In this document: piece after piece, positions 1 through 64,000 of the stretch
Layout of the letters: each line of letters starts with the position of its first letter
Numbering within the stretch: position 1 is the stretch's first letter
Assembly (NCBI GenBank): GCA_000146045.2
Contig: BK006944.2
Coordinates: forward strand, 96,001 to 160,000
DNA length: 64,000 nucleotides
Direction: 5' to 3'
Origin: TPA_inf: Saccharomyces
Taxonomy: Eukaryota
Notes under the pieces: generated by a model
Database searches by the model: none
What the model was told of the DNA's origin: nothing
What the model saw: only the letters and a program-made list of their open reading frames with translations
Made by a program: the position numbers and the translations under genes

Positions 1-756
1 GTGTCATTCGAGTGATTCGCCCTGTTGGAGGCCATCGTGGTCGCCAAGAAAGCAAGATCAGCTATGTAACTCTTGTGGTCTTCGATATAAAAAAACACAT
101 ACAAGATGTTTGAACGATTTATGTCGTAAGATCCCCACAAAGGGTGAAATAAACATTATGAAATCCAATGGAATAGACAAAGAATTCGTCCCCGAACGCA
201 ACTGCGAAATTGAAGGGTACCGTTGCTTATTTTGTAATTACATAACTGAGACAGTAGAGAATTGATACATGGATAACTGAATCTCTTTCAACTAATAAGA
301 GACATTATCACGAAACAATTGTACATTTCTCTCCTTGTCTGTGCTAAATAAACTACAAATAAAAATTCATTTTCTTTCATTTTCATTCGACACGCCGCGG
401 CATCTTCGTTTTCTTCACCGATTAATTTTAATCTGCGCCGTGCAGATATTTTCGCCCATTTCGAAGTGAAATCATTCTAATAACTTCTCCTGCGCAATAG
501 ATTGGTCATCCTGATTTTTATTCTGAAATCGAAAATGAAAAGCATTTATTGCACTGAAATAGCGGAACCTGCTTCTAATAAGCTTAAAATTCAATCATAA
601 TAGTGTAGTTAATAGAAAGGACAGAAGAACTTTTCGTTCCTTGGTTTATCATCCAGGTTTCAGCACGGCTTTTGTTTCAAGTTTAAGTAGGTAAGATTTT
701 TTGATTGTTCTACAACTTTTTCATAGTAATCAAAACCTTTGAATTTCAAACTTACT

Positions 757-2157
757 ATGTCTAGTACTCAAGTAGGAAATGCTCTATCTAGTTCCACTAC
801 TACTTTAGTGGACTTGTCTAATTCTACGGTTACCCAAAAGAAGCAATATTATAAAGATGGCGAGACGCTGCACAATCTTTTGCTTGAACTAAAGAATAAC
901 CAAGATTTGGAACTTTTACCGCATGAACAAGCGCATCCTAAAATATTTCAAGCGCTCAAGGCTCGTATTGGTAGAATTAATAATGAAACGTGCGACCCCG
1001 GTGAGGAGAACTCGTTTTTCATATGCGATTTGGGAGAAGTCAAGAGATTATTCAACAACTGGGTGAAGGAGCTTCCTAGAATTAAGCCATTTTATGCCGT
1101 CAAATGTAATCCTGATACCAAGGTTTTGTCATTATTAGCAGAGTTGGGCGTTAATTTCGATTGCGCTTCCAAAGTGGAAATTGACAGAGTATTATCGATG
1201 AACATCTCGCCGGATAGAATTGTTTACGCTAATCCTTGTAAAGTAGCATCTTTCATTAGATATGCAGCTTCAAAAAATGTAATGAAGTCTACTTTTGACA
1301 ATGTAGAAGAATTGCATAAAATCAAAAAGTTTCATCCTGAGTCTCAGTTGTTATTAAGAATCGCTACCGATGACTCTACCGCTCAATGTCGACTTTCCAC
1401 CAAATATGGCTGTGAAATGGAAAACGTAGACGTTTTATTAAAGGCTATAAAGGAACTAGGTTTAAACCTGGCTGGTGTTTCTTTCCACGTCGGTTCAGGC
1501 GCTTCTGATTTTACAAGCTTATACAAAGCCGTTAGAGATGCAAGAACGGTATTTGACAAAGCTGCTAACGAATACGGGTTGCCCCCTTTGAAGATTTTGG
1601 ATGTAGGTGGTGGATTTCAATTTGAATCCTTCAAAGAATCAACTGCTGTTTTGCGTCTAGCGCTAGAGGAATTTTTCCCTGTAGGTTGTGGTGTTGATAT
1701 AATTGCAGAGCCTGGCAGATACTTTGTAGCTACAGCGTTCACTTTGGCATCTCATGTGATTGCGAAGAGAAAACTGTCTGAGAATGAAGCAATGATTTAC
1801 ACTAACGATGGTGTATACGGGAACATGAATTGTATTTTATTCGATCATCAAGAGCCCCATCCAAGAACCCTTTATCATAATTTGGAATTTCATTACGACG
1901 ATTTTGAATCCACTACTGCGGTCCTCGACTCTATCAACAAAACAAGATCTGAGTATCCATATAAAGTTTCCATCTGGGGACCCACATGTGATGGTTTGGA
2001 TTGTATTGCCAAAGAGTATTACATGAAGCATGATGTTATAGTCGGTGATTGGTTTTATTTTCCTGCCCTGGGTGCCTACACATCATCGGCGGCTACTCAA
2101 TTCAACGGCTTTGAGCAGACTGCGGATATAGTATACATAGACTCTGAACTCGATTGA
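757..2157 (+). CDS. SPE1: Ornithine decarboxylase (polyamine biosynthesis), 466 aa. The track ORF starts at TTG 739; the first ATG is at 757.
   Basis: Full-length group IV PLP-decarboxylase; the PLP-lysine motif PFYAVKCN is present. Length from ATG 757 matches the known 466-aa protein. Confidence 0.95.
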   Translation: MSSTQVGNALSSSTTTLVDLSNSTVTQKKQYYKDGETLHNLLLELKNNQDLELLPHEQAHPKIFQALKARIGRINNETCDPGEENSFFICDLGEVKRLFNNWVKELPRIKPFYAVKCNPDTKVLSLLAELGVNFDCASKVEIDRVLSMNISPDRIVYANPCKVASFIRYAASKNVMKSTFDNVEELHKIKKFHPESQLLLRIATDDSTAQCRLSTKYGCEMENVDVLLKAIKELGLNLAGVSFHVGSGASDFTSLYKAVRDARTVFDKAANEYGLPPLKILDVGGGFQFESFKESTAVLRLALEEFFPVGCGVDIIAEPGRYFVATAFTLASHVIAKRKLSENEAMIYTNDGVYGNMNCILFDHQEPHPRTLYHNLEFHYDDFESTTAVLDSINKTRSEYPYKVSIWGPTCDGLDCIAKEYYMKHDVIVGDWFYFPALGAYTSSAATQFNGFEQTADIVYIDSELD

Positions 2158-2394
2158 AGGATATATTTAACCACGACTTTCGCAAGAGAGACGGAGGGGG
2201 TGGGAAAAGGCTGAATGCAACCATTGTCACTAAGAATTTGAGTGTTCATGAACGAGTTATACACGCTATTTAAGAGTCAGAGAATGATGATTCAAGAAAA
2301 TTCTGGCATTTTTCCTGTCCACCACTGTACGCCATTGTACACAAAAGTATTTTTTTATATTTTTTTTACAATTTTTTATAATTTTTTTTTATGT

Positions 2395-2607
2395 TTAGTG
2401 TATATTTGCTAGAAAGAAACAAGATCTTTTTTGGTAGTGTAAATGCTTAAACTTTGTCTCTTTTTCCTTTTTACTTTGGAAAAATGCCGACGCAAGAACA
2501 TAGACATCTGCGAAAACCAAAAATAAAGTACCAATTGTACATACAAAAACAGAGAAAAAGTTCATGAACAGAACGTTACTACGGTATAGCAAGATCTTTG
2601 AATACAT
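2395..2607 (-). CDS. Small 70-aa hydrophobic ORF in the SPE1-LOT5 intergenic region; possibly the small putative gene annotated here in S288C (YKL183C-A-like).
   Basis: ATG-initiated 70-codon ORF. I cannot judge conservation from sequence alone. Confidence 0.25.
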   Translation of the reverse strand: MYSKILLYRSNVLFMNFFSVFVCTIGTLFLVFADVYVLASAFFQSKKEKETKFKHLHYQKRSCFFLANIH

Positions 2608-2720
2608 CCATTACTTCGGATTGTTCACCATACTTCAACACAGGCCAAGATAGACCATAGCTACAGTGATAGACGAATATTTATTTCAAAAGAAGCATCA
2701 ACCATAAAATAAAAAGAAAA

Positions 2721-3641
2721 ATGATGAAAAAAAAACCAAAGTGCCAAATTGCAAGGACCAAACCATCGGTCGAAAACGTCATACCATATAACCAATTCAA
2801 GAAGACGCAGCCGCGATTCAACGGCAACTTTTCTGCACTGAATAATGAAGAATACATAATACTCTTTGGCGGAGGTCGGGACCTGATACTAGGCTCCCTG
2901 ACACCTTGTTCGAGCTCTCATTTGTCCAATCAAGCCAACCCACAAGACACCAGTGAGTATGGCACAGACCTGTTTATACTCAACAGCTGCATTATCATTT
3001 GGTTCAATGGCTTGGGATATGGGCTGGAAATTCCCTACAGCAGCGTTTTGTACCATGCATCAAGACGGCTACCAGATGGTAGGGAAGGGCTTCAATTAGA
3101 AATTTTGCTGACTTTGGAAAGAGACGAAGTGTTGGACATGCTCTACCAAAGCCTCGCGCCACAGGCCTGCGAATTCGACGGCGAAGAAGCACATGCCTTC
3201 ACCGTGCGCAGCGTGGAATTGACTATCAGGCCCAAATATTCAATATACGATCGCCATTATAACAACGAAATCGAAACCCTTTTCACCTTCGAAAACTTCG
3301 GCGTGAACAGGGGCGATGACCTGGTAAACAATTGTAACGAAGCACTAGCCGTATGCATGGACCTGCACGGTGAGGACGTACAAGATCAAGACCAGGAACA
3401 ATACCAAGATCCAAGCATGGCGTTTGAGGGTGCGCAAGATCTCAACGCCACGTATTCTGGGCTTGGAGACACCCTTCACGGGCCGCCCGTGTATCAGAAC
3501 GACGGGCTGGCAGACGATCTGGATGGCGACCTCGTTATGGACAACGTGGTCTCTAGGGGTGGTCCAGAAGCAAGTATGTCTATGGAGTTCTACGCAAATC
3601 AAAATCTTGCTGGCAGAAAGAACTCCAGAGACAATGAATGA
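2721..3641 (+). CDS. LOT5: Low-temperature-responsive protein Lot5, 306 aa, with an acidic C-terminal half.
   Basis: ATG ORF of 306 aa located between SPE1 and FAS1 as in YKL183W; D/E/Q-rich C-terminus. Confidence 0.85.
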
Positions 3642-3802
3642 ACAACATCTATTATGGGAACATCCCGCTGTACTATGCGGTCTCGTCCTCTACGAATATG
3701 GCTATTTGCCTTCGTATATACCTTTCTATACCAAGTAATGAATGTCTTGAGGGCCCGTATGGCCGCGCGAAGGCTTAGTTAAGATGTTTCAGCAAACGGC
3801 AG

Positions 3803-3812
3803 CATGTGAAAA
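3803..3812 (+). promoter_or_regulatory. ICRE / UAS-INO element (CATGTGAAAA) in the FAS1 upstream region.
   Basis: Nine of ten matches to the CATGTGAAAT inositol/choline-responsive element, about 870 bp upstream of the FAS1 ATG. FAS1 is a known Ino2/Ino4 target. It sits in an unusually GC-rich block (3790..3990). Confidence 0.45.
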
Positions 3813-4261
3813 AACCCGTAGAAGGTCCGCATCAGCCTTCCATGCCCGTGCACCCACGGCTCCTCGGAGGCCGGGTTATAGCAGCGTCTGCTCCGCATCA
3901 CGATACACGAGGTGCAGGCACGGTTCACTACTCCCCTGGCCTCCAACAAACGACGGCCAAAAACTTCACATGCCGCCCAGCCAAGCATAATTACGCAACA
4001 GCGATCTTTCCGTCGCACAAGTTAAAAGAAATTGTTGAAAAATACAAATAATCGCGAACAATACGTTGTTGCTATTTAACGCTTTTGGTCTGACAGTAAG
4101 TGTGCCTTTCCCAATCACCGAAAAGTGTTGAACGATTCACTGCGACAATAATCAGAGATTACAGTCGGCATTTTGGCATTTTTGGCATACTTTTTATCGA
4201 TTGAACCATCTTCTCCAAACACTTTTCCTTTTTCCTTCTATTCTGCAGGACCAACTAAAAC

Positions 4262-4292
4262 TGGGTATATATATCATTATCTATATATATAA
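4262..4292 (+). promoter_or_regulatory. TATA-rich element in the FAS1 core promoter.
   Basis: gggtatatatatcattatctatatatataaac about 390 bp upstream of the FAS1 ATG. Confidence 0.4.
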
Positions 4293-4670
4293 ACGGCTTT
4301 CAACAAAGTTATAGGGGAAAACTAAAAATATAAGAAAAAAAAAGGTATTGATTGATAAGGAAAAAGAACCAAGGGAAAAATATAAAAAAGTACATTGGGC
4401 CTTTTCATACTTGTTATCACTTACATTACAAAGAAGAACAAACAACTTTTTTAAACGAATTTTCTTTCTTCCTTTTTCAATTTATTAATTCTTTTTTTCC
4501 ATACAATTCAAGGTCAAATATATTCTTATATGCTCTTTGAATATTTCTGAAAAATATATAAAGAAAAGAAACTACAAGAACATCATCCGGAAAATCAGAT
4601 TATAGACTAGGATTCCGCTCTTTTTAGTATATTTATTCGCCACACCTAACTGCTCTATTATTCGCTCATT

Positions 4671-7600
4671 ATGGACGCTTACTCCACAAGACCATTAACC
4701 CTATCTCACGGTTCTTTAGAGCACGTGCTTCTGGTACCAACCGCTTCATTTTTCATTGCTTCGCAATTACAAGAACAATTTAATAAAATTTTGCCCGAAC
4801 CCACTGAAGGGTTTGCTGCAGATGACGAGCCTACCACACCTGCTGAACTAGTGGGGAAATTCCTTGGCTACGTATCTTCTCTAGTCGAACCTTCCAAGGT
4901 CGGTCAATTCGATCAGGTCTTGAACCTTTGCTTAACAGAATTTGAAAACTGTTATTTAGAAGGCAATGACATTCACGCCTTGGCTGCTAAACTATTACAG
5001 GAAAACGACACAACTTTAGTGAAGACTAAAGAACTAATTAAAAATTATATTACCGCCAGAATAATGGCTAAGAGACCATTTGACAAAAAATCCAACTCTG
5101 CTCTTTTTAGGGCCGTCGGCGAGGGTAACGCACAATTGGTAGCCATTTTCGGTGGTCAAGGTAACACCGACGACTACTTTGAAGAATTGCGTGATCTATA
5201 TCAAACTTATCATGTCTTAGTGGGAGATTTAATCAAGTTCTCCGCTGAAACTTTAAGTGAACTGATTAGAACTACTTTAGATGCTGAAAAAGTCTTTACT
5301 CAAGGTTTAAACATATTGGAATGGTTGGAGAACCCTTCAAATACCCCAGACAAGGACTATTTACTTTCCATTCCAATTTCATGCCCCTTAATTGGTGTCA
5401 TTCAATTGGCTCACTACGTAGTTACTGCCAAGCTTTTGGGTTTCACTCCAGGTGAGTTAAGATCTTACTTAAAAGGTGCTACAGGTCACTCTCAAGGTTT
5501 GGTTACTGCTGTCGCCATAGCTGAGACGGATTCCTGGGAATCCTTCTTCGTCTCCGTAAGAAAAGCAATTACTGTATTATTCTTCATCGGTGTTCGTTGT
5601 TACGAAGCATACCCAAACACTTCCCTACCACCATCCATCTTGGAAGATTCCTTGGAAAACAATGAAGGTGTTCCATCTCCAATGTTGTCCATTTCCAATC
5701 TAACTCAAGAACAAGTTCAAGACTATGTAAATAAGACTAACTCTCATTTGCCAGCTGGTAAACAAGTTGAAATTTCTCTAGTCAATGGTGCGAAGAATCT
5801 AGTCGTATCGGGCCCACCACAATCATTATATGGTTTAAACTTGACTTTAAGAAAGGCCAAGGCCCCATCTGGACTGGATCAATCAAGAATCCCATTCAGC
5901 GAAAGAAAATTGAAGTTCTCCAATAGGTTCTTACCTGTTGCATCACCATTCCATTCCCATCTATTGGTTCCAGCTTCAGATTTGATTAACAAAGACTTAG
6001 TCAAAAACAATGTCAGCTTTAACGCTAAAGATATTCAAATCCCCGTTTACGACACTTTTGATGGTTCAGATCTAAGAGTCCTTTCAGGTTCCATTTCCGA
6101 GAGAATCGTCGACTGCATCATTAGATTACCTGTCAAATGGGAAACTACTACACAATTCAAAGCCACCCACATATTAGACTTTGGTCCAGGTGGAGCTTCC
6201 GGTTTAGGTGTTTTAACCCATCGTAATAAAGATGGTACTGGTGTTCGTGTTATCGTTGCCGGTACTCTCGACATTAACCCAGATGATGATTACGGATTCA
6301 AGCAAGAAATCTTTGATGTTACTAGTAATGGTTTGAAGAAAAATCCAAACTGGTTGGAAGAATACCATCCAAAATTAATTAAGAACAAATCAGGCAAAAT
6401 TTTTGTCGAAACAAAATTTTCTAAATTAATCGGTAGACCACCTTTATTGGTTCCTGGTATGACACCATGTACTGTTTCTCCAGATTTCGTAGCTGCTACC
6501 ACAAATGCTGGTTATACCATTGAGTTGGCCGGTGGTGGTTACTTTTCCGCAGCAGGTATGACCGCCGCTATTGATTCTGTGGTTTCTCAGATAGAAAAGG
6601 GTAGTACCTTCGGTATCAACTTGATCTACGTCAATCCATTTATGTTACAATGGGGTATTCCATTAATCAAGGAACTAAGAAGCAAAGGTTATCCAATTCA
6701 ATTCTTGACCATTGGTGCTGGTGTCCCATCATTGGAAGTTGCTAGTGAATACATAGAGACATTAGGTTTGAAGTACTTGGGTTTGAAACCAGGTTCCATT
6801 GATGCTATTTCGCAAGTTATAAACATTGCTAAAGCACATCCAAACTTCCCAATAGCTTTACAATGGACCGGTGGTAGAGGTGGTGGTCATCATTCTTTCG
6901 AAGATGCCCACACTCCAATGTTACAAATGTACTCCAAGATTAGAAGACATCCAAACATTATGTTGATATTCGGTTCTGGTTTCGGTTCTGCTGATGACAC
7001 TTACCCATACTTAACCGGTGAATGGTCCACAAAATTCGATTATCCACCAATGCCATTCGATGGTTTCCTATTTGGTTCGAGGGTCATGATTGCTAAGGAA
7101 GTTAAAACTTCTCCTGATGCTAAGAAGTGTATTGCTGCTTGTACTGGTGTTCCTGATGATAAATGGGAACAAACCTACAAGAAGCCAACTGGTGGTATTG
7201 TCACTGTTCGCTCTGAAATGGGTGAACCAATTCACAAAATTGCCACTCGTGGTGTTATGCTATGGAAGGAATTCGACGAAACCATCTTCAACTTACCAAA
7301 GAATAAGTTGGTACCAACTTTGGAAGCAAAGAGAGATTACATTATCTCAAGATTGAACGCCGATTTCCAAAAACCATGGTTTGCTACCGTCAACGGTCAA
7401 GCCCGTGACCTAGCCACAATGACATACGAAGAAGTTGCAAAGAGATTGGTGGAATTAATGTTCATCAGATCTACCAACTCTTGGTTTGATGTCACATGGA
7501 GAACCTTTACTGGTGATTTCCTACGTCGTGTCGAAGAACGTTTCACTAAAAGTAAGACATTGTCTTTAATCCAATCCTATTCTCTACTAGACAAGCCTGA

Positions 7601-10600
7601 TGAAGCTATTGAAAAAGTATTTAATGCTTATCCTGCCGCTAGGGAACAGTTCTTGAATGCGCAAGATATTGATCACTTTTTGAGCATGTGTCAAAATCCA
7701 ATGCAAAAACCAGTGCCTTTTGTTCCAGTTTTGGATCGTAGATTCGAGATTTTTTTCAAAAAAGATTCGTTATGGCAATCTGAGCACTTGGAAGCCGTCG
7801 TCGACCAAGACGTTCAAAGAACATGTATCCTACATGGACCTGTTGCAGCACAATTCACTAAAGTCATCGATGAACCAATTAAGAGCATTATGGATGGTAT
7901 TCACGATGGTCACATCAAAAAGTTACTACATCAATATTACGGTGACGATGAGTCAAAGATTCCAGCAGTTGAGTACTTTGGTGGTGAAAGCCCTGTAGAC
8001 GTACAAAGTCAAGTTGATTCTTCCTCTGTATCTGAAGACTCAGCTGTTTTTAAGGCAACATCCTCTACTGATGAAGAAAGCTGGTTTAAGGCTTTGGCGG
8101 GATCCGAAATTAACTGGAGACATGCAAGTTTCTTATGTTCCTTTATCACTCAAGATAAAATGTTTGTTTCTAACCCAATTAGAAAAGTTTTCAAGCCAAG
8201 CCAAGGAATGGTTGTTGAGATTTCCAACGGCAATACTTCTTCAAAGACTGTTGTCACTCTTTCAGAACCTGTTCAAGGTGAATTGAAACCAACTGTTATT
8301 TTGAAGTTGTTGAAGGAGAACATAATCCAAATGGAAATGATTGAGAACAGAACTATGGATGGTAAGCCCGTCAGCTTGCCATTGTTGTACAACTTCAACC
8401 CAGATAATGGTTTTGCTCCAATCTCTGAAGTTATGGAGGACAGAAACCAAAGAATTAAGGAAATGTACTGGAAATTATGGATTGATGAGCCTTTCAATTT
8501 GGACTTTGACCCAAGAGATGTCATTAAGGGCAAAGATTTCGAGATCACCGCTAAAGAAGTTTATGACTTTACACACGCTGTTGGAAACAATTGTGAAGAC
8601 TTCGTTTCTAGACCTGATAGAACGATGTTGGCCCCAATGGACTTTGCTATTGTTGTCGGATGGAGAGCCATCATCAAGGCCATTTTCCCTAATACGGTCG
8701 ATGGTGACTTATTGAAGTTGGTTCATTTGTCTAACGGCTACAAGATGATTCCTGGCGCTAAGCCACTGCAAGTTGGTGATGTTGTTTCAACTACTGCTGT
8801 TATTGAATCTGTCGTCAACCAACCTACAGGAAAGATTGTCGATGTGGTAGGTACATTATCGAGAAATGGCAAGCCTGTCATGGAAGTCACCTCCTCATTC
8901 TTCTACAGAGGCAACTATACTGACTTTGAAAACACTTTCCAAAAGACTGTTGAACCTGTTTATCAAATGCACATCAAAACTTCTAAAGATATAGCTGTCT
9001 TGCGCTCTAAGGAGTGGTTCCAATTGGACGATGAAGACTTCGATCTGTTAAACAAAACTTTGACTTTCGAAACTGAAACTGAAGTTACTTTCAAGAATGC
9101 TAACATCTTCTCTTCAGTGAAATGTTTTGGCCCAATTAAAGTTGAATTGCCAACCAAAGAAACCGTGGAGATCGGTATTGTCGATTACGAAGCCGGTGCC
9201 TCTCACGGTAACCCTGTTGTTGATTTCTTGAAGAGAAACGGTTCCACATTGGAACAAAAGGTCAATCTAGAAAATCCTATTCCAATTGCAGTACTTGATT
9301 CGTACACTCCAAGTACCAACGAACCATACGCTAGAGTTTCTGGTGATTTGAATCCAATTCACGTTTCACGTCATTTTGCCTCTTACGCAAACTTGCCAGG
9401 TACTATCACGCACGGTATGTTTTCTTCTGCTTCCGTCCGTGCTTTGATTGAAAACTGGGCTGCTGACAGTGTTTCATCCAGGGTACGTGGCTACACTTGT
9501 CAATTTGTTGACATGGTTTTGCCTAACACTGCTTTGAAAACATCGATTCAACATGTTGGTATGATCAATGGTAGAAAATTGATAAAGTTTGAAACTAGAA
9601 ATGAAGATGACGTTGTAGTTTTGACTGGTGAAGCCGAAATTGAACAACCTGTTACTACCTTCGTTTTCACTGGTCAAGGTTCACAAGAACAAGGTATGGG
9701 TATGGACTTATACAAAACTTCTAAAGCTGCTCAAGATGTTTGGAATAGAGCTGACAACCATTTCAAGGACACTTATGGTTTCTCTATCTTAGACATTGTC
9801 ATTAACAACCCAGTTAACTTAACAATTCACTTCGGTGGTGAAAAGGGTAAGAGGATCAGAGAAAACTATTCTGCTATGATCTTTGAGACTATCGTGGATG
9901 GAAAATTGAAGACTGAAAAAATTTTCAAGGAAATTAATGAGCACAGTACTTCTTACACATTTAGATCTGAAAAAGGTTTATTGTCTGCTACTCAATTTAC
10001 ACAACCAGCTTTAACTTTGATGGAAAAAGCTGCTTTCGAAGACTTGAAATCTAAAGGTTTGATCCCAGCCGATGCTACTTTTGCTGGTCACTCTTTAGGT
10101 GAGTATGCTGCTTTGGCCTCTTTGGCTGATGTTATGTCTATCGAATCTTTAGTTGAAGTTGTGTTCTACAGAGGTATGACTATGCAAGTTGCTGTTCCAA
10201 GAGATGAGTTGGGCAGATCCAACTATGGTATGATTGCCATTAACCCAGGTAGAGTCGCTGCATCATTCTCTCAAGAAGCTTTGCAATATGTTGTTGAGAG
10301 AGTTGGTAAGAGAACCGGCTGGTTGGTTGAAATCGTCAACTACAACGTTGAAAACCAACAATATGTTGCAGCTGGTGATCTAAGAGCTTTAGACACCGTT
10401 ACCAATGTTCTAAACTTCATCAAATTACAAAAAATTGATATTATTGAACTACAAAAGTCCTTATCTTTGGAAGAAGTTGAAGGTCATTTGTTTGAGATCA
10501 TTGACGAAGCTTCCAAGAAATCTGCTGTCAAGCCTCGCCCACTTAAATTGGAGAGAGGTTTTGCTTGTATCCCATTAGTTGGTATTTCTGTTCCTTTCCA

Positions 10601-10826
10601 TTCCACCTACTTGATGAATGGTGTTAAACCATTCAAGAGTTTCTTGAAGAAGAATATCATAAAAGAAAATGTGAAGGTTGCTAGATTGGCCGGAAAGTAC
10701 ATTCCAAACTTGACTGCAAAACCATTCCAGGTTACTAAGGAATATTTCCAGGACGTTTATGATTTGACTGGCTCCGAACCTATCAAGGAAATCATCGACA
10801 ACTGGGAAAAGTATGAACAATCCTAA
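4671..10826 (+). CDS. FAS1: Fatty acid synthase beta subunit, 2051 aa (acetyltransferase, enoyl reductase, dehydratase, malonyl/palmitoyl transferase).
   Basis: 2051-aa ORF. The GHSQG active-site serine of the acetyltransferase is near the N-terminus and the GHSLGEYAAL serine of the MPT domain is near the C-terminus; the FMN-type enoyl reductase core lies in the middle. Confidence 0.98.
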   Translation: MDAYSTRPLTLSHGSLEHVLLVPTASFFIASQLQEQFNKILPEPTEGFAADDEPTTPAELVGKFLGYVSSLVEPSKVGQFDQVLNLCLTEFENCYLEGNDIHALAAKLLQENDTTLVKTKELIKNYITARIMAKRPFDKKSNSALFRAVGEGNAQLVAIFGGQGNTDDYFEELRDLYQTYHVLVGDLIKFSAETLSELIRTTLDAEKVFTQGLNILEWLENPSNTPDKDYLLSIPISCPLIGVIQLAHYVVTAKLLGFTPGELRSYLKGATGHSQGLVTAVAIAETDSWESFFVSVRKAITVLFFIGVRCYEAYPNTSLPPSILEDSLENNEGVPSPMLSISNLTQEQVQDYVNKTNSHLPAGKQVEISLVNGAKNLVVSGPPQSLYGLNLTLRKAKAPSGLDQSRIPFSERKLKFSNRFLPVASPFHSHLLVPASDLINKDLVKNNVSFNAKDIQIPVYDTFDGSDLRVLSGSISERIVDCIIRLPVKWETTTQFKATHILDFGPGGASGLGVLTHRNKDGTGVRVIVAGTLDINPDDDYGFKQEIFDVTSNGLKKNPNWLEEYHPKLIKNKSGKIFVETKFSKLIGRPPLLVPGMTPCTVSPDFVAATTNAGYTIELAGGGYFSAAGMTAAIDSVVSQIEKGSTFGINLIYVNPFMLQWGIPLIKELRSKGYPIQFLTIGAGVPSLEVASEYIETLGLKYLGLKPGSIDAISQVINIAKAHPNFPIALQWTGGRGGGHHSFEDAHTPMLQMYSKIRRHPNIMLIFGSGFGSADDTYPYLTGEWSTKFDYPPMPFDGFLFGSRVMIAKEVKTSPDAKKCIAACTGVPDDKWEQTYKKPTGGIVTVRSEMGEPIHKIATRGVMLWKEFDETIFNLPKNKLVPTLEAKRDYIISRLNADFQKPWFATVNGQARDLATMTYEEVAKRLVELMFIRSTNSWFDVTWRTFTGDFLRRVEERFTKSKTLSLIQSYSLLDKPDEAIEKVFNAYPAAREQFLNAQDIDHFLSMCQNPMQKPVPFVPVLDRRFEIFFKKDSLWQSEHLEAVVDQDVQRTCILHGPVAAQFTKVIDEPIKSIMDGIHDGHIKKLLHQYYGDDESKIPAVEYFGGESPVDVQSQVDSSSVSEDSAVFKATSSTDEESWFKALAGSEINWRHASFLCSFITQDKMFVSNPIRKVFKPSQGMVVEISNGNTSSKTVVTLSEPVQGELKPTVILKLLKENIIQMEMIENRTMDGKPVSLPLLYNFNPDNGFAPISEVMEDRNQRIKEMYWKLWIDEPFNLDFDPRDVIKGKDFEITAKEVYDFTHAVGNNCEDFVSRPDRTMLAPMDFAIVVGWRAIIKAIFPNTVDGDLLKLVHLSNGYKMIPGAKPLQVGDVVSTTAVIESVVNQPTGKIVDVVGTLSRNGKPVMEVTSSFFYRGNYTDFENTFQKTVEPVYQMHIKTSKDIAVLRSKEWFQLDDEDFDLLNKTLTFETETEVTFKNANIFSSVKCFGPIKVELPTKETVEIGIVDYEAGASHGNPVVDFLKRNGSTLEQKVNLENPIPIAVLDSYTPSTNEPYARVSGDLNPIHVSRHFASYANLPGTITHGMFSSASVRALIENWAADSVSSRVRGYTCQFVDMVLPNTALKTSIQHVGMINGRKLIKFETRNEDDVVVLTGEAEIEQPVTTFVFTGQGSQEQGMGMDLYKTSKAAQDVWNRADNHFKDTYGFSILDIVINNPVNLTIHFGGEKGKRIRENYSAMIFETIVDGKLKTEKIFKEINEHSTSYTFRSEKGLLSATQFTQPALTLMEKAAFEDLKSKGLIPADATFAGHSLGEYAALASLADVMSIESLVEVVFYRGMTMQVAVPRDELGRSNYGMIAINPGRVAASFSQEALQYVVERVGKRTGWLVEIVNYNVENQQYVAAGDLRALDTVTNVLNFIKLQKIDIIELQKSLSLEEVEGHLFEIIDEASKKSAVKPRPLKLERGFACIPLVGISVPFHSTYLMNGVKPFKSFLKKNIIKENVKVARLAGKYIPNLTAKPFQVTKEYFQDVYDLTGSEPIKEIIDNWEKYEQS

Positions 10827-11315
10827 TTTCTTAAGTGATTATATAACCGTAAGAAATATTTAACTTTGAAACTCCTGTATACTAATGTTTAATATAGCTG
10901 GCTTATGATTTTAGTTCTCTTCTCCTATTATAAATAGATACATTGATTAGGTATTTTTATAATATACTTGGGATTAACAGATGCTATATGAATTTTTTTT
11001 TCCGCCGCAAGCCCTCGCTAGGGCGGGGCAGATGCTGAAGAAAAAATTTTCTGTTCCATTGGGTTATGTTTAAAAATCAACGATATTCGAACATAATCGA
11101 TGACCTTGATGATTAGCGAAGTTCTGCTCTAAAGAAATTAGCTTTAAAAACAGCTCCATTATTAGTGTAAACTGCTACTTCAACTCTTTACTCGAAAAGT
11201 TGAAACAAGTGTCTATTCCGCACATCTCTGCAATAACCGAACCTTCACGATTTAGCTACAATCCCACATCTGCAGATTCTACCGTTTAATAGTCTTAATT
11301 TGAAGAGAAATAAAA

Positions 11316-12599
11316 ATGCGTAAGTGTAAAATTTTTGTTGGTAACTCTCACCCAGAGTTGGGTAATATGGTTTGCCAAAGATTAGGTATCGAACCAGCTC
11401 CATGTACATTAAAAAAATTTGCAAATGGTGAAACGTCAGTTCAAATCGGTGTATCTGTTCGTGACGAAGATGTGTATGTCATTCAATCTGGTTCTCCATC
11501 CATAAATGATGACATTATGGAACTGTTGATTTTAGTTTCTGCCTGTAGGGGCGGATCTGCTAGGAAAATTACAGCAGTCATTCCTCAATTTCCTTACTCT
11601 AAACAATGTAAAATGAAGAGACACAGAGGCGCTATTACTGCAAGGATGTTGGCCAATCTGTTGGTCATGGCTGGCGCTGATCATGTTGTGTCTATGGACC
11701 TTCATGCTTCTCAAATGCAGGGGTTTTTCACCAAACCAGTCGATAACCTATACGGGGGCCCTAGTTTAGCGAAATGGATTAGAGAAAATGTTGAAGACTA
11801 TGAAGATGCAGTAGTTGTCTCTAAGAATCCAGGTGGTACTAAAAGAGTTACAGCCCTGGCGGATTCTTTGAAGATCAACTTTGCTATGATCCATACTGAT
11901 CGTCGTCGTTCTAAGGATCTGTATTCTCAAAACAAGGATTTGCAACAACTAAAGTTGAGAAAGCAATCAATGTTGAGGAAAAATAGACCGATCATCAGAC
12001 AAGGTGACCATCCAAATGAGGAGGAAAACATTATTTTAAGTAACGGTATTCAAACTGCTAGGATCCGTAACGGCCACGTTATCGGTGACGATGAGGCAGA
12101 CGATGATGAAGACGCTATCTTAGAATCTGACAGCGAATTGCATTCTATTGATGGCTTAGACTCGCATGGCTTGGGCGGTACATATGATGCTGTCGACTCC
12201 GAAGACGAAGAGGAAATCCCAGTTCTCTATAGGGAACAACTGATTACATTGGTCGGAAACGTCCGTGGTCGCTCTGCCATCATTCTAGATGATATGATTG
12301 ATAGACCTGGGTCATTTATTAGCGCTGCTGAACATTTGGTGCAAAATTGTGGTGCCAAAAAGGTTTATGTTGTTGCTACTCACGGTATATTCACTGGAGA
12401 CTGTTTGGAAGAACTTGAAAAGTCCGATGCCATTGACACAATTGTGGTCACAAATACATATCCGATTTCTGGCGAACGCATAGCTGGGTCCAAGAAATTG
12501 GTTACTATCGATGTTTCTCCAATTTTCGCAGAATGTATCCGTCGTGATCATTATGGTGAGAGTATTTCCGTTTTATTTGACTCTTTGGCAGCTCTGTAA
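11316..12599 (+). CDS. PRS1: PRPP synthetase subunit 1, 427 aa, with the non-homologous NHR insertion.
   Basis: Ribose-phosphate pyrophosphokinase N- and C-terminal halves are split by a roughly 100-aa acidic insert (DDEADDDEDAILESDSE...), which is characteristic of yeast Prs1. Confidence 0.95.
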   Translation: MRKCKIFVGNSHPELGNMVCQRLGIEPAPCTLKKFANGETSVQIGVSVRDEDVYVIQSGSPSINDDIMELLILVSACRGGSARKITAVIPQFPYSKQCKMKRHRGAITARMLANLLVMAGADHVVSMDLHASQMQGFFTKPVDNLYGGPSLAKWIRENVEDYEDAVVVSKNPGGTKRVTALADSLKINFAMIHTDRRRSKDLYSQNKDLQQLKLRKQSMLRKNRPIIRQGDHPNEEENIILSNGIQTARIRNGHVIGDDEADDDEDAILESDSELHSIDGLDSHGLGGTYDAVDSEDEEEIPVLYREQLITLVGNVRGRSAIILDDMIDRPGSFISAAEHLVQNCGAKKVYVVATHGIFTGDCLEELEKSDAIDTIVVTNTYPISGERIAGSKKLVTIDVSPIFAECIRRDHYGESISVLFDSLAAL

Positions 12600-12920
12600 A
12601 CAGAAGAGAGTGTGCGCAATATTTTAGTTCTTAAATATGACATAGATTATCAAAAAACTTTGTATGTTTGCCAGATTTCAGTGAATCTGCAAGAGTATAA
12701 ATTATAGGAATTTGGGTGAATTAAACCATTTATTATGTTTTATGTATCATGGAAAAAACAGAACCTTTATCAAATCATCTATGAAATTTTGACAGGTTAG
12801 CCATTTTCCTCATTTTATTGCTCTGCAATAGTAAATTATATAGATTTATGCAATGCTCTAGGTTCCGGCGGCTTTTCATTTAATGTGAACTCAAGACTAT
12901 TATCATCCAAACACATTACA

Positions 12921-12934
12921 ACATCCGTACATTT
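12921..12934 (+). promoter_or_regulatory. Rap1-like site (ACATCCGTACATTT) in the RPL17A promoter.
   Basis: One mismatch to ACACCCRYACAYM, about 340 bp upstream of the RPL17A ATG, a typical position for a ribosomal-protein gene. Confidence 0.35.
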
Positions 12935-13268
12935 AGTTGGCTCCATTTTTTGAAAAAATACTTCCGAGTAAGATGCTGAAAGTAATCAAATTCCGTGAAA
13001 AAGGAACCGATTTGGTAAGGGCGGACCTGCCGGAAGAAAATCGCTCCCGCGTGTCTACTGGACTTTGCTTCTTTGCCAGGCGGGAGAATGAAGCCCACCG
13101 GCCTAGCTCTATGGGCGCAGACAGGGATGGTCTCGATTTGCTTTCTCACTGCAATGGAAATTTCTAACATTAGAGCTTCAACGGCTAGCATAAAACAACT
13201 ACTAACGTTTTCAGTGCTATATTCGAAAGAGCAAACAAAGAGTCCTCAAGAACTACTAATAGATTAAA

Positions 13269-13577
13269 ATGGCTAGATACGGTGCTACTTCCACTAACCC
13301 TGCTAAATCCGCTTCTGCTCGTGGTTCCTACTTGCGTGTTTCTTTCAAGAACACCAGAGAAACTGCTCAAGCTATTAACGGTTGGGAATTGACCAAGGCT
13401 CAAAAATACTTGGAACAAGTTTTGGACCACCAAAGAGCTATTCCTTTCAGAAGATTTAACTCTTCCATCGGTAGAACTGCTCAAGGTAAGGAATTTGGTG
13501 TCACCAAGGCTAGATGGCCAGCTAAGTCTGTTAAGTTCGTTCAAGGTTTGTTGCAAAACGCCGCTGCCAACGCTGAA
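13269..13577 (+). CDS. RPL17A: Ribosomal protein L17A (uL22), exon 1 (codons 1-103).
   Basis: ORF begins MARYGATSTNPAK.... The reading frame runs into GTATGT at 13578, giving the read-through VCQEYYMFSTR* in the track ORF. Confidence 0.93.
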
Positions 13578-13883
13578 GTATGTCAAGAATATTATATGTT
13601 TAGTACCAGATGAAACAAGAATGAGTTGAAATTCAAAATGCGCGGAAAATCCATTATGATCAAGGGAAATTGAATATGATAAATGAATTATTCAGAAAGT
13701 CACAATTACCAGATTGGAATGAACTGTCAAGCTGAAAAGCAACTAAGGATTACCATTACGTGTTTATGATTTTGTTAGAAAAATATTGAAAACTTGATAT
13801 TTCTTTCCGCTAGTTTCATCTTTTTCAATTACTTAACCGGATCAAAATTTTTTTTACTAACAACATAACTATTTTTATTACAG

Positions 13884-14129
13884 GCTAAAGGTTTGGATGC
13901 TACTAAATTGTACGTTTCTCATATCCAAGTTAACCAAGCTCCAAAGCAAAGAAGAAGAACTTACAGAGCTCACGGTAGAATCAACAAGTACGAATCTTCT
14001 CCATCCCACATTGAATTAGTTGTCACTGAAAAGGAAGAAGCTGTCGCCAAGGCTGCTGAAAAGAAGGTCGTTAGATTGACTTCTAGACAAAGAGGTAGAA
14101 TCGCCGCCCAAAAGCGTATTGCTGCTTAA
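13884..14129 (+). CDS. RPL17A: Ribosomal protein L17A, exon 2 (81 codons plus stop). The intron is 13578..13883 (306 nt) with GTATGT...TACTAAC...CAG; total 184 aa.
   Basis: TTTTTTACTAAC branch point about 28 nt upstream of the TTACAG acceptor. Exon 2 ([15 protein letters not shown]...) joins in frame; 103+81=184 aa equals the known length. Confidence 0.9.
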
Positions 14130-14463
14130 ATAGAAGATGAAAAATAATGATAATATAATTCTCTGTTAATTTTAATCTTTTATCTATGTAATTTTATCTC
14201 CCCGTCATATCACATAACTCTAAAATAAGTTTTTTATTAATATTATTATATTATATCGGATAATCCTACGTTCAAAGTATTGAACATAGTTTTATAATGA
14301 ACAAAGGTATAAGAAATGCTCATAAACTGAAAAAATCCCGTAGATAAGATAATAAGAAATGCTACTGTCTATATCAATATGTCAATCGTTACTCATTCCC
14401 TCTCTAGTACGGAACGTGTGCGTTCTTCATACCGAGCTATTAGAATTTAGTGAATAAAGGCAT

Positions 14464-16503
14464 CTATCGATTTATGCCATGAACTGAACCAACGCCTGCA
14501 GCTACTTTTTCTGCTCCCCCAAGTCCTCCGTTGAGATTTGAAGAAGACTTTGCCGATTGTACTATACCAACCTCAGGTGTCATGTAGCCGCTAATATTAA
14601 TCACATACATGCTCATCATGAATACGAGTCCGTGTAAACCGATACAGTAAAAGAGGAATACCATCCTTGTCATTTTATTTTGTAAAATGACTTTTGCAAA
14701 ACTGGAAAATAACTTCTCTAAAGCTGATAATTTCTTGTTTTTGTAGTGGTTTAATTCGTTCTGTCTAAAATTTGCCATTGGATGCAACGATTCATCATAC
14801 ACCCTTGAGTATTGGGATTCCACGTCAATACGCTCTGTACTTTGATTAACGGGAGCGTTGTTATTATTATAGGATTGCAGATACCTAATCCGTTCATAAA
14901 GCTTCGTATTGTCGCCTTTTAGCTTCGAAATTTCTAGTTTAAGCTTACCCTTTTCTGAGTTTCCTTGTCTTAGTTGCTTTTCCAGATCCATATTTCTCGA
15001 ACGAAATCTGTCTCTTTGTTTAGTAACTATTGGTAAAATGGTTGATTGGTTTCCAGAAAGTTCCCCATCTTCTGGAATACCAATAATAGAACTCGTTGGG
15101 GACATTTTATGGGACGTACGATTGTTCATTTGTCTTGTTACACCAGACATCATACTTGCAGTCTCGTTGAAGTGAGGACTGACGTTCTCTACTTTTTCTA
15201 GGTCCGTCTCTAATTTTTCATTTGCTTCTTTGAGAGTAGCTATTTGCTGCTTCAATTGGTCCACAGATTTTTTCAATTCGTTTCGTTCTTCCTCTTGAGC
15301 CGTACTTTTTGAGCGGTATTCCGCCAAAGTAGCCTGGAGCTTCTTATTTGCAGATAGTAAGGAACTTTCGAAAGTATTATCATTCTTGTCTTCAGAGCGA
15401 ATGTCATTATCAGAATCATCTTCGTTTACCCCAAACTCAATTTTTTTCAATGCAGAAAGTTCTTCTTTTATCTTATTGTAATCAGAATAATTGTTTAGTT
15501 TTCTTCTAACAGTTTCTAGCTCCGACTTGTAAGATTCCGATTCCGCCACAACGCTATTTAATTGTTCTTTTAACTCATTTATTGCATGTGATGTTGATTT
15601 CCGTTCCTGCTCATAGGATGCACTCAACAATGCATTTTCGCTTTCCAGCTGGTTAAGTTTTAGTTCCTTTGCATGTAACTCAGTTTCTTTTTCTGCTTCA
15701 CTAGTTGCCTTTGCAAGAGCACCACTTAGTTCCTCATTTCTTTTCTCTAACTGATATATTCTAGCCTGCGTAGTTTCCAACTCCTGTGTTACTAGATTAT
15801 ATTCAGCAATCCTTGTAGATACTTCTTTTTGATTGTTTTCTTGGTCACCATCTTCGTTTCCATTACCTTCTATATCTATATTTTTAGATATTTTGGCCTC
15901 TAGTGCCTTGTTTTGCTCCTGTACATTTGTTAATTGTTTCAATAGATCTGCTTCTCTCTCTTTCCAATTTCTTCCTTTTTCCTCCCAGGTAGAATTGATT
16001 TCTTGAGTTTTCGCAGTCAGTCTTTTTGCCAATGTTTTTGCAGAGCTTTGCTCTAGGTCCAGTAACCTTGATTTCAAAGTCTCATAATCTGCATATTTGG
16101 CTAGCTTATCTTCTAGGTAGCTTATTTTTTCCTTAAGTTCCTTCGAGTCATCAATTTTGCCCAATTTTTCCAACGAACTTTGTAGTAGCGGCTGTGGATC
16201 AGGAGCCTCTGAAAGCTTTTCGTATACGTCAAAAAGAACCTTTTCAGAGAATTTTGATCTCTGTGTCAAATTATCAATTTCACGTTGGTACTGCTTAATT
16301 ATTTTATTCACATTGTTCAATTTTTCCTCAGGTTCGAGTTTTTTAAATTTTTTAGTCTCAGTGGCTAATGACTTTCTTGAATTCAAGGACAGGGTTTCTT
16401 TATCCTTAATCTCTATAACATCAGCATCCAATTCTCTTTGAAGATTCGTTAAATCTGCCTTGGCCCAAATATCCAATGCATGAGAATATACTGACGTATC
16501 CAT
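14464..16503 (-). CDS. COY1: Golgi membrane protein, CASP homologue, 679 aa from the first ATG. The track ORF begins 6 nt upstream at TTG.
   Basis: Long coiled-coil protein with a single C-terminal transmembrane segment (VFLFYCIGLHGLVFMMSMYVI); position matches YKL179C. Confidence 0.9.
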   Translation of the reverse strand: MDTSVYSHALDIWAKADLTNLQRELDADVIEIKDKETLSLNSRKSLATETKKFKKLEPEEKLNNVNKIIKQYQREIDNLTQRSKFSEKVLFDVYEKLSEAPDPQPLLQSSLEKLGKIDDSKELKEKISYLEDKLAKYADYETLKSRLLDLEQSSAKTLAKRLTAKTQEINSTWEEKGRNWKEREADLLKQLTNVQEQNKALEAKISKNIDIEGNGNEDGDQENNQKEVSTRIAEYNLVTQELETTQARIYQLEKRNEELSGALAKATSEAEKETELHAKELKLNQLESENALLSASYEQERKSTSHAINELKEQLNSVVAESESYKSELETVRRKLNNYSDYNKIKEELSALKKIEFGVNEDDSDNDIRSEDKNDNTFESSLLSANKKLQATLAEYRSKSTAQEEERNELKKSVDQLKQQIATLKEANEKLETDLEKVENVSPHFNETASMMSGVTRQMNNRTSHKMSPTSSIIGIPEDGELSGNQSTILPIVTKQRDRFRSRNMDLEKQLRQGNSEKGKLKLEISKLKGDNTKLYERIRYLQSYNNNNAPVNQSTERIDVESQYSRVYDESLHPMANFRQNELNHYKNKKLSALEKLFSSFAKVILQNKMTRMVFLFYCIGLHGLVFMMSMYVINISGYMTPEVGIVQSAKSSSNLNGGLGGAEKVAAGVGSVHGINR

Positions 16504-17214
16504 TGTCAAATTATTTTTGACGAGCTAATATAACAGAGTGAAGAAATGAAGCAATTACGCACAATTTATTGTACTGTGTTCATTCAAAACTCTTAAACAT
16601 ATTATTTTGGCATTTTCATGAGCCCCAAGATAATATCATTTGTTACGTAACATTCTCTATGACAGTAATGGTTTTCTTGAATGACACAAGTAACCACTAC
16701 AACTTGGTGTGCAGAATAGTGATAGAGCGAACTGAAATTGTGGGTACCTAAATATTCTTTGATTATGAGCGGAGATATGATGCTCTTTCATGTTTTCCTG
16801 GCCTGAATTTTGGTATGCTCCTAAAAAAATGGCCAATTAAGTGATCGTGCCAATTCTCTCGTTTATTAAAGACTGTTCTGCTAATCGACTTTTGGAGCAA
16901 AAGCTTACTTTTGTTTCGAGCTTAAAAAATTTTTCTTGTGTGGAACTTGTATCAATTTCTCCTTATATTTATATATAATACAGACGTTATTGCTTTTCTA
17001 TAGAAAAAAATAGAAACCAAAGTAGCAAAAAAGCAGTAAATATTAAAGTAAAGTTTACACACAATTCGTCATTTTTACCGCTAAGCCACATATTAGCTGA
17101 TGAGCTCATCGTTACATTATTTGAGCCACAATTCACTAAAAAGCAGTATTTCAATCCTAGTCCTGTAAAAATAAAATACTCCTAGTCCAGTAAATATAAT
17201 GCGACACTCTTGTG

Positions 17215-18627
17215 TTAAGGGCCTGCAGTATTTTCTGAACTATGTTCGTTTGAGCTTGAATTCTCTTCTTTTGAAGCTGGAGAGTAGCAAAGACTTTCCC
17301 CTTCAAAATTGGAGCTTGCAGAATTATGAAGCTTTTCTGAATAATCGAGAGTAACTTTTGAGAATCCTCCAAGTGATATTTCGTCGTCAAAGCTCTGTCC
17401 TTGCGTGACGTAAGGGATGTGCCTACTTTCTTTTAGGTCTATTTCATCAAGAATATCATCTGTTTCTTTATCAGCAAACAAATATTTTTTGCTTTTATTT
17501 TGAGATTTTCTAGGATCATCTGGAATCCTATAGTCGACATAGAAATGCGCTTGTGATATTGGTGTACCTACACAGGGAGAATAGTTTTCTGTACACGTGG
17601 AGATATAGTTCTCAGAGTCTGTAGAAAATGGGTTACGGCTCTCTTTGCGTGAGGACAGCTTGTTTAGCAATATGCCTACTCGTTTTTCCTTATTCTTATC
17701 AATGAATCTTTTCCACATGTCAAGTACAAATCCTAGTTTGATGGAACGCAGGAATTTAGAGTACATATGCAAAGCATCAGAACCTAAGCCAAAGATTAGA
17801 AATACTAGGTAAGACATCAAAACATAAAGCCATATATTATAAATTGGTCTGCCAGGGTCAAATTTAATAATGGTATTCCAGATGGTGCTGGAATGGGTAT
17901 TTTTAAAAGTATAGTGTCCTTCTACCTGCTGTAAATCTTGAACAAAGGTGTAAACAGAAAAAGGGAACATGACTAAAATAATAATGAAACAGAATATCAA
18001 CAGCCTTGCGAACCTTGTCAGGTTTAAACCTGAATTGGTACAGTGTAAAATATCCCTAACGTCCTTGCGTTTTTTATAAAACACGAACAGTACTAAGGTG
18101 GCATAAACAGCGCCCACAAATGACCATATAAGCATCCACATGGTATACAAAACAGTGGTAATCCATGTCGGAGACAATAAGTTTTGGCAACCGTTGTAAC
18201 GAGCGATACCATATCTAAATACTTGTAACAGATATGAAAATCCCATGACCATGACAGGTGTGAACAAGCTAATCACAAGGTCCTTGACGATTTTCGTCCA
18301 TGATGAAAGATCCGGTAAAACACTATCTGCCTTCAAAATTGTATGCAAGTTGTAAATGATGTTGGTAACGGCACATGATATGCCAATATTCGCACCAACC
18401 TGCAACTTGATGACAATATCACACCAACCTTTACCATCCCATCTCGTGAGGAAATCGTCGTCACTCCATATTGCCGCATCTACAATACACGTTAAATTCA
18501 TTGTAAGAAGCCATGTTATCAAAATGATTGCTGGAATATTCTTGGTATGTGAATGCCATGCTAAAGGGGGAGCTAATAGTATCACAGCTAGCAAACAAAG
18601 CCCTATTATTGCTGACTTGTATGACAT
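17215..18627 (-). CDS. STE3: a-factor pheromone receptor (class D GPCR), 470 aa.
   Basis: Seven hydrophobic segments plus a long Ser-rich cytoplasmic tail; the N-terminus MSYKSAIIGLCLLAVILLAPPLAWH is recognisable as Ste3. Confidence 0.95.
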   Translation of the reverse strand: MSYKSAIIGLCLLAVILLAPPLAWHSHTKNIPAIILITWLLTMNLTCIVDAAIWSDDDFLTRWDGKGWCDIVIKLQVGANIGISCAVTNIIYNLHTILKADSVLPDLSSWTKIVKDLVISLFTPVMVMGFSYLLQVFRYGIARYNGCQNLLSPTWITTVLYTMWMLIWSFVGAVYATLVLFVFYKKRKDVRDILHCTNSGLNLTRFARLLIFCFIIILVMFPFSVYTFVQDLQQVEGHYTFKNTHSSTIWNTIIKFDPGRPIYNIWLYVLMSYLVFLIFGLGSDALHMYSKFLRSIKLGFVLDMWKRFIDKNKEKRVGILLNKLSSRKESRNPFSTDSENYISTCTENYSPCVGTPISQAHFYVDYRIPDDPRKSQNKSKKYLFADKETDDILDEIDLKESRHIPYVTQGQSFDDEISLGGFSKVTLDYSEKLHNSASSNFEGESLCYSPASKEENSSSNEHSSENTAGP

Positions 18628-18771
18628 GAAAATTTTGATAGTATTTTGCCTTTCCTACACAAATTTAATTGCCTCTAAAGTTAAAAAGCAATAAAATAGA
18701 ATATGTGAATACTGCACAAAATGAATACTTGGGAATTCAGAAATTATTCTTACCTTAAGCATCCACTCATA

Positions 18772-18792
18772 TACATATATATATATATATAT
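18772..18792. repeat. (AT)n dinucleotide microsatellite.
   Basis: catatatatatatatatatatatg in the STE3 upstream region. Confidence 0.8.
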
Positions 18793-18942
18793 GTCTTTTC
18801 AAAAGACTTCTGCCCAAATTGTGGAGAGAACTCTGCCTCTCCGTGATAACGGCCAAATGAAACGCATCCAATGATGCAATTATTGACAAAGTTTCAAAGT
18901 TTCCGCCATTATTCCTTCATTTACACATTGATAGTCGAGAAG

Positions 18943-18968
18943 TTTCCTAATTAGTGTCACAATGACAG
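18943..18968 (+). promoter_or_regulatory. P'Q element (Mcm1-alpha1 binding site) of the alpha-specific gene STE3.
   Basis: TTTCCTAATTAGTGTCACAATGACAG is the canonical STE3 UAS (P' Mcm1 half-site plus Q box), about 315 bp upstream of the STE3 ATG. Confidence 0.8.
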
Positions 18969-19499
18969 AGAAAATTGTACCAGCGCTTCTAACGAAAATT
19001 AGCACCCATACCCAGAGTTCATAAATCTGGCAATGTGGTACAATAATATAGGATTGGTAACATTTCAATTGTAAAATGTTTAACGTTTAGAGAAAAGGGG
19101 AGCCAGAACGCTTCTGGTGGTGTAAATACGGAGAAGTCACCTTAAATAGTTTTGTTCTGATAATTGCATTTTTTTGGAAAGATTTGGCTGCTTAAAAGAT
19201 TCAAGCAATCAAGAGAAACATTACAAGGCCTGCTTGGCCGGTCTACTAGGCTGAAATAATAAGTTTCTGATTATGGTTATCACGGTAAATGATTACGAAA
19301 GGGTAAAGCAACGAATGGTTGTTTTATGGTAAGAATACTTTGGCGAATCAACAAATTGAAGTTGCGCAATGTGCGATTCGCTTATGTATCAAAAAAAACT
19401 AAAAAATGAATAGAGAAAATCATATATATAAAAGAAAAAAATATCGTACACCTCTTAGGTAACTTGGAATATATTAAACATGTAAAGAAGGAGAAAACA

Positions 19500-21986
19500 T
19501 TAACCTGCATTACAATAATGAACAAGAGATGAAAAAATCCGTAAAGCTTCTGAATCGCGAAGCTCACTATCTATTCCATTATCATCATATAACATCATTG
19601 CACTCTTTATACTATTTTCAACAAAATTAACGCAGTTTTCCAAACTAGTACTTAGCTTGCCAATCTTGCCACAGGAAAAGATTTTTCTGGTCTTCTGTTT
19701 CAACACGTACTTCCTTTTTCCGACAAAATTCTCATCATAGATATTCTGGTTGCTGTTATTGTTGTTATTGCCAGTAAACTCTCTTTTCAATGCGACATCC
19801 CTAATGTCCCTTGAACGTAACGATACTAATAGACTTCTTGTGTAATCCGCCTTTAACAGGTCAATCTTCATAGAATTTGTTATTCTGCTCTCTGATTCTT
19901 GACCAGCAGGACATGCTTGCAACTGGAAAAAATTGTTAAAATGGGTTAAATACATTGTATATTTCGGCAATAGTTCCAGAGGTTTATTCATCAAGCCATC
20001 ATCAATATCAGAATCAGTAGTCAAAATATCCGCATAAGAAGAGTTACCTGGAAAAATTTCGTAAGTGGAATTAAGGTCAGCCAAAGAGGGCTGACATATT
20101 CTTTCAAAAGCCTCATCCAAAAGATCATCCTGAGAGATCCTTTGGCAATCTCTTTTCAACTCAACGTTCTTTAGTGGAAATTTATATGATATATTCTTAA
20201 CCAATGGGGGTGCGTGAGACACATCTCCAACATTAGGAGAGCCAGGTGTGCCCATCCAAGGATACTCATCATATTCGCTGATAGACGGTGATTGTTGCGG
20301 AGTGGTTAGTGATAACCTGGAGGTTGCTTGCTGCAAAGAAGACGAACTTGAAGTCCTTTGCATATTTCCAGCAGTTGTTTGCAGCCTCTCCCACGACTCG
20401 TTGTGTTTTAAAGAAGGGCTTGGTTGAAAGAACTGAGAAATTGTTGGCCTTTTGTTGAACCAAGAACCGTACGAACCAGGTTGGCTTGAGATAGAAGACG
20501 ATAGATAATGCAATGAACTACTCCCACTTTTGAAGGAAGATGGCTGAATAACTTCCGCTAAAGACTCACTAGAAGACACAGATACTGAAGTGTTCGAGTT
20601 CCTCCGATTGGGTATTTGCCATCCTTTCCTCAAAGAATGGAAATTGGGTGATCCAATGCTGTTAGAGCTCACATTACTGTTGTTGTAATTATGATTGCTA
20701 TTATTTTCTGTGCGACTCAAAAGGTTGTCTGTTGAAGTCAGTGTGCTCAATTCCGTCTCAGGCTTATCGACAAAATTATTGTTAGACTTATTTCTTGATA
20801 CAGCGGACGAATCCGATCTTATGTTTTCCCGCCGTATCGTTATTTGTCCCTTGTACTTTGGCTCCAATAAAGCCGATAAGATGAACAGTAACTTGTTAGC
20901 AACCACCATGTTTCCTGACAGGATTACGATCTTGGATGTCTTTAGTTCTCTTATAGTGTGCCTGTAATCAGATATAATCATTGCCATTAGGAGAGGAAGG
21001 AAGCCTAGTTTCGGTCCATCTTTGATTTCAATCCAATTAAATATACTTTTGAACCAAACGTGAACGAATTCTTTAAATGTCTCAGGGTAAAGGAAAAGCC
21101 TAGGAATCTCAGACATAGAACGTAAACCTGGTATGACTCTTTTTTGTAAAGTTTGCACCATTATTTCAATTTCCTTGGGATAATGCGTCCTGATGTCAAT
21201 ATTTGACAATTTTATGACTGAATTATTGCTGTAATTGCCAGTATTTTCTTGCATAATACGGTTTTTAGTCAAGAAACCAATGAGCATTTTTTGAGTCTGG
21301 GTCAACCATGATGAAATGGAAGACCACGACTCTGCAACTACGGGCAACAATATCCTCGGTATGCATAAGCTAATTGCGATGCGGTTGTATTGGTGTGTGT
21401 AATAGAAAATTCTAGTTATGAGTACCAAATCCGAGTTAGGAATCGTCCTTATCTTGTCGCACTGCGTCAAATCGGAAGATCTTACGGGAGAACCAAATAT
21501 ATATTCCTTCAATTCACTCGGCCGTATCTGCTCCATCGAATTTGAAATCTTTGACGTAGTGTAATCGAAGATATCACGGTAGTTGTTCCTACACGCCATT
21601 TGACCCGCTTCCTCAATGATCAAAATCCTGAATGCATACGTTTTTTCGTTAATAGACGTGATTTTATCAGTACCAAGACCTCCGTTGTTTTGTAACGTAT
21701 CGATAGGACGACTATAAGGAATATCCCTCGAGCCGAAAAGCTTCAGTTTTAAGTCATCCGATATATGATCTAAAATGGGCGGAGAAGTCGTTGATAGCAT
21801 TTCCGAAGGCTTTTCCACATTGACTGCAGTATCTAAAAGAGCTCCAGCAGCGGTCTTAGTAGTTCCTGTGCTTGCCGCTTTGCAGTATACAGGGACATTG
21901 GGAACTACGGAGGAAAAATCGGAATGCTCTGAGCTCTTCTCAAAACCAGACGAACTCGTCTTATTTCTCAGTAAATTACCCAACAT
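19500..21986 (-). CDS. LST4: Lst4 (DENN-type GAP component for Gtr2, amino-acid signalling to TORC1), 828 aa.
   Basis: 828-aa ATG ORF at the YKL176C position, with a long Ser/Asn-rich disordered middle region. Confidence 0.9.
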   Translation of the reverse strand: MLGNLLRNKTSSSGFEKSSEHSDFSSVVPNVPVYCKAASTGTTKTAAGALLDTAVNVEKPSEMLSTTSPPILDHISDDLKLKLFGSRDIPYSRPIDTLQNNGGLGTDKITSINEKTYAFRILIIEEAGQMACRNNYRDIFDYTTSKISNSMEQIRPSELKEYIFGSPVRSSDLTQCDKIRTIPNSDLVLITRIFYYTHQYNRIAISLCIPRILLPVVAESWSSISSWLTQTQKMLIGFLTKNRIMQENTGNYSNNSVIKLSNIDIRTHYPKEIEIMVQTLQKRVIPGLRSMSEIPRLFLYPETFKEFVHVWFKSIFNWIEIKDGPKLGFLPLLMAMIISDYRHTIRELKTSKIVILSGNMVVANKLLFILSALLEPKYKGQITIRRENIRSDSSAVSRNKSNNNFVDKPETELSTLTSTDNLLSRTENNSNHNYNNSNVSSNSIGSPNFHSLRKGWQIPNRRNSNTSVSVSSSESLAEVIQPSSFKSGSSSLHYLSSSISSQPGSYGSWFNKRPTISQFFQPSPSLKHNESWERLQTTAGNMQRTSSSSSLQQATSRLSLTTPQQSPSISEYDEYPWMGTPGSPNVGDVSHAPPLVKNISYKFPLKNVELKRDCQRISQDDLLDEAFERICQPSLADLNSTYEIFPGNSSYADILTTDSDIDDGLMNKPLELLPKYTMYLTHFNNFFQLQACPAGQESESRITNSMKIDLLKADYTRSLLVSLRSRDIRDVALKREFTGNNNNNSNQNIYDENFVGKRKYVLKQKTRKIFSCGKIGKLSTSLENCVNFVENSIKSAMMLYDDNGIDSELRDSEALRIFSSLVHYCNAG

Positions 21987-22637
21987 ATAAACTCTCCCTC
22001 TTCACCTTCTCTACAAGGCCACACACAAGACAGTTTTAACAGGCAAATGGTACTGGAGGCTCTCACCAATGGGGTTTAAGACGCTCCAAACACACGCTCT
22101 CCTTTTTTTCTTTATATATCGGTAGCAACGAAAGCTAGTCGCAGAACGTTACACACTAAAGCAGATCAATCAATCAATCCTGAGAACCTGCTTCGTTCAA
22201 ACCATCCACTAGAAGAAACACGCACGTGTACCCAAAAATAGAGACAAACAAACAGACAAAAATAACAATGATTCCTACCGACTAAAGTAAAACAACACTC
22301 ACGTAATAAAAAATCCTAGATACAACTCACTTGTATTCCTCTCTTCTTTGACCATCACTAAAGCTTCTCTCTTACTATATTCCTCAAATAAAAAAAAGTT
22401 GCAATGATTACTTACCAATGTGCCATAAACTCCGTGCACCACACTAGCCTTCGATTTGACACATCTCTAAGCTGAAACTGAGAATACTGTTGTAAAACAG
22501 GTATTGGCTGCTTCATAGTACACCCAATTGCCCACAACCCAAGTTAATCATAAGCTCTTGTTGTCGATGAATTGCTCAAAATGTGGCCATTCTTTCAATT
22601 TTGCACCTCTAAAACTGCTCCGTGGGTTGTGACAACA

Positions 22638-22648
22638 ACCTTAAGGGT
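22638..22648 (+). promoter_or_regulatory. Zap1 zinc-responsive element (ZRE-like) ACCTTAAGGGT in the ZRT3 promoter.
   Basis: 10/11 match to ACCTTNAAGGT, about 150 bp upstream of the ZRT3 ATG. ZRT3 is a known Zap1 target. Confidence 0.45.
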
Positions 22649-22792
22649 AATGGACTTTTTTAGAAAGACAAATGAGATGATTTCACCTACTGGTATATCA
22701 TTTATTTATACACGACCGTTTTGACATTTCAGAGTTGCACGTTGGTATATCCTAATATTCTCACAAGCATCACAGTGAAGAAACGCAAGAAA

Positions 22793-24304
22793 ATGGAAAA
22801 AATTCCCAGGTGGTTGTTGTTTTCTCTTATATCGTCGGTGCTGTGCATACTTGGGGCCCTGTGTGTGCCGTTGTTATCGGTTGCCTTCGATAGCAAGCGC
22901 AATAGCCAATCTAAGTTGGTCAACTATGGTCTTTCTCTAAGTGCCGGATCTATGATCACTACTTCACTATACATGCTATTGCCTCGGATCGAAAAATCAA
23001 ACCGGTTCAAGGTTTTTCCTGGATTGCTTTTGGGTATTTGCCTCAGTTTTTTCTTAAACTACCTAGTCCACGCTTTCGCCAGCGAATCGTTGGTACACTG
23101 TGCTGATAGCGGTGACCATGCTACAGGTTCACATATACACTCCAAATCACATTCGCATTCGCACTCACACTCACATGCGGATTCGCATTCGAATTTTAGC
23201 AACGATCATGATTTAGAAAATGCTCCCTCTGAGCATGGTTATGCAACATCTTCTTCCAGTGTTTCTGAAAATGACCCGTTGATTACAAAGGATAGCGATA
23301 GACCCCAAATGAAAAAGAAAATGTCCCTAATTGACTTATTAACCAGAAGGAAATCAGAAGGCGAGTGTTGTGACCTAAACAAGTGCACTCCGCTCTTGCA
23401 ATCAGAGCAGCCAGAATATATTGCATGTGTCCCACCAGTGATAAAGTCTTCTCAAAGTGAAAGAAACGTGCCACATGGATGCGAGGGATCAGAAGATAAT
23501 GGACAATCCGATGACAAGGATCATCGTGGCCTTGTATGCGTGGAAAATAATATCGGTTACGATCTTGAAAACCTATCGTTGTACCGTAAGAATTTTCTTT
23601 CGAGCCGCCATCATCATTCCTCTGAATCGCCCGAAAATTATGGTTCCAACCAGTTGTCGCACTCTTTTTCGTCACCTTTGGGAAATGATGTAACTGAGAA
23701 TCCGGCCGCATTGGCAGACACACAATACCATCCCGAAAATGGTTCATTATACCCCCACCATCATCACTTAGAGACCCCTTTTTCCAAATTACTGTCTATT
23801 GGTATGCAAACTTGTCTAGTCCTTGCATTACACAAATTTCCCGAAGGGTTTATTATTTTTTACACTAACAGGTCAGATTCGTCAAAGTCCTTGGGATTTT
23901 CCATTTTTTTAAGTTTGACGATCCATAATTTTGTCGAAGGATTTGCAATGACGTTACCATTCTACACTGTTTTCGAATCTAAATGGGTTGCCATTTTGAT
24001 TACTGCCGTTCTCGGTGGTGGATCTCAACCATTAGGTGCATTGATAGGTTATTTCATCTTTAAAGGTAGTACTCCAAGGGATCACGAACCCAACATGGAT
24101 TTTTTACTGAGCGTTACTGCAGGGTTCCTATTAGTAATTGGTTTACAAATGTTCCAAACTGGTATCGGATTTAGCGATGGACATCATCATCATCAAGGAG
24201 AAGGTGATGAAGAAATGAAACAGTCCCATAGCTCAGGCACAACTTGCTTGAAATGGTGCTGCACTGGCGTTTTGCTAATTCTAGCGAGTGCCCTTTTCAC
24301 TTGA
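22793..24304 (+). CDS. ZRT3: Vacuolar zinc exporter, ZIP family, 503 aa. The track ORF starts at TTG 22721.
   Basis: ZIP-family transmembrane segments (HNFVEGFAMT), a His-rich cytoplasmic loop (HSKSHSHSHSHSHADSHS) and C-terminal HHHHQGEGDEE. Confidence 0.93.
   Translation: MEKIPRWLLFSLISSVLCILGALCVPLLSVAFDSKRNSQSKLVNYGLSLSAGSMITTSLYMLLPRIEKSNRFKVFPGLLLGICLSFFLNYLVHAFASESLVHCADSGDHATGSHIHSKSHSHSHSHSHADSHSNFSNDHDLENAPSEHGYATSSSSVSENDPLITKDSDRPQMKKKMSLIDLLTRRKSEGECCDLNKCTPLLQSEQPEYIACVPPVIKSSQSERNVPHGCEGSEDNGQSDDKDHRGLVCVENNIGYDLENLSLYRKNFLSSRHHHSSESPENYGSNQLSHSFSSPLGNDVTENPAALADTQYHPENGSLYPHHHHLETPFSKLLSIGMQTCLVLALHKFPEGFIIFYTNRSDSSKSLGFSIFLSLTIHNFVEGFAMTLPFYTVFESKWVAILITAVLGGGSQPLGALIGYFIFKGSTPRDHEPNMDFLLSVTAGFLLVIGLQMFQTGIGFSDGHHHHQGEGDEEMKQSHSSGTTCLKWCCTGVLLILASALFT
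23131..23190 (+). repeat. Imperfect (CAYTCR)n hexanucleotide repeat encoding the His-Ser-rich loop of ZRT3.
   Basis: cactccaaatcacattcgcattcgcactcacactcacatgcggattcgcattcg encodes HSKSHSHSHSHSHADSHS. Confidence 0.8.
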
Positions 24305-24379
24305 TAAATTAAAACTACGTATATTCTTTCTATATAAGTCTTTTCCCATTAAATAACGGTGTATAATCACGATCATATA

Positions 24380-26236
24380 TCATATATCATATCTACGATC
24401 ATCGGCAAGATCAAATTCTTGTTCTGCTGTATGGTGCTCATCACCATAATCGGTTATCACGTTTTCCTCATTTTCCTCAAAGGGATTTTCTGTACTACTT
24501 TTAGGATGCACCTTGATGAAACCTTCTTCAGAATTATTTTCTACAGACTCTTTCACTGTGGTTCCCGAGTTTAGAGTATGTTCAACATTGCTATCCTCTA
24601 GTTCAAAAACAGTTTCTTCCGCATCACTGGGAATTGGAGCCTTGATGTCATCTGCCAAGGGTAATCTAAAATTATACTTCCCCCATTTGAAATAAAGACC
24701 AGTGATAACTAAAATGCAGAATACGTACACCATTAAAGCATAATTCATTGTTTTGAAAGTTACAGGCACTTGCGTTGGTAGGCAAACAGAAACCATAGAT
24801 AACAAGAGCCACACAATAGAAACAATGTTGATGAACCAACCAAACTTATACCTGATTTTTACTGGCGCGCTTCGGATAGCTCTTCTTCTCGTAAACAGCA
24901 CCAAGACTAACGGAATGAAAGTCGCAGAACAAAGACAGAGCACTGCAGCGCCTATAAAAGCATTAAATGCGGCCGTTGAAATCAAAGCTAGCAGACCTAA
25001 AAAGTATGATATTATCATACTCAATACAACAGAATTCTTGGGGACTTTTGACTGAGAATCCGGTTCGACGTAGGTCCATTTATCGTAGTATGGTATAGCC
25101 TGGTCACGACTAAAACTATATACCGCACGAGAAGATGTAGTAATCGAGCCAATTCCGGAAAACAGTAAGTTTCCTAAAATTAGGAGCACTAAAAAAAAAG
25201 ACAAGACCACCGAATCAGTCGATTTTGTAAAAATGTTCACTATTGGTAGAACCTTATGATTGGTAAAAAGCAAATCATTATCTGGCAGGATTAACATTAT
25301 TGGTATAAGAAAAATGACTCCAGAGAACGCGGATAACAATACCGCATTCGACATACCACGTGGAATATCCTTCTCAGGAACTTTGACTTCGTCAGCTAAA
25401 GCAGGTAACATACTGAAACCTTGTAACGTGAAATTAGACTGTTGGAATCCAATGATGAAGGAAAGAAATGCGCTTTTATACCCTGATAGATTATTATCAA
25501 AGTGAAATAGCGCGTACTTCAAAGATCGAAATTTACCTTTGTGGAATACTAGTAGAAGAATATCAATAAATATAATGGCATATATGATCCAATAAACACA
25601 GACTTTGTTTATTGTTTCAATAAATCTTGCAAATTTCAAATTCACGAGGCCTACAACAGTCACAACTAAGTAAAATACAATGACTGTGTAAAAAATCAAG
25701 TGTGCCTCGGATATTAGGTTGGAGTTCGTCATCAGAATCAAAGAAATGGTAAGTTGAGCGCCTGCAAAAGTAATACTGGTACTCATAGTCCAATTCCCTA
25801 TGAGCATTAACCAGCCAGTGTACCACGAACATACTAATTTCAATTTCTCCGGGGCCAACATGGCACTCCCAACATGCAGTTCCATCGGAAATTTTGAAAC
25901 AATCTCACCAAGAGAAAGCGACGAAAACCATATACACACTCCACTGATTAAAAAACCTAGCATTATAGTTAACGGACCACCATTAATTAGCCCAATGGCC
26001 ATACTAGTGCACATTCCTAAAACGGGACTCATTAGTCCTAAACCGAGACCGACAATAGAACCTCTTGACAATAACGATTTATCCAACACCTGATCATAAT
26101 TGAAATGCTCGGCCTCCTCGTTCTCTTGACTGTCATCTTCATGAACAATGGTGTGCAAGTTATCAAACAAACCATTCGGATCGAAATGAACGATATTCTC
26201 CCTTATATTATCAGCCAGTAGCGTATACTCTGGCAT
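24380..26236 (-). CDS. TPO5: Polyamine exporter of the APC (amino acid-polyamine-organocation) family, 618 aa.
   Basis: Twelve predicted transmembrane segments; APC-family signature; position matches YKL174C. Confidence 0.92.
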   Translation of the reverse strand: MPEYTLLADNIRENIVHFDPNGLFDNLHTIVHEDDSQENEEAEHFNYDQVLDKSLLSRGSIVGLGLGLMSPVLGMCTSMAIGLINGGPLTIMLGFLISGVCIWFSSLSLGEIVSKFPMELHVGSAMLAPEKLKLVCSWYTGWLMLIGNWTMSTSITFAGAQLTISLILMTNSNLISEAHLIFYTVIVFYLVVTVVGLVNLKFARFIETINKVCVYWIIYAIIFIDILLLVFHKGKFRSLKYALFHFDNNLSGYKSAFLSFIIGFQQSNFTLQGFSMLPALADEVKVPEKDIPRGMSNAVLLSAFSGVIFLIPIMLILPDNDLLFTNHKVLPIVNIFTKSTDSVVLSFFLVLLILGNLLFSGIGSITTSSRAVYSFSRDQAIPYYDKWTYVEPDSQSKVPKNSVVLSMIISYFLGLLALISTAAFNAFIGAAVLCLCSATFIPLVLVLFTRRRAIRSAPVKIRYKFGWFINIVSIVWLLLSMVSVCLPTQVPVTFKTMNYALMVYVFCILVITGLYFKWGKYNFRLPLADDIKAPIPSDAEETVFELEDSNVEHTLNSGTTVKESVENNSEEGFIKVHPKSSTENPFEENEENVITDYGDEHHTAEQEFDLADDRRYDI

Positions 26237-26516
26237 TTTTCATTTATTTGACTTATTTTTATTTATTTTATTGTACAATGGCAAACAAATACACGGACTG
26301 GTATGTTCTTCGTCAAATTGATGATCTGTTCTTTTGGCTTATCCTTATGGGATGATTAATGATTGTTAAAGCCTCATTGCGGAAATTTTAATGCCGGAAA
26401 GGCCTGAAAAATTTCAAAGTGGCAGAAAACAAGGCTTTGGGGCATTACTTGCCAACGGCTGACGATTGCTAGCTGCTTTTACAGAAGCGATACACAATAG
26501 CTCCTAACATAGCAAA

Positions 26517-29500
26517 ATGGAAGGTGACGATTTATTCGATGAGTTTGGAAATTTGATCGGAGTTGATCCTTTTGACTCGGATGAAGAAGAAAGTGTGCTG
26601 GATGAGCAAGAACAATATCAAACCAATACGTTTGAGGGGAGCGGCAACAACAATGAGATTGAGAGCAGACAACTTACCTCGTTAGGAAGTAAAAAGGAAC
26701 TTGGAATTTCCTTAGAGCACCCTTATGGTAAGGAAGTGGAAGTATTAATGGAAACTAAGAACACACAGTCACCACAGACTCCACTGGTAGAGCCGGTTAC
26801 AGAACGAACAAAGTTGCAAGAGCATACAATTTTTACACAATTAAAAAAAAACATTCCGAAGACTAGATATAATCGAGACTATATGTTATCAATGGCTAAC
26901 ATTCCGGAGAGGATAATAAATGTTGGTGTCATTGGACCTCTTCACTCAGGTAAGACCTCTTTGATGGATCTCCTAGTAATCGACTCACACAAACGCATAC
27001 CAGATATGTCTAAGAATGTAGAACTTGGATGGAAACCGCTAAGATACCTGGATAATTTGAAACAAGAGATTGACCGGGGTCTTTCCATTAAACTTAATGG
27101 TTCCACTCTACTCTGCACCGATTTAGAATCCAAGTCTAGAATGATAAACTTTTTGGATGCACCAGGGCATGTTAATTTTATGGATGAAACGGCAGTCGCA
27201 CTTGCAGCAAGTGATTTGGTTTTAATCGTGATAGATGTTGTAGAAGGTGTTACATTTGTGGTAGAGCAATTGATAAAACAAAGTATTAAAAATAATGTAG
27301 CAATGTGTTTTGTTATAAATAAACTCGACAGATTGATTCTAGATTTAAAGTTGCCACCAATGGACGCATACTTGAAGTTAAATCATATAATTGCAAATAT
27401 CAATTCCTTTACGAAGGGAAACGTGTTTTCACCAATAGACAATAACATAATATTTGCGTCTACAAAGCTGGGCTTCACATTCACTATCAAGGAATTTGTT
27501 TCTTATTATTACGCCCACTCCATACCTTCTTCTAAGATAGACGACTTTACCACAAGGCTATGGGGTAGCGTATATTACCATAAAGGTAATTTCAGGACAA
27601 AACCATTTGAAAATGTAGAGAAGTACCCGACTTTCGTTGAATTTATCCTCATCCCGCTTTATAAAATATTTTCCTACGCTTTATCTATGGAGAAAGATAA
27701 ATTAAAGAATTTGTTAAGGTCTAACTTTAGAGTTAATTTAAGTCAAGAGGCCCTCCAGTACGATCCGCAACCTTTTTTAAAACACGTTCTACAGTTAATA
27801 TTTAGGCAACAAACCGGTCTTGTAGATGCGATAACCAGATGTTATCAACCATTTGAATTATTCGACAATAAGACAGCTCATCTTTCAATTCCAGGAAAAT
27901 CTACACCAGAAGGCACTCTTTGGGCTCATGTACTGAAAACTGTGGATTACGGTGGAGCAGAGTGGTCCCTTGTACGGATATACTCTGGACTTTTGAAGAG
28001 AGGGGATACAGTACGTATACTTGATACATCACAATCTGAATCTCGCCAAAAAAGACAGTTGCATGATATCTCAAAGACGGAAACCTCCAACGAAGATGAA
28101 GATGAAGATGACGAAACGCCTTCATGTGAGGTCGAAGAAATTGGCTTATTAGGTGGCAGATATGTCTATCCGGTTCATGAAGCACACAAAGGACAGATAG
28201 TATTAATAAAAGGTATTTCAAGTGCATATATTAAATCCGCGACGTTGTACTCTGTAAAGAGTAAGGAGGACATGAAACAGCTAAAATTTTTCAAACCTTT
28301 AGATTATATTACCGAGGCAGTTTTCAAAATTGTTCTTCAACCTTTACTGCCAAGGGAATTACCCAAGTTATTGGATGCCCTGAACAAAATTTCGAAATAC
28401 TACCCAGGCGTTATTATTAAAGTTGAGGAATCTGGAGAACATGTAATACTAGGAAATGGAGAGCTGTATATGGACTGTTTGTTGTATGATCTAAGAGCGA
28501 GTTATGCAAAGATAGAAATTAAAATATCTGATCCTTTAACTGTTTTTTCTGAAAGTTGCTCAAATGAATCGTTCGCTTCAATACCTGTAAGTAATTCGAT
28601 ATCTCGCCTTGGTGAGGAAAATTTACCAGGTCTGTCGATTAGTGTAGCCGCTGAACCAATGGACTCTAAAATGATTCAGGATTTGAGCAGGAACACATTG
28701 GGAAAGGGTCAAAACTGCTTGGATATTGACGGAATAATGGACAACCCAAGGAAACTATCCAAAATATTGAGAACCGAGTATGGGTGGGATTCGTTGGCAT
28801 CAAGAAACGTTTGGTCTTTTTATAATGGCAACGTGTTGATTAATGACACTTTGCCAGATGAAATCAGTCCTGAATTATTATCCAAATATAAGGAACAAAT
28901 AATACAAGGATTTTACTGGGCTGTAAAAGAGGGGCCTTTGGCAGAAGAACCAATTTATGGTGTACAGTATAAATTGTTATCGATCTCAGTACCTTCCGAC
29001 GTAAACATTGACGTTATGAAAAGTCAAATTATTCCGCTAATGAAAAAAGCCTGTTACGTTGGCTTACTGACAGCAATCCCAATTTTATTGGAACCCATCT
29101 ATGAAGTTGACATCACGGTCCACGCCCCCTTGCTGCCAATAGTAGAGGAACTTATGAAGAAGAGACGTGGAAGCAGGATATACAAAACAATAAAAGTGGC
29201 AGGGACACCATTGTTGGAGGTTCGTGGACAAGTTCCGGTTATTGAATCTGCAGGATTCGAGACAGATTTGAGATTATCTACGAATGGTCTTGGTATGTGT
29301 CAGCTGTACTTTTGGCACAAGATATGGAGGAAGGTTCCTGGTGATGTTTTGGATAAAGATGCGTTTATTCCAAAATTGAAACCCGCACCTATCAACAGTT
29401 TAAGTCGTGATTTCGTGATGAAAACAAGAAGGCGGAAGGGTATTTCTACAGGTGGATTTATGTCAAATGATGGTCCTACGCTTGAAAAGTATATAAGCGC

Positions 29501-29543
29501 TGAATTATACGCTCAATTAAGAGAAAATGGCTTAGTACCGTGA
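26517..29543 (+). CDS. SNU114: U5 snRNP GTPase, EF-2 paralogue, 1008 aa.
   Basis: Acidic N-terminal extension followed by EF-G/EF-2 G-domain motifs (GPLHSGKTSLMD P-loop, DAPGHVNF, NKLD) and EF-2 domains II-V. Confidence 0.96.
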   Translation: MEGDDLFDEFGNLIGVDPFDSDEEESVLDEQEQYQTNTFEGSGNNNEIESRQLTSLGSKKELGISLEHPYGKEVEVLMETKNTQSPQTPLVEPVTERTKLQEHTIFTQLKKNIPKTRYNRDYMLSMANIPERIINVGVIGPLHSGKTSLMDLLVIDSHKRIPDMSKNVELGWKPLRYLDNLKQEIDRGLSIKLNGSTLLCTDLESKSRMINFLDAPGHVNFMDETAVALAASDLVLIVIDVVEGVTFVVEQLIKQSIKNNVAMCFVINKLDRLILDLKLPPMDAYLKLNHIIANINSFTKGNVFSPIDNNIIFASTKLGFTFTIKEFVSYYYAHSIPSSKIDDFTTRLWGSVYYHKGNFRTKPFENVEKYPTFVEFILIPLYKIFSYALSMEKDKLKNLLRSNFRVNLSQEALQYDPQPFLKHVLQLIFRQQTGLVDAITRCYQPFELFDNKTAHLSIPGKSTPEGTLWAHVLKTVDYGGAEWSLVRIYSGLLKRGDTVRILDTSQSESRQKRQLHDISKTETSNEDEDEDDETPSCEVEEIGLLGGRYVYPVHEAHKGQIVLIKGISSAYIKSATLYSVKSKEDMKQLKFFKPLDYITEAVFKIVLQPLLPRELPKLLDALNKISKYYPGVIIKVEESGEHVILGNGELYMDCLLYDLRASYAKIEIKISDPLTVFSESCSNESFASIPVSNSISRLGEENLPGLSISVAAEPMDSKMIQDLSRNTLGKGQNCLDIDGIMDNPRKLSKILRTEYGWDSLASRNVWSFYNGNVLINDTLPDEISPELLSKYKEQIIQGFYWAVKEGPLAEEPIYGVQYKLLSISVPSDVNIDVMKSQIIPLMKKACYVGLLTAIPILLEPIYEVDITVHAPLLPIVEELMKKRRGSRIYKTIKVAGTPLLEVRGQVPVIESAGFETDLRLSTNGLGMCQLYFWHKIWRKVPGDVLDKDAFIPKLKPAPINSLSRDFVMKTRRRKGISTGGFMSNDGPTLEKYISAELYAQLRENGLVP

Positions 29544-29758
29544 AAATCTTGGCGCATAAGAATTAAGCAATATGTCCACAATATTTTTATTCAGCAGAAT
29601 TTACATATGACTTCGTATTTAGTGATATAACTACTCATCGGGACTGAAAATTTTTTATTTCTGCCTAAATACAGATGAGATGAGCTTTATAGAATTTTAC
29701 GCTGTTAAAAAGTTAAACGGTAACAAAGCACAGTTAGTTGAACAACGGTATATAGAGA

Positions 29759-31042
29759 ATGGCTAAAGGTTTCAAGTTGAAGGAGTTGCTTTCGCATCAA
29801 AAGGAAATTGAAAAAGCTGAAAAGCTTGAAAATGACCTAAAGAAAAAGAAATCCCAAGAATTGAAGAAAGAAGAACCAACTATCGTTACAGCTTCTAATT
29901 TGAAAAAGCTTGAGAAGAAAGAAAAGAAGGCCGATGTTAAGAAGGAAGTTGCTGCAGATACTGAAGAATATCAAAGCCAAGCCCTTTCTAAAAAAGAGAA
30001 AAGAAAGTTGAAAAAAGAATTGAAAAAAATGCAAGAACAGGACGCTACCGAAGCTCAAAAGCATATGTCTGGCGATGAAGATGAATCTGGCGACGATAGA
30101 GAGGAAGAAGAAGAAGAAGAAGAAGAAGAAGAAGGAAGACTGGATCTTGAGAAATTGGCCAAAAGTGACTCTGAGTCTGAAGATGATTCTGAGTCTGAAA
30201 ATGATTCTGAAGAGGATGAGGATGTCGTTGCTAAAGAAGAAAGCGAGGAAAAGGAAGAGCAAGAAGAAGAACAAGACGTTCCATTGTCAGACGTGGAATT
30301 TGATTCTGATGCAGATGTCGTTCCACATCATAAACTAACCGTCAACAACACAAAAGCGATGAAACATGCCTTAGAAAGGGTACAATTGCCATGGAAAAAA
30401 CATTCATTCCAAGAGCACCAAAGCGTTACATCAGAAACTAATACGGATGAACATATTAAGGACATATACGATGATACTGAAAGGGAATTAGCATTTTACA
30501 AGCAATCACTGGACGCTGTTTTAGTAGCACGTGACGAATTGAAACGACTAAAAGTACCCTTCAAAAGACCATTGGATTATTTTGCTGAAATGGTGAAAAG
30601 TGATGAACATATGGACAAGATTAAGGGTAAGTTGATTGAAGAAGCCAGTGACAAGAAGGCACGTGAAGAAGCTAGAAGACAAAGGCAATTGAAGAAATTT
30701 GGTAAGCAAGTCCAAAACGCTACCTTACAGAAACGTCAATTGGAGAAAAGAGAAACACTGGAAAAGATCAAATCTTTGAAGAACAAAAGAAAGCACAACG
30801 AGATCGATCACTCCGAGTTCAACGTCGGTGTAGAGGAAGAAGTTGAAGGAAAAAGGTTCGATAGAGGCAGGCCTAACGGAAAGAGAGCCGCAAAAAACGC
30901 TAAGTATGGCCAAGGAGGCATGAAGAGATTCAAGAGGAAGAATGATGCTACCTCTTCTGCTGATGTCAGCGGCTTTTCTTCCAGAAAAATGAAGGGGAAG
31001 ACCAATAGACCAGGAAAGAGTAGACGTGCCAGAAGATTCTAA
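29759..31042 (+). CDS. EBP2: Nucleolar rRNA-processing protein (EBNA1-binding protein 2 homologue), 427 aa.
   Basis: Highly charged K/E-rich protein with a poly-Glu run and a conserved Ebp2 coiled-coil C-terminal half. Confidence 0.93.
   Translation: MAKGFKLKELLSHQKEIEKAEKLENDLKKKKSQELKKEEPTIVTASNLKKLEKKEKKADVKKEVAADTEEYQSQALSKKEKRKLKKELKKMQEQDATEAQKHMSGDEDESGDDREEEEEEEEEEEGRLDLEKLAKSDSESEDDSESENDSEEDEDVVAKEESEEKEEQEEEQDVPLSDVEFDSDADVVPHHKLTVNNTKAMKHALERVQLPWKKHSFQEHQSVTSETNTDEHIKDIYDDTERELAFYKQSLDAVLVARDELKRLKVPFKRPLDYFAEMVKSDEHMDKIKGKLIEEASDKKAREEARRQRQLKKFGKQVQNATLQKRQLEKRETLEKIKSLKNKRKHNEIDHSEFNVGVEEEVEGKRFDRGRPNGKRAAKNAKYGQGGMKRFKRKNDATSSADVSGFSSRKMKGKTNRPGKSRRARRF
30101..30136 (+). repeat. 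(GAA)11 trinucleotide microsatellite encoding a poly-Glu tract in EBP2.
   Basis: gaggaagaagaagaagaagaagaagaagaagaagga. It also generates a spurious poly-Phe ORF on the opposite strand. Confidence 0.9.
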
Positions 31043-31474
31043 GCCGTTATGTCGGCAAGAACACTGTATATATCCAGAACGTAAAGTATATACAACTATC
31101 TATCATCTCTTTGTACACTAGTATAAAATAGAATTAAATCCAACGAAGCCCTAAAAGGCTTTTGTAACCCTGCCAAGATGACGGGAAAATAAAGGGAAAG
31201 ACCTTATGTTTTTGCCCAAAAACCCTAGCGCCGGCGCTAATATTAATGGCCGGAATGAAAAGGTCCCGGAACTTTGTGTATGGCGTTGCGCTCTTCCTGT
31301 GAGTGGGGGGAAACAGATTAGATAATTGAATTCAATAACAACAGTCAATGGGGGACGGAGGGTCTTATGTTCCCTTTGGGTCATCGGGGACGCAAGTAAG
31401 AAGATACGCAATCAGCAAGCGCTGTTATTACTCTAACGAAGAAATCTTTTCAGCAAAACGGTCCAAAAGAACGA

Positions 31475-34261
31475 ATGTTTACGTCGCAGCGACAGCTTCG
31501 ACAAAATGGGAGTCCGATGTCATCATCACGTTCATCACAACATTCCTCTGGTACAGCGTCGCCGATATCAGACTCTCCAGCATCGAATCGCAGCTATGGA
31601 AGAGATCTACGAGGCTTAATGGGAATTGATATACCTGCTAACGAACCAGCTTTTAACAGGGCCAATAGCAGTGATACAATCTATTTCAGGCCTAAGAAGA
31701 TTTACAAAATGGAACATGAGCACCCATCACGATCTACTTTAGTACAACTGCAGACAAGATCGCAGCCGGACGATGTCGCAAGTAGTCAAGTAAACCCTGA
31801 AGGCGGAACCGACGATCTAGAGCTGGGCGATCCGTGTGGCAATCAATCTTTATACACTATAGGGGCGGAGTACGTTCCAGATTTAGACTTTACAAAGCTA
31901 GTGAATGAGTGGCAAAAGTCCACCGAGGATTTGTATGAGTTCAGAAGCAGTGCCACTCCGCAGGTACAAATCAAAGACAGTGGAAAGGGAAACTACGAAC
32001 TTTGGAGCTCACCGGATGCAATATTGACTCAAAACAAACTTCGAAGAGATAGTTTTTCGCAAGAGAACAGTGATTCGTTAAGTCCAGAAGATTCTATTTT
32101 ATCAAGAAATTTGCATTCTAAGGTCAAACCCATCCCTCTGCCCAGAAACAGCCAGCAAATATTTACACCCCTGTCCAACTTAGAAGCGGAAAGGAGATCC
32201 TCATATACAACTAGTAGCAACAACAATAGCATAACACAGAATAATAAATTCTCTTTTGCGAAGTTAAAGTATTCACTTCCAACTCAAAGTTCTGCAGTTC
32301 CTGCGTCGTTCGATTCAAATGCTTCGTCACTAAATTTTCTTCCGACTACTACATTATCGACCTTATCAGAGCTACAAATAAGCCCCAACGATATGATGGA
32401 TTTGATTCAGAAGCTTCCCAGAAATTTTTTGAACTTGCCGTATACTCAAAGGAAAAAGGTGATTATCGAGCATGCACCATCTCATGACTACAAGGCCATG
32501 ATGTCCCTAGTTAAGAAGTTTATGTTAACATCTTCTAGAAGTAACTTTTCTCTCGCTGGGTTTGCCAATAATGCTTCAGTTTCGCAGGCCACGGCTAATG
32601 ATGATAACATCAATAGTAGGAACACGCCCAATAATAGCAATGACACCTACGTAAATACGCGTCCACTTCAAAGATCTAGGCACGGTTCCATTGCATCCCA
32701 ATTTTTAAGTTCTTTTTCACCTTCGATGACGTCAATAGCTAAAATGAATTCGAACCCATTGAGTGGAAGCGCAGGTGGCAGTGCGAGACCAGACGATAAG
32801 GGTATGGAAATACTAGGTCATCGGTTGGGTAAAATCATAGGTTTCGGCGCATGGGGGATCATACGGGAATGCTTTGATATTGAAACTGGTGTTGGTAGAG
32901 TGATAAAAATTGTGAAGTTCAAAGGACACCAAAATATCAAGAAACATGTGCTGAGAGAAGTAGCCATATGGAGGACTTTGAAGCATAACAGAATACTCCC
33001 CCTTTTAGATTGGAAGCTTGATGACAACTATGCAATGTATTGTTTAACGGAAAGAATTAACGATGGTACCTTATACGACTTGGTAATATCTTGGGACGAA
33101 TTCAAACGTTCGAAGATACCATTTGCAGAGAGATGCAGATTGACCATTTTTTTAAGCTTACAACTATTATCTGCATTAAAGTACATGCATTCCAAAACGA
33201 TTGTTCATGGTGACATCAAATTAGAAAACTGTCTGTTACAAAAAGAAGGTAAAAAATCGGATTGGAAGGTTTTCCTATGCGATTTTGGAATGAGTTGCCA
33301 CTTCGATGAGAAGCATGTTTATCGTAACGATACTTTTGATGAAAACTTGAGTAGTGGCAACAGCCATAGAAAGAGAAAAAGTATTGAACAAACTAATTTG
33401 ATAAAGTATCCCACAACCAATTTTTTACCTGACGACCGAACTAATGATTTTGACGCTAGTGAAAACTTAAAATACCAATTTGAAAATCGAAAGCATCAAC
33501 CGTTTACACCAAAAGGAATGGTTAGCTCCAGTTCACATTCATTAAAGCATCTCAATCAACCATCCTCTTCTTCTTCTTCTAATCTATTTCACAAGCCAGC
33601 CTCTCAACCTCAACCACAGCATCGGAGTCCCTTTCATGGGAGGCACAAGACAACCGATTTTTCAAACCTGGAACCCGAACCTTCTAAATATATCGGATCT
33701 CTGCCTTACGCTTCGCCAGAACTTCTAAGATACTCAGATGCAAGACGTTCAAAATCAGTTGAAATGCATATTTATGATTCACCAGACTCCTCTCAATCGG
33801 AAATTAGCGCAGCATCATCATCTTCCTCTAATTTATCTTCTCTATCATCCTCTACAAAGGCGTCCGCAGTCACGAATTCCGGTGTAACTACAAGTTCACC
33901 GTCTGGTTCATCGACTGATTTTCCATGTATTGTTTCTCCTTTAGGACCAGCATCCGATATTTGGGCCTTGGGAGTAATGCTATATACAATGTTAGTAGGA
34001 AAATTACCCTTTAATCATGAGTTCGAACCTAGGTTACGCTCTCTGATTAAAGTAGGCGAATTTGACCGATTTTCTTTAGCTCAGGTCTGTAAATTTGACA
34101 GGAAAAAAAATGAAGGAACGATTGGTCAAGGCTTGTATGACACAGTCATTGGATGTTTGACGATTGACTTGGATAAGAGGTGGAAATTGAAAAGGATTGA
34201 AGAAGTCCTTCAAAACGAAATGAACCTAAGCGAGGCCATTCACGATAATAATGGCTCATGA
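31475..34261 (+). CDS. NNK1: Nitrogen network kinase (Ser/Thr protein kinase), 928 aa.
   Basis: Long Ser/Asn-rich N-terminus. The C-terminal kinase domain has VHGDIKLENCLL, DFGMS and APE motifs, with a large insert between kinase subdomains VII and VIII. Confidence 0.92.
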   Translation: MFTSQRQLRQNGSPMSSSRSSQHSSGTASPISDSPASNRSYGRDLRGLMGIDIPANEPAFNRANSSDTIYFRPKKIYKMEHEHPSRSTLVQLQTRSQPDDVASSQVNPEGGTDDLELGDPCGNQSLYTIGAEYVPDLDFTKLVNEWQKSTEDLYEFRSSATPQVQIKDSGKGNYELWSSPDAILTQNKLRRDSFSQENSDSLSPEDSILSRNLHSKVKPIPLPRNSQQIFTPLSNLEAERRSSYTTSSNNNSITQNNKFSFAKLKYSLPTQSSAVPASFDSNASSLNFLPTTTLSTLSELQISPNDMMDLIQKLPRNFLNLPYTQRKKVIIEHAPSHDYKAMMSLVKKFMLTSSRSNFSLAGFANNASVSQATANDDNINSRNTPNNSNDTYVNTRPLQRSRHGSIASQFLSSFSPSMTSIAKMNSNPLSGSAGGSARPDDKGMEILGHRLGKIIGFGAWGIIRECFDIETGVGRVIKIVKFKGHQNIKKHVLREVAIWRTLKHNRILPLLDWKLDDNYAMYCLTERINDGTLYDLVISWDEFKRSKIPFAERCRLTIFLSLQLLSALKYMHSKTIVHGDIKLENCLLQKEGKKSDWKVFLCDFGMSCHFDEKHVYRNDTFDENLSSGNSHRKRKSIEQTNLIKYPTTNFLPDDRTNDFDASENLKYQFENRKHQPFTPKGMVSSSSHSLKHLNQPSSSSSSNLFHKPASQPQPQHRSPFHGRHKTTDFSNLEPEPSKYIGSLPYASPELLRYSDARRSKSVEMHIYDSPDSSQSEISAASSSSSNLSSLSSSTKASAVTNSGVTTSSPSGSSTDFPCIVSPLGPASDIWALGVMLYTMLVGKLPFNHEFEPRLRSLIKVGEFDRFSLAQVCKFDRKKNEGTIGQGLYDTVIGCLTIDLDKRWKLKRIEEVLQNEMNLSEAIHDNNGS

Positions 34262-34624
34262 CTTATGATTAATGATATTGATTGCATTGAAAAAATACAT
34301 ACATTGTGCTTACTTTTTTTTCTCCCATTTTATAAATTATAACGAACTTCATAATTACTATTACGAAATATGTAAATAAGTATTTTTATCGCATATTTGA
34401 TGCCTCTATCACTTATTTGGCGCTATTCATTGCGACTCGTGCAACGTGCGAAAACTCAGAATATTTTTTTGAACAGCCTTAAATCATGTTGCTAAATGAC
34501 GGATGGAAGAAAAGGGACCTATAGAAGAGTTCGGATAAATTGTGAAGCGTGGATATTGGCATAGCGGATTTGTAGAACGGTGTGTCGTCAACCCTTTGAG
34601 ATCTGGATAAGCCATATTTTCTAA

Positions 34625-35050
<426 letters not shown>

Positions 35051-35287
35051 GAATAAAAGTACCCCCATTTTCCATTCATTAACGTTATAATCAAGGGACT
35101 GTAAACCAGCAAAAGAGCTTTGTCGTCATTATTTAATTAACCACCTGTATATATTGCTTAAATTTTAATGTATGACTTTAACTTTGAAAACGCATGAACG
35201 TGCTGCTGACGTTCTACTCATTGGAGTTGTATTCTTTTTCTTGTCTTATTCTATAATTGCATGCCGTGAATATTGTATACAAGATAT

Positions 35288-37492
35288 TTATGTGGAATCA
35301 TATATTAGGCAGCAATTCGTACTTTTCATCCACTGCATATCTAAAAGTTTGCCAACAGAAATCCTTTTTCTTGGTTCCCATTGAAAGATGCGATATAATG
35401 CGATTTTTCTATTTGTGGCCAACTCTGAGTTTACGTGCTTTAATTCTTCGAATACCCTAAACTGGTTTTTACGCTGCATTTCCTTGTAAAATTCATCATA
35501 AGACATATCTTTTTCTCTCGAAGCTACTTTCCAAAGATAATGCCCCAATATCATTGTTATATAAACAACGCCACAACTCCAACAGTCAATCAGTCTTGGA
35601 TCGTAATACTCCCCATCAACAAACTCTTCTGGAGCTACGTAAGGCTCTGATCCAATTATACCCTTTTGAGCATGAACCCTCCTTTCCCAAGCGGTTTGAA
35701 ATACAGAACTTGTACCGAAGTCACATATTTTCAATAGACCATGCGGATAAAAGAGAATATTTTCAGGTTTTAAATCACAATGAGCGATACCATGATCATG
35801 CATGAACTTAACACCATGAAGCAGTTGCTTCATGAAACAATCGGCTTCTAACGGATGTAATCGGCCCTTTAATTTCGACTTACCGACCAGCATACCATAA
35901 AGGTCACCAGCAGGGCAAAATTCCATTACTTCAATAAACGAAGAACTGTCTTCTAGAATATCAAATACGTTTAGAATATTGGGGGCTGGTTTTTTACCAT
36001 TTTTGTGGTAGTGGCTCAAGGAATGCCCAATAATAAACTCAGAGGTGATCTTTGTACAGAACTTCTCTAAATCACTGTCTGGTTTGGGTTTCAATTCTTT
36101 CACAGCATAGTATATGTATTTGCTATCATGATATGTTTCAAATGGGGGGGAGTCCTTTTCATTCCGTAGTCTGGCACACAGCTTAACTTCACCGTAAGCT
36201 CCAGCGCCAACGAGACCAACAGGATGGCCATAATTATCTTGAAAAGTAGGTGCTTGCTCGCCGATACACTCAGCCGGTTTTAGATTTTTTTCTTGCAAAT
36301 AATTTTGTAAACTTTTATGAATTCTGCTTGATAATGAATTAATCAACTTCAACTCATCACTGCCCAATGATGCGTCGGGATTCACTATTTTTAGATAATC
36401 TTCCCTTCCTTGCGTGGGCGAGCTGCGGTTGCTATCGTTAGGACTTTGACCGGTTCTTTTCTCATGGTTTGTCTGAGATTTTTCTACGTTTGGCAGAAGA
36501 GATAAAGCGTTTTCAATATCGCATTCATTTTTATGATGTTTGAATAGACCAGAAAGAGTAATACCTAATCTTGGTCTAGATAATGATCCCTGTCGATGTG
36601 CCGGTAAGGAGTTACCTTTCTCTAATTTCGCAATTACCCCTGATAACTTTATATTATGTTCATGACTTCCGTCTTCGTAAACTTTGAAGCCATTTTGCTC
36701 AATTATACATTGCACATCTGCTCCTGCAAATCGAGGCAAGCTCTCCAAACTTTCTTCATCTGGATGTGACCTCCTGGTGTATAACCTTTCATTATAGAAT
36801 TGCTTGGAGGGGAGAGGATTTGGATATGATGTTGCTCTGCGTAAAGCCTTCTTATTGTAGTCATCTATGTAATTATACGGCGCCCGGTCTTTACTTTTCA
36901 GTATATCTTTGTTCGAGCCACGATAAGGTGTGAGGTCATTGTCTGAATCATCTAGTAAAGAATCCATAGCCCATTGACTGTCTGATGAACTTGTCGTTCC
37001 ATTTGAACTGTCACATGACGAAACAGATGAACTTCTTGAACGTGGACGCCGTATGCCATGAAAAGTATGAGAAGCAGATCTTTTGTATTCTGGTAAACTG
37101 TTAACAATTTCCTGTTCTTCCCCAGATATAGAGCGATGTCTGGTAGGACTATTACTAGCACCACTTCCTGTCTGTCTAAATGGATGTGACAGGCCCGGGG
37201 TGCAACACTTCAATGTATAACTACGCTGGCGTATTGGAGAATTTTTTGGATCTAAAATTTGTGCGGATACGGTTGATCGTCTTGGTGGCTCAGAGCTTCT
37301 CTTGGGTGAGGTAGAAGACGATCGATAAGGAATTCGGGTGACATTAATAGGACTTGAATCTCTTGAACGAGGCGGCCTGAAAAGGTTTTTAAAGGACTCA
37401 GAAAATGACCTTACTCTTCTTGTCACAGGTTGTTGCCGCTTCTTCTCCTCCTGCATTACCATTGATGCTGTCAATGTTTTTGAGTCCATCAT
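35288..37492 (-). CDS. KKQ8: Putative Ser/Thr protein kinase, Hal5 paralogue. Start assigned to the first ATG (734 aa); the in-frame ATG at 37462 (M11) would give a 724-aa product.
   Basis: Ser-rich N-terminal half, then a kinase domain with [19 protein letters not shown] and GSEPYVAPE motifs. Which ATG is used cannot be decided from sequence. Confidence 0.88.
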   Translation of the reverse strand: MMDSKTLTASMVMQEEKKRQQPVTRRVRSFSESFKNLFRPPRSRDSSPINVTRIPYRSSSTSPKRSSEPPRRSTVSAQILDPKNSPIRQRSYTLKCCTPGLSHPFRQTGSGASNSPTRHRSISGEEQEIVNSLPEYKRSASHTFHGIRRPRSRSSSVSSCDSSNGTTSSSDSQWAMDSLLDDSDNDLTPYRGSNKDILKSKDRAPYNYIDDYNKKALRRATSYPNPLPSKQFYNERLYTRRSHPDEESLESLPRFAGADVQCIIEQNGFKVYEDGSHEHNIKLSGVIAKLEKGNSLPAHRQGSLSRPRLGITLSGLFKHHKNECDIENALSLLPNVEKSQTNHEKRTGQSPNDSNRSSPTQGREDYLKIVNPDASLGSDELKLINSLSSRIHKSLQNYLQEKNLKPAECIGEQAPTFQDNYGHPVGLVGAGAYGEVKLCARLRNEKDSPPFETYHDSKYIYYAVKELKPKPDSDLEKFCTKITSEFIIGHSLSHYHKNGKKPAPNILNVFDILEDSSSFIEVMEFCPAGDLYGMLVGKSKLKGRLHPLEADCFMKQLLHGVKFMHDHGIAHCDLKPENILFYPHGLLKICDFGTSSVFQTAWERRVHAQKGIIGSEPYVAPEEFVDGEYYDPRLIDCWSCGVVYITMILGHYLWKVASREKDMSYDEFYKEMQRKNQFRVFEELKHVNSELATNRKIALYRIFQWEPRKRISVGKLLDMQWMKSTNCCLIYDST

Positions 37493-37720
37493 GCAATTAA
37501 ACTAGCTAGTTGAAGTGAAAATGAAATTTCCTTATTTTCCACAAGAAATACGCGGAGGGCAAAAAAAGGGACCCAAGGGCTGACAATATTCAGCACAATC
37601 CTACTTATTGTACTCTAAATTATATACTTATATGCCCCATAAGTGAGTTTTGAATTTACATATTTCCATGAAGGGCAATGTTTTTTGATATATACATGAA
37701 CAAACTTATCGAGAGAAAGC

Positions 37721-38134
37721 TTATATAATACTTTCTTGCGGTCCAACTCTTATGATCTCATTTTCAGGAAGAGGAACGTGCTCTATTTTGTCAAGTAAGT
37801 CTTTCATTATATCTTCATGCATTTTATTACGCATATCAATAGTCTCTACAACGGAGCCTTCATGAGATAAAATCTCCAGTTTGCATGGAACGCTTTTTTG
37901 CTTGTCTTCGTTCTTTATCCTTATCACGTCAAACTTCATTCTTGGATTATAGAACTGCAAAGTGGGTAGGTAGTTATGCCAAAAAACTCTGGCACCCATA
38001 TGTCCATTGTGGTTTTTCGTTTGAAAAGTCAATCTAAGACCTGAGTATTTTTTAGGATCGACTAGAATCTGCGGTAGTCTGGTAGTGGCGCTAATTTTAT
38101 TCAAAAATTTTAACTGTTGTGCAACCTTAGACAT
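37721..38134 (-). CDS. MRP49: Mitochondrial ribosomal protein, 137 aa.
   Basis: 137-aa ATG ORF at the YKL167C position between KKQ8 and TPK3. Confidence 0.85.
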   Translation of the reverse strand: MSKVAQQLKFLNKISATTRLPQILVDPKKYSGLRLTFQTKNHNGHMGARVFWHNYLPTLQFYNPRMKFDVIRIKNEDKQKSVPCKLEILSHEGSVVETIDMRNKMHEDIMKDLLDKIEHVPLPENEIIRVGPQESII

Positions 38135-38508
38135 CTTCTTATTGTAGCAGGCTCACTTATGTTATACTGTTCTTCTATTAATGAGTTTTATGGCCGATTC
38201 TTACAGATATCCTGTTTTCCCTGGGTGAAAAGTCCTAGATCACTTTGAACGTCCCAGTCTTCTGAGGACGCAAATGTAGTCACAATATGGCGTATATGAA
38301 TGCTCCTTTATTTATCTGTATACACCTCTATTGAATAGACGTACGTAGATATATACATGTACATATATGCATGTGTCACTTTTTTATCATGGCCCTGTTA
38401 GACTCACCAAGAATCTATAACCAGGTTTGTTTGTGCTTTTTCTTGTTCTTGTTTTTACTTTTATTGATTTTTTTTTTTTTTCAATTACAATTATCCCACT
38501 GAACCTCC

Positions 38509-39705
38509 TTAAAATTCTTTCATTAAATCCATATATGGATCCTCCCCTTGAATTCCATAGTTGAATTCCTCTTCAGGGTATCTGTCAAATTGAGAAGTGT
38601 CACCTTGGCCCTGTTGGATTGGTGGTTCGTACGGCGTTTCTATGTATCTTGCTAACAATTTCTCCCATATCACTTCGTTAAACCACGGATGGTTCTTGAC
38701 ATCTTCACTTCCATTTTGTAAGTTACCCAACCTTTCACTTAAGTCTCTGGTAATTAGCTTCTTCAATAAGTCCTGCGCGTCTGGATGGAAAAATGGTGGG
38801 AACTTCAATTCGGCGTTCAGTATATTTTCGTAAGTTTTCATGGTGTTCGAATTGTAAAATGGAGTGTATCCGGCAAGCATTTCATAGATTAGCACACCAA
38901 AACTCCACCAATCCACTGATTTATTATACGGTTTTGTACTGACCACTTCCGGCGCTATGTAATCTGGTGTGCCACATAATGTGTATGTGACATCGGGAAC
39001 GTATTTTGCGAAGCCAAAGTCGGTTATCTTGATATGGCCGTTTTTATCTAGAAGGATATTTTCTGGTTTCAAGTCTCTATATATTATATCCTTACTGTGC
39101 AAATATTCCAACGCTAAGCATACCTCTGCGGCATAAAATTTGGCTACTGGGTTGGGAAATCTTTGAGATTTACGTAGTAAAGAAAATAATTCACCACCTT
39201 CAATGTAGTCCATTACCATGAAAACTTGCTGAGAATCTTGGAACGTTCCCCACATTCGAATGATGAATGGATGTGAAACAATTGAAAGCATTCGGCGTTC
39301 GTCATTGGTGTGTTCAACCTGCTTCAGCTTCACTATAGTGTGCTTTTTCAATGTCTTCAAAGCGTAAAACCTCCCATTGTGATTGGAACGAATTAGGTGA
39401 ACTCTCCCAAATGAGCCAGTTCCCAAAGTTCTTAAAATCTGAAAGTCACTTAGGGAATACTTTCCTGAGGTATCTCTATATTGTAGCATTGGTTTTTTAA
39501 CCAAACAAATACCTGCAGACGCTTCTTCTTTCAACTTTCCGCTGTTTCTTCCATTTATCTCCACGGGTGTGTTGGAAGAACATTCCTCATGCACCGAATG
39601 TGCGTTTACAGGAATGTCTTGTCCAACGTTATCTGGAGTTGTTTCTGTCTTGGCAGTAATGCTTAATTTCCTGATTTCATTGTTGTTCATCGGATCAACA
39701 TACAT
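38509..39705 (-). CDS. TPK3: cAMP-dependent protein kinase catalytic subunit 3, 398 aa. The track ORF is extended 10 codons by a TTG start.
   Basis: AGC kinase: GTGSFGRV glycine loop, [22 protein letters not shown] and a C-terminal FxxF. N-terminus [14 protein letters not shown]. Confidence 0.95.
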
Positions 39706-40085
39706 TTTGTGCAGGCTCGCTCTTTCCTTGTACAACCACCGATATACAATATGATTAATGTATTATTCAATAATATACGTGAAACTTTCTTATTGCTTAA
39801 AGAGTGATCGCCTATAAATTTTCTCCGACGACTGCACAAAGTGTCTCGTATGTCCACTCGAGTTTCTTACCGATAGAAGTAATAAAGCAGACAAAACTTT
39901 TAAGATCAGCTGGTAAAAAGTGTCTTTTCTTTCCATATTCTCATTGAACACAACTTTATTTTTCAATGGCATCGAAGAAATCCCGTAGCTGAAGCAACGG
40001 AAAAAAAATACCGGAAACTGCATAATGAGGCTATTCACTAAAAAGAAAGTGGTTCACCAGTATGCGTCGGAAACGTCATATAAAT

Positions 40086-40128
40086 CTATATATGTATATG
40101 TACATATATATATATATATATATATATT
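40086..40128. repeat. (TA)n / TATG dinucleotide-rich microsatellite.
   Basis: tatatatgtatatgtacatatatatatatatatatatatat in the TPK3 upstream intergenic region. Confidence 0.8.
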
Positions 40129-41931
40129 AGTGAGTATTTTAATGTATATCAAGTTTTGATAAAGATTGCAACTTGGCTTGAAATAAACGCATTTTTGCGC
40201 ACCAGAGAGTATCTGAAACGTTGACGCAATTTTGCAAAAATGCATAGTCGCTTTTCTTCAGACCTTCCTAAATCACTCGTACCTGGAACGACTTTTTGAA
40301 GAATGAAGTCGTTGTCCTCTTGAAAAAAATAGTAAATGATACGGTTGATCGGCCGGTGGCCACCGTCGTGACAAACCTAGGAACTCAATTAGGACCATGG
40401 CATATAAGTATATGTGGTCCAAGCTTCGCTGTGTAGGCCGTAATTTTGCCGGCATTTACTATATTGTTGACGAATAAGTGATAGATTTGCCATATTTATC
40501 CCTCCTAAAGCTCGGTAAAGGGAACTATCTGAGATGGATAGCTTGAAGAAAAAAAAATACTTGCTGATGGACCTCCATGTACAACTTTTGAAATAGTTGG
40601 GACATTAAATGGAGTATGGTATGCGGTTATAAAAGTAACTCCCCGAAGCTCACTTAGAGAAGAAATTGTCTTGCTAAGGTAATAGATCTTGGAAAGTTTA
40701 AACAATCGTCAATTTTTTCGCTCCTTAAGCAATTGATGTTGTTGCGTTATTTTCTGGCAACGACGACTGGCAGGTCATAGAGACCTACCCAAACCAATAA
40801 AGTCTCAAAAATTCCACTTTTCATCAAAAACTAAGGAATTAGTCTTCCTGCGGGCAGTGAATGCTTTTATCGTTATGACTTTAGTGCAAATTGTAGATAT
40901 TTCGAATGCTTTTTGCATTTAAAAATGAAAATCTATGGCCATTTCTTGTTTTAAACTCATTGAACTTTCAAGGTAAATTCACGAGCAATATATTGGCATT
41001 GTCACCACGCTACAATTCGGTAAGTTTCTCGATTCAAACTAGTAAATACAACTATTGGAAGGGCACCCGGTGCTAAGGCGAGAAAACTGCTGATTGTGTA
41101 CATTATTAGGTGTGATTAGGAAAAATGAACGCGAATAGTAATTTATTTCAAAGATGTGCTTTTTTTTTTCGCTGTATAGCTGTTACAAGACCTGCTATTA
41201 AAAAATTCACTAGCAAAAATTGCTAGTATAAAGCTATTGAAGTACTTGATGAGTTTAAATTTTTCCTTGCCGCCATTTCTTTCGACAGGAGTACTTTATC
41301 GAAAAGATAAAGGCAAAAGTTATATATTTTTAAAAACGCTCCAAATGGATAGTACTTAGACAAAGCTCAAGTAATGTATTCCTTAATGTGTCAAAATTGG
41401 CCACTATGGTTGTGATTATATTTGAATTAAACTCGTGAGAGTGTTGAAGTATTCAATTCAGTATCATTAAATGCCTCTTTTGTTTGTTAGTTCGAAAATG
41501 AGAAATTGAGACATAAAATACTGTCTTCAAACAATCGGAAAATAACACATTGATTTACCATCACAGAAGATTTTTACCTCAGTACAGTGTCGGTGGCCAA
41601 CGTGTAAAGACTTCTTATATATCCGAATTTTTTTCTTTTCAGATTTATTTTTTAGAATGAATTCCAAGACCTTGATTCCCTTATTCTTTTCTCCGCAATA
41701 GTTGCCTACTAACTGGGCATAACTTAAAAGAAGCAGATAATAAGATAACCGGAAAAAACAGGAACATTTTCTTTGATACATTTCTACTAACTTGAATAAG
41801 GTTATAGGTTAGTATTTCCCCTTGATTTTGCCTCCTTTGAGGCATTTATAGAATTATTCAACAGGTAGATTGCCCCTGTCTTTCTTAATATACATATAGG
41901 AAAATATATACATAGCGGTGGGTATGTGAAT

Positions 41932-44691
41932 CTATTGTGTTTTTTTGGTTTTATCCTGTATGATGACATTTTTTAGCAACACATGACCGAGTACTTCCAA
42001 AATAAGCATGAACAAAGATGATAGGATCGCCAAACAATAGTTGGAAATGGTTATGCCAATATCCAACCACGACCCCTCCGTTCTTAAAAGGTAGAAAAAA
42101 TTCAACGACAGAATATCACTCATGGAAATAATTAATGATGAGATTGTGTAGTCCTTGAAGTTAAGTTTTAAATTCAGTATACCTAGGCATGTGGACAATA
42201 GCCCGTAGGGAATTATCAATTTCAACATCAATAATGCGCCCATCAGGAAAGGATCAAAAATTGGCAACAATCTACAAACAGACTCCAATGAAAATGAAGA
42301 GATTGAAGCGACGTTACCAGTTCCAAAGAATGCGACTTGAAGTAAAAAGAACCCGATTACTGAAACTCTTAGCACTTGTAACCAATTTTCATCTTTTTGG
42401 GTCTTCATTTCTTTGATTTTGTTCTCAATTTCAATCCATTGTACCATGTAACTAGTGAACAAGAAGTAGAAAAGGGATTCGAATGATATAGTCAAAATGA
42501 TAAAGGATGGTGCGAAGGTTAAATAAATGATCAATAATCTCACTTTGTAATCATTGTTGGGCTTCCTATAATGTAAAATTGGCATTACAAAAAGAGATAC
42601 AAAAAAAATTATCCATCCAGCGACCTGTGACTCTCTTGGTAACCCTTGTCTTAGCTGTAAAGAGATAACTGAACGATGAGTAACCGCCAACATGGCAGCC
42701 ACCAAGGAAATTTGAATGGCAAATATAGCACGCGTGTAGGAATTTATCCTGGAATGTATTTTGTAAAGAGCATAAAAGGCACTGAGAATGATTAATAACC
42801 CTGCTAGATGTATCTGGTTCAAGTCCTCAATTTTAACAGCGTCAAATAAGGTAAATGTAGATAAAAGAACACTAGTTATGATCCACAATATATTCACGGA
42901 TAGCTCTCTCACCCCACAAATAAACGGGTAAAACGCCAATATATTTGTAATTAGCGTAAACGTCCATCTATGGAAAAATCCATATACAATTCCCTCATAA
43001 ACTGATATAATAGAGATTGTTATTAAAACTCTTTTCCAAGGAGAGGTACCTTTGAAGAATTCCTTGATACCTGAACGTAGTACGGATCTATTTGTAAAAA
43101 TATAGCTCCAAAAGTATAATGGGAAAAGAAGGTACATGTAAAAATTGAACGGAGAATGTTGGTAGAACAAAATCCAATTTAGTAAAATTCCTATGGAACC
43201 AAATACTGCATGGCTTAATGGTGACGCTTTTTGGTCATCAATTACATTCTCTAATATGAATGATTTCAAAAATATTATAAAAGAAAAAAAGATCCACCCA
43301 ACAAACCCAAATGTAACAATAGTTCTAATGAATCTCCAATTATAGGTTGTCAAATAATGTAAACCTTCCAATGTTATCTGCATTAATTCCTCTGTAAGGG
43401 TGATTGCTTCTTGTTCCAAATAGTTTTCTCCTTCAGATATACGCTGAATTAAGGTTTCTATCTCTTCTAAGTAATGTGAATGAGACTTTTCAACAAACTT
43501 GAAGTATTCCTTATAAAAAAATTGAGAGTCTATTACCTCATCTTGCTTGACTAAGTACTGCTCTAAAATGCTTCTTGCGTTGTTGTACAATGCGGCAAGC
43601 TTGTCACTTTCTTTTCCATCGATATATGCTATTGGTAACTCACCAACTGAATTTTTAGGATAGTTCACACCAATCAAGTATGACATTAAAGAAGCAATAT
43701 CTGCTTGCTTGACATCATTTCTTTTAATGCTCGAAAGCTCCCAATTTTCAGTATAGTTGTCGGATACCGGAAAAGGATTATGTACTGGTTTATTCAAACC
43801 CGCACCCCAAGCAACAAGAGGGGTCCTTGTGTTGTTAGGATGACCGTCACCATGTGATCCAAATGCACTCATACCATGATCTGCTGTAAAAATAAATGCG
43901 GTTTTGTCGTCCGCAAAAAACTTGTTGACTTTGTCTATAAGGATAGGGATTTGATCATCAATATATTTGACATTGTCATAATACTCGGCAGAATATGGTC
44001 TATAAGAATGTCCGGCAGTATCGCAACCTAGTAGATGTAGAAAGAATACATTACCGTCTTGCCTAATTTCATAATCCAATGTTGAGTTCAGTGTGGAATT
44101 GTGGAATAATTGATCCAAGTGTCTAAAGACAAAAGCATCCAGCTCGATGGAAGATTGCGTAAAATCCTCGAAAGTATGATCATACATCCAAGTGTCAACT
44201 TTATTTGGGTCAGAAGCGCCATCTTTGAACATAGGTAAAATGTCAGGTGAACCGAATGAATAAGTATGAGTAGATTGGTTGAAAAAACTATCGAAATTGA
44301 CAGGGTTTGACTTCCAACCTTTTGTGACGGCACTAACATCTTCGTAAAACCCAGCAATCATAGCAACATGACCAGGACGGGATTCAGTTGGCATTCTGGT
44401 ATGTGATATACCGTAGGTGGCATTATTCATTACCAAAGATCTAATAAAAGGTGCCAGAAATTCTGTTTTTCCGGATACTGGATGAGTGACTTTATCAAAA
44501 GTGGTATCTGCACGTAAACCATCACCGACAATCAAAAACAATCTCTTTGCAGGAGGGGTTGGAGTACTTTGATATGGGCTCATACCATGAACGAGCGGTG
44601 AAATGAAATAGATATCAAAAATAGACCATAGGTAAAATAAATGAAATAAGACACCAACAGCCAGAAGCGTCGTTCTGGTTTTGTTCCACAT
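41932..44691 (-). CDS. MCD4: GPI-anchor mannose-ethanolamine phosphotransferase (PIG-N homologue), 919 aa.
   Basis: N-terminal alkaline-phosphatase/sulfatase-like luminal domain followed by more than ten transmembrane segments; 919 aa. Confidence 0.95.
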   Translation of the reverse strand: MWNKTRTTLLAVGVLFHLFYLWSIFDIYFISPLVHGMSPYQSTPTPPAKRLFLIVGDGLRADTTFDKVTHPVSGKTEFLAPFIRSLVMNNATYGISHTRMPTESRPGHVAMIAGFYEDVSAVTKGWKSNPVNFDSFFNQSTHTYSFGSPDILPMFKDGASDPNKVDTWMYDHTFEDFTQSSIELDAFVFRHLDQLFHNSTLNSTLDYEIRQDGNVFFLHLLGCDTAGHSYRPYSAEYYDNVKYIDDQIPILIDKVNKFFADDKTAFIFTADHGMSAFGSHGDGHPNNTRTPLVAWGAGLNKPVHNPFPVSDNYTENWELSSIKRNDVKQADIASLMSYLIGVNYPKNSVGELPIAYIDGKESDKLAALYNNARSILEQYLVKQDEVIDSQFFYKEYFKFVEKSHSHYLEEIETLIQRISEGENYLEQEAITLTEELMQITLEGLHYLTTYNWRFIRTIVTFGFVGWIFFSFIIFLKSFILENVIDDQKASPLSHAVFGSIGILLNWILFYQHSPFNFYMYLLFPLYFWSYIFTNRSVLRSGIKEFFKGTSPWKRVLITISIISVYEGIVYGFFHRWTFTLITNILAFYPFICGVRELSVNILWIITSVLLSTFTLFDAVKIEDLNQIHLAGLLIILSAFYALYKIHSRINSYTRAIFAIQISLVAAMLAVTHRSVISLQLRQGLPRESQVAGWIIFFVSLFVMPILHYRKPNNDYKVRLLIIYLTFAPSFIILTISFESLFYFLFTSYMVQWIEIENKIKEMKTQKDENWLQVLRVSVIGFFLLQVAFFGTGNVASISSFSLESVCRLLPIFDPFLMGALLMLKLIIPYGLLSTCLGILNLKLNFKDYTISSLIISMSDILSLNFFYLLRTEGSWLDIGITISNYCLAILSSLFMLILEVLGHVLLKNVIIQDKTKKTQ

Positions 44692-45017
44692 TTTTTACAG
44701 ATTTCAGTTGTATGAGTCCTAAGGCTCTTCAATGCTTTGGTCGAAGATGGGTTGTTGAATATATAGTAAAGAACGGTTCTTTTTACCTTTAAGGTTTTTT
44801 TTTCGCGTTTAATGACAGCGATGCAAAAAGAATACACATATTATTTACGTGGCATCAACATATACATATTCAACGATTAACATCCTGTAGTTTAGGACGA
44901 AAAGACACATATGAAATACATATCTATGAAAAGTACTGCACCATAATGATTCAACAAAATAAAATGAGTAACATTAACATCACGCTAGTACTGCTAGATT
45001 AAAAATAATAATGAAAA

Positions 45018-45089
45018 CTCCGATACGGGGAGTCGAACCCCGGTCTCCACGGTGAAAGCGTGATGTGATAGCCGTTACACTATATCGGA
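45018..45089 (-). tRNA. tE(UUC): tRNA-Glu (anticodon UUC), 72 nt.
   Basis: The reverse complement reads TCCGATATAGTGTAACGGCTATCACATCACGCTTTCACCGTGGAGACCGGGGTTCGACTCCCCGTATCGGAG, the yeast tRNA-Glu(UUC) sequence, with a CTTTCAC anticodon loop and GGTTCGACTCC T-arm. Confidence 0.95.
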
Positions 45090-45159
45090 TTACAAAGGAT
45101 AGAAAATTGAAACGTAATGGAATTACTCATGTAAATATTAAAGAACTCTTTTCATTTAC

Positions 45160-45300
45160 ATGGATAATTGGTGAATGTTGTGGGGAATGTTGGATTTCAT
45201 TGCTGTTAAAGGCTATAATATTATGTGTACAGAATACACCGTGTGTGATAATATACTAGTAACACGTATACTACTAAATGGATGATAATATGCATGTCAA
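45160..45300 (-). mobile_element. Fragmentary, internally deleted Ty1/Ty2 delta (solo LTR) remnant upstream of tRNA-Glu. More degenerate LTR-like sequence may extend to about 45490.
   Basis: GGTGAATGTTG..GGAATGTTGGATTTCATTGCTGTTAAAGGCTATAATATTATGTGTACAGAATA resembles the reverse complement of the delta 3' end. It is followed by CACCGTGTGTGATAATATACTAGTAACACGTATACTA, which matches the rc of the delta 5' end; the middle of the LTR is missing. Confidence 0.55.
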
Positions 45301-45793
45301 TTTTCTTAAATTTTGACTGAGATAGTGACGAATATATGGCATTATAAGATGACAACAATTTGTTTCCTTCTCAAATGAGAAAGGGCTCCACGGTACACAA
45401 AGTAATGTCTGAGAAATATTCTGTCCCAGGAATAGTTGAAGTTGCATCCGATTTCAATCCCGTGAAGTCTTGGTACTATCAAATTCGTTGGTTTTTTTTC
45501 TGGGAAAACTCTATCAAAGTATAAGGTGCGCTTTTAACGTAATTTATAATGATTTTTTAGAAATAATAATGTATATAGTATAAAAAAATAAACAAACTTT
45601 AAAAAAAAGAGTGAAGAACTGTAAAGCTCATTTCATAGGTTTCAAAAGAAAGCTTTATGAAATGAAGAGACGAATTAAGAAGAAAAAAATGAACCGACCC
45701 AAATTATGCCCTTTGGAGACAGAAATGACTAATGTACAGAATATGCTACGATGACTTTATGTTTTCATGCGACTATGAGAGGTAAACTTATGA

Positions 45794-46819
45794 TTAACAG
45801 TTGAGCAAATCGATAGCTTGTAGGTGGACTGCATTACATTGAGTTCCAATGTGCTCATCGTATAAGTTGTAGAAGTTTCCTGACAAACATTGGTAAAAAG
45901 TATCCTGGTCACCGATGGCCAAGTTACCTTCTGGGGTGATGGACCAACCAGCAGCATAGATAGCACCAGCTTGTGGTGGAGGACCATCGAATTGGAATTG
46001 TCTGTTGGCAACGATAGAACCAATTCTACCTTTACCGTCAGTCAGGATACCACCCTTTAAGTTCATTTCTAAAGTGCCACTGCTTTTACATGTTTCAGCA
46101 GTTACTGGGTCAGTGCCATTAGTAATTGGAGCTGGAGCTGGAGATGGTATAATGGTTGCAGAAGTTAAAGTTGTGGCTTGGATTTGGCCATCAGTGATTT
46201 GGGAGACTGGAGCAACAGTAGTATTGGTGGTGGCTTGGATTTGACCGTCACCAATTTGAGAAACAGCAGCAGCAGTGGTTTTAGTAGTGGCTTGGATTTG
46301 ACCGTCACCAATTTGAGAGACAGCTGCAGCAGTTGTTTTGGTAGTGGCTTGGATTTGACCGTCACCAATTTGAGAGACAGCAGCAGCTTTGGTTTTAGTA
46401 GTGGCTTGAATTTGACCGTCACCAATTTGGGAGACGGCTGCAGCGGTAGTCTTAGCTGAGGTAGTCTTGGTGGTGGCTTGGATTTGGCCGTCACCAATTT
46501 GAGAGACAGCAGCAGCTTTGGTTTTAGTAGTGGCTTGGATTTGACCGTCACCAATTTGAGAAACAGCAGCAGCAGTGGTTTTGGTAGTGGCTTGGATTTG
46601 ACCGTCACCAATTTGAGAGATAGCAGCGGCTCTCTTAGCCTTGGAGGAAGCAGTAGTGGCAATTGGTTCAACAGCAATACCGAAAGTAGAAGAGTAATCA
46701 GTTATACCACCCTTGTAAGTAGCTGATGGAGTTAAAGTGGACCACGGGTCCTTTGGAGCATAGGCAGCTAAAGATGTAGCAACTAAGGCGGAGGCAACTA
46801 ATGATTTTTTGTATTGCAT
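45794..46819 (-). CDS. PIR1: PIR-family O-mannosylated cell-wall protein (alkali-extractable, beta-1,3-glucan-linked), 341 aa.
   Basis: Signal peptide, Kex2 site (SKAKR), eight tandem approx. 19-aa PIR repeats ([14 protein letters not shown]) and the conserved four-Cys C-terminal domain. Confidence 0.95.
46160..46650. repeat. Tandem 57-bp coding repeats (PIR units) inside PIR1, eight copies.
   Basis: ggcttggatttgaccgtcaccaatttgagagacagcagcagc... repeated head-to-tail. This explains the alternative-frame ORFs 46165..46677(-), 46178..46459(+) and 46478..46726(+). Confidence 0.9.
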
Positions 46820-48400
46820 TTTCTAGAATATACTATTAGGGGAGTTTTGTAGTTTGTTTTTTTTTAATACCAGTGTATTAACTTTTGTTTTCTTGATGAT
46901 ATTATTCTTATACAGTAATAGAGAAGATAGGACAACTATGCATAAAGTAGTAAAGATCTTGCTCCTTTTTATATGTGAGAATTGTAGCATTACGATCTTC
47001 TTATTGAAAGAATAATTAGTATACCAGCGTTCTAATATTTGGGCAGGAGAGATTGACTGGACACAGTCTAAACCCTTTCAGATACATGGGCTAAATGATG
47101 GTCCATCGTATTATTAAAGCAAGTAATCGAGCTCCAAGAAGGATTTACGTCCGCCATCTCAATTTCTTTTATTAGCGTTGCTTCTATAATTGGCAGGACA
47201 TAAAAAGGCTGCTAATAATAAATGATGATATAATTAAGAGCAAGCTGGCCGATCTCTCCATTTTTATGCGCTCCAAGCCACGTCATTTTCCGATGACAGG
47301 AATGCTTTGCATATTTCATATGAGATATACATTGACTCCTTTTCGACCAACCGTTTCATTAAAGGGGCAGCAGCTGTCAAAAAAGTAGCCGAAAAAGGCG
47401 TCTGGCTTCGAGGAATTATTACCTAAATAGGAAAGGCAGAATATATTAGAAAAAAAAGAAAAACCAAATGAGAAAAGTGCTGGTGCTAAATAAAACATTA
47501 TTGAGGGGCCAAGAGGGGACAAAAGAAGATATAACTAGATCATTAAGTTTTCGCTCTAGTAACAGGAACAAAGATTGTGAGATACACTGTTATGCTAAGA
47601 GACGGTGCGATATTCTGTACGAAAATTATTTAACTATTAACTAAATGTATACCACTTCACGTGCCACCGAGTAGGTTTCTAAAATGTGCAACCATTTTAG
47701 GTATGTGCGCAGCTCTTTATTCTAAACGGGAGTCACTACATTACTATTATCGTGTTTTTGCCCATGTACTTTCTTATAATCTTAAGACAACAACGGGATG
47801 ATAGGCGCATTCGGACTTTCATTGATGCAAATGTGTGAAAAATGCATCCAAAAGACAACTTTTGTACAGAATACAATTGCAAAAATACTTTACGGGCATA
47901 GATCGGTAAGGTCACCGGGAAGCTAGCGTAAGAGACCTTATTCGGAACCGAGCAACCATTTCCGAATGTAGTAGTAGTTGAAGGAGTAAATCGACCTTAT
48001 TGTACACTACTTCCTTTAAATTTGATTTCTGGCCCCGCGCAATTTCTTGGCGGTTAAGCTGTATTTTTACCTCATCGGGAAAAGTTATTGCAAGTTAAAG
48101 GGGATCAAACGATTAGCAAACTAATTATAGATCAAAGGCCGAGGGCTTTCTAAATTTGGCATATTTCGCCGTCGACTGAAATAGAAGGGATAAATCATGC
48201 ATCTCCAGGATTATCCCTACTCCATTCATTACAACATGCGCCAAATCAAGCCTATATAAGATTCTCGTCATTTAGCATGCTCTATTGATTTGTGTCTTGT
48301 TTTGTCTAACACTGAAACTGTAACCTAAGATTTCTTTAGATAATTATTACATTTACATCAATAAGAAATCTCATAAAACAAGTACTGTTTATAAGTAAAA

Positions 48401-49378
48401 ATGCAATATAAAAAGCCATTAGTCGTCTCCGCTTTAGCTGCTACATCTTTAGCTGCCTATGCTCCAAAGGACCCGTGGTCCACTTTAACTCCATCAGCTA
48501 CTTACAAGGGTGGTATAACAGATTACTCTTCGAGTTTCGGTATTGCTATTGAAGCCGTGGCTACCAGTGCTTCCTCCGTCGCCTCATCTAAAGCAAAGAG
48601 AGCCGCCTCTCAGATAGGTGATGGTCAAGTACAGGCTGCCACTACTACTGCTGCTGTTTCTAAGAAATCCACCGCTGCTGCTGTTTCTCAAATAACTGAC
48701 GGTCAAGTTCAAGCTGCTAAGTCTACTGCCGCTGCTGTTTCCCAAATAACTGACGGTCAAGTTCAAGCTGCTAAGTCTACTGCCGCTGCCGTTTCTCAAA
48801 TAACTGACGGTCAAGTTCAAGCTGCTAAGTCTACTGCCGCTGCCGTTTCTCAAATAACTGATGGTCAAGTTCAAGCTGCCAAGTCTACTGCTGCCGCTGC
48901 CTCTCAGATTTCTGACGGCCAAGTTCAGGCCACTACCTCTACTAAGGCTGCTGCATCCCAAATTACAGATGGGCAGATACAAGCATCTAAAACTACCAGT
49001 GGCGCTAGTCAAGTAAGTGATGGCCAAGTCCAGGCTACTGCTGAAGTGAAAGACGCTAACGATCCAGTCGATGTTGTTTCCTGTAATAACAATAGTACCT
49101 TGTCAATGAGTTTAAGCAAGGGTATCTTAACCGATAGGAAGGGTAGAATTGGCTCTATCGTTGCCAACAGACAGTTCCAATTCGATGGTCCTCCACCACA
49201 AGCTGGTGCTATCTATGCTGCTGGTTGGTCCATCACCCCAGAAGGTAACTTAGCTCTTGGTGACCAGGATACTTTTTACCAATGTTTGTCTGGTGACTTC
49301 TATAACTTGTATGATAAGCACATTGGTTCTCAGTGCCATGAAGTTTATTTGCAAGCTATAGATTTAATTGACTGTTGA
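48401..49378 (+). CDS. PIR3: PIR-family cell-wall protein, 325 aa.
   Basis: Same architecture as PIR1: signal peptide, KR site, about 8 PIR repeats ([14 protein letters not shown]), Cys-rich C-terminal domain. Divergently oriented to PIR1. Confidence 0.95.
48590..49030. repeat. Tandem 54-57-bp PIR coding repeats inside PIR3. Four central copies are nearly identical at the nucleotide level.
   Basis: gctgctgtttc(c/t)caaataactgacggtcaagttcaagctgctaagtctactgcc recurs four times in succession. Confidence 0.9.
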
Positions 49379-50004
49379 ACGATGCATCGATCAATCGGAG
49401 TCGTCCTCCTTTAACTTCACGAATTAGTTGCCACTCTCATTCCCCACACATAAACTTGTTTTATGGCATCCTTTTCATTTAGCATGTCTTTATTTCCAAA
49501 CCTTTCCTCGTTCTTTGCATTCATTTAGCGTTTGCTCGAGAAAGCATCACGTTTTCACACATTATCGTTCGTCGCTATAATAAAAATAGTTATAGAATTT
49601 ACTCAGATTTACATGTCGTACCTTTTTAATTGTAAAAAAAAAAATTTTATGATACATAATTACCTAAATATAATTCAGAATCAAACATACTTATAGCTAT
49701 TTGTATGCTATTAGGTGGTCCTGCTATAAAAATATCGTTTATAATACTTTATATTTTATCTTTCAACTTAGTCGCAATTGCAGAAGCTTTCCCTGAGAAA
49801 AAATTTGTGAAGCTAGCTGCGATAGCAAAGGAGCGCTTAAGGTATAGAAAAGCACTCAGCTGGAATGCCAAAAGATAGTTTAGCAACTGACCAAGGAAAA
49901 AGCTTGTAGGTAGACTTAACTTCATTGTTCTCTAATCCTTTCGTCGTGTATATTGTAAAAACTGCTGAACGAGTATTGATAAAAGATATCTTGGCCACTA
50001 AGGG

Positions 50005-50610
50005 GCAGATCCCCTTCTGGTGTGATAGACAACCCCAGGAGCATAGATAACACCAACTTGTGGTGGAGGGTCATCGAATTGGAATTGTCTGTTGGCAACA
50101 GTAGAACAGATGCTGCCCTTGCTATCTGTCAAAATGCCGCTCTTCAAAGTTACTTTCAAAGCGCTGTCACTGCTACGACAGCTTTTTTTTTAGAAACAGC
50201 AGCAATGCCTTGACATGTAACGTAAGAAAAGAAAAAAGAGATGGCAGAAGAAATACTAAGCGATAACGGCAATGTAGAGGTGCTTTTTTTATCGGAATAA
50301 ATAGAGAAGTCAGTAACAGTGATTGCTGTGGCTCCCTCTTTAATCGTATCTATGTAGGTTCCGATTAAAGTGGTCGTGATTCAGTATTTTTTTTACTAAT
50401 CAAAGTACATGCACTGTTTTTTGTGGGGATAGCAATGATTTCAATTTGGCCGTCAACGATCTAAGAAAAAACGTCTCTCTTAACCGTGGTAGATCCTGTT
50501 GTAATTGTTTGGACAGTGATACCGAAGAAGGAAGTAAATTCAGTAGCGCCGCATGAGGTAGTAGCAGAAGGAGTTAAGGTTGACCATGGCTCACTTGGCA
50601 TATACTGTTG
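50005..50610 (-). pseudogene. Decayed PIR-family gene relic (third PIR paralogue). N-terminal mature region, a single PIR-repeat remnant and the Cys-rich C-terminal domain are recognisable, but with stops, frameshifts and loss of both ends.
   Basis: 50005..50190 aligns at the DNA level with the minus strand of the PIR1/PIR3 C-terminal domain (GGTGGAGG.TCATCGAATTGGAATTGTCTGTTGGCAAC). 50440..50610 aligns with the N-terminal mature region plus one repeat (TTGGCCGTCAACGAT...GATACCGAAGAAGGAAGTAAATTCAGTAGC). No intact ORF exists. Confidence 0.7.
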
Positions 50611-51629
50611 GGCAGAAACAGTATAGTGAAACTGTTATCAAACCAATATATTTGGGCTACATGGCTTTCCTTTCCCGAAAAAGACACCATTTAGTAATTA
50701 TGTTGTACTTTTACTCTCTGAACTTCTGTGAATATAAAAAATATACTAAATAAAAGGATGCAACTTCCTTAAAGAGGGCAAGATAGCGACATAAAGTGGA
50801 AAAGTGTTAGCAACATTGCGCAGGCATCGATTAATATATGCATATATACTTTTTACGTAGTCTACGTTAAATTGTCAATAGATCAAGCAGAATCGGTAGC
50901 TCTGTTAAGCGATTAAGCCCAGTGGCTTTTTGTCGCACCGTTTAGGTTCGCGTTAGCAAGATGGAAAAAAAAGAACGCGAATCATGTATTGACGTATGAC
51001 GTATTAGGCAATTTACAAGATTAAACTTAAATTTGCGACGGAGTTTTGAAGTAGAACGAACACCTTACTCATCCGCAACAGGAAATTTTCACGCAGAACG
51101 TGCCTAAGAAAAAAAAATCATATGCGTTTACAGGCACAAATGAAGAAAATGACCGGATATGGATATAAGCTTATGGAAGAAATTGCTCCTATTGAGTTAA
51201 GAATATGCGAGCGAGACCTGCATAAGGCTAATTATAACTCTTCAACCCAAATTTGTCTTTCTCTTCACACCCATCTCTTATAGTCCCATATATTCATATG
51301 AAAGTTCAATGCTTAGACTCAGTGTGTACTTATGATGTCGTTGAAGGCTATTTGGTCTACTGAAAATCCTACCTCGTACGAATACCCTTATAGTATTATT
51401 TAAATATGGGGTTACTATTCGCATTCGTTAGAGTGGTGGGAAATTGATATCTTGTTTGGGAGTTGCGAAACAAAAGAGGAGAAGATATGCGCGCTATGTT
51501 TTTCTTAAAAGAATGCCTACTGCCTATGAAATGAATATACTAAACGTAAAAGTGTAGATAATAGAAACAAAGATTAAGGTCGCTTACTGTAAAAAACGTC
51601 TTCATTTTAATTCAACGAAATAAAAGAAA

Positions 51630-52838
51630 TCACGTGGAGTGTAGCACCGCCAAAGAGCTATTTTTTATGTCTTCTAGTTGAGGCCTATTTCCATTCTGCG
51701 ACGAAAGTGTGCTTCTCTCACTTGGGCTAATCCATTTTTCAACAAAATCAGCAACGTCTTCGACTTCGCAGCTACTAGAAGAACTGTTAATACCATTATA
51801 AATGTTCTGTAACTGTAAGAAGTCCGTCATGAAGCATATTCTTCCACTCCGTTTGTCTGAAAATATTGAATCCGAATATGGCTGTACTATCTGGCTAGAT
51901 CCCGTCGGCCGTGGGCTTATTAAACTCTTTAATAACGATATTATTGTTGGGCTCGATCTTTGCGGGGTGTCTACAATGAAAAGTCTATGTTCTGGAATAT
52001 TATTCTTGATTGTCATCAATATCTCAATTAATTTAGTGGGGATATAAAGTTCTTTACCAGGACTTACATGGGATCGATCATTGAACATTTGTTCTAATGC
52101 AAGTTCACATGAGTAGTCAATGGCGCTATCAAAGCTCTTGGATTTTTGTCCATTCTTATTGATATCCACAAAGCACTGTTGCCACCCTTTGTCATCTGAA
52201 GAGTACCTTACTAAATCGTGGGTTGTGTATTTTATAACATCATTAAGCATCAAAATTTGGATTGGATCCTCTATGTGAAATTTTTTCTGTAAAAAATATG
52301 GGGAAACCGGATAATCTTGTACCAAACTGACTGATCCAGGTATTCCGTCTAAGAGCTTCGAAGGTATTTTGTCACACTTGTATAGAGGTACCATGAAATA
52401 TTTTATTTTCTGGAACATGTTATCAGATAAAGTAGACTTGAGATATGACATTAAATTTTTGCAAATCTGAATTGCTTGGGGTAAATCCGTGTAAATATTC
52501 ACAATGTTAAGATCGTAATAAGGATAGTCATTTAATTTGTAATTAACCAGTAGCCATTTGGCAAGGCATTTGCTAAATTGTGGCTCACAGTCAAGAATGT
52601 TATCAAATGAAAAGGGTTCTTCTTTTGCGGTTGTAGTTACAGGCTTCCTTTGCGTAAAAAAATTTTCTCTTTTCATTATGTTTGGGAAATTTTGCCACTC
52701 TATGTAATCTTTCAAAGAAATTCTCGCAGTTTGGCCTCTTCTTATCCCATTTGTAGAGAGTAATTGCTCGAAAGTAAACAGTGGGTAATCAGATTTCAGA
52801 TGAACTTGAATTCTCAAGGGGTGTAATCTTTTCATCAT
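51630..52838 (-). CDS. Uncharacterised protein (YKL162C-like), 402 aa.
   Basis: 402-aa ATG ORF in the position of YKL162C. No recognisable catalytic motifs. Confidence 0.8.
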   Translation of the reverse strand: MMKRLHPLRIQVHLKSDYPLFTFEQLLSTNGIRRGQTARISLKDYIEWQNFPNIMKRENFFTQRKPVTTTAKEEPFSFDNILDCEPQFSKCLAKWLLVNYKLNDYPYYDLNIVNIYTDLPQAIQICKNLMSYLKSTLSDNMFQKIKYFMVPLYKCDKIPSKLLDGIPGSVSLVQDYPVSPYFLQKKFHIEDPIQILMLNDVIKYTTHDLVRYSSDDKGWQQCFVDINKNGQKSKSFDSAIDYSCELALEQMFNDRSHVSPGKELYIPTKLIEILMTIKNNIPEHRLFIVDTPQRSSPTIISLLKSLISPRPTGSSQIVQPYSDSIFSDKRSGRICFMTDFLQLQNIYNGINSSSSSCEVEDVADFVEKWISPSERSTLSSQNGNRPQLEDIKNSSLAVLHST

Positions 52839-53385
52839 TCAATCCCGCCAAAAGCACCTTTAAATGATATCAACTTTTTTGTGAAAATATTAGTAAGCTA
52901 TTTAAAACGGGAAAGAAAACTTGAGAGAGGACTGACGAGGGAATCATGTTTATATTCGGATCATCGCGAATCTACGCAATGGTGTATCCTACTTTCTCAC
53001 ATTTTGGTTTTTCCCGCTTTCGGAAGGAACTGCAAAACCGCCGAGAGGACTTTCTCTTTTTGCAATATTTGAAGTATATACCAATAATTAAGAAGGTGAA
53101 CAGGCATTTTACATATTCATTATAGATAGTGTATGTGCGCATCTATTAGTTGTGGTTTTCTGCTACAAAAATTTATCGTCTAAATAATTCAAGTTCTTTT
53201 TCTAGGTCGAAGAAAAAATCGCTGTCATCCTCATTTGTATTTTGGTTTGTACCATCATTGACATTTATATCGTGACCTGGGGGAGACGATGAAACTGGGC
53301 TCATTTTTGTTATATTTGGCTCAGTAGGTCCGTTCAGTAGTTCACTATTTTCATGCTTAGTATCTTGTTTGAAGGTGTTTTCCTT

Positions 53386-54687
53386 TTAGTTAACACCCTG
53401 AAATGAATTAGAGCTTATTCCCATAAGGTTTTGATATGGCTGGGTTGTAGTTAGTGATGGAAGTTGGCTTACATAGGAAAATTCAGGACTATAACTGGGT
53501 AAAACTTTCCTAGAAGGATGGACCTGTACAACTTCTTGAGGAATGGCATCCTCTAAAGATAGTGATGATGATGGGGAATCACCGCTAATAGGATGTTTTC
53601 TAACAACTTTCCTGAAATCAAATACTTCCTTTATAACTTCGTTTCCTAATTCCGCCATACTTTCGATATGCTCGAATTCGAATCTAAAGGTCTTTTGACA
53701 TGAGAATTCCTCATCTATATCATGCCACATTGACAAATATGGATGCTCTAGTGCATCCTCTACAGTAATCCTTTTTTTAGGATCAAATTCTAGCATTTTC
53801 TTTAGCAATTCAAGCGCTTCTGGATTAGCACCAGGTAGTATGCTTTCAAACGATCTTCCCGGGATATTACCGAACTGAAAGATATAATTATACACCTTTT
53901 GAGAGGCAATTTCCTGCAATGTTTCCTCAGGTGGTGTTCCAAGTATTTGTAGAATATGATTCAAATGATCTACATAATCCTTCCCTTCAAACATTGGTTT
54001 CCTACCAAGTAGTTCGGCCAAGATACAGCCTGTTGACCAAATATCGACAGCTTTTGTGCATTCTTGATAATTCAGCAAAATTTCTGGTGCTTTATACCAT
54101 ATCGAGGTTATATAACCCTTAATGAAGCCGTCGTTAACCTTGTGGTTTTCTGAATAACTACACGATAGCCCAAAATTACAAATTTTTAGTTGGCAATCAC
54201 TATTAACAAGTAAGTTTTTTGGTTTCAGGTCACAATGTAAAACATTAGCAGAATGTATGTATTTCAGAGCACACAGTATCTGATATATGAAGCTTTGAAA
54301 GTGTGCGTCTTCCAGGCGTTGTTCGGACCTTATAATTTGAGAAAGGTCACATTCCATTAGTTCTTCATATAAATAAACGCCATTTAGTGCCCCATTTGGG
54401 TAAAATACTATATCAGTATCGAAGAGCCACACTATATTTGGGTGCCCTCTTAAATGTCTTAGTAGTTTCAATTCACGAAGAGTTCTCTTGCAAGATAGTT
54501 TATTGCCAAACGCGTTTGGTATTTTTCTGATAGCCACGTGAGTTTCCTCGTTCGATTCTGTGTAAGTTGAAGAACAAATAAGGCTGTGTGAGCCCCGACC
54601 AATCTTACCTGTCAAATGAAAATGTTTATTTAGGATAAAATCTTGGCCGAATGCACGGAAAATACACCTCTCGGTGTCAGTCGCCAT
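53386..54687 (-). CDS. KDX1: MAP-kinase-like protein, Slt2 paralogue (pseudokinase-like), 433 aa.
   Basis: MAPK fold with the VAIK catalytic Lys replaced by Arg (HVAIRKIP) and the activation-loop TEY replaced by KGY (FIKGYITSIWYKAPE); HCDLKPKN and DFGLS motifs are present. Confidence 0.92.
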   Translation of the reverse strand: MATDTERCIFRAFGQDFILNKHFHLTGKIGRGSHSLICSSTYTESNEETHVAIRKIPNAFGNKLSCKRTLRELKLLRHLRGHPNIVWLFDTDIVFYPNGALNGVYLYEELMECDLSQIIRSEQRLEDAHFQSFIYQILCALKYIHSANVLHCDLKPKNLLVNSDCQLKICNFGLSCSYSENHKVNDGFIKGYITSIWYKAPEILLNYQECTKAVDIWSTGCILAELLGRKPMFEGKDYVDHLNHILQILGTPPEETLQEIASQKVYNYIFQFGNIPGRSFESILPGANPEALELLKKMLEFDPKKRITVEDALEHPYLSMWHDIDEEFSCQKTFRFEFEHIESMAELGNEVIKEVFDFRKVVRKHPISGDSPSSSLSLEDAIPQEVVQVHPSRKVLPSYSPEFSYVSQLPSLTTTQPYQNLMGISSNSFQGVN

Positions 54688-57268
54688 TTAATTGTGAATC
54701 TTTCTTCGATATCAAACTATTCCAGGCCGAATTAATCTGGCGGTAAGTCACCTTTAGTTATCCTTCCATTTTGTCCCTTTTCATCCAGTCTCAAACGACA
54801 ATTAGGACTTACATTAAATAGGCTTTTTGCCTAGTATAACATCATAAAAGTACCTTCTTTTGTTTCTTCCAAAAAAAGACAGTAACCATCTGAAAAGAAC
54901 GTCATTGTCGAAAATTACAAAGTTTGTGGCAGCGCTTTTTACTGCAGCAAGTCAATTGCTTTCATGGCATTTTCAATCAAAATACGAGTTCTTACTAATT
55001 CCTACGGTGCTTCCTGCATTGATTGATCGCGAGTTACTATTTTTAACTCGAATGGGTCTGCGCGTGTTTCTCCGGTGTTGTTCAAAATAATCTGTTTGCT
55101 GCGTTTAATAACTACAACAGTTAACGGAAACAGTGAAATTTATTGGGGACTTTCAAGTAACGAATAATCATGCTGGTAGAAATATTTCTATTTTTATAAT
55201 TAACAAATCTTTTAATGACGTCTTGTGGGCTGAAAACTACGGCGTTTATTTTTTAGATAGGTTATTCCTTCGTTGGATTGAGTAAGAAAATGTCGATACT
55301 GTGTTACGTTTGCAAGGAAAAGATTTAGTTGCGATTAGCCATTCATTCTTGTGGAAACTTCTTTAAAAAGGGATGGCGATGGAGTACTTATGTCCAATTA
55401 TGAAGTCAAATTTATTTTCAAACCGTTACACGTAGATTATTTTCCTGCAGTGGTAAGTATCTTTGAAGTGTTGAAAGTTTTTTGGCACATATTTTTTTGC
55501 GGATGTGGGCCTGAGTTTCCTGTTAGAAACAAAGATATGCTTAAAACTAAATAACATTGGAAATTAGGGCATAGTCTTCAATGTTATACTTAAACATCAC
55601 AGCAGGAGATTGAGATGATTGAAAGAATGGTGCAAGAAATGATTCATTAACATTCTTCCAAGTTTTGCAATATTTGCAAGTATTACTATCAGACTTTAGT
55701 TGAAGTGACTATGCTATTACCAAATTTCACTGGAGCCAGAAAAATAAAGATCACTTAGAGACAAAGAAAAGTAACATCTTCAACATAAGCCGGAGCTCAA
55801 AAGTAGGAAATCGGATAAGAAACTTGATTCTGTTATTTCAAGTGATTTTTTGCTGTATCGCCCACGTTCTTGTTGTAGATGTTTTGTAGATGTGGGACCG
55901 AAAGTAAGTGAACAGTGAAGTAAACAGAATAGGATTCTAAAAAAGAGCTTATAAACTGTTCTTTAAAATTTTTTCTTTCGTGAATGTCCTCGAGCTATCT
56001 CAAAGAAAACGAAATCTTCATTCAACTTAAGTGTAGGTATTATTTGCTGTTTCATCAAATGCGGCACCAAAGTGGAAGTATTCTAGTCAGTTAGTTTTTC
56101 ATTGTGAGGAATTGATATGTCGTTCTCTGATAGAACCACGCTAAGTTGGTGTTCAATTTTTTGCAATTCGGTAGTAATTATGCCTTGCAACATGTTTTAT
56201 TCTTTTATAGTGTGATACCGTCAATATGATGATTTGCGGTGGAGCATGCATGTGCTTACTAGAAGTGCTGCTCTGGTGGGCATTTTAGGGACAAGAATAA
56301 ATTCTTCTCTCCACTATCTGAACTTCCGTTATTCTTCTGCACGTAATTGCCGTTTTTAGGATTTTTTGGAGTTGTCACGGTATAGATATGTCTTATTGCG
56401 TGATTTCACGGTGTCTTGCACACAACATTTCCAGGTCACAATATTTGGTTCGAGGTTCCCAGCAAGAATTCATTATCCTTTTCAATGTGTCGCATTAAAT
56501 CATTATCCAAAAACAAAAGAACTTAAGAAGTACAAAAGACACTTGAAGTATGCTAGCGTAAGAAATACGGTAACCAATATTTATATGTAACATGCTTATT
56601 CTGTCATGATTTCACAGTTCAAACTACATTCCTATTCAAAATCATCGCGTTAGTGAGACAAAATCGGTGGGAGAGATGTTAGACAAAAAGATGACAACAT
56701 TGGAAATAAACCACGACGAAAAATACCTTTGAAAGGATCTTTTTTCGATTTTCCTGTGAATTTGTAGGCTTTTGATGGTACGAGGGTAAACCAAACTGGA
56801 CGGGAAATCACCATTATTAGTCCTATGTAGAGCCTCGTCACCATACCTATATAAACATAACTATTCTTTTAAGTACTTAAACGGCTTTTTTCTGAAACAA
56901 ATAGCCAATGTTTTCATAACGAAGATTCCAAAGTTACTTAACGCTCTTCAGGCACTTCCTTATTTATTATGACACGTACAAAATAATAAATTCGTAGTTA
57001 TAAGATTATCTTATCATATTTAAAATATCTCTTCTTTCAGTTGAAATTGGGCCCAAAATTTTTACCCCATAGCGTTAAAATTAAACAAAAACTGCTATTT
57101 CGGTGACAAATTGTAAAAATTCTGAAAACGGAAGAAACAAAAACGTTTAAAATGATTAAACTTTGGTAAAGCAATAATCTACAAATAATTGGAAAAGGAA
57201 TAGTAATAAAGATGGGGAGAATTATGAAGAAGAATGTCATAAAAAACACTGAAAACAATTAACGAGCC

Positions 57269-57706
57269 ATGGGTAAAAGAAAGAAGTCAACAAGAAAGCC
57301 TACCAAGAGACTGGTCCAAAAATTAGATACGAAATTCAATTGTTTATTTTGTAATCATGAAAAATCAGTTTCATGCACTCTGGACAAAAAAAATAGTATA
57401 GGAACTTTATCGTGCAAGATTTGTGGGCAGTCGTTCCAAACGCGCATAAATTCATTATCACAGCCTGTTGATGTATATAGTGATTGGTTTGACGCCGTCG
57501 AAGAAGTCAATTCTGGCCGTGGAAGTGACACAGATGATGGTGACGAAGGTTCTGATAGTGATTACGAAAGTGATTCAGAGCAAGATGCTAAAACGCAAAA
57601 TGATGGCGAAATAGATTCTGATGAAGAGGAGGTAGACTCGGACGAGGAGAGGATAGGCCAAGTTAAAAGAGGCAGAGGCGCCTTGGTAGATAGTGACGAT
57701 GAATAA
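57269..57706 (+). CDS. ELF1: Transcription elongation factor Elf1, 145 aa.
   Basis: N-terminal C4 zinc ribbon ([12 protein letters not shown]...CKICG) and an acidic Ser/Asp-rich C-terminal tail. Confidence 0.93.
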
Positions 57707-57815
57707 TCCGGTCCTGAGAAAAAACCATATTTACTTAGGTCATATATATTTTATATTTTAAAGCAACCACCCGTAAGCATTTAAGTCTCTTAAGCCAACA
57801 AATCGCCTCGCCATC

Positions 57816-58451
57816 TTAATCATCGTCATCAGTATCGAATATAGATTTTGGTGGGAAAGCGGTTTTAACGTGGTCCGCTAATTGCATCTGTCCATTTCCA
57901 TCGTTCGTGGGACATCTATCAATGGTAATTGCGCCCACCTTTGATTTCAATAACGTGAAAGTACCATTGTTATTTTTGTCTGGATTATTAGGCAATAGTT
58001 GGCTAGCTTCCAACCGCTGCTGCTGGTCCTGTTGTATATGACTTTGTATATGCCTTTGTGGCGCATCCTCACATTTGCTGAAATCGAATTCGGGAGGTGG
58101 TGATGCTGGGGGCGATATCAGGAACATTTTTTCACTCTCTGGTACCTTCAAGTATTGTTTAGTTAAATTCCTTTGTCCGTCTTGCAAGGAGTAGCTGAAG
58201 TTAAAATTTTCCATTTCTAAAGCACGAGACGCATCCATAACATGCTGAGATATATCATGACTGGGGCAGATCAACAGTATTCTTTTAAACCTTTTCAAAA
58301 TAATCAACTGTAGTGGTTCATTTTCATTGATTTGAAACTTCCTTAAGATATTCTTGGATAGCCAAACCTGGATTCTTTCAACATTATCATTATCAACAAT
58401 GTCGCACTTATCCGAGGTTATAATTATCGTATCCGTTATAATATTACCCAT
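57816..58451 (-). CDS. RCN1: Calcipressin (regulator of calcineurin), 211 aa.
   Basis: RCAN-family signature FLISPPASPPPEF and the C-terminal calcineurin-docking region. Confidence 0.93.
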   Translation of the reverse strand: MGNIITDTIIITSDKCDIVDNDNVERIQVWLSKNILRKFQINENEPLQLIILKRFKRILLICPSHDISQHVMDASRALEMENFNFSYSLQDGQRNLTKQYLKVPESEKMFLISPPASPPPEFDFSKCEDAPQRHIQSHIQQDQQQRLEASQLLPNNPDKNNNGTFTLLKSKVGAITIDRCPTNDGNGQMQLADHVKTAFPPKSIFDTDDDD

Positions 58452-58990
58452 CTGCAGTTCTGTGTTTTATATATCGGTTGGTTTATTGCTTGATCTTTTT
58501 GGCCCTCTTTTTTTCATGGAATTACTGTATTTAAAAAGAAAACCATACTTTATATAGAAGTCATTGGGCAGAAGGGTCTTGTCAACGAGCCGCCTAGGAA
58601 CTACACCTGACAGCAACTTGCGGCAAGATAGTAAGATAGCATAATTCAAAGCCTCTTGAACCTTACAGCGCCTTGCCGCGGTTTGGTAAACTTCTAAACT
58701 GTGTATGTTACACGTGAAGCGAGGCTTGGAACACCTAAGAAGAGATCCTTTTCATATTTACTATCCATCAACACTGCGCCTTTTCGTGATGATGCATTTG
58801 ATAGTATGGCAGATGTGCTACGGTACTTCGATCTAATGTGCTCTTAGACAGATATGCTAAATAATTTCAATCTAATTCGTCCGCGTTGTAAATTAAGAAA
58901 TCATGTAAACGTTATATCAAGAAATAACAATCGAAGGATAGTTCAAAAAATCTGACATAAAAAGGTACTTAAAAACACAGGTTGCATAAT

Positions 58991-59271
58991 ATGCCAATTG
59001 TTCGGTGGCTATTATTGAAAAGCGCAGTTAGAGGTTCTTCTCTAATAGGCAAAGCTCACCCTTGTTTAAGGTCTATTGCTGCACACCCTAGGTATTTATC
59101 TAATGTGTACTCACCACCAGCAGGCGTCAGTAGATCACTGCGCATCAATGTAATGTGGAAGCAGAGTAAATTAACTCCCCCAAGATTTGTGAAGATCATG
59201 AATAGACGCCCTCTGTTCACAGAAACTAGTCACGCCTGTGCGAAGTGCCAAAAAACGTCACAATTACTAAA
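58991..59271 (+). CDS. APE2: Aminopeptidase 2, exon 1 (93 codons plus 2 nt), encoding an N-terminal presequence-like extension.
   Basis: ATG at 58991 (MPIVRWLLLKSAVRGSS...; the track ORF starts three codons earlier at TTG). The frame runs into GTATGT at 59272. Confidence 0.8.
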
Positions 59272-59654
59272 GTATGTTTACACAAAAGCTTAACAAAGAA
59301 ACAAGGAAAAGATATACATAATATAAATTACCACTGATTATTTTGAACATGAGACCGAAATACCAGGATGTATTACTAGCCTTGTTTACCATTCTTCAAC
59401 TGGTGATTACAAAGTGAGTTCTCATTCATTGTTACCCTCATATTCTTATCTTCTGCAGCAGGAAAAAGGGATTTACCCAACTAATTGACTTTGATAGAAT
59501 TGTGATTGCAATAGCTTAGGTAATATTTCAGTTAGACTACGACATCCAGTTATTTTTTTCTATTTCTCTGCTCGTTACCGACCTTTGAGTTCTTACTAAC
59601 TTACATTCTCTATTAATTGTACCCAAAAGTACGAAGGACAACTAAAATGACCAG

Positions 59655-62232
59655 TAAAACCCCAAATCGTGAAATTCTTCCTGATAATGTCGTTCCTTTA
59701 CACTACGATTTAACCGTGGAACCTGATTTCAAAACATTCAAATTTGAAGGCTCAGTCAAAATTGAGCTAAAAATTAATAATCCTGCAATTGATACGGTAA
59801 CATTGAACACCGTCGATACCGACATCCATTCTGCAAAAATCGGTGATGTCACATCTTCCGAGATTATCTCTGAAGAGGAGCAACAAGTCACCACATTTGC
59901 GTTTCCTAAAGGGACCATGTCTTCTTTCAAGGGTAATGCATTTTTGGATATAAAATTTACTGGTATTTTAAATGATAATATGGCTGGCTTTTACAGAGCC
60001 AAATATGAGGACAAGTTAACAGGTGAGACAAAATACATGGCTACTACTCAGATGGAACCTACTGATGCTAGAAGGGCCTTCCCATGTTTTGATGAGCCTA
60101 ACTTGAAAGCCTCTTTTGCTATTACTTTAGTTTCAGACCCATCTTTGACACACCTATCCAATATGGACGTCAAGAACGAATACGTAAAGGATGGAAAAAA
60201 GGTCACTTTGTTCAATACGACCCCTAAAATGTCAACTTACCTTGTTGCTTTTATTGTTGCTGAATTGAAGTACGTTGAATCCAAGAACTTTCGTATTCCT
60301 GTCAGAGTTTACGCCACCCCAGGTAACGAAAAACATGGTCAGTTTGCCGCGGATTTGACTGCCAAGACTTTGGCATTTTTTGAAAAAACTTTTGGCATCC
60401 AATATCCTCTACCTAAAATGGACAATGTTGCTGTTCACGAATTTTCTGCAGGAGCTATGGAAAATTGGGGGTTAGTCACTTATAGAGTGGTTGATCTACT
60501 ACTAGACAAAGATAACTCTACATTAGATCGTATTCAAAGAGTGGCTGAGGTAGTTCAACATGAATTAGCTCACCAATGGTTTGGTAACTTAGTTACTATG
60601 GACTGGTGGGAAGGCTTATGGCTAAATGAAGGTTTTGCTACTTGGATGTCATGGTATTCATGTAATGAGTTTCAACCAGAATGGAAAGTTTGGGAACAGT
60701 ATGTTACTGATACCTTACAACATGCATTAAGCCTTGACTCTTTAAGGTCCTCTCATCCGATCGAAGTACCTGTAAAAAAAGCTGACGAAATTAACCAAAT
60801 CTTTGATGCCATCTCTTACTCAAAGGGTGCTTCTTTATTAAGGATGATTTCGAAATGGTTAGGTGAAGAAACTTTTATTAAAGGTGTATCCCAATACCTG
60901 AATAAATTTAAATACGGTAATGCGAAGACTGAAGACCTATGGGATGCTTTAGCGGACGCCTCCGGTAAAGACGTTCGTTCTGTGATGAACATCTGGACTA
61001 AAAAAGTTGGTTTCCCAGTCATTTCAGTTAGCGAAGATGGTAACGGTAAAATAACATTTCGCCAAAACCGTTACTTAAGCACAGCTGATGTCAAGCCCGA
61101 CGAGGACAAAACCATCTATCCTGTATTTTTGGCTTTGAAGACTAAAAATGGAGTTGACAGTTCCGTTGTATTGAGTGAAAGAAGCAAAACTATTGAATTA
61201 GAAGATCCTACCTTTTTCAAAGTTAACAGCGAACAATCCGGAATTTATATAACATCCTACACCGATGAAAGATGGGCAAAACTGGGTCAACAAGCTGACT
61301 TATTGTCTGTTGAGGACCGTGTCGGTCTGGTTGCTGATGTCAAGACACTATCTGCTTCTGGCTACACTTCAACTACTAATTTTTTGAACTTAGTCTCCAA
61401 ATGGAATAATGAAAAGTCATTTGTCGTCTGGGACCAAATAATCAACAGCATATCTTCAATGAAATCTACTTGGTTATTCGAACCAAAGGAAACCCAGGAT
61501 GCGCTTGATAACTTCACGAAGCAACTAATAAGCGGTATGACACACCACTTGGGTTGGGAATTCAAATCTTCTGATTCGTTCTCCACTCAACGTTTGAAAG
61601 TGACCATGTTTGGTGCTGCTTGTGCCGCAAGGGACGCAGACGTTGAAAAAGCTGCTCTAAAAATGTTTACTGATTATTGCAGCGGTAATAAGGAAGCCAT
61701 CCCAGCATTGATTAAACCAATTGTATTTAACACTGTGGCAAGAGTTGGTGGTGCAGAAAACTATGAAAAAGTTTACAAAATCTACTTAGATCCAATCTCT
61801 AACGATGAAAAATTAGCCGCATTAAGATCTTTAGGCAGATTTAAAGAACCTAAATTATTAGAAAGAACCTTAGGATATTTGTTTGATGGCACTGTCTTAA
61901 ACCAAGACATTTATATTCCAATGCAAGGAATGAGAGCTCATCAAGAAGGTGTAGAGGCTTTGTGGAATTGGGTTAAAAAGAACTGGGACGAACTCGTAAA
62001 GAGACTACCTCCTGGTCTTTCAATGCTAGGCTCCGTCGTCACATTAGGTACCTCTGGCTTTACATCAATGCAAAAAATAGATGAGATTAAGAAATTCTTT
62101 GCCACTAAATCCACGAAAGGTTTCGATCAAAGTTTGGCTCAATCACTGGACACTATTACTTCGAAAGCGCAGTGGGTTAACAGAGACCGTGATGTCGTCA
62201 ACAAGTATTTGAAGGAAAATGGTTACTATTAA
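59655..62232 (+). CDS. APE2: Aminopeptidase 2 (M1 zinc metallo-aminopeptidase), exon 2. The intron is 59272..59654 (383 nt); spliced product is 952 aa.
   Basis: TACTAAC at 59594..59600. The acceptor is chosen as the CAG at 59652..59654, which restores the frame (the two upstream AAG sites at 59629 and 59636 do not, or do so only via a 958-aa product). M1 motifs GAMENWG and HELAHQWFGN...WLNEGFA (HEXXH+E). The 952-aa total equals the known length. Confidence 0.8.
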
Positions 62233-62612
62233 GAAAAAATCTCTTTTCTAGCCATTTTGCCTTTTTATATAGTCAAGTATCTATATGTGACAAATACTTC
62301 TTCTAAGCTTGGCCTTCTGATAGGCTTAGCTTGCAGTGGTTGCAAACATACATAAATCAACAAAAAAGTACGGCTTAAAATTTTGGTATTCATTTATTTC
62401 AACCCGTGCACACTGGAAATAAATCTGTACATAACAGCATATTTTGTTTTTGAAAAAATTTCTGTGTTCCTCCGATGTGGGAAGAATTTTAGGATCGGCT
62501 AAATTTCGTAAAGTATCAGTAACTTGGTATCTCTGTATAAGCGGAGTCTAATTTCGATAACAAGCAACTTCATCGTAACACCTTCCAACAAAGCAAAGAT
62601 AGATATCCCAAA

Positions 62613-62615
62613 ATG
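62613..62615 (+). CDS. RPS27A: Ribosomal protein S27A (eS27), exon 1, which is the ATG start codon only.
   Basis: aaaATG is followed directly by GTATGT (62616..62621). The intron 62616..62966 has TTTACTAAC at about 62926..62934 and a CAACAG acceptor. Confidence 0.8.
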
Positions 62616-62966
62616 GTATGTTAGTATCCAATAAATGCAGCGCAACTGGACCAGTGAATAGAACAATACATATAGATAAGTCGCAAAAAGAAAAGAATAC
62701 ATGTGGTGGAAAATTTTGCACCAAGAGAGGCAAGAACTATGAAGAAAGACTTTTGAAATATTTCAAGCGGTTGCTACATATAGTGGATAAGATTCAGGAT
62801 GGACGTATGAGCTTACAGTTCATTGTAGGGGAATATAAAATTCTGATGATGGCGAACTTCATTCCCAGCAACTCAAGCTATTGTTATTTTTCTATTCTGC
62901 ACCGAGATGAGGAGAAAAAAGGAAGTTTACTAACAGTTAGATTTATTTCTTATTCGTCTACAACAG

Positions 62967-63212
62967 GTTTTAGTTCAAGATTTATTGCACCCAACTGCAG
63001 CTTCTGAAGCAAGAAAGCACAAATTAAAGACATTAGTCCAAGGTCCAAGATCGTACTTCCTAGACGTTAAGTGCCCAGGTTGTTTGAACATCACTACAGT
63101 TTTCTCACACGCCCAAACTGCAGTTACCTGCGAATCCTGCTCAACAATTTTGTGCACCCCAACTGGTGGTAAGGCAAAGCTTTCTGAGGGTACATCTTTC
63201 AGAAGAAAGTAA
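62967..63212 (+). CDS. RPS27A: Ribosomal protein S27A, exon 2 (81 codons plus stop); the total is 82 aa ([20 protein letters not shown]...SFRRK).
   Basis: Exon 2 begins GTTTTAGTTCAAGATTTATTGCAC in frame with the track ORF 62985..63212. C4 zinc finger CPGC...CESC. Confidence 0.85.
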
Positions 63213-63455
63213 TTTCATTACTAGACAGATGAAACGAAATTTACTTCAAAAGAAGAGCATTAATAAAGTGATTCAATTATGGAACCAGCAGGGTAGGTTT
63301 TATCATATATAATATACACTCAGTTGTCATCTTTATTGGCTTTTTAGAAACGCTGCAACAAACTGTACTATATATATATCATATTCACGTATGTAGAATA
63401 TTAAAGTATTGAATATATTAATATTATTACTTTATTTCCAGTTACTTACAATTTC

Positions 63456-64000
63456 CTATTTTCTATTTACATGTTGTAAAAAATCGTTGCCGTGAAAAGT
63501 GGACAATTTCTTCATTACCTCAAAGTTTGAGAACTGATGATCATCAAATTGAAGAGAGTCCTCCAATTCATTATAAGATTCCATAGCCTTTCTAGCTTTT
63601 TGACGTTCTTCCTTTTTCAACTGCTTGATTCTCTCCTTTTCTAGCTTGTGGAACTTCTTAACATTCAAGTCTCCCAGCCCTTTAATCTGTGTTTTGGCCG
63701 CTGAGGCCCATAAATCACCTTTCTTACTCTTTCTGGCATCGTGGTATATTTGTTTAGAAAACGACCGCGAAACCGTCCATTTTTCAAGTTCTCCTGATGG
63801 CGCACATAAATCCATCATAACATGACCTTTACGTTTGACAGGATCATTGATAATTCTAGGCCAGGAATTTTGCGTGTCATCACCCAGTGATCCAATGTCA
63901 TATTTGCCGTTCACATTTTCATTCCGTAATTTCTTAATTTCTTTCAACGTATTTTCGTCCTTATGTGATCTCTCGAATATTAAATAGGAGTAGTTTAAAA
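63456..64000 (-). CDS. RSM22: Mitochondrial ribosomal small-subunit protein / putative methyltransferase Rsm22, C-terminal part only. The gene continues beyond the window end.
   Basis: Open minus-strand frame from the stop at 63456 to the window edge. Its position after RPS27A matches YKL155C. Confidence 0.7.

Follow-up and report, generated by a model that had tools for sequence, protein, structure and literature searches.

The 64-kb window that we analyzed (64,000 nucleotides of Saccharomyces cerevisiae chromosome XI) contains a cluster of three PIR-related units on alternating strands, namely PIR1, PIR3, and a decayed unit, referred to here as the relic. The cluster and the neighboring genes that bear on its origin are as follows.

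13269-13577 and 13881-14126, plus strand: RPL17 (two exons)
35288-37492, minus strand: KKQ8-like gene
38509-39735, minus strand: TPK3 (YKL166C), protein kinase and ohnologue of TPK1 (Pfam Pkinase)
41932-44691, minus strand: MCD4 (YKL165C; Pfam PigN), 74% identical to the Torulaspora globosa gene and a flank marker of the sister block
45794-46819, minus strand: PIR1 (YKL164C), 341 aa with eight PIR repeats (ORF; Pfam PF00399 eight times, and PF22799)
48401-49378, plus strand: PIR3 (YKL163W), 325 aa with eight PIR repeats (ORF, Pfam, and synteny)
49880-50662, minus strand: the relic, a full-length PIR6 pseudogene and very probably the ohnologue of CIS3 (783 bp; it starts at a degenerate ATG and ends with the original TAA)
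49922-50074, minus strand: YKL162C-A, an annotated 50-codon ORF within the relic, named by exact-sequence look-up
51630-52838, minus strand: YKL162C (Pfam Methyltransf_28), the first gene past the relic

Both PIR1 and PIR3 match the Pfam PIR repeat and PIR1-like_C models. Tblastn searches with the N- and C-domains of CIS3 identified three PIR-homologous units in the 64-kb window, all of them in the cluster, and no further PIR homologue beyond PIR1, PIR3, and the relic. The initial annotation had described three PIR units arranged minus/plus/minus as on chromosome X, and had noted TPK3, KKQ8, and RPL17 in the same window. Both descriptions held: the strands of CIS3, HSP150, and PIR5 alternate on chromosome X, and the TPK3-like, KKQ8-like, and RPL17 genes were all located. 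The region that it had delimited (45794-50610) does contain the PIR units, but it stops ~50 bp before the 5' end of the relic is reached.

The relic is a full-length pseudogene

DNA alignment to the PIR6 genes of S. paradoxus and S. uvarum revealed that the relic and the intact S. paradoxus PIR6 of 258 codons are colinear, with 75.5% nucleotide identity over 774 aligned bases. The PIR1 protein matched the relic DNA in the C-domain (E = 8e-26) and in the N-terminal part (3e-13), and the frame-corrected relic translation scored 67.1 bits (E = 2.4e-18) against the PIR1-like domain PF22799, for which the cut-off is 27.6. Judged by these scores, the PIR homology of the relic is far above chance. 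The best database matches of the frame-corrected translation were the chromosome 11 PIR6 proteins of S. uvarum and S. pastorianus/eubayanus (E ~1e-50), which ranked above every CIS3, PIR1, and PIR3.

Codon 1 of the relic is ATG and codon 2 is TAG, and the signal-peptide region is degenerate and disrupted by a 2-bp deletion. Subunit I keeps a 19-residue CIS3-type motif, and the block 'EPWSTLTP...FGI.VQ.I...VKR', in which VKR is a Kex2-type site, is present. The sole PIR repeat is interrupted by a stop (S*IVDGQIEI; consensus SQI[GT]DGQ[IV]Q), and no PF00399 PIR repeat was matched in the frame-corrected relic at E ≤ 0.01; the broken repeat is in keeping with a decayed member of the family and not with a working one. 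A Ser/Thr-rich middle follows, and then the C-terminal domain, where two of the four conserved cysteines are kept (KSC... and ...VSC), while the other two were lost through changes of YQC to YQY (Tyr) and of EQC to EQ* (TGA).

Compared with S. paradoxus PIR6, the relic carries four frameshifting indels and five premature in-frame stops.

~50625: frameshift (-2)
50382-50381: frameshift (+2)
~50196: frameshift (-1)
50036: frameshift (+1)
Codons 2, 68, 156, 245, and 247 (S. paradoxus numbering): premature stops

The gene order MCD4-PIR1-PIR3-PIR6-YKL162C-KDX1 was found in S. uvarum, S. paradoxus, and S. kudriavzevii, with PIR6 intact in all three and with PIR1 in the same slot as in the window, where it is the cluster member nearest MCD4. 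PIR6 is also intact in S. eubayanus/pastorianus; that the intact genes are functional is assumed from their intact ORFs. A query with S. uvarum PIR6 recovered S. kudriavzevii SKDI_11G0580 and S. paradoxus SPAR_K00570, and no intact S. cerevisiae PIR6 among the database proteins, including many strain proteomes. Given the intact syntenic orthologues, the multiple lesions, and a flat codon-position pattern of substitution (see below), the relic is very probably a unitary pseudogene.

YKL162C-A is probably a chance ORF within the relic

The first 15 residues of YKL162C-A are a frameshifted reading, and its last 35 lie in the original PIR6 C-domain frame, which terminates at a TGA replacing a conserved Cys codon. 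The two relic lesions that delimit this 50-codon ORF are common to many S. cerevisiae strain assemblies (163 contigs), on which we found 12 protein variants, all of 50 aa.

YKL162C-A has been reported to be transcribed in respiring and sporulating diploid cells, and its signal sequence drives secretion upon over-expression (Žunar et al. 2023, Microb Cell Fact 22:174, PMC10483737). The same study suggested that it might be a functional micropeptide. It would then be a young, S. cerevisiae-specific secreted peptide under selection, combining a frameshift-born signal peptide with 35 old PIR6 C-domain residues, and, if true, this would amount to gene birth out of a duplicate's wreck. The reported secretion and transcription speak for this idea, as do the 50 codons preserved on all 163 S. 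cerevisiae contigs on which the ORF is annotated. However, that constancy of length is ascertainment-biased, since strains with a broken ORF would go unannotated, and strains differ at 9 of the 50 residues. In addition, no protein was detected from the native promoter (PMC10483737), the substitutions across the relic are flat over codon positions, and an ORF of 50 codons is unremarkable in 783 bp of drifting sequence; indeed, the same relic also contains one of 53 codons. We therefore regard a selected micropeptide as improbable and YKL162C-A as a chance ORF, with the proviso that complete inertness of the relic is unproven because transcription and a working signal sequence have been reported (PMC10483737). 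For annotation purposes, YKL162C-A is best read as a piece of a 783-bp pseudogene.

The cluster very probably predates the whole-genome duplication

On chromosome X, the gene order is TPK1-like, YJL163C, JJJ2, FMP33, PIR5, HSP150, CIS3, FAR1, SSY5, FBP26, VPS35, and on chromosome XI it is TPK3-MCD4-PIR1(-)-PIR3(+)-relic(-), with the relic matching CIS3 in order and orientation. More specifically, of the three PIR genes it is the relic that lies at the greatest distance from MCD4 and TPK, just as CIS3 does from JJJ2, YJL163C, and TPK1. Because these positions relative to the TPK-side genes correspond, CIS3 rather than YJL160C is very probably the counterpart of the relic. PIR1 is the positional counterpart of PIR5/YJL160C, and PIR3, the middle gene of the chromosome XI cluster, is that of HSP150.

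In T. globosa, a single locus reads VPS35, FBP26, SSY5, FAR1, CIS3-type(+), PIR(-), PIR(+), FMP33-like, JJJ2, MCD4, MFS, TPK. It interleaves genes present only at the chromosome X locus (FAR1, FMP33, JJJ2, YJL163C) with genes of the window (MCD4, TPK3), MCD4 being placed between JJJ2 and the YJL163C-like MFS gene, and each flank of the locus maps to just one of the two S. cerevisiae regions. This interleaving demonstrates the sister-region relationship directly. TPK3 shares 77% identity with the single T. globosa kinase, which adjoins the MFS gene, and 87% with the truncated kinase that adjoins YJL163C on chromosome X.

Zygosaccharomyces bailii displays the same three-PIR pattern, and its flanks match toward both FAR1 and JJJ2, so that the three-gene cluster is found in the two non-duplicated genera on which the comparison rests (Torulaspora and Zygosaccharomyces). 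The initial annotation had considered that pre-duplication species might have only two PIR genes at this locus; both T. globosa and Z. bailii have three, in alternating orientation. Saccharomycodes ludwigii is uninformative on the three-gene cluster because it has a single PIR gene within 10 kb after FAR1. Kazachstania is post-duplication and was therefore left out as evidence of the ancestral state, with Z. bailii used instead. Beside FAR1, the loci read in T. globosa and Z. bailii showed no counterpart of YKL162C, and hence the X-XI sister block apparently ends at the relic.

A minus-plus-minus arrangement is symmetric, and its ends are indistinguishable by orientation alone. The relic could thus be the ohnologue of YJL160C/PIR5, with PIR1 the counterpart of CIS3 and the cluster inverted relative to chromosome X. 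However, T. globosa has its CIS3-type gene at the FAR1 end and its outer PIR gene at the FMP33-JJJ2-MCD4-TPK end, and in the window it is PIR1 that adjoins MCD4/TPK3, with the relic at the opposite end. Such a history would require that precisely these three genes had been inverted together and that sequence signatures had converged, and the tree described below places the relic with CIS3-type genes and PIR5 elsewhere. We consider it very improbable.

The relic groups with CIS3-type genes

In a neighbor-joining (NJ) tree with 300 bootstraps, the relic and S. paradoxus PIR6 were sisters (92%) within a Saccharomyces PIR6 clade (98%). A clade uniting the relic with Saccharomyces CIS3, to the exclusion of PIR1, PIR3, HSP150, and PIR5, was recovered in 260 of the 300 bootstraps (87%). 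The earlier proposal that the relic is the positional ohnologue of CIS3 or of YJL160C was thus sustained, with CIS3 chosen by position and by the bootstrap tree. The inner nodes of the CIS3-type clade have 15-62% support and mix pre- and post-duplication genes (T. globosa and Z. bailii are not cleanly outside), and for this reason the NJ tree leaves the PIR6/CIS3 split not tied exactly to the duplication.

PIR paralogues exchange sequence, as illustrated by an identical 36-nt tract common to S. paradoxus PIR3 and PIR6, and this exchange can blur trees. Moreover, the tree groups PIR1 with PIR3, and neither of them with its own ohnologue. Since tandem PIR genes do swap sequence, the relic might have arisen by a recent local duplication of PIR1 or PIR3 and then decayed at its present site, with a merely coincidental resemblance to chromosome X, an alternative that the initial annotation had itself named. 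Nevertheless, none of the 300 bootstraps placed the relic with PIR1 or PIR3. Its N-terminal part has a CIS3-type signature (SCG..E.T..FGI.VQ.IT, KRDV) and 60% identity to the CIS3 N-domain versus 45-47% to PIR1/PIR3, and its repeat count is one, like that of CIS3. In addition, the same slot is filled by intact orthologues in four other Saccharomyces genomes, and the three genes predate the duplication. A local duplicate can accordingly be given almost no credence.

PIR6 was lost on the S. cerevisiae branch

That the loss on chromosome XI postdated the duplication had been proposed before, and this stands. Its date can be refined to the S. cerevisiae branch, rather than soon after the duplication, because S. 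paradoxus, S. kudriavzevii, S. uvarum, and S. eubayanus/pastorianus all keep an intact PIR6. Using two outgroups and an inferred ancestor, we estimated 41/35/31 changes at codon positions 1/2/3 of the relic on the S. cerevisiae branch (omega 0.75, 95% CI 0.48-1.27) and 12/13/20 for PIR6 on the S. paradoxus branch (omega 0.40). A three-taxon dN/dS estimate with S. uvarum as the lone outgroup was too saturated to date the loss (dS 0.8-0.9). The identity between the relic and S. paradoxus (75.5%) equals that of the flanking intergenic DNA (72.5-75.4%). From these comparisons, the relic appears to have been drifting at about the neutral rate since the loss. We infer that constraint was lost early on the S. 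cerevisiae branch. Exactly when is uncertain, since the point estimate of omega is below 1 and the gene may have stayed under constraint for part of the branch.

Loss early after the duplication, as for most ohnologues, would agree with the heavy degradation of the relic (46% amino-acid identity to S. uvarum PIR6), but such an ancient fossil is scarcely conceivable given the intact syntenic PIR6 ORFs in the four species groups above and a DNA identity to S. paradoxus PIR6 that matches neighboring intergenic DNA, and a 100-My-old remnant would be unrecognizable.

A late loss from a duplicated cluster

Collectively, we hold it very likely that the relic is the dead CIS3 ohnologue, a full-length unitary PIR6 pseudogene lost on the S. 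cerevisiae branch once this had separated from S. paradoxus. The whole-genome duplication is dated in the literature to roughly 100 My ago. The pre-duplication ancestor would have had one three-PIR cluster of alternating orientation (CIS3-type, middle, and outer gene), flanked by FAR1 on one side and by FMP33-JJJ2-MCD4-YJL163C-TPK on the other, and duplication would have yielded CIS3/HSP150/PIR5 on chromosome X and PIR6/PIR3/PIR1 on chromosome XI. All six genes would have survived most of the ~100 My. PIR6 function would have been lost on the S. cerevisiae lineage only after the S. paradoxus split, with the relic then drifting approximately neutrally and collecting its four frameshifts and five stops while staying full length and in place. 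Redundancy with CIS3 presumably made this loss tolerable. The locus would thus be a textbook case in which an entire three-gene cluster was duplicated, all six genes persisted for most of that time, and one was then lost in a single species.

The assignment of the relic as the twin of CIS3 is already known and published; our analysis confirms both the identity of the decayed paralogue and the placement of its decay on the S. cerevisiae branch, and adds quantitative detail. Žunar et al. (2023; PMC10483737) made the same assignment at the same locus ("Pir6 remnant / YKL162C-A"), pairing Pir1 with Pir5 and Pir3 with Hsp150 as products of the duplication and leaving Cis3 without a live partner. 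They described 'Pir6' as intact in the other Saccharomyces species, with a remnant at the homologous chromosome XI position of S. cerevisiae, from which it disappeared within about 5 My. They concentrated on the 50-codon ORF together with the 35 residues at its C-terminal end, whereas here the whole 783-bp body is delimited and all lesions are listed. Beyond that study (PMC10483737), we document the three-gene cluster in two non-duplicated genera, substitution rates that indicate near-neutral drift over most of the S. cerevisiae branch, and ORF-defining lesions common to many S. cerevisiae strain assemblies. Domestication was proposed as the driver of the loss (PMC10483737); neither the near-neutral drift nor the strain-shared lesions lend support to this. 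Our literature search found no mention of the locus as a 'gene relic' before 2023.

Like other yeast 'gene relics' and unitary pseudogenes, PIR6 is non-processed, decayed in place through stops and frameshifts, and has a surviving paralogue. Most ohnologue losses were early and traceless, whereas that of PIR6 was late and lineage-specific, which explains why the relic has kept its full length and can still be aligned.

The relic resembles CIS3/PIR4 (YJL158C) in its CIS3-type N-terminal subunit with a cysteine ('SCG'), its Kex2-type KR site followed by D-V, its one PIR repeat, Ser/Thr-rich linker, and PIR1-like C-terminal domain, and its position and orientation in the sister cluster. It differs in being unable to encode a protein, with two of the four C-domain cysteines gone, and PIR6 evolves much faster even where it is intact. 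Indeed, omega between S. paradoxus and S. uvarum is 0.235 for intact PIR6 and 0.03-0.04 for the PIR1 and PIR3 C-domains. Before it died, PIR6 was thus already the PIR gene under the weakest constraint. We also observed that S. paradoxus PIR6 is altered at otherwise invariant residues.

A third PIR-family gene in the window is a pseudogene

The window comes from S. cerevisiae chromosome XI (left arm), and its genes were identified from an open reading frame (ORF) listing together with Pfam scans.

Genes of the window (coordinates, strand, identity)
13269-13577 and 13881-14126: RPL17, two exons
35288-37492, minus: KKQ8-like kinase (ORF listing and Pfam)
38509-39735, minus: TPK-type kinase, the window's TPK3 (ORF listing and Pfam)
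41932-44691, minus: MCD4 (ORF listing and Pfam)
45794-46819, minus: PIR1, eight PIR repeats and a PIR1-like C domain
48401-49378, plus: PIR3, with the same architecture as PIR1 (eight PIR repeats and a PIR1-like C domain)
49922-50074, minus: YKL162C-A (S288C), a 50-residue ORF, by exact look-up
51630-52838, minus: YKL162C (Methyltransf_28)
53386-54687, minus: KDX1 kinase (ORF listing and Pfam)

TPK3, KKQ8 and RPL17, which the initial annotation had placed here, are thus found as a TPK-type kinase, a KKQ8-like kinase and two RPL17 exons. Between PIR3 and YKL162C, the ORF listing revealed no minus-strand ORF of more than 58 codons, and a complete PIR gene is recovered when the three minus-strand frames of this interval are combined. 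It opens with an ATG at 50662 followed by TAG and a degenerate signal peptide, and continues with subunit I, a Kex2-type KR site, a single PIR repeat interrupted by a stop, a Ser/Thr-rich middle, and a C-domain split by a frameshift. The PIR1 protein matches this DNA with E=8e-26, the frame-corrected translation matches PF22799 at 67 bits, and tblastn of the CIS3 N- and C-domains over the 64-kb window yielded three PIR units and no more; hence, the relic is a real third family unit, as initially proposed. Its location was also correctly called, with the exception of the 5' end, since the relic extends over 49880-50662, ~50 bp past the coordinate first given.

We use the literature name PIR6 for the intact orthologue of the relic. 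The relic is colinear with S. paradoxus PIR6 along its whole length, 774 bases aligning at 75.5% nucleotide identity, and its lesions were scored against the frame of that gene. They comprise four frameshifting indels (-2 near 50625, +2 at 50382-50381, -1 near 50196, and +1 at 50036), two in-frame 3-bp insertions, and five stops, i.e., TAG at codon 2, TAG at codon 68 (inside the repeat), TAA at codon 156, TGA at codon 245 (in place of a conserved Cys), and TAA at codon 247.

The relic corresponds to CIS3

The sister locus on chromosome X, fetched via CIS3 and an HSP150 allele, has the order TPK1-like kinase fragment (sharing 87% identity with TPK3 of the window), YJL163C (MFS), JJJ2 (DnaJ), FMP33, PIR5, HSP150, CIS3, FAR1, SSY5, FBP26, and VPS35. 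Strands alternate across its PIR trio, in agreement with the minus-plus-minus order said to be shared by the two chromosomes. In the non-duplicated species Torulaspora globosa, a single locus carries VPS35, FBP26, SSY5, FAR1, CIS3-type(+), PIR(-), PIR(+), FMP33-like, JJJ2, MCD4, MFS, and TPK kinase. By tblastn, the chromosome X locus was the only match for T. globosa FAR1, FMP33-like, JJJ2, and MFS genes, and the window was matched by MCD4 (74%) and the kinase (77%). Because the T. globosa genes are split between the two loci, and such interleaving is the signature of whole-genome duplication, these are sister regions of that event. Non-duplicated Zygosaccharomyces bailii likewise has a PIR trio (+,-,+) between FAR1 and FMP33/JJJ2. 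A pre-duplication cluster of only two PIR genes, the outcome set against the original proposal, was therefore not what we found, as both species have three.

The initial annotation left the choice between CIS3 and YJL160C (PIR5) as the surviving partner. Given that the orientation pattern is symmetric, strand alone does not distinguish the two ends of the cluster, but the flanking genes do: PIR1 adjoins MCD4/TPK3, which is the end matching PIR5, and the relic occupies the opposite end, matching CIS3. Of the two alternatives, CIS3 thus stands and PIR5 falls, and the assignment of the relic as the CIS3 counterpart is supported.

We also built a neighbour-joining tree (300 bootstraps, Ogataea outgroup) of 47 PIR proteins from the mature N-terminal part plus the C-terminal 112 residues. 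The relic was sister to S. paradoxus PIR6 with 92% support and monophyletic with four PIR6 proteins with 98% support, and a clade of the relic, PIR6, and Saccharomyces CIS3 that excluded PIR1, PIR3, HSP150, and PIR5 appeared in 260 of 300 replicates. A local copy of PIR1 or PIR3, the other outcome named as contrary, found no backing, as the relic grouped with either in 0/300 replicates. The deeper order within the CIS3-type clade had 15-62% support, so the timing of the PIR6/CIS3 split rests on synteny and not on the tree.

The initial inference is correct and is already published. Žunar et al. (2023, PMC10483737) describe the paralogue pairs Pir1/Pir5 and Pir3/Hsp150, with Cis3 lacking a live partner, and term Ykl162c-a, encoded at the homologous locus, "a Pir6 remnant". 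Beyond that work, we add the full extent of the pseudogene with its lesion list, direct evidence of a three-gene ancestral cluster from two non-duplicated genera, and rate estimates together with a general weak constraint on PIR6.

PIR6 was lost on the S. cerevisiae branch

The best database matches of the frame-corrected relic are S. uvarum SUVZ_11G0550 (253 aa, chromosome 11) and its S. pastorianus/eubayanus equivalent, both at E about 1e-50 and outranking every CIS3, PIR1, and PIR3 protein. A search with the S. uvarum protein also recovered S. kudriavzevii SKDI_11G0580 and S. paradoxus SPAR_K00570 (258 aa), and found no intact PIR6-type protein from S. cerevisiae in a database holding hundreds of its strain proteomes. 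The gene order MCD4, PIR1, PIR3, PIR6, YKL162C, KDX1 is common to S. uvarum, S. paradoxus, and S. kudriavzevii. Since four other Saccharomyces genomes have an intact PIR6, its loss is placed on the S. cerevisiae branch; pseudogenisation thus followed the duplication, as anticipated, and came late, not early.

To assign changes to branches, parsimony was used to reconstruct the common ancestor of S. cerevisiae and S. paradoxus, and the outgroups were S. kudriavzevii and S. uvarum.

Changes at codon positions 1/2/3 and omega (95% CI) by branch
S. cerevisiae (relic): 41/35/31; omega 0.75 (0.48-1.27)
S. paradoxus (PIR6): 12/13/20; omega 0.40 (0.20-0.89)

The 75.5% identity of the relic to S. paradoxus equals that of flanking intergenic DNA (75.4%, 72.5%); the PIR1-PIR3 promoter region is at 85.5%. 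Five stops among ~107 relic-branch substitutions is roughly the expectation for unconstrained drift, as estimated rather than computed. The +1 frameshift region and the TGA delimit the annotated YKL162C-A ORF, and its presence on 163 S. cerevisiae contigs indicates that these lesions are widespread in the species. Taken together, the substitution rates (with their wide confidence interval), the intergenic-level identity, and the spread of the ORF-defining lesions suggest early loss of constraint on this branch rather than recent loss. Neither the rates nor the lesion spread supports a link to domestication.

A selected secreted peptide has been suggested as a possible role of YKL162C-A (Žunar et al. 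2023, PMC10483737). Across the 163 contigs, it occurs as 12 protein variants, each of 50 aa, with 9/50 positions variable, a diversity that looks high for a constrained peptide, and the relic substitution pattern gives no support for such selection. We regard this role as possible but improbable.

Judging from coding-sequence divergence, PIR6 was under weak constraint even before its death in S. cerevisiae: between S. paradoxus and S. uvarum, its omega is 0.235, whereas the C-domains of PIR1 and PIR3 have 0.033 and 0.040, MCD4 has 0.036, and YKL162C has 0.113. Moreover, S. paradoxus PIR6 (L002:10001-10777, on the fetched contig) carries replacements at residues invariant across all other aligned family members (WSTLTP to WSNSTP, ANRQFQFDG to ANGQFQSDG, KGRIG to KARIG, and QCLSG to QCSSG), and the gene may be heading for loss in this species too.

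Additional observations on PIR loci

In the S. paradoxus genome analysed, PIR6 and the adjacent PIR3 (L002:11283-12638) share an identical 36-nt tract, AGAATTGGTTCTATTGTTGCCAACGGACAGTTCCAAT, which in both carries the Arg-to-Gly change within the otherwise invariant ANRQFQFDG motif and looks like a short gene conversion between neighbours. In the tree, PIR1 and PIR3 cluster with each other, away from PIR5 and HSP150, the ohnologues assigned to them by position, and so the PIR1/PIR5 and PIR3/HSP150 pairings are based on position, not sequence. Clustering by species is likewise seen for the outer pair of PIR genes in T. globosa. This topology points to PIR neighbours evolving in concert, to fast divergence of PIR5, or to both.

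FAR1-SSY5-FBP26-VPS35 adjoin the CIS3-type gene in T. globosa, Z. bailii, and chromosome X, and chromosome XI has YKL162C and KDX1 beyond the relic. The sister block appears to terminate exactly at the relic (adjoining interval, window 50663-52838), and the different genes beyond the relic and beyond CIS3 imply a rearrangement breakpoint beside it. In post-duplication Kazachstania barnettii, the chromosome X-type track keeps the PIR trio (+,-,+), and an additional gene of 177 aa is inserted between PIR genes two and three. The Z. bailii CIS3-type model (L008:10001-12586) takes up 2.6 kb although its product has 229 aa. The N-domain occupies 10064-10231, the C-domain occupies 12287-12583, and direct translation of the locus does not give the protein; an intron-like insertion, repeat expansion, or an assembly gap could be the cause.

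PIR repeat number (arrays at window 46100-46700 and 48600-49000) varies strongly from one S. cerevisiae strain to another, and database alleles span 241-398 aa for PIR1 and 191-325 aa for PIR3. Two long ORFs antisense to these arrays, of 170 aa and 147 aa, arise mechanically from the repeats. Finally, the annotated start of S. kudriavzevii PIR6 (L010:5985-6744; MSPVAALL...) is probably too short, as starting at an in-frame ATG located 15 nt upstream yields MQLKHMSPVA..., and the S. uvarum and S. eubayanus proteins also begin with MQLK.

Follow-up and report, generated by a model that had tools for sequence, protein, structure and literature searches.

A full-length Pir-family pseudogene between PIR3 and YKL162C on Saccharomyces cerevisiae chromosome XI, very probably the remnant of PIR6

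Our data show that the window (i.e., the whole 64,000-nucleotide stretch of Saccharomyces DNA subjected to our analysis) contains a full-length Pir-family pseudogene, and not a missed gene, at positions 49880..50662 of the minus strand. This element is very probably the non-functional remnant of PIR6, the whole-genome-duplication (WGD) partner of CIS3/PIR4. That explanation is built on homology, extent, lesions, synteny, phylogeny, and a neutral pattern of change, all observed here; when the gene was lost and that it has no function are inferred, and the WGD origin and the expression data are taken from the literature.

According to this explanation, PIR6 is the sixth Saccharomyces Pir cell-wall mannoprotein gene, and its ancestral copy was located between PIR3 and YKL162C. 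Its ancestral product is predicted to have been a secreted protein of ~250 aa with a signal peptide, subunit I, a Kex2 site, one Pir repeat, a Ser/Thr linker, and a four-Cys C-terminal domain. In the S. cerevisiae lineage, selection on PIR6 would have been lost at about the time when S. paradoxus split off, and drift at the neutral rate would thereafter have introduced five premature stops, four frameshifting indels, and two in-frame insertions, with indels still segregating today. The relic is expected to yield no Pir protein.

The PIR3-YKL162C interval and the extent of the relic

The gene order in the window (S. cerevisiae chromosome XI) is MCD4, PIR1, PIR3, an ORF-poor interval, YKL162C, a KDX1-like kinase gene, ELF1, and RCN1. 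The genes that border or lie near the relic are the following:

45794..46819, minus strand: PIR1, 341 aa in the window
48401..49378, plus strand: PIR3, 325 aa in the window
51630..52838, minus strand: YKL162C-like methyltransferase gene, named from Pfam labels
53386..54687: KDX1-like kinase ORF, 433 aa

The interval between PIR3 and YKL162C spans 2.25 kb (49379..51629) and is devoid of a long ORF. A tRNA scan of 49379..51629 gave no match, and an Rfam scan of the same segment (E up to 1) returned nothing credible, its sole match being a viral pseudoknot with 22.6 bits, below the gathering score. The length of the PIR3 product itself differs between S. cerevisiae assemblies (280, 305, 325, 343, 379, 397, and 415 aa), a spread that represents repeat copy-number polymorphism directly beside the relic.

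An earlier note, made from the sequence of the window, had proposed that this interval carries minus-strand Pir homology, and the searches bear this out. When the PIR1 and PIR3 proteins of the window were compared with 49379..51629 using tblastn, residues 16-76 of PIR1 matched 50616..50440 (E 5e-13), while residues 242-291 matched 50186..50034 and residues 291-341 matched 50035..49883 (joint E 1e-25), all on the minus strand. These three blocks are collinear, and the final one reaches the last residue of PIR1 (341). The observed scores were 55-90 bits, compared with a maximum of 24.3 and a mean of 17.1 bits in 100 shuffles of the interval. Hence, the two blocks recognized earlier, namely an N-terminal part with a repeat remnant and a C-terminal domain, are real and had been placed correctly.

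At the nucleotide level, blastn revealed 73-78% identity of the relic to PIR1/PIR3 over 164-275 nt of the C-terminal domain, and 75.2% identity to the S. paradoxus-like PIR6 over 779 nt (E 5e-148). A MAFFT nucleotide alignment showed that the relic is collinear, from ATG to stop, with intact orthologues from five species, and it is therefore a full-length pseudogene rather than a two-piece fragment. Its true span is 49880..50662 instead of the 50005..50610 initially assigned to it. The extreme C-terminus, believed to be missing, is in place, with the alignment extending through the last residue as far as the ancestral TAA (49882..49880). The same applies to the signal-peptide and start region, where the ancestral ATG (50662..50660) is followed by a TAG, a signal-peptide remnant, and a 2-bp deletion. 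The middle part (50187..50439), described as degraded, aligns codon by codon with the Ser/Thr-rich linker of intact orthologues; it looked degraded because the comparison had been made with PIR1/PIR3, which do not have the PIR6 linker. The parts of the relic are as follows:

49880..50662, minus strand: whole PIR6 pseudogene (REMPIR6 / REMYKL162C-A), 783 bp, from the ancestral ATG to the ancestral TAA
50605..50662, minus strand: start codon and signal-peptide remnant, with ATG at 50662..50660, TAG as codon 2, and a 2-bp deletion after 50624
50467..50604, minus strand: subunit-I region, including a Kex2-type Lys-Arg site at ~50481..50476
50440..50466, minus strand: remnant of the single Pir repeat (S*IVDGQIE), with TAG at 50463..50461 in place of the Gln of the SQI motif
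50187..50439, minus strand: Ser/Thr-rich linker specific to the PIR6 lineage, aligning to orthologue residues ~89-150 (ITTTLTRT...STLAPS...TCQ)
49883..50186, minus strand: C-terminal PIR1-like_C domain, with +G at 50036, TGA at 49924..49922, and TAA at 49918..49916

The lesions, likewise on the minus strand, are distributed over the whole length:

50659..50657, minus strand: premature stop 1, TAG at ancestral codon 2
50463..50461, minus strand: premature stop 2, TAG at the Gln of the SQI motif in the sole Pir repeat
50192..50190, minus strand: premature stop 3, TAA in the linker
49924..49922, minus strand: premature stop 4, TGA replacing a conserved Cys
49918..49916, minus strand: premature stop 5, TAA in the C-terminal domain
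after 50624, minus strand: frameshift 1, -2 in the signal-peptide region
50382..50381, minus strand: frameshift 2, +GA in the linker
after 50196, minus strand: frameshift 3, -1 in the linker
50036, minus strand: frameshift 4, +G in the C-terminal domain
50422..50420, minus strand: in-frame insertion 1, +AAA in the linker
50223..50221, minus strand: in-frame insertion 2, +ACG in the linker

Collectively, the multi-species alignment yields five premature stops and six indels, of which four shift the frame and two are in-frame insertions. The view that in-frame stops and frameshifts mark a pseudogene rather than a missed gene is thus upheld, and because of the five stops and four frameshifting indels the relic is a member of the Pir family by descent only.

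Further inspection of the individual parts supplied additional details. Codon 2 is CAA, CAG, or CGG in the orthologues and TAG in the relic (50659..50657), and the start region of the relic reads M...TVSAQQ vs. MQLKRIALAAASLTAVSAQG in S. uvarum. Signal-peptide DNA is present there, but it is broken by the TAG and by the 2-bp deletion. The subunit-I region displays 59-62% identity to the Pir6 proteins of S. uvarum and S. eubayanus and 54% to CIS3 (tblastn), and the Kex2 Lys-Arg site has been kept (TTVKRDVF). The Pir-repeat remnant gave no match to Pfam PF00399; the intact orthologues themselves score 19.6-20.6 bits, just below the cut-off of 20.9. The frame-corrected translation matches Pfam PF22799 (PIR1-like_C) with 67 bits (E 2.4e-18; cut-off 27.6). 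Two of the four C-terminal cysteines are lost, since C2 is substituted (YQC to YQY) and C3 is the TGA at 49924..49922, and C1 (KSCRSS) and C4 (terminal SC) are retained.

The residual reading frame YKL162C-A

The relic had been taken to be unlisted. In fact, it contains an annotated ORF, and the whole relic has been published (PMC10483737; bioRxiv 10.1101/2023.09.07.545205). The annotated ORF is the following:

49922..50074, minus strand: YKL162C-A, 50 aa (MTLHHKLV...IREQ)

This ORF is identical to the entry [quoted passage not shown] in the protein collection. Its first ~15 residues are outside the ancestral frame and its last 35 are within it. The ORF begins out of register with the ancestral frame until the +G at 50036 restores it, so that the likeness of the ORF product to Pir proteins is limited to the last 35 residues, and its Pfam score (21 bits) is below the threshold.

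YKL162C-A is most likely a chance open frame in a dead gene. It has been speculated that it is instead a young functional gene encoding a secreted 50-aa peptide of respiring or sporulating cells, with a signal sequence derived from frameshifted DNA of the former C-terminal domain (PMC10483737). We consider this improbable, although several observations reported in that paper would fit such a peptide: the N-terminus acts as a signal sequence and drives secretion when over-expressed from the TEF1 promoter, transcription of the segment occurs in diploids that respire or sporulate, with a footprint limited to the ORF in YPA and sporulation medium, and hints from ribosome profiling are mentioned (PMC10483737). 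In addition, a length of 50 codons is common to all 12 recorded protein alleles, found on at least 160 contigs, in a set that is biased in that it holds only ORFs that annotators could call.

However, no protein was detected from the native promoter under several growth and stress conditions (PMC10483737), and safe-harbour integrations routinely disrupt the locus (PMC11006607). Moreover, ten nonsynonymous variants at 9 of the 50 positions (V8M, M11V, T18A, G21R, P24R/H, S26N, Q28E, D29Y, and E45K) segregate among assemblies, with the Q28E allele on 88 contigs vs. 44 for the reference allele. In L018, the sole differing assembly that was not chosen for an identical ORF, both differences within YKL162C-A are nonsynonymous. 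Finally, the ORF segment has diverged from the S. paradoxus-like copy as much as the rest of the relic and the intergenic flanks.

Intact orthologues and the relation to CIS3

A protein search with the concatenated translation of the relic ranked two 253-aa proteins, one from S. uvarum (SUVZ_11G0550) and one from S. pastorianus/eubayanus, above CIS3 and every PIR1/PIR3/HSP150 entry; the S. paradoxus PIR6 was not among the returns of this search. The S. uvarum gene sits between the PIR3 and YKL162C orthologues and is oriented relative to its neighbors as in the relic. The orthologous loci of an S. paradoxus-like contig, S. mikatae, S. kudriavzevii, and S. arboricola were fetched with YKL162C as anchor. 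In each of them, as well as in S. uvarum, an intact ORF of 247-259 aa is located ~1 kb downstream of YKL162C on the same strand, and the conserved order is MCD4-PIR1-PIR3-PIR6-YKL162C-KDX1-ELF1-RCN1. The comparison with other Saccharomyces species that had been suggested as a check thus uncovered an intact PIR gene at the same position. Pfam PIR1-like_C is recorded for the called products of the S. paradoxus-like contig, S. mikatae, and S. kudriavzevii, and the S. arboricola PIR6 is an open ORF that lacks a gene call. YKL162C of the S. paradoxus-like contig has 88.5% nucleotide identity to that of the window, and PIR6 of this contig has 75% identity to the relic, the latter being the published figure for S. 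paradoxus CBS432.

These loci also show gaps in gene calling and a difference in the kinase gene. The S. mikatae record lacks a kinase gene call in the ELF1-YKL162C segment even though the spacing is conserved, and in S. arboricola most genes of the locus are uncalled, including the open PIR6 ORF at 8160..8933 of the fetched locus; both are probably annotation gaps. The KDX1-like kinase has 433 aa in the window, shorter than the 504-508 aa of its counterparts from S. uvarum, S. kudriavzevii, and the S. paradoxus-like contig. With tblastn, residues 1-501 of the S. paradoxus-like kinase align in one frame that continues ~67 codons beyond the stop of the window (extra DNA at 53185..53388, minus strand), which argues that a premature stop in the window strain removes a conserved acidic C-terminal tail.

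A neighbor-joining tree (226 columns, 500 bootstraps) placed the relic inside the syntenic Pir6 clade with 100% bootstrap support and as sister to the S. paradoxus-like PIR6 with 76%. This clade groups with CIS3 and CIS3-like proteins, to the exclusion of PIR1/PIR3, again with 100% support. The N-terminal block scores 87-90 bits against Pir6, 75.5 against CIS3, and 54-55 against PIR1/PIR3; the C-terminal domain gives similar scores for CIS3, PIR1, and PIR3. Judged by the tree and the N-terminal block, the relic is closest to the syntenic PIR6 genes and, among S. cerevisiae genes, to CIS3. Consequently, the idea of a third PIR1/PIR3-like copy holds as far as membership of the Pir family is concerned, but the nearest kin are the syntenic PIR6 genes and CIS3.

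In S. cerevisiae, the CIS3 locus on chromosome X has the layout CIS3(+)-HSP150(-)-YJL160C(+), which is mirrored on chromosome XI of the other species by PIR6(+)-PIR3(-)-PIR1(+). This three-gene layout supports the published view of the relic as the WGD paralogue of CIS3 (PMC10483737; bioRxiv 10.1101/2023.09.07.545205). With respect to HSP150 (11254..12453 of record L019), a simple blastp comparison gave 444 bits (71%) with PIR1 and 380 bits (63%) with PIR3 of the window. In the literature, it is PIR3 that is regarded as the ohnologue of HSP150. This comparison is probably confounded by repeat number and possible concerted evolution.

Could the relic nevertheless be a truncated third tandem copy of the PIR1/PIR3 type, devoid of both ends and of note chiefly as a recombination or conversion partner? 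The C-terminal domain does share 73-78% nucleotide identity with PIR1/PIR3, and PIR3 is only 0.5 kb away. Nevertheless, we regard such an origin as very improbable: both ends are present, the tree and the N-terminal block group the relic with PIR6 and CIS3, five species carry intact orthologues at this position, and the relic has one repeat remnant and a linker of the PIR6 type. In addition, the exact matches of the relic do not exceed 28 bp with PIR1 and 15 bp with PIR3, compared with 81 bp between PIR1 and PIR3. The 28-mer GTTGCCAACAGACAATTCCAATTCGATG, which encodes VANRQFQFD, also occurs in the S. mikatae PIR6, PIR1, and PIR3, and therefore reflects ancestral conservation and not a conversion tract. 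Gene conversion or recombination of the relic with PIR1/PIR3 was rejected on the basis of these short matches and of the ancestral nature of the 28-mer. Yeast mismatch repair strongly suppresses recombination between sequences that are >20% diverged, so that the relic, at 22-27% divergence, is a poor partner, and the proposal that it could still recombine with PIR1/PIR3 appears weak in view of both the exact matches and the 73-78% identity.

Neutral decay of PIR6 and comparison with known Pir genes

A set of 12 S. cerevisiae assemblies has the five stops and three of the four frameshifts without exception, whereas 20 of 862 alignment columns vary among them, including two segregating indels. 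A 2-bp deletion at 50627..50628 is found in L012, L014, and L017, and an extra C after 50381 occurs in 9 of the 11 other assemblies and is missing from the window, L008, and L013. Owing to this extra C, the +2 frameshift of the window is an in-frame +3 in most strains. Fixed lesions together with segregating indels match the prediction of continuing neutral decay. No intact S. cerevisiae copy was present in the 13 assemblies surveyed. The possibility that the lesions stem from errors of assembly or from a single strain, with a truly intact gene in S. cerevisiae, can be practically dismissed, as we found no point in its support, the same stops and most frameshifts recur in 12 independent assemblies and in L020, and no intact copy is reported from 94 + 1011 strains (bioRxiv 10.1101/2023.09.07.545205).

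With four outgroups used to polarize the changes, we calculated the substitutions per site on the S. cerevisiae branch at codon positions 1/2/3. The rates were 0.17/0.14/0.16 for the relic (37/32/28 changes) and 0.035/0.031/0.119 for YKL162C, and 0.06/0.05/0.09 for PIR6 on the S. paradoxus-like branch. Hence, the rate of the relic is flat over codon positions and at least equals the third-position rate of its functional neighbor YKL162C. Identity to the S. paradoxus-like sequence amounts to 75.5% for the relic, 72.5% and 75.1% for the upstream and downstream intergenic flanks, respectively, 88.5% for YKL162C, and 93.1% for the 3' end of PIR3. Flat rates over codon positions and an identity equal to that of the intergenic flanks point to neutral drift since about the species split. 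A rough mixture calculation for positions 1+2 (0.153 observed, 0.157 neutral, and 0.053 constrained) suggests that nearly the entire S. cerevisiae branch passed without constraint and that the loss may have occurred early after the split from S. paradoxus, an estimate with a wide error that is based on one S. paradoxus-like sequence and a parsimony count over ~630 sites.

The S. paradoxus-like PIR6 (L002, 8208..8984) is an open ORF, but it has itself acquired six substitutions of its own in alignment columns that do not vary among 14 other intact Pir proteins (e.g., in PWSTL, in the segment that now reads VANGQFQSD, and YQCLSG to YQCSSG), compared with two in S. mikatae PIR6 and none in four other species, and its rate at codon positions 1+2 is ~3-fold that of its neighbor. 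On the evidence of this single contig, constraint on PIR6 may be relaxed in S. paradoxus too, and may already have been weakening before the S. cerevisiae/S. paradoxus split. If this is true, the S. paradoxus PIR6 is perhaps also heading for loss.

The element is already known, being partly annotated as YKL162C-A and described twice. One description is the section "S. cerevisiae encodes a Pir6 remnant" in PMC10483737 (Microb Cell Fact 2023). The other, "Core gene set of the species Saccharomyces cerevisiae," names REMYKL162C-A (REMPIR6) at chrXI 145880-146662 on the Crick strand and reports 75% identity to the S. paradoxus PIR6 and five in-frame stops (bioRxiv 10.1101/2023.09.07.545205). With an offset of +96000, these coordinates are exactly 49880..50662 of the window. 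The main texts of two papers on yeast pseudogenes and relics (PMC2822764 and PMC2876123) do not mention PIR1, PIR3, CIS3, or YKL162, and the element is likewise not named in PMC2447204, the re-annotation paper of 2001.

Given its published WGD origin, the element is an ordinary example of the loss of one of two WGD duplicates, with little import beyond bookkeeping. It does correct the S. cerevisiae Pir set to five genes plus one dead sixth, and the relic offers an internal neutral-rate yardstick beside a family that evolves through changes in repeat number. What the present study adds is the apparent neutrality over essentially the whole S. cerevisiae branch and the possibly weakened constraint on the S. 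paradoxus copy.

Compared with known systems, the relic is the same element as the published REMPIR6, and nothing substantive differs. The preprint counts 8 indels (6 out of frame; bioRxiv 10.1101/2023.09.07.545205) vs. 6 (4) here, a gap that stems from alignment choice in the low-complexity linker. With PIR6 of S. paradoxus, S. mikatae, S. kudriavzevii, S. arboricola, S. uvarum, and S. eubayanus, the relic shares position, strand, length, and domain order at 67-75% nucleotide identity, but these orthologues are open (247-259 aa) and the S. cerevisiae copy is disabled. CIS3/PIR4 (YJL158C) resembles the relic in its single Pir repeat (a remnant in the relic), its CIS3-type N-terminus, and its slot in the mirrored three-gene Pir cluster, whereas it is intact and functional, the linkers are unrelated, and nucleotide similarity is confined to two blocks (69-77%). 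PIR1/PIR3 have the C-terminal domain and one motif in common with the relic, yet they contain multiple repeats and an N-terminus of another subtype, do not have the PIR6 linker, and fall outside the clade formed by PIR6 and CIS3.

Follow-up and report, generated by a model that had tools for sequence, protein, structure and literature searches.

Gene structure and acceptor choice at the APE2 locus

The locus is APE2/YKL157W of Saccharomyces cerevisiae, its 952-aa spliced product being 99% identical to Ape2p. Positions are given in the window, by which we mean the whole 64-kb stretch of DNA that was analysed; window position x corresponds to chrXI 96000 + x, an offset taken from the published junction 155272-155636, which lies at 59272-59636 in the window (PMC4607428). 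The gene model consists of the following features.

58991..59271, + strand: exon 1 of APE2, beginning with the ATG at 58991; 281 nt, that is 93 codons plus 2 nt; an N-terminal extension confined to the long form
59272..59654, + strand: annotated intron of 383 nt, running from GTATGT (59272..59277) through TACTAAC to CAG
59594..59600, + strand: branch-point box TACTAAC with the branch A at 59599; the same spacing is kept in S. uvarum and in the Saccharomyces sequence L002
59647..59649, + strand: start ATG of the short isoform, within the intron's final 8 nt, so that splicing removes it; in frame with exon 2
59652..59654, + strand: main acceptor CAG, 55 nt from the branch A; its use yields the 952-aa product
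59655..62232, + strand: exon 2, the entire M1 aminopeptidase body including the stop codon

Reading of the sequence confirmed all coordinates given in the original prediction for exon 1, the 383-nt intron, the branch-point box, two AAG trinucleotides upstream of the acceptor and the CAG itself, and it also confirmed that the intronic ATG at 59647 is in frame with exon 2. The intron carries canonical S. cerevisiae signals (GTATGT at 59272, TACTAAC at 59594 and a YAG acceptor at 59652-54), and the same signals are found in the orthologues. The spliced coding sequence encodes 952 aa and the open reading frame from ATG 59647 encodes 861 aa (MTSKTPNREILP...). The shorter M1 aminopeptidase that had been predicted from this ATG is a complete enzyme, with Pfam domains (Peptidase_M1_N, 2e-54; Peptidase_M1, 6e-90; ERAP1_C, 2e-98) beginning at residue 16 of the short form. 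The exopeptidase motif AGAMENWG (GAMEN) and the zinc site HELAH-x18-E (HExxH-x18-E; HELAHQWFGNLVTMDWWEGLWLNEG) are readable in the translation, and the residues of both are invariant in an alignment of 24 sequences. The N-terminal peptide expected of the short form is (Ac-)TSKTPNREILPDNVVPLHYDLTVEPDFK.

Between the branch point and the main acceptor lie three further features.

59617..59634, + strand: hairpin UUGUAC-CCAAAA-GUACGA with a 6-bp stem, between branch point and 3' splice site, overlapping both AAGs
59627..59629, + strand: proximal AAG, 30 nt from the branch A; cryptic, out-of-frame acceptor
59634..59636, + strand: second AAG, 37 nt from the branch A; in-frame alternative acceptor that retains 18 nt (+6 aa, TTKMTS-type residues)

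As had been claimed, both AAGs precede the CAG and are usually bypassed, but the CAG is not the only acceptor that restores the frame, because the AAG ending at 59636 does so as well. Splicing to the AAG ending at 59629, on the other hand, gives AAT ACG AAG GAC AAC TAA, a frameshift with a premature stop after 5 codons. The further claim that the splice must skip the AAGs describes the normal situation and is otherwise too strong: the junction chrXI 155272-155636, which uses the AAG at 59636, is represented by 86 reads (PMC4607428), and the use of this AAG, with its 6 additional residues, is raised by heat shock according to a review of Meyer 2011 (Mol Cell 43:1033). In papers describing Meyer 2011, a temperature-dependent shift in APE2 acceptor choice is reported, and the normal bypass is explained by a stem-loop that forms 3' of the branch point, ahead of the 3' splice site, and occludes the AAG. 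Prp8 Q1594A alters APE2 acceptor choice at constant temperature (PMC12707134), indicating that structure is not the sole determinant of acceptor use.

In the folding prediction, the hairpin is the minimum-free-energy (centroid) structure with -4.3 kcal/mol at 37 C and weakens with rising temperature, and its stability is no better than that of shuffled sequence (z = -0.55). The predicted stem pairs the G of the first AAG and the first A of the second, leaving the AG of the second AAG just outside. The stem is retained in three Saccharomyces sequences, with a change from U.G to U-A in S. uvarum and L002. A weak Saccharomyces hairpin, together with the preference of the spliceosome for YAG, may lead to the two AAGs being passed over, and the second AAG, which is in frame, serves as a minor, heat-enhanced alternative acceptor.

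Conservation of the two-start layout and of the exon 1 peptide

The layout of the two starts was compared in eight Saccharomycetaceae, namely S. cerevisiae, S. uvarum, a third Saccharomyces, N. dairenensis, Z. mrakii, L. fermentati, K. lactis and M. servazzii. In each of the eight, an exon of 137-284 nt lies upstream, precedes a GTATGT and joins in frame, with exactly one plausible candidate exon. In seven of the eight species, the start and the acceptor are arranged as ATG-NNY-AG|, so that the acceptor falls within codons 2-3 of the short open reading frame, codon 3 is always Ser (AGY) and the YAG acceptor ends 7 nt past the A of the short ATG; the exception is M. servazzii, in which the upstream exon is present and the acceptor lies 8 nt before the ATG. 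Given the recurrence of the arrangement in seven species and of the in-frame upstream exon in all eight, the layout is, by this comparison, beyond chance. The paralogue AAP1 begins at the Met equivalent to 59647, that is, as the short form. Most annotated orthologues likewise begin at the short-form Met and lack exon 1, and the mitochondrial form would therefore be systematically missed in these annotations.

The peptide encoded by exon 1 contains 16 K+R against 1 D+E and 16% S+T, and its first acidic residue does not appear before position 78. In every species examined, the extension is basic and devoid of acidic residues in its first 40 aa, whereas the short-form N-terminus is acidic. The presequence-like character attributed to the extension was therefore upheld at the level of composition, which in all species examined looks like that of a typical matrix presequence. 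A motif was recognized near the C-terminal end of exon 1.

59204..59257, + strand: peptide motif R-x-(L/F)-(F/M)-T-x-T-x-x-x-C-x-K-C (RRPLFTETSHACAKCQKT) located at the exon's C-terminal end and shared by species from K. lactis to S. cerevisiae

Of the 18 residues of this motif, 14 are identical in N. dairenensis, nine of these 14 being specified by a different codon, and in more distant yeasts the RxLFTxT...CxKC module is rich in His and Cys. Retention of the motif in amino acids despite many synonymous changes shows, in this cross-species alignment, that exon 1 is under protein-level selection. Neither the extension nor its motif has a match in Pfam. A folded domain in the extension was considered and rejected on this ground and on the AlphaFold pLDDT of 20-35 for residues 1-101.

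Probable origin of the short isoform

Besides its role in splicing, the intron appears to act as promoter and leader for a short mRNA, as suggested by the following elements.

59371..59646, + strand: ATG-free tract of 276 nt, the putative leader of an internally initiated mRNA (shuffle P = 0.006 in S. cerevisiae)
59421..59470, + strand: most conserved block of the intron, with 82-85% identity between Saccharomyces species; candidate internal promoter element
59432..59438, + strand: Reb1-type site TTACCCT, within the conserved block 59421..59470

ATG-free tails of 95-288 nt precede the short ATG in all eight species (combined P = 2.7e-5 over six lineages), and the ATG-free zone is confined to the 3' part of the intron. 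TTACCCG/T is found 67-241 nt 5' of the short ATG in Saccharomyces (three sequences), N. dairenensis, Z. mrakii and K. lactis, and CACGTG takes its place in two species. The strict form TTACCCG in at least three of five outgroup introns has a chance P of 0.0018, calculated for a motif set chosen after the data had been seen, and TTACCCT is a common 7-mer with 12 occurrences in the 64-kb window. Between S. cerevisiae and S. uvarum, the intron is 71% identical, the N-terminal part of exon 1 62% and the upstream region 58%. In two independent published mutants, ape2-L1 and ape2-S4, the stretch 59430..59446 is replaced, and each of them has less Ape2 protein whatever its predicted structure (PMC2536676). 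A TATA-like sequence, ATACATAATATAAAT (~59314-59328), was considered as the core of an internal promoter and rejected, since ape2-S2 replaces it and leaves the protein level unchanged (PMC2536676). A second Pol II pSer5 peak lies at the APE2 3' splice site, separate from the promoter peak; other intron-containing genes display the same, so the peak is not specific (PMC3000496).

Taking these observations together, we consider it likely that APE2 uses two transcription start regions to make two isoforms that differ at the N terminus, with the intron as the switch. Distal transcripts, starting upstream of 58991, would carry both exons with the 383-nt intron between them. Splicing from GTATGT at 59272 to CAG at 59654 would fuse the presequence-like extension of 93 codons in frame to the enzyme and, in the same step, would delete ATG 59647 from the long mRNA, so that the long product would be a 952-aa precursor aimed at mitochondria. 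Transcripts initiated in the intron, with starts probably 3' of the conserved block 59421-59470 and its Reb1-type site, would lack a 5' splice site and could not be spliced; their first AUG would be that at 59647, and they would encode the 861-aa cytosolic enzyme. The short form appears to be the bulk form. Where the internal promoter lies, which factors it depends on and that the two proteins have separate fates are inferred. The dual mitochondrial and cytosolic isoforms put forward in the original prediction are supported as an interpretation by Hurtig 2020 (RNA 26:1464, PMC7491326), which proposes the same model: abundant intron-internal reads are reported there, a transcription start site in the intron and mitochondrial and cytoplasmic isoforms are proposed from RNA-seq and conservation, and Ape2-GFP is cited as being in the cytoplasm and mitochondria. 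Speaking against the model, Ape2 falls into the 'ambiguous' class in the submitochondrial assignment of Vogtle 2017. The APE2 strain of a split-GFP screen for matrix proteins is given as blank or removed.

The short form had been attributed to either an unspliced or an internally initiated transcript, and internal initiation is the much more plausible of the two. Intron retention, in which distal full-length transcripts stay unspliced and are translated from AUG 59647, would agree with the seemingly inefficient splicing and many intron reads in Hurtig 2020, where GCR1 is also cited as a precedent for an intronic AUG (PMC7491326). On unspliced full-length RNA, however, eight AUGs precede 59647, including that of exon 1, which opens a 100-codon reading frame ending in the intron; few scanning ribosomes would get as far as 59647, and nonsense-mediated decay would target the RNA. 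Moreover, the conserved ATG-free zone occupies just the 3' part of the intron, as expected if the leader begins inside it. The eight preceding AUGs make internal initiation the likelier source of the short form, and we regard retention as improbable. We give about as little credence to a single protein, the spliced 952-aa precursor, with ATG 59647 left over from the old 861-aa annotation and not used, and with dual localization arising by incomplete import or processing. Dual distribution of a single product does exist in yeast, for example for fumarase, which counts for this possibility. It is also in keeping with the literature found, in which neither isoform is demonstrated as a protein: for neither did the search turn up an N-terminal peptide or a size-resolved western. 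It does not sit well with the retention of the ATG-NNY-AG| layout and of the AUG-free leader across Saccharomycetaceae, or with AAP1, which retains exactly the short form. Spliced-junction reads of APE2 are few (PMC12707134) against ~9,000-16,000 copies of Ape2, read as per cell (tables reused in PMC12707816), and a yeast/mito ratio of 13.3 (PMC5561175 supplement) places most Ape2 outside mitochondria (PMC5561175), which also argues against a single mitochondrial precursor.

It is very unlikely that exon 1 is something other than a mitochondrial presequence, whether a non-coding or regulatory upstream open reading frame or a periplasmic secretion signal. Older biochemistry reported an external as well as an internal aminopeptidase II, and this counts for secretion, as may the appearance of Ape2 in extracellular proteomes. 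The periplasmic localization that had been offered as an option in the original prediction nevertheless finds no support in the sequence, since exon 1 lacks a signal-peptide-like hydrophobic core, none in it having the length that an ER signal peptide needs. A non-coding role conflicts with the conservation of amino acids accompanied by synonymous changes, which shows translation read into exon 2. A non-mitochondrial one conflicts with a composition typical of a matrix presequence and with the presence of Ape2 in purified mitochondria.

Returning to the two-isoform reading with its internal promoter, we can extend it tentatively. The intron may be a promoter dependent on general regulatory factors (Reb1-type; Cbf1/Abf1-type in some species) that sets the cytosolic-to-mitochondrial ratio by its strength versus the distal promoter, and the exon 1 extension may be no mere disposable presequence, its RxLFTxT...CxKC module serving either for processing in two steps or as an element of the mitochondrial form that responds to metal or redox state; taken jointly, these two proposals are possible, though we rather doubt that both hold.

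Related systems and other sequence elements

SUC2, HTS1 and VAS1 are established cases of dual targeting in which two transcription starts lie on either side of an upstream in-frame AUG. As in the model for APE2, their long mRNA contains the upstream AUG and the targeting peptide, and a shorter mRNA starting downstream encodes the cytosolic form. In these three genes, both AUGs belong to one continuous open reading frame, whereas in APE2 an intron lies between the AUGs and the downstream one is spliced out. Since the downstream AUG is absent from the spliced long mRNA, leaky scanning on that mRNA cannot give the short form. GCR1 resembles APE2 in that an AUG within the annotated intron leads to a second isoform sharing the exon 2 body (Hossain 2016, cited in PMC7491326). 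Both GCR1 proteins were shown experimentally and intron-retained RNA is translated, whereas the short APE2 mRNA probably has its start within the intron, and it is a targeting peptide that distinguishes the two APE2 isoforms. In PTC7, as in the model for APE2, the splicing state selects between a mitochondrial and a non-mitochondrial isoform (Juneau 2009, as cited in PMC5793784); there translation reads through the intron in frame and a single promoter is enough, whereas the APE2 intron is closed in frame with exon 1 by a stop at 59291-59293.

The two-start layout of APE2 is real, conserved, ordinary and already published (Hurtig 2020, PMC7491326), as is the stem-loop over the AAG (Meyer 2011), and the gene as described here does not differ in any essential respect from that in these two papers. 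The ATG-NNY-AG| register, the statistics of the ATG-free leader, the link between the Reb1-type site and the Rogic 2008 mutants and the CxKC motif were not found in the main text on APE2 and may be contained in supplementary figures. Possibly, the connection of the Reb1-type site with a protein-lowering mutant and the conserved RxLFTxT...CxKC motif are new minor points. The significance is modest: no long-standing question is opened, and the core model is published. In this model, APE2 provides a clean example of an intron switch in an intron-poor model organism, in which splicing removes the alternative start and each mRNA class gives one isoform. APE2 has also served as a 'standard' intron reporter, for splicing efficiency in Rogic 2008 and for Pol II pausing in Alexander 2010. 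If there is an internal promoter, it would confound protein-level and ChIP read-outs in such studies, and the earlier APE2 results on 'splicing efficiency' and 'Pol II pausing at 3'SS' would then partly reflect internal initiation.

Two further elements were noted, one in the intron and one in the distal promoter region.

59349..59417, + strand: small intronic open reading frame of 22 codons with a hydrophobic product (MRPKYQDVLLALFTILQLVITK), open in four Saccharomyces sequences
58868..58905, + strand: element of the distal promoter region, AATCTAATTCGTCCGCGTTGTAAATTAAGAAATCAT, near-invariant in four Saccharomyces sequences; candidate element

In the small open reading frame, a 3-nt indel in S. 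uvarum keeps the frame and substitutions have no codon-position bias; it was rejected as a coding micropeptide because a third-position bias is lacking and the evidence for coding is weak. An intronic snoRNA or other known RNA behind the conservation of the intron was rejected with no Rfam match at E <= 1, and an alternative 5' splice site, GTGAGT at 59413, was dropped because it is out of frame when joined to exon 2. The near-invariant element at 58868..58905 stands in a region that is merely 58-71% identical among the Saccharomyces sequences.

APE2 gene structure and the register of the intronic start codon

Rereading of 58500-60200 and recomputation of each feature of APE2/YKL157W demonstrated that all coordinates of the original prediction for this gene were exact. 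Since the published junction chrXI 155272-155636 equals 59272-59636 of the window, window position x corresponds to chrXI 96000 + x.

Features of APE2 and its intron (window positions)
58991-59271, + strand: exon 1, 281 nt, beginning with the ATG at 58991
59204-59257, + strand: motif R-x-(L/F)-(F/M)-T-x-T-x-x-x-C-x-K-C, RRPLFTETSHACAKCQKT, residues 72-89, in the last ~20 residues of exon 1
From 59272, + strand: 5' splice site GTATGT, read from sequence
59421-59470, + strand: most conserved intron block (82-85% identity), holding TTACCCT at 59432-59438
59594-59600, + strand: branch box TACTAAC, read from sequence
59627-59629, + strand: proximal AAG, 30 nt past the branch A
59634-59636, + strand: second AAG, 37 nt past the branch A
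59647-59649, + strand: intronic ATG, 8 nt ahead of the first base of exon 2 (59655) and in the same frame
59652-59654, + strand: acceptor CAG, 55 nt past the branch A

Computed splicing of 59271 to 59655 gave a 952-aa product (the long form) with 99% identity to S. cerevisiae Ape2p. The ORF from the ATG at 59647 encodes 861 aa (the short form, N-terminus MTSKTPNREILP...); Pfam places the three M1 aminopeptidase domains in it, starting at residue 16, and GAMEN and HExxH-x18-E motifs are present in the translation. APE2 is flanked upstream by a 211-aa calcipressin-family ORF (57816-58451, - strand) and downstream by exon 2 of a gene for ribosomal protein S27e (62985-63212, + strand), which is likewise called as intron-containing in strain assemblies.

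A mechanical search for upstream exons joining in frame covered the orthologous loci of seven other yeasts (S. uvarum, another Saccharomyces, N. dairenensis, M. servazzii, Z. mrakii, L. fermentati, and K. lactis). With S. cerevisiae counted, all eight species have an ATG-initiated upstream exon of 137-284 nt followed by GTATGT. In seven of them, the last base of a YAG acceptor falls exactly 7 nt past the A of the short-form ATG, so that the start codon lies within the intron as ATG-ACC-AG, ATG-TCT-AG, or ATG-AGC-AG, each ending at the splice boundary. In these seven species, serine 3 of the short form is always an AGY codon. The exception is M. servazzii, in which a CAG lies 8 nt upstream of the ATG and the long form therefore includes the Met. 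Judged from these loci, the register is far too regular for chance. Because the start codon is inside the intron, splicing deletes the alternative start, and therefore the short protein is not obtainable there from spliced mRNA by leaky scanning. The intronic ATG of the original prediction was confirmed as an observation, and its reading as a potential second N-terminus is supported. Hurtig et al. 2020 (PMC7491326) had reported that the short-form AUG is apparently carried on mRNA from an alternative TSS within the intron, that the two-start potential is conserved in all Saccharomycetaceae, and that the upstream start was lost by the paralogue AAP1 after whole-genome duplication. Observation and interpretation were therefore already published, and the original prediction rediscovered this model; the exact register of the ATG in the intron, a Reb1-type promoter hint tied to old mutants, and the CxKC motif of exon 1 may be new.

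A candidate promoter within the intron

The short form had been attributed to either unspliced or internally initiated RNA. Internal initiation is the likelier source. Unspliced RNA made from the distal promoter (upstream of 58991) carries eight AUGs ahead of 59647, the first of which opens a 100-codon ORF that stops inside the intron. The 276 nt preceding 59647 contain no ATG (P = 0.006, shuffling), and an ATG-free tail of 95-288 nt precedes the short ATG in each of the eight species (combined P 2.7e-5, six lineages), which reads as the signature of a leader beginning within the intron. Identity between S. cerevisiae and S. uvarum is 71% in the intron, 62% in the N-terminal part of exon 1, and 58% in the upstream region. 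The TTACCCT in the most conserved intron block is a Reb1-type site. The introns of the three Saccharomyces, N. dairenensis, Z. mrakii, and K. lactis carry TTACCCG or TTACCCT 67-241 nt ahead of the short ATG, and those of the other two species carry CACGTG, at -181 and -222; the probability of strict TTACCCG in at least three of the five outgroup introns is P = 0.0018. Since TTACCCT alone is frequent across the window, it is only conservation that lends meaning to the S. cerevisiae site. No mention of Reb1 together with APE2 was found in the literature searched.

Among the APE2 intron mutants of Rogic et al. 2008 (PMC2536676), only ape2-L1 and ape2-S4 lowered Ape2 protein; both replace 59430-59446, and their effect did not depend on the predicted structure. 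The authors suspected a 'splicing enhancer'. These data suggest that an internal promoter element is a simpler explanation. Alexander et al. 2010 (PMC3000496) detected a peak of pSer5 Pol II at the 3' splice site of APE2, separate from the promoter peak, and read it as splicing-dependent pausing. This peak is also compatible with de novo initiation, although similar peaks occur on other intron genes. Conservation, motifs, mutants, and the Pol II peak point to a candidate promoter inside the APE2 intron.

The intron also holds a hydrophobic 22-codon ORF, MRPKYQDVLLALFTILQLVITK (59349-59417, + strand), which stays open in four Saccharomyces sequences, one in-frame indel included, and in which no codon-position bias of substitutions was seen. 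Unrelated hydrophobic small ORFs occupy similar intron positions in N. dairenensis and Z. mrakii. A further element, AATCTAATTCGTCCGCGTTGTAAATT..GAAATCAT (58868-58905, + strand), lies about 90-120 nt before the exon 1 ATG; it is almost invariant amid poorly conserved surroundings and is a candidate distal-promoter regulatory site.

Acceptor choice and the hairpin

The CAG had been regarded as the frame-restoring acceptor and the AAGs as weak acceptors that are skipped. The CAG is in frame, but it is not the sole such acceptor, as the AAG ending at 59636 keeps the frame too (+18 nt); splicing to the AAG ending at 59629 shifts the frame to a TAA after five codons, making it the only out-of-frame acceptor among the three. 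Bypass of the AAGs is published, but the second is used, with 86 reads for the frame-preserving -18 junction in an independent RNA-seq survey (PMC4607428). According to papers citing Meyer et al. 2011, a stem-loop between the branch point and the 3' splice site occludes an AAG, and heat shock increases use of this AAG, adding six residues. In a 2026 study (PMC12707134), Prp8 Q1594A moved usage toward the AAGs with temperature constant, and therefore structure is not the sole determinant of AAG use.

ViennaRNA predicted a 6-bp stem (59617-22 with 59629-34; -4.3 kcal/mol at 37 C and -3.4 at 42 C) to which the first AAG contributes its G and the second AAG its first A. S. uvarum and the third Saccharomyces species retain the stem, with U-A in place of U.G. 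The stability of the stem showed no excess over shuffled sequence (z = -0.55). Outgroup introns have a short branch-to-acceptor distance without such AAGs, which agrees with the view of Hurtig et al. 2020 (PMC7491326) that alternative 3' splice site use is a recent Saccharomyces addition. In the third Saccharomyces sequence (locus L002, 4646-4657), the second AAG is lost and an extra in-frame CAG ends 2 nt before the ATG; if this CAG were used, the Met would stay within the long form (...LSLNMTSNTPK...).

The exon 1 peptide and the two proposed isoforms

The extension encoded by exon 1, originally described as presequence-like, does have a composition resembling that of matrix presequences in all species compared: K+R number 13-16 in extensions of 81-97 aa and 8 in the 46-aa extension of K. 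lactis, D+E number 1-4, and the first 40 aa are almost without acidic residues. The short-form N-terminus is acidic. The N-terminal part of exon 1 diverges fast (57% aa identity between S. cerevisiae and S. uvarum), residues 1-101 are predicted to be disordered (AlphaFold, pLDDT 20-35), and no Pfam domain matched the extension. The CxKC motif is kept from K. lactis to S. cerevisiae despite many synonymous codon changes, and therefore selection is on protein rather than on DNA or RNA. On this comparative evidence, exon 1 is translated. At the same position, a His/Cys-rich patch followed by 'MC' occurs in more distant yeasts. The motif region is similar, with the register off by one, to a processing region of the MPP/Oct1 type, R-x-(F/L/I)-x-x-(S/T/G), and could be a candidate two-step processing site or a metal-/redox-sensitive element.

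APE2 junction reads are few (PMC12707134), yet the protein is abundant, at about 9,000-16,000 copies, read as per cell (tables reused in PMC12707816), and its whole-cell/mitochondria ratio of 13.3 denotes a mostly non-mitochondrial protein (PMC5561175 supplement). These values fit a predominant short form and a minor long form; as in the literature, we infer the two Ape2 proteins and their separate locations. The 861-aa ORF is the annotated form in many strains and most orthologues, and the orthologues in public databases (proteins P0002-P0052) mostly stand at ~860 aa with exon 1 omitted; mis-annotation of the long isoform is systematic. One assembly of S. uvarum (locus L001, 4001-4476 and 4834-7419) enters exon 1 as a separate 106-aa hypothetical protein beside an 861-aa aminopeptidase.
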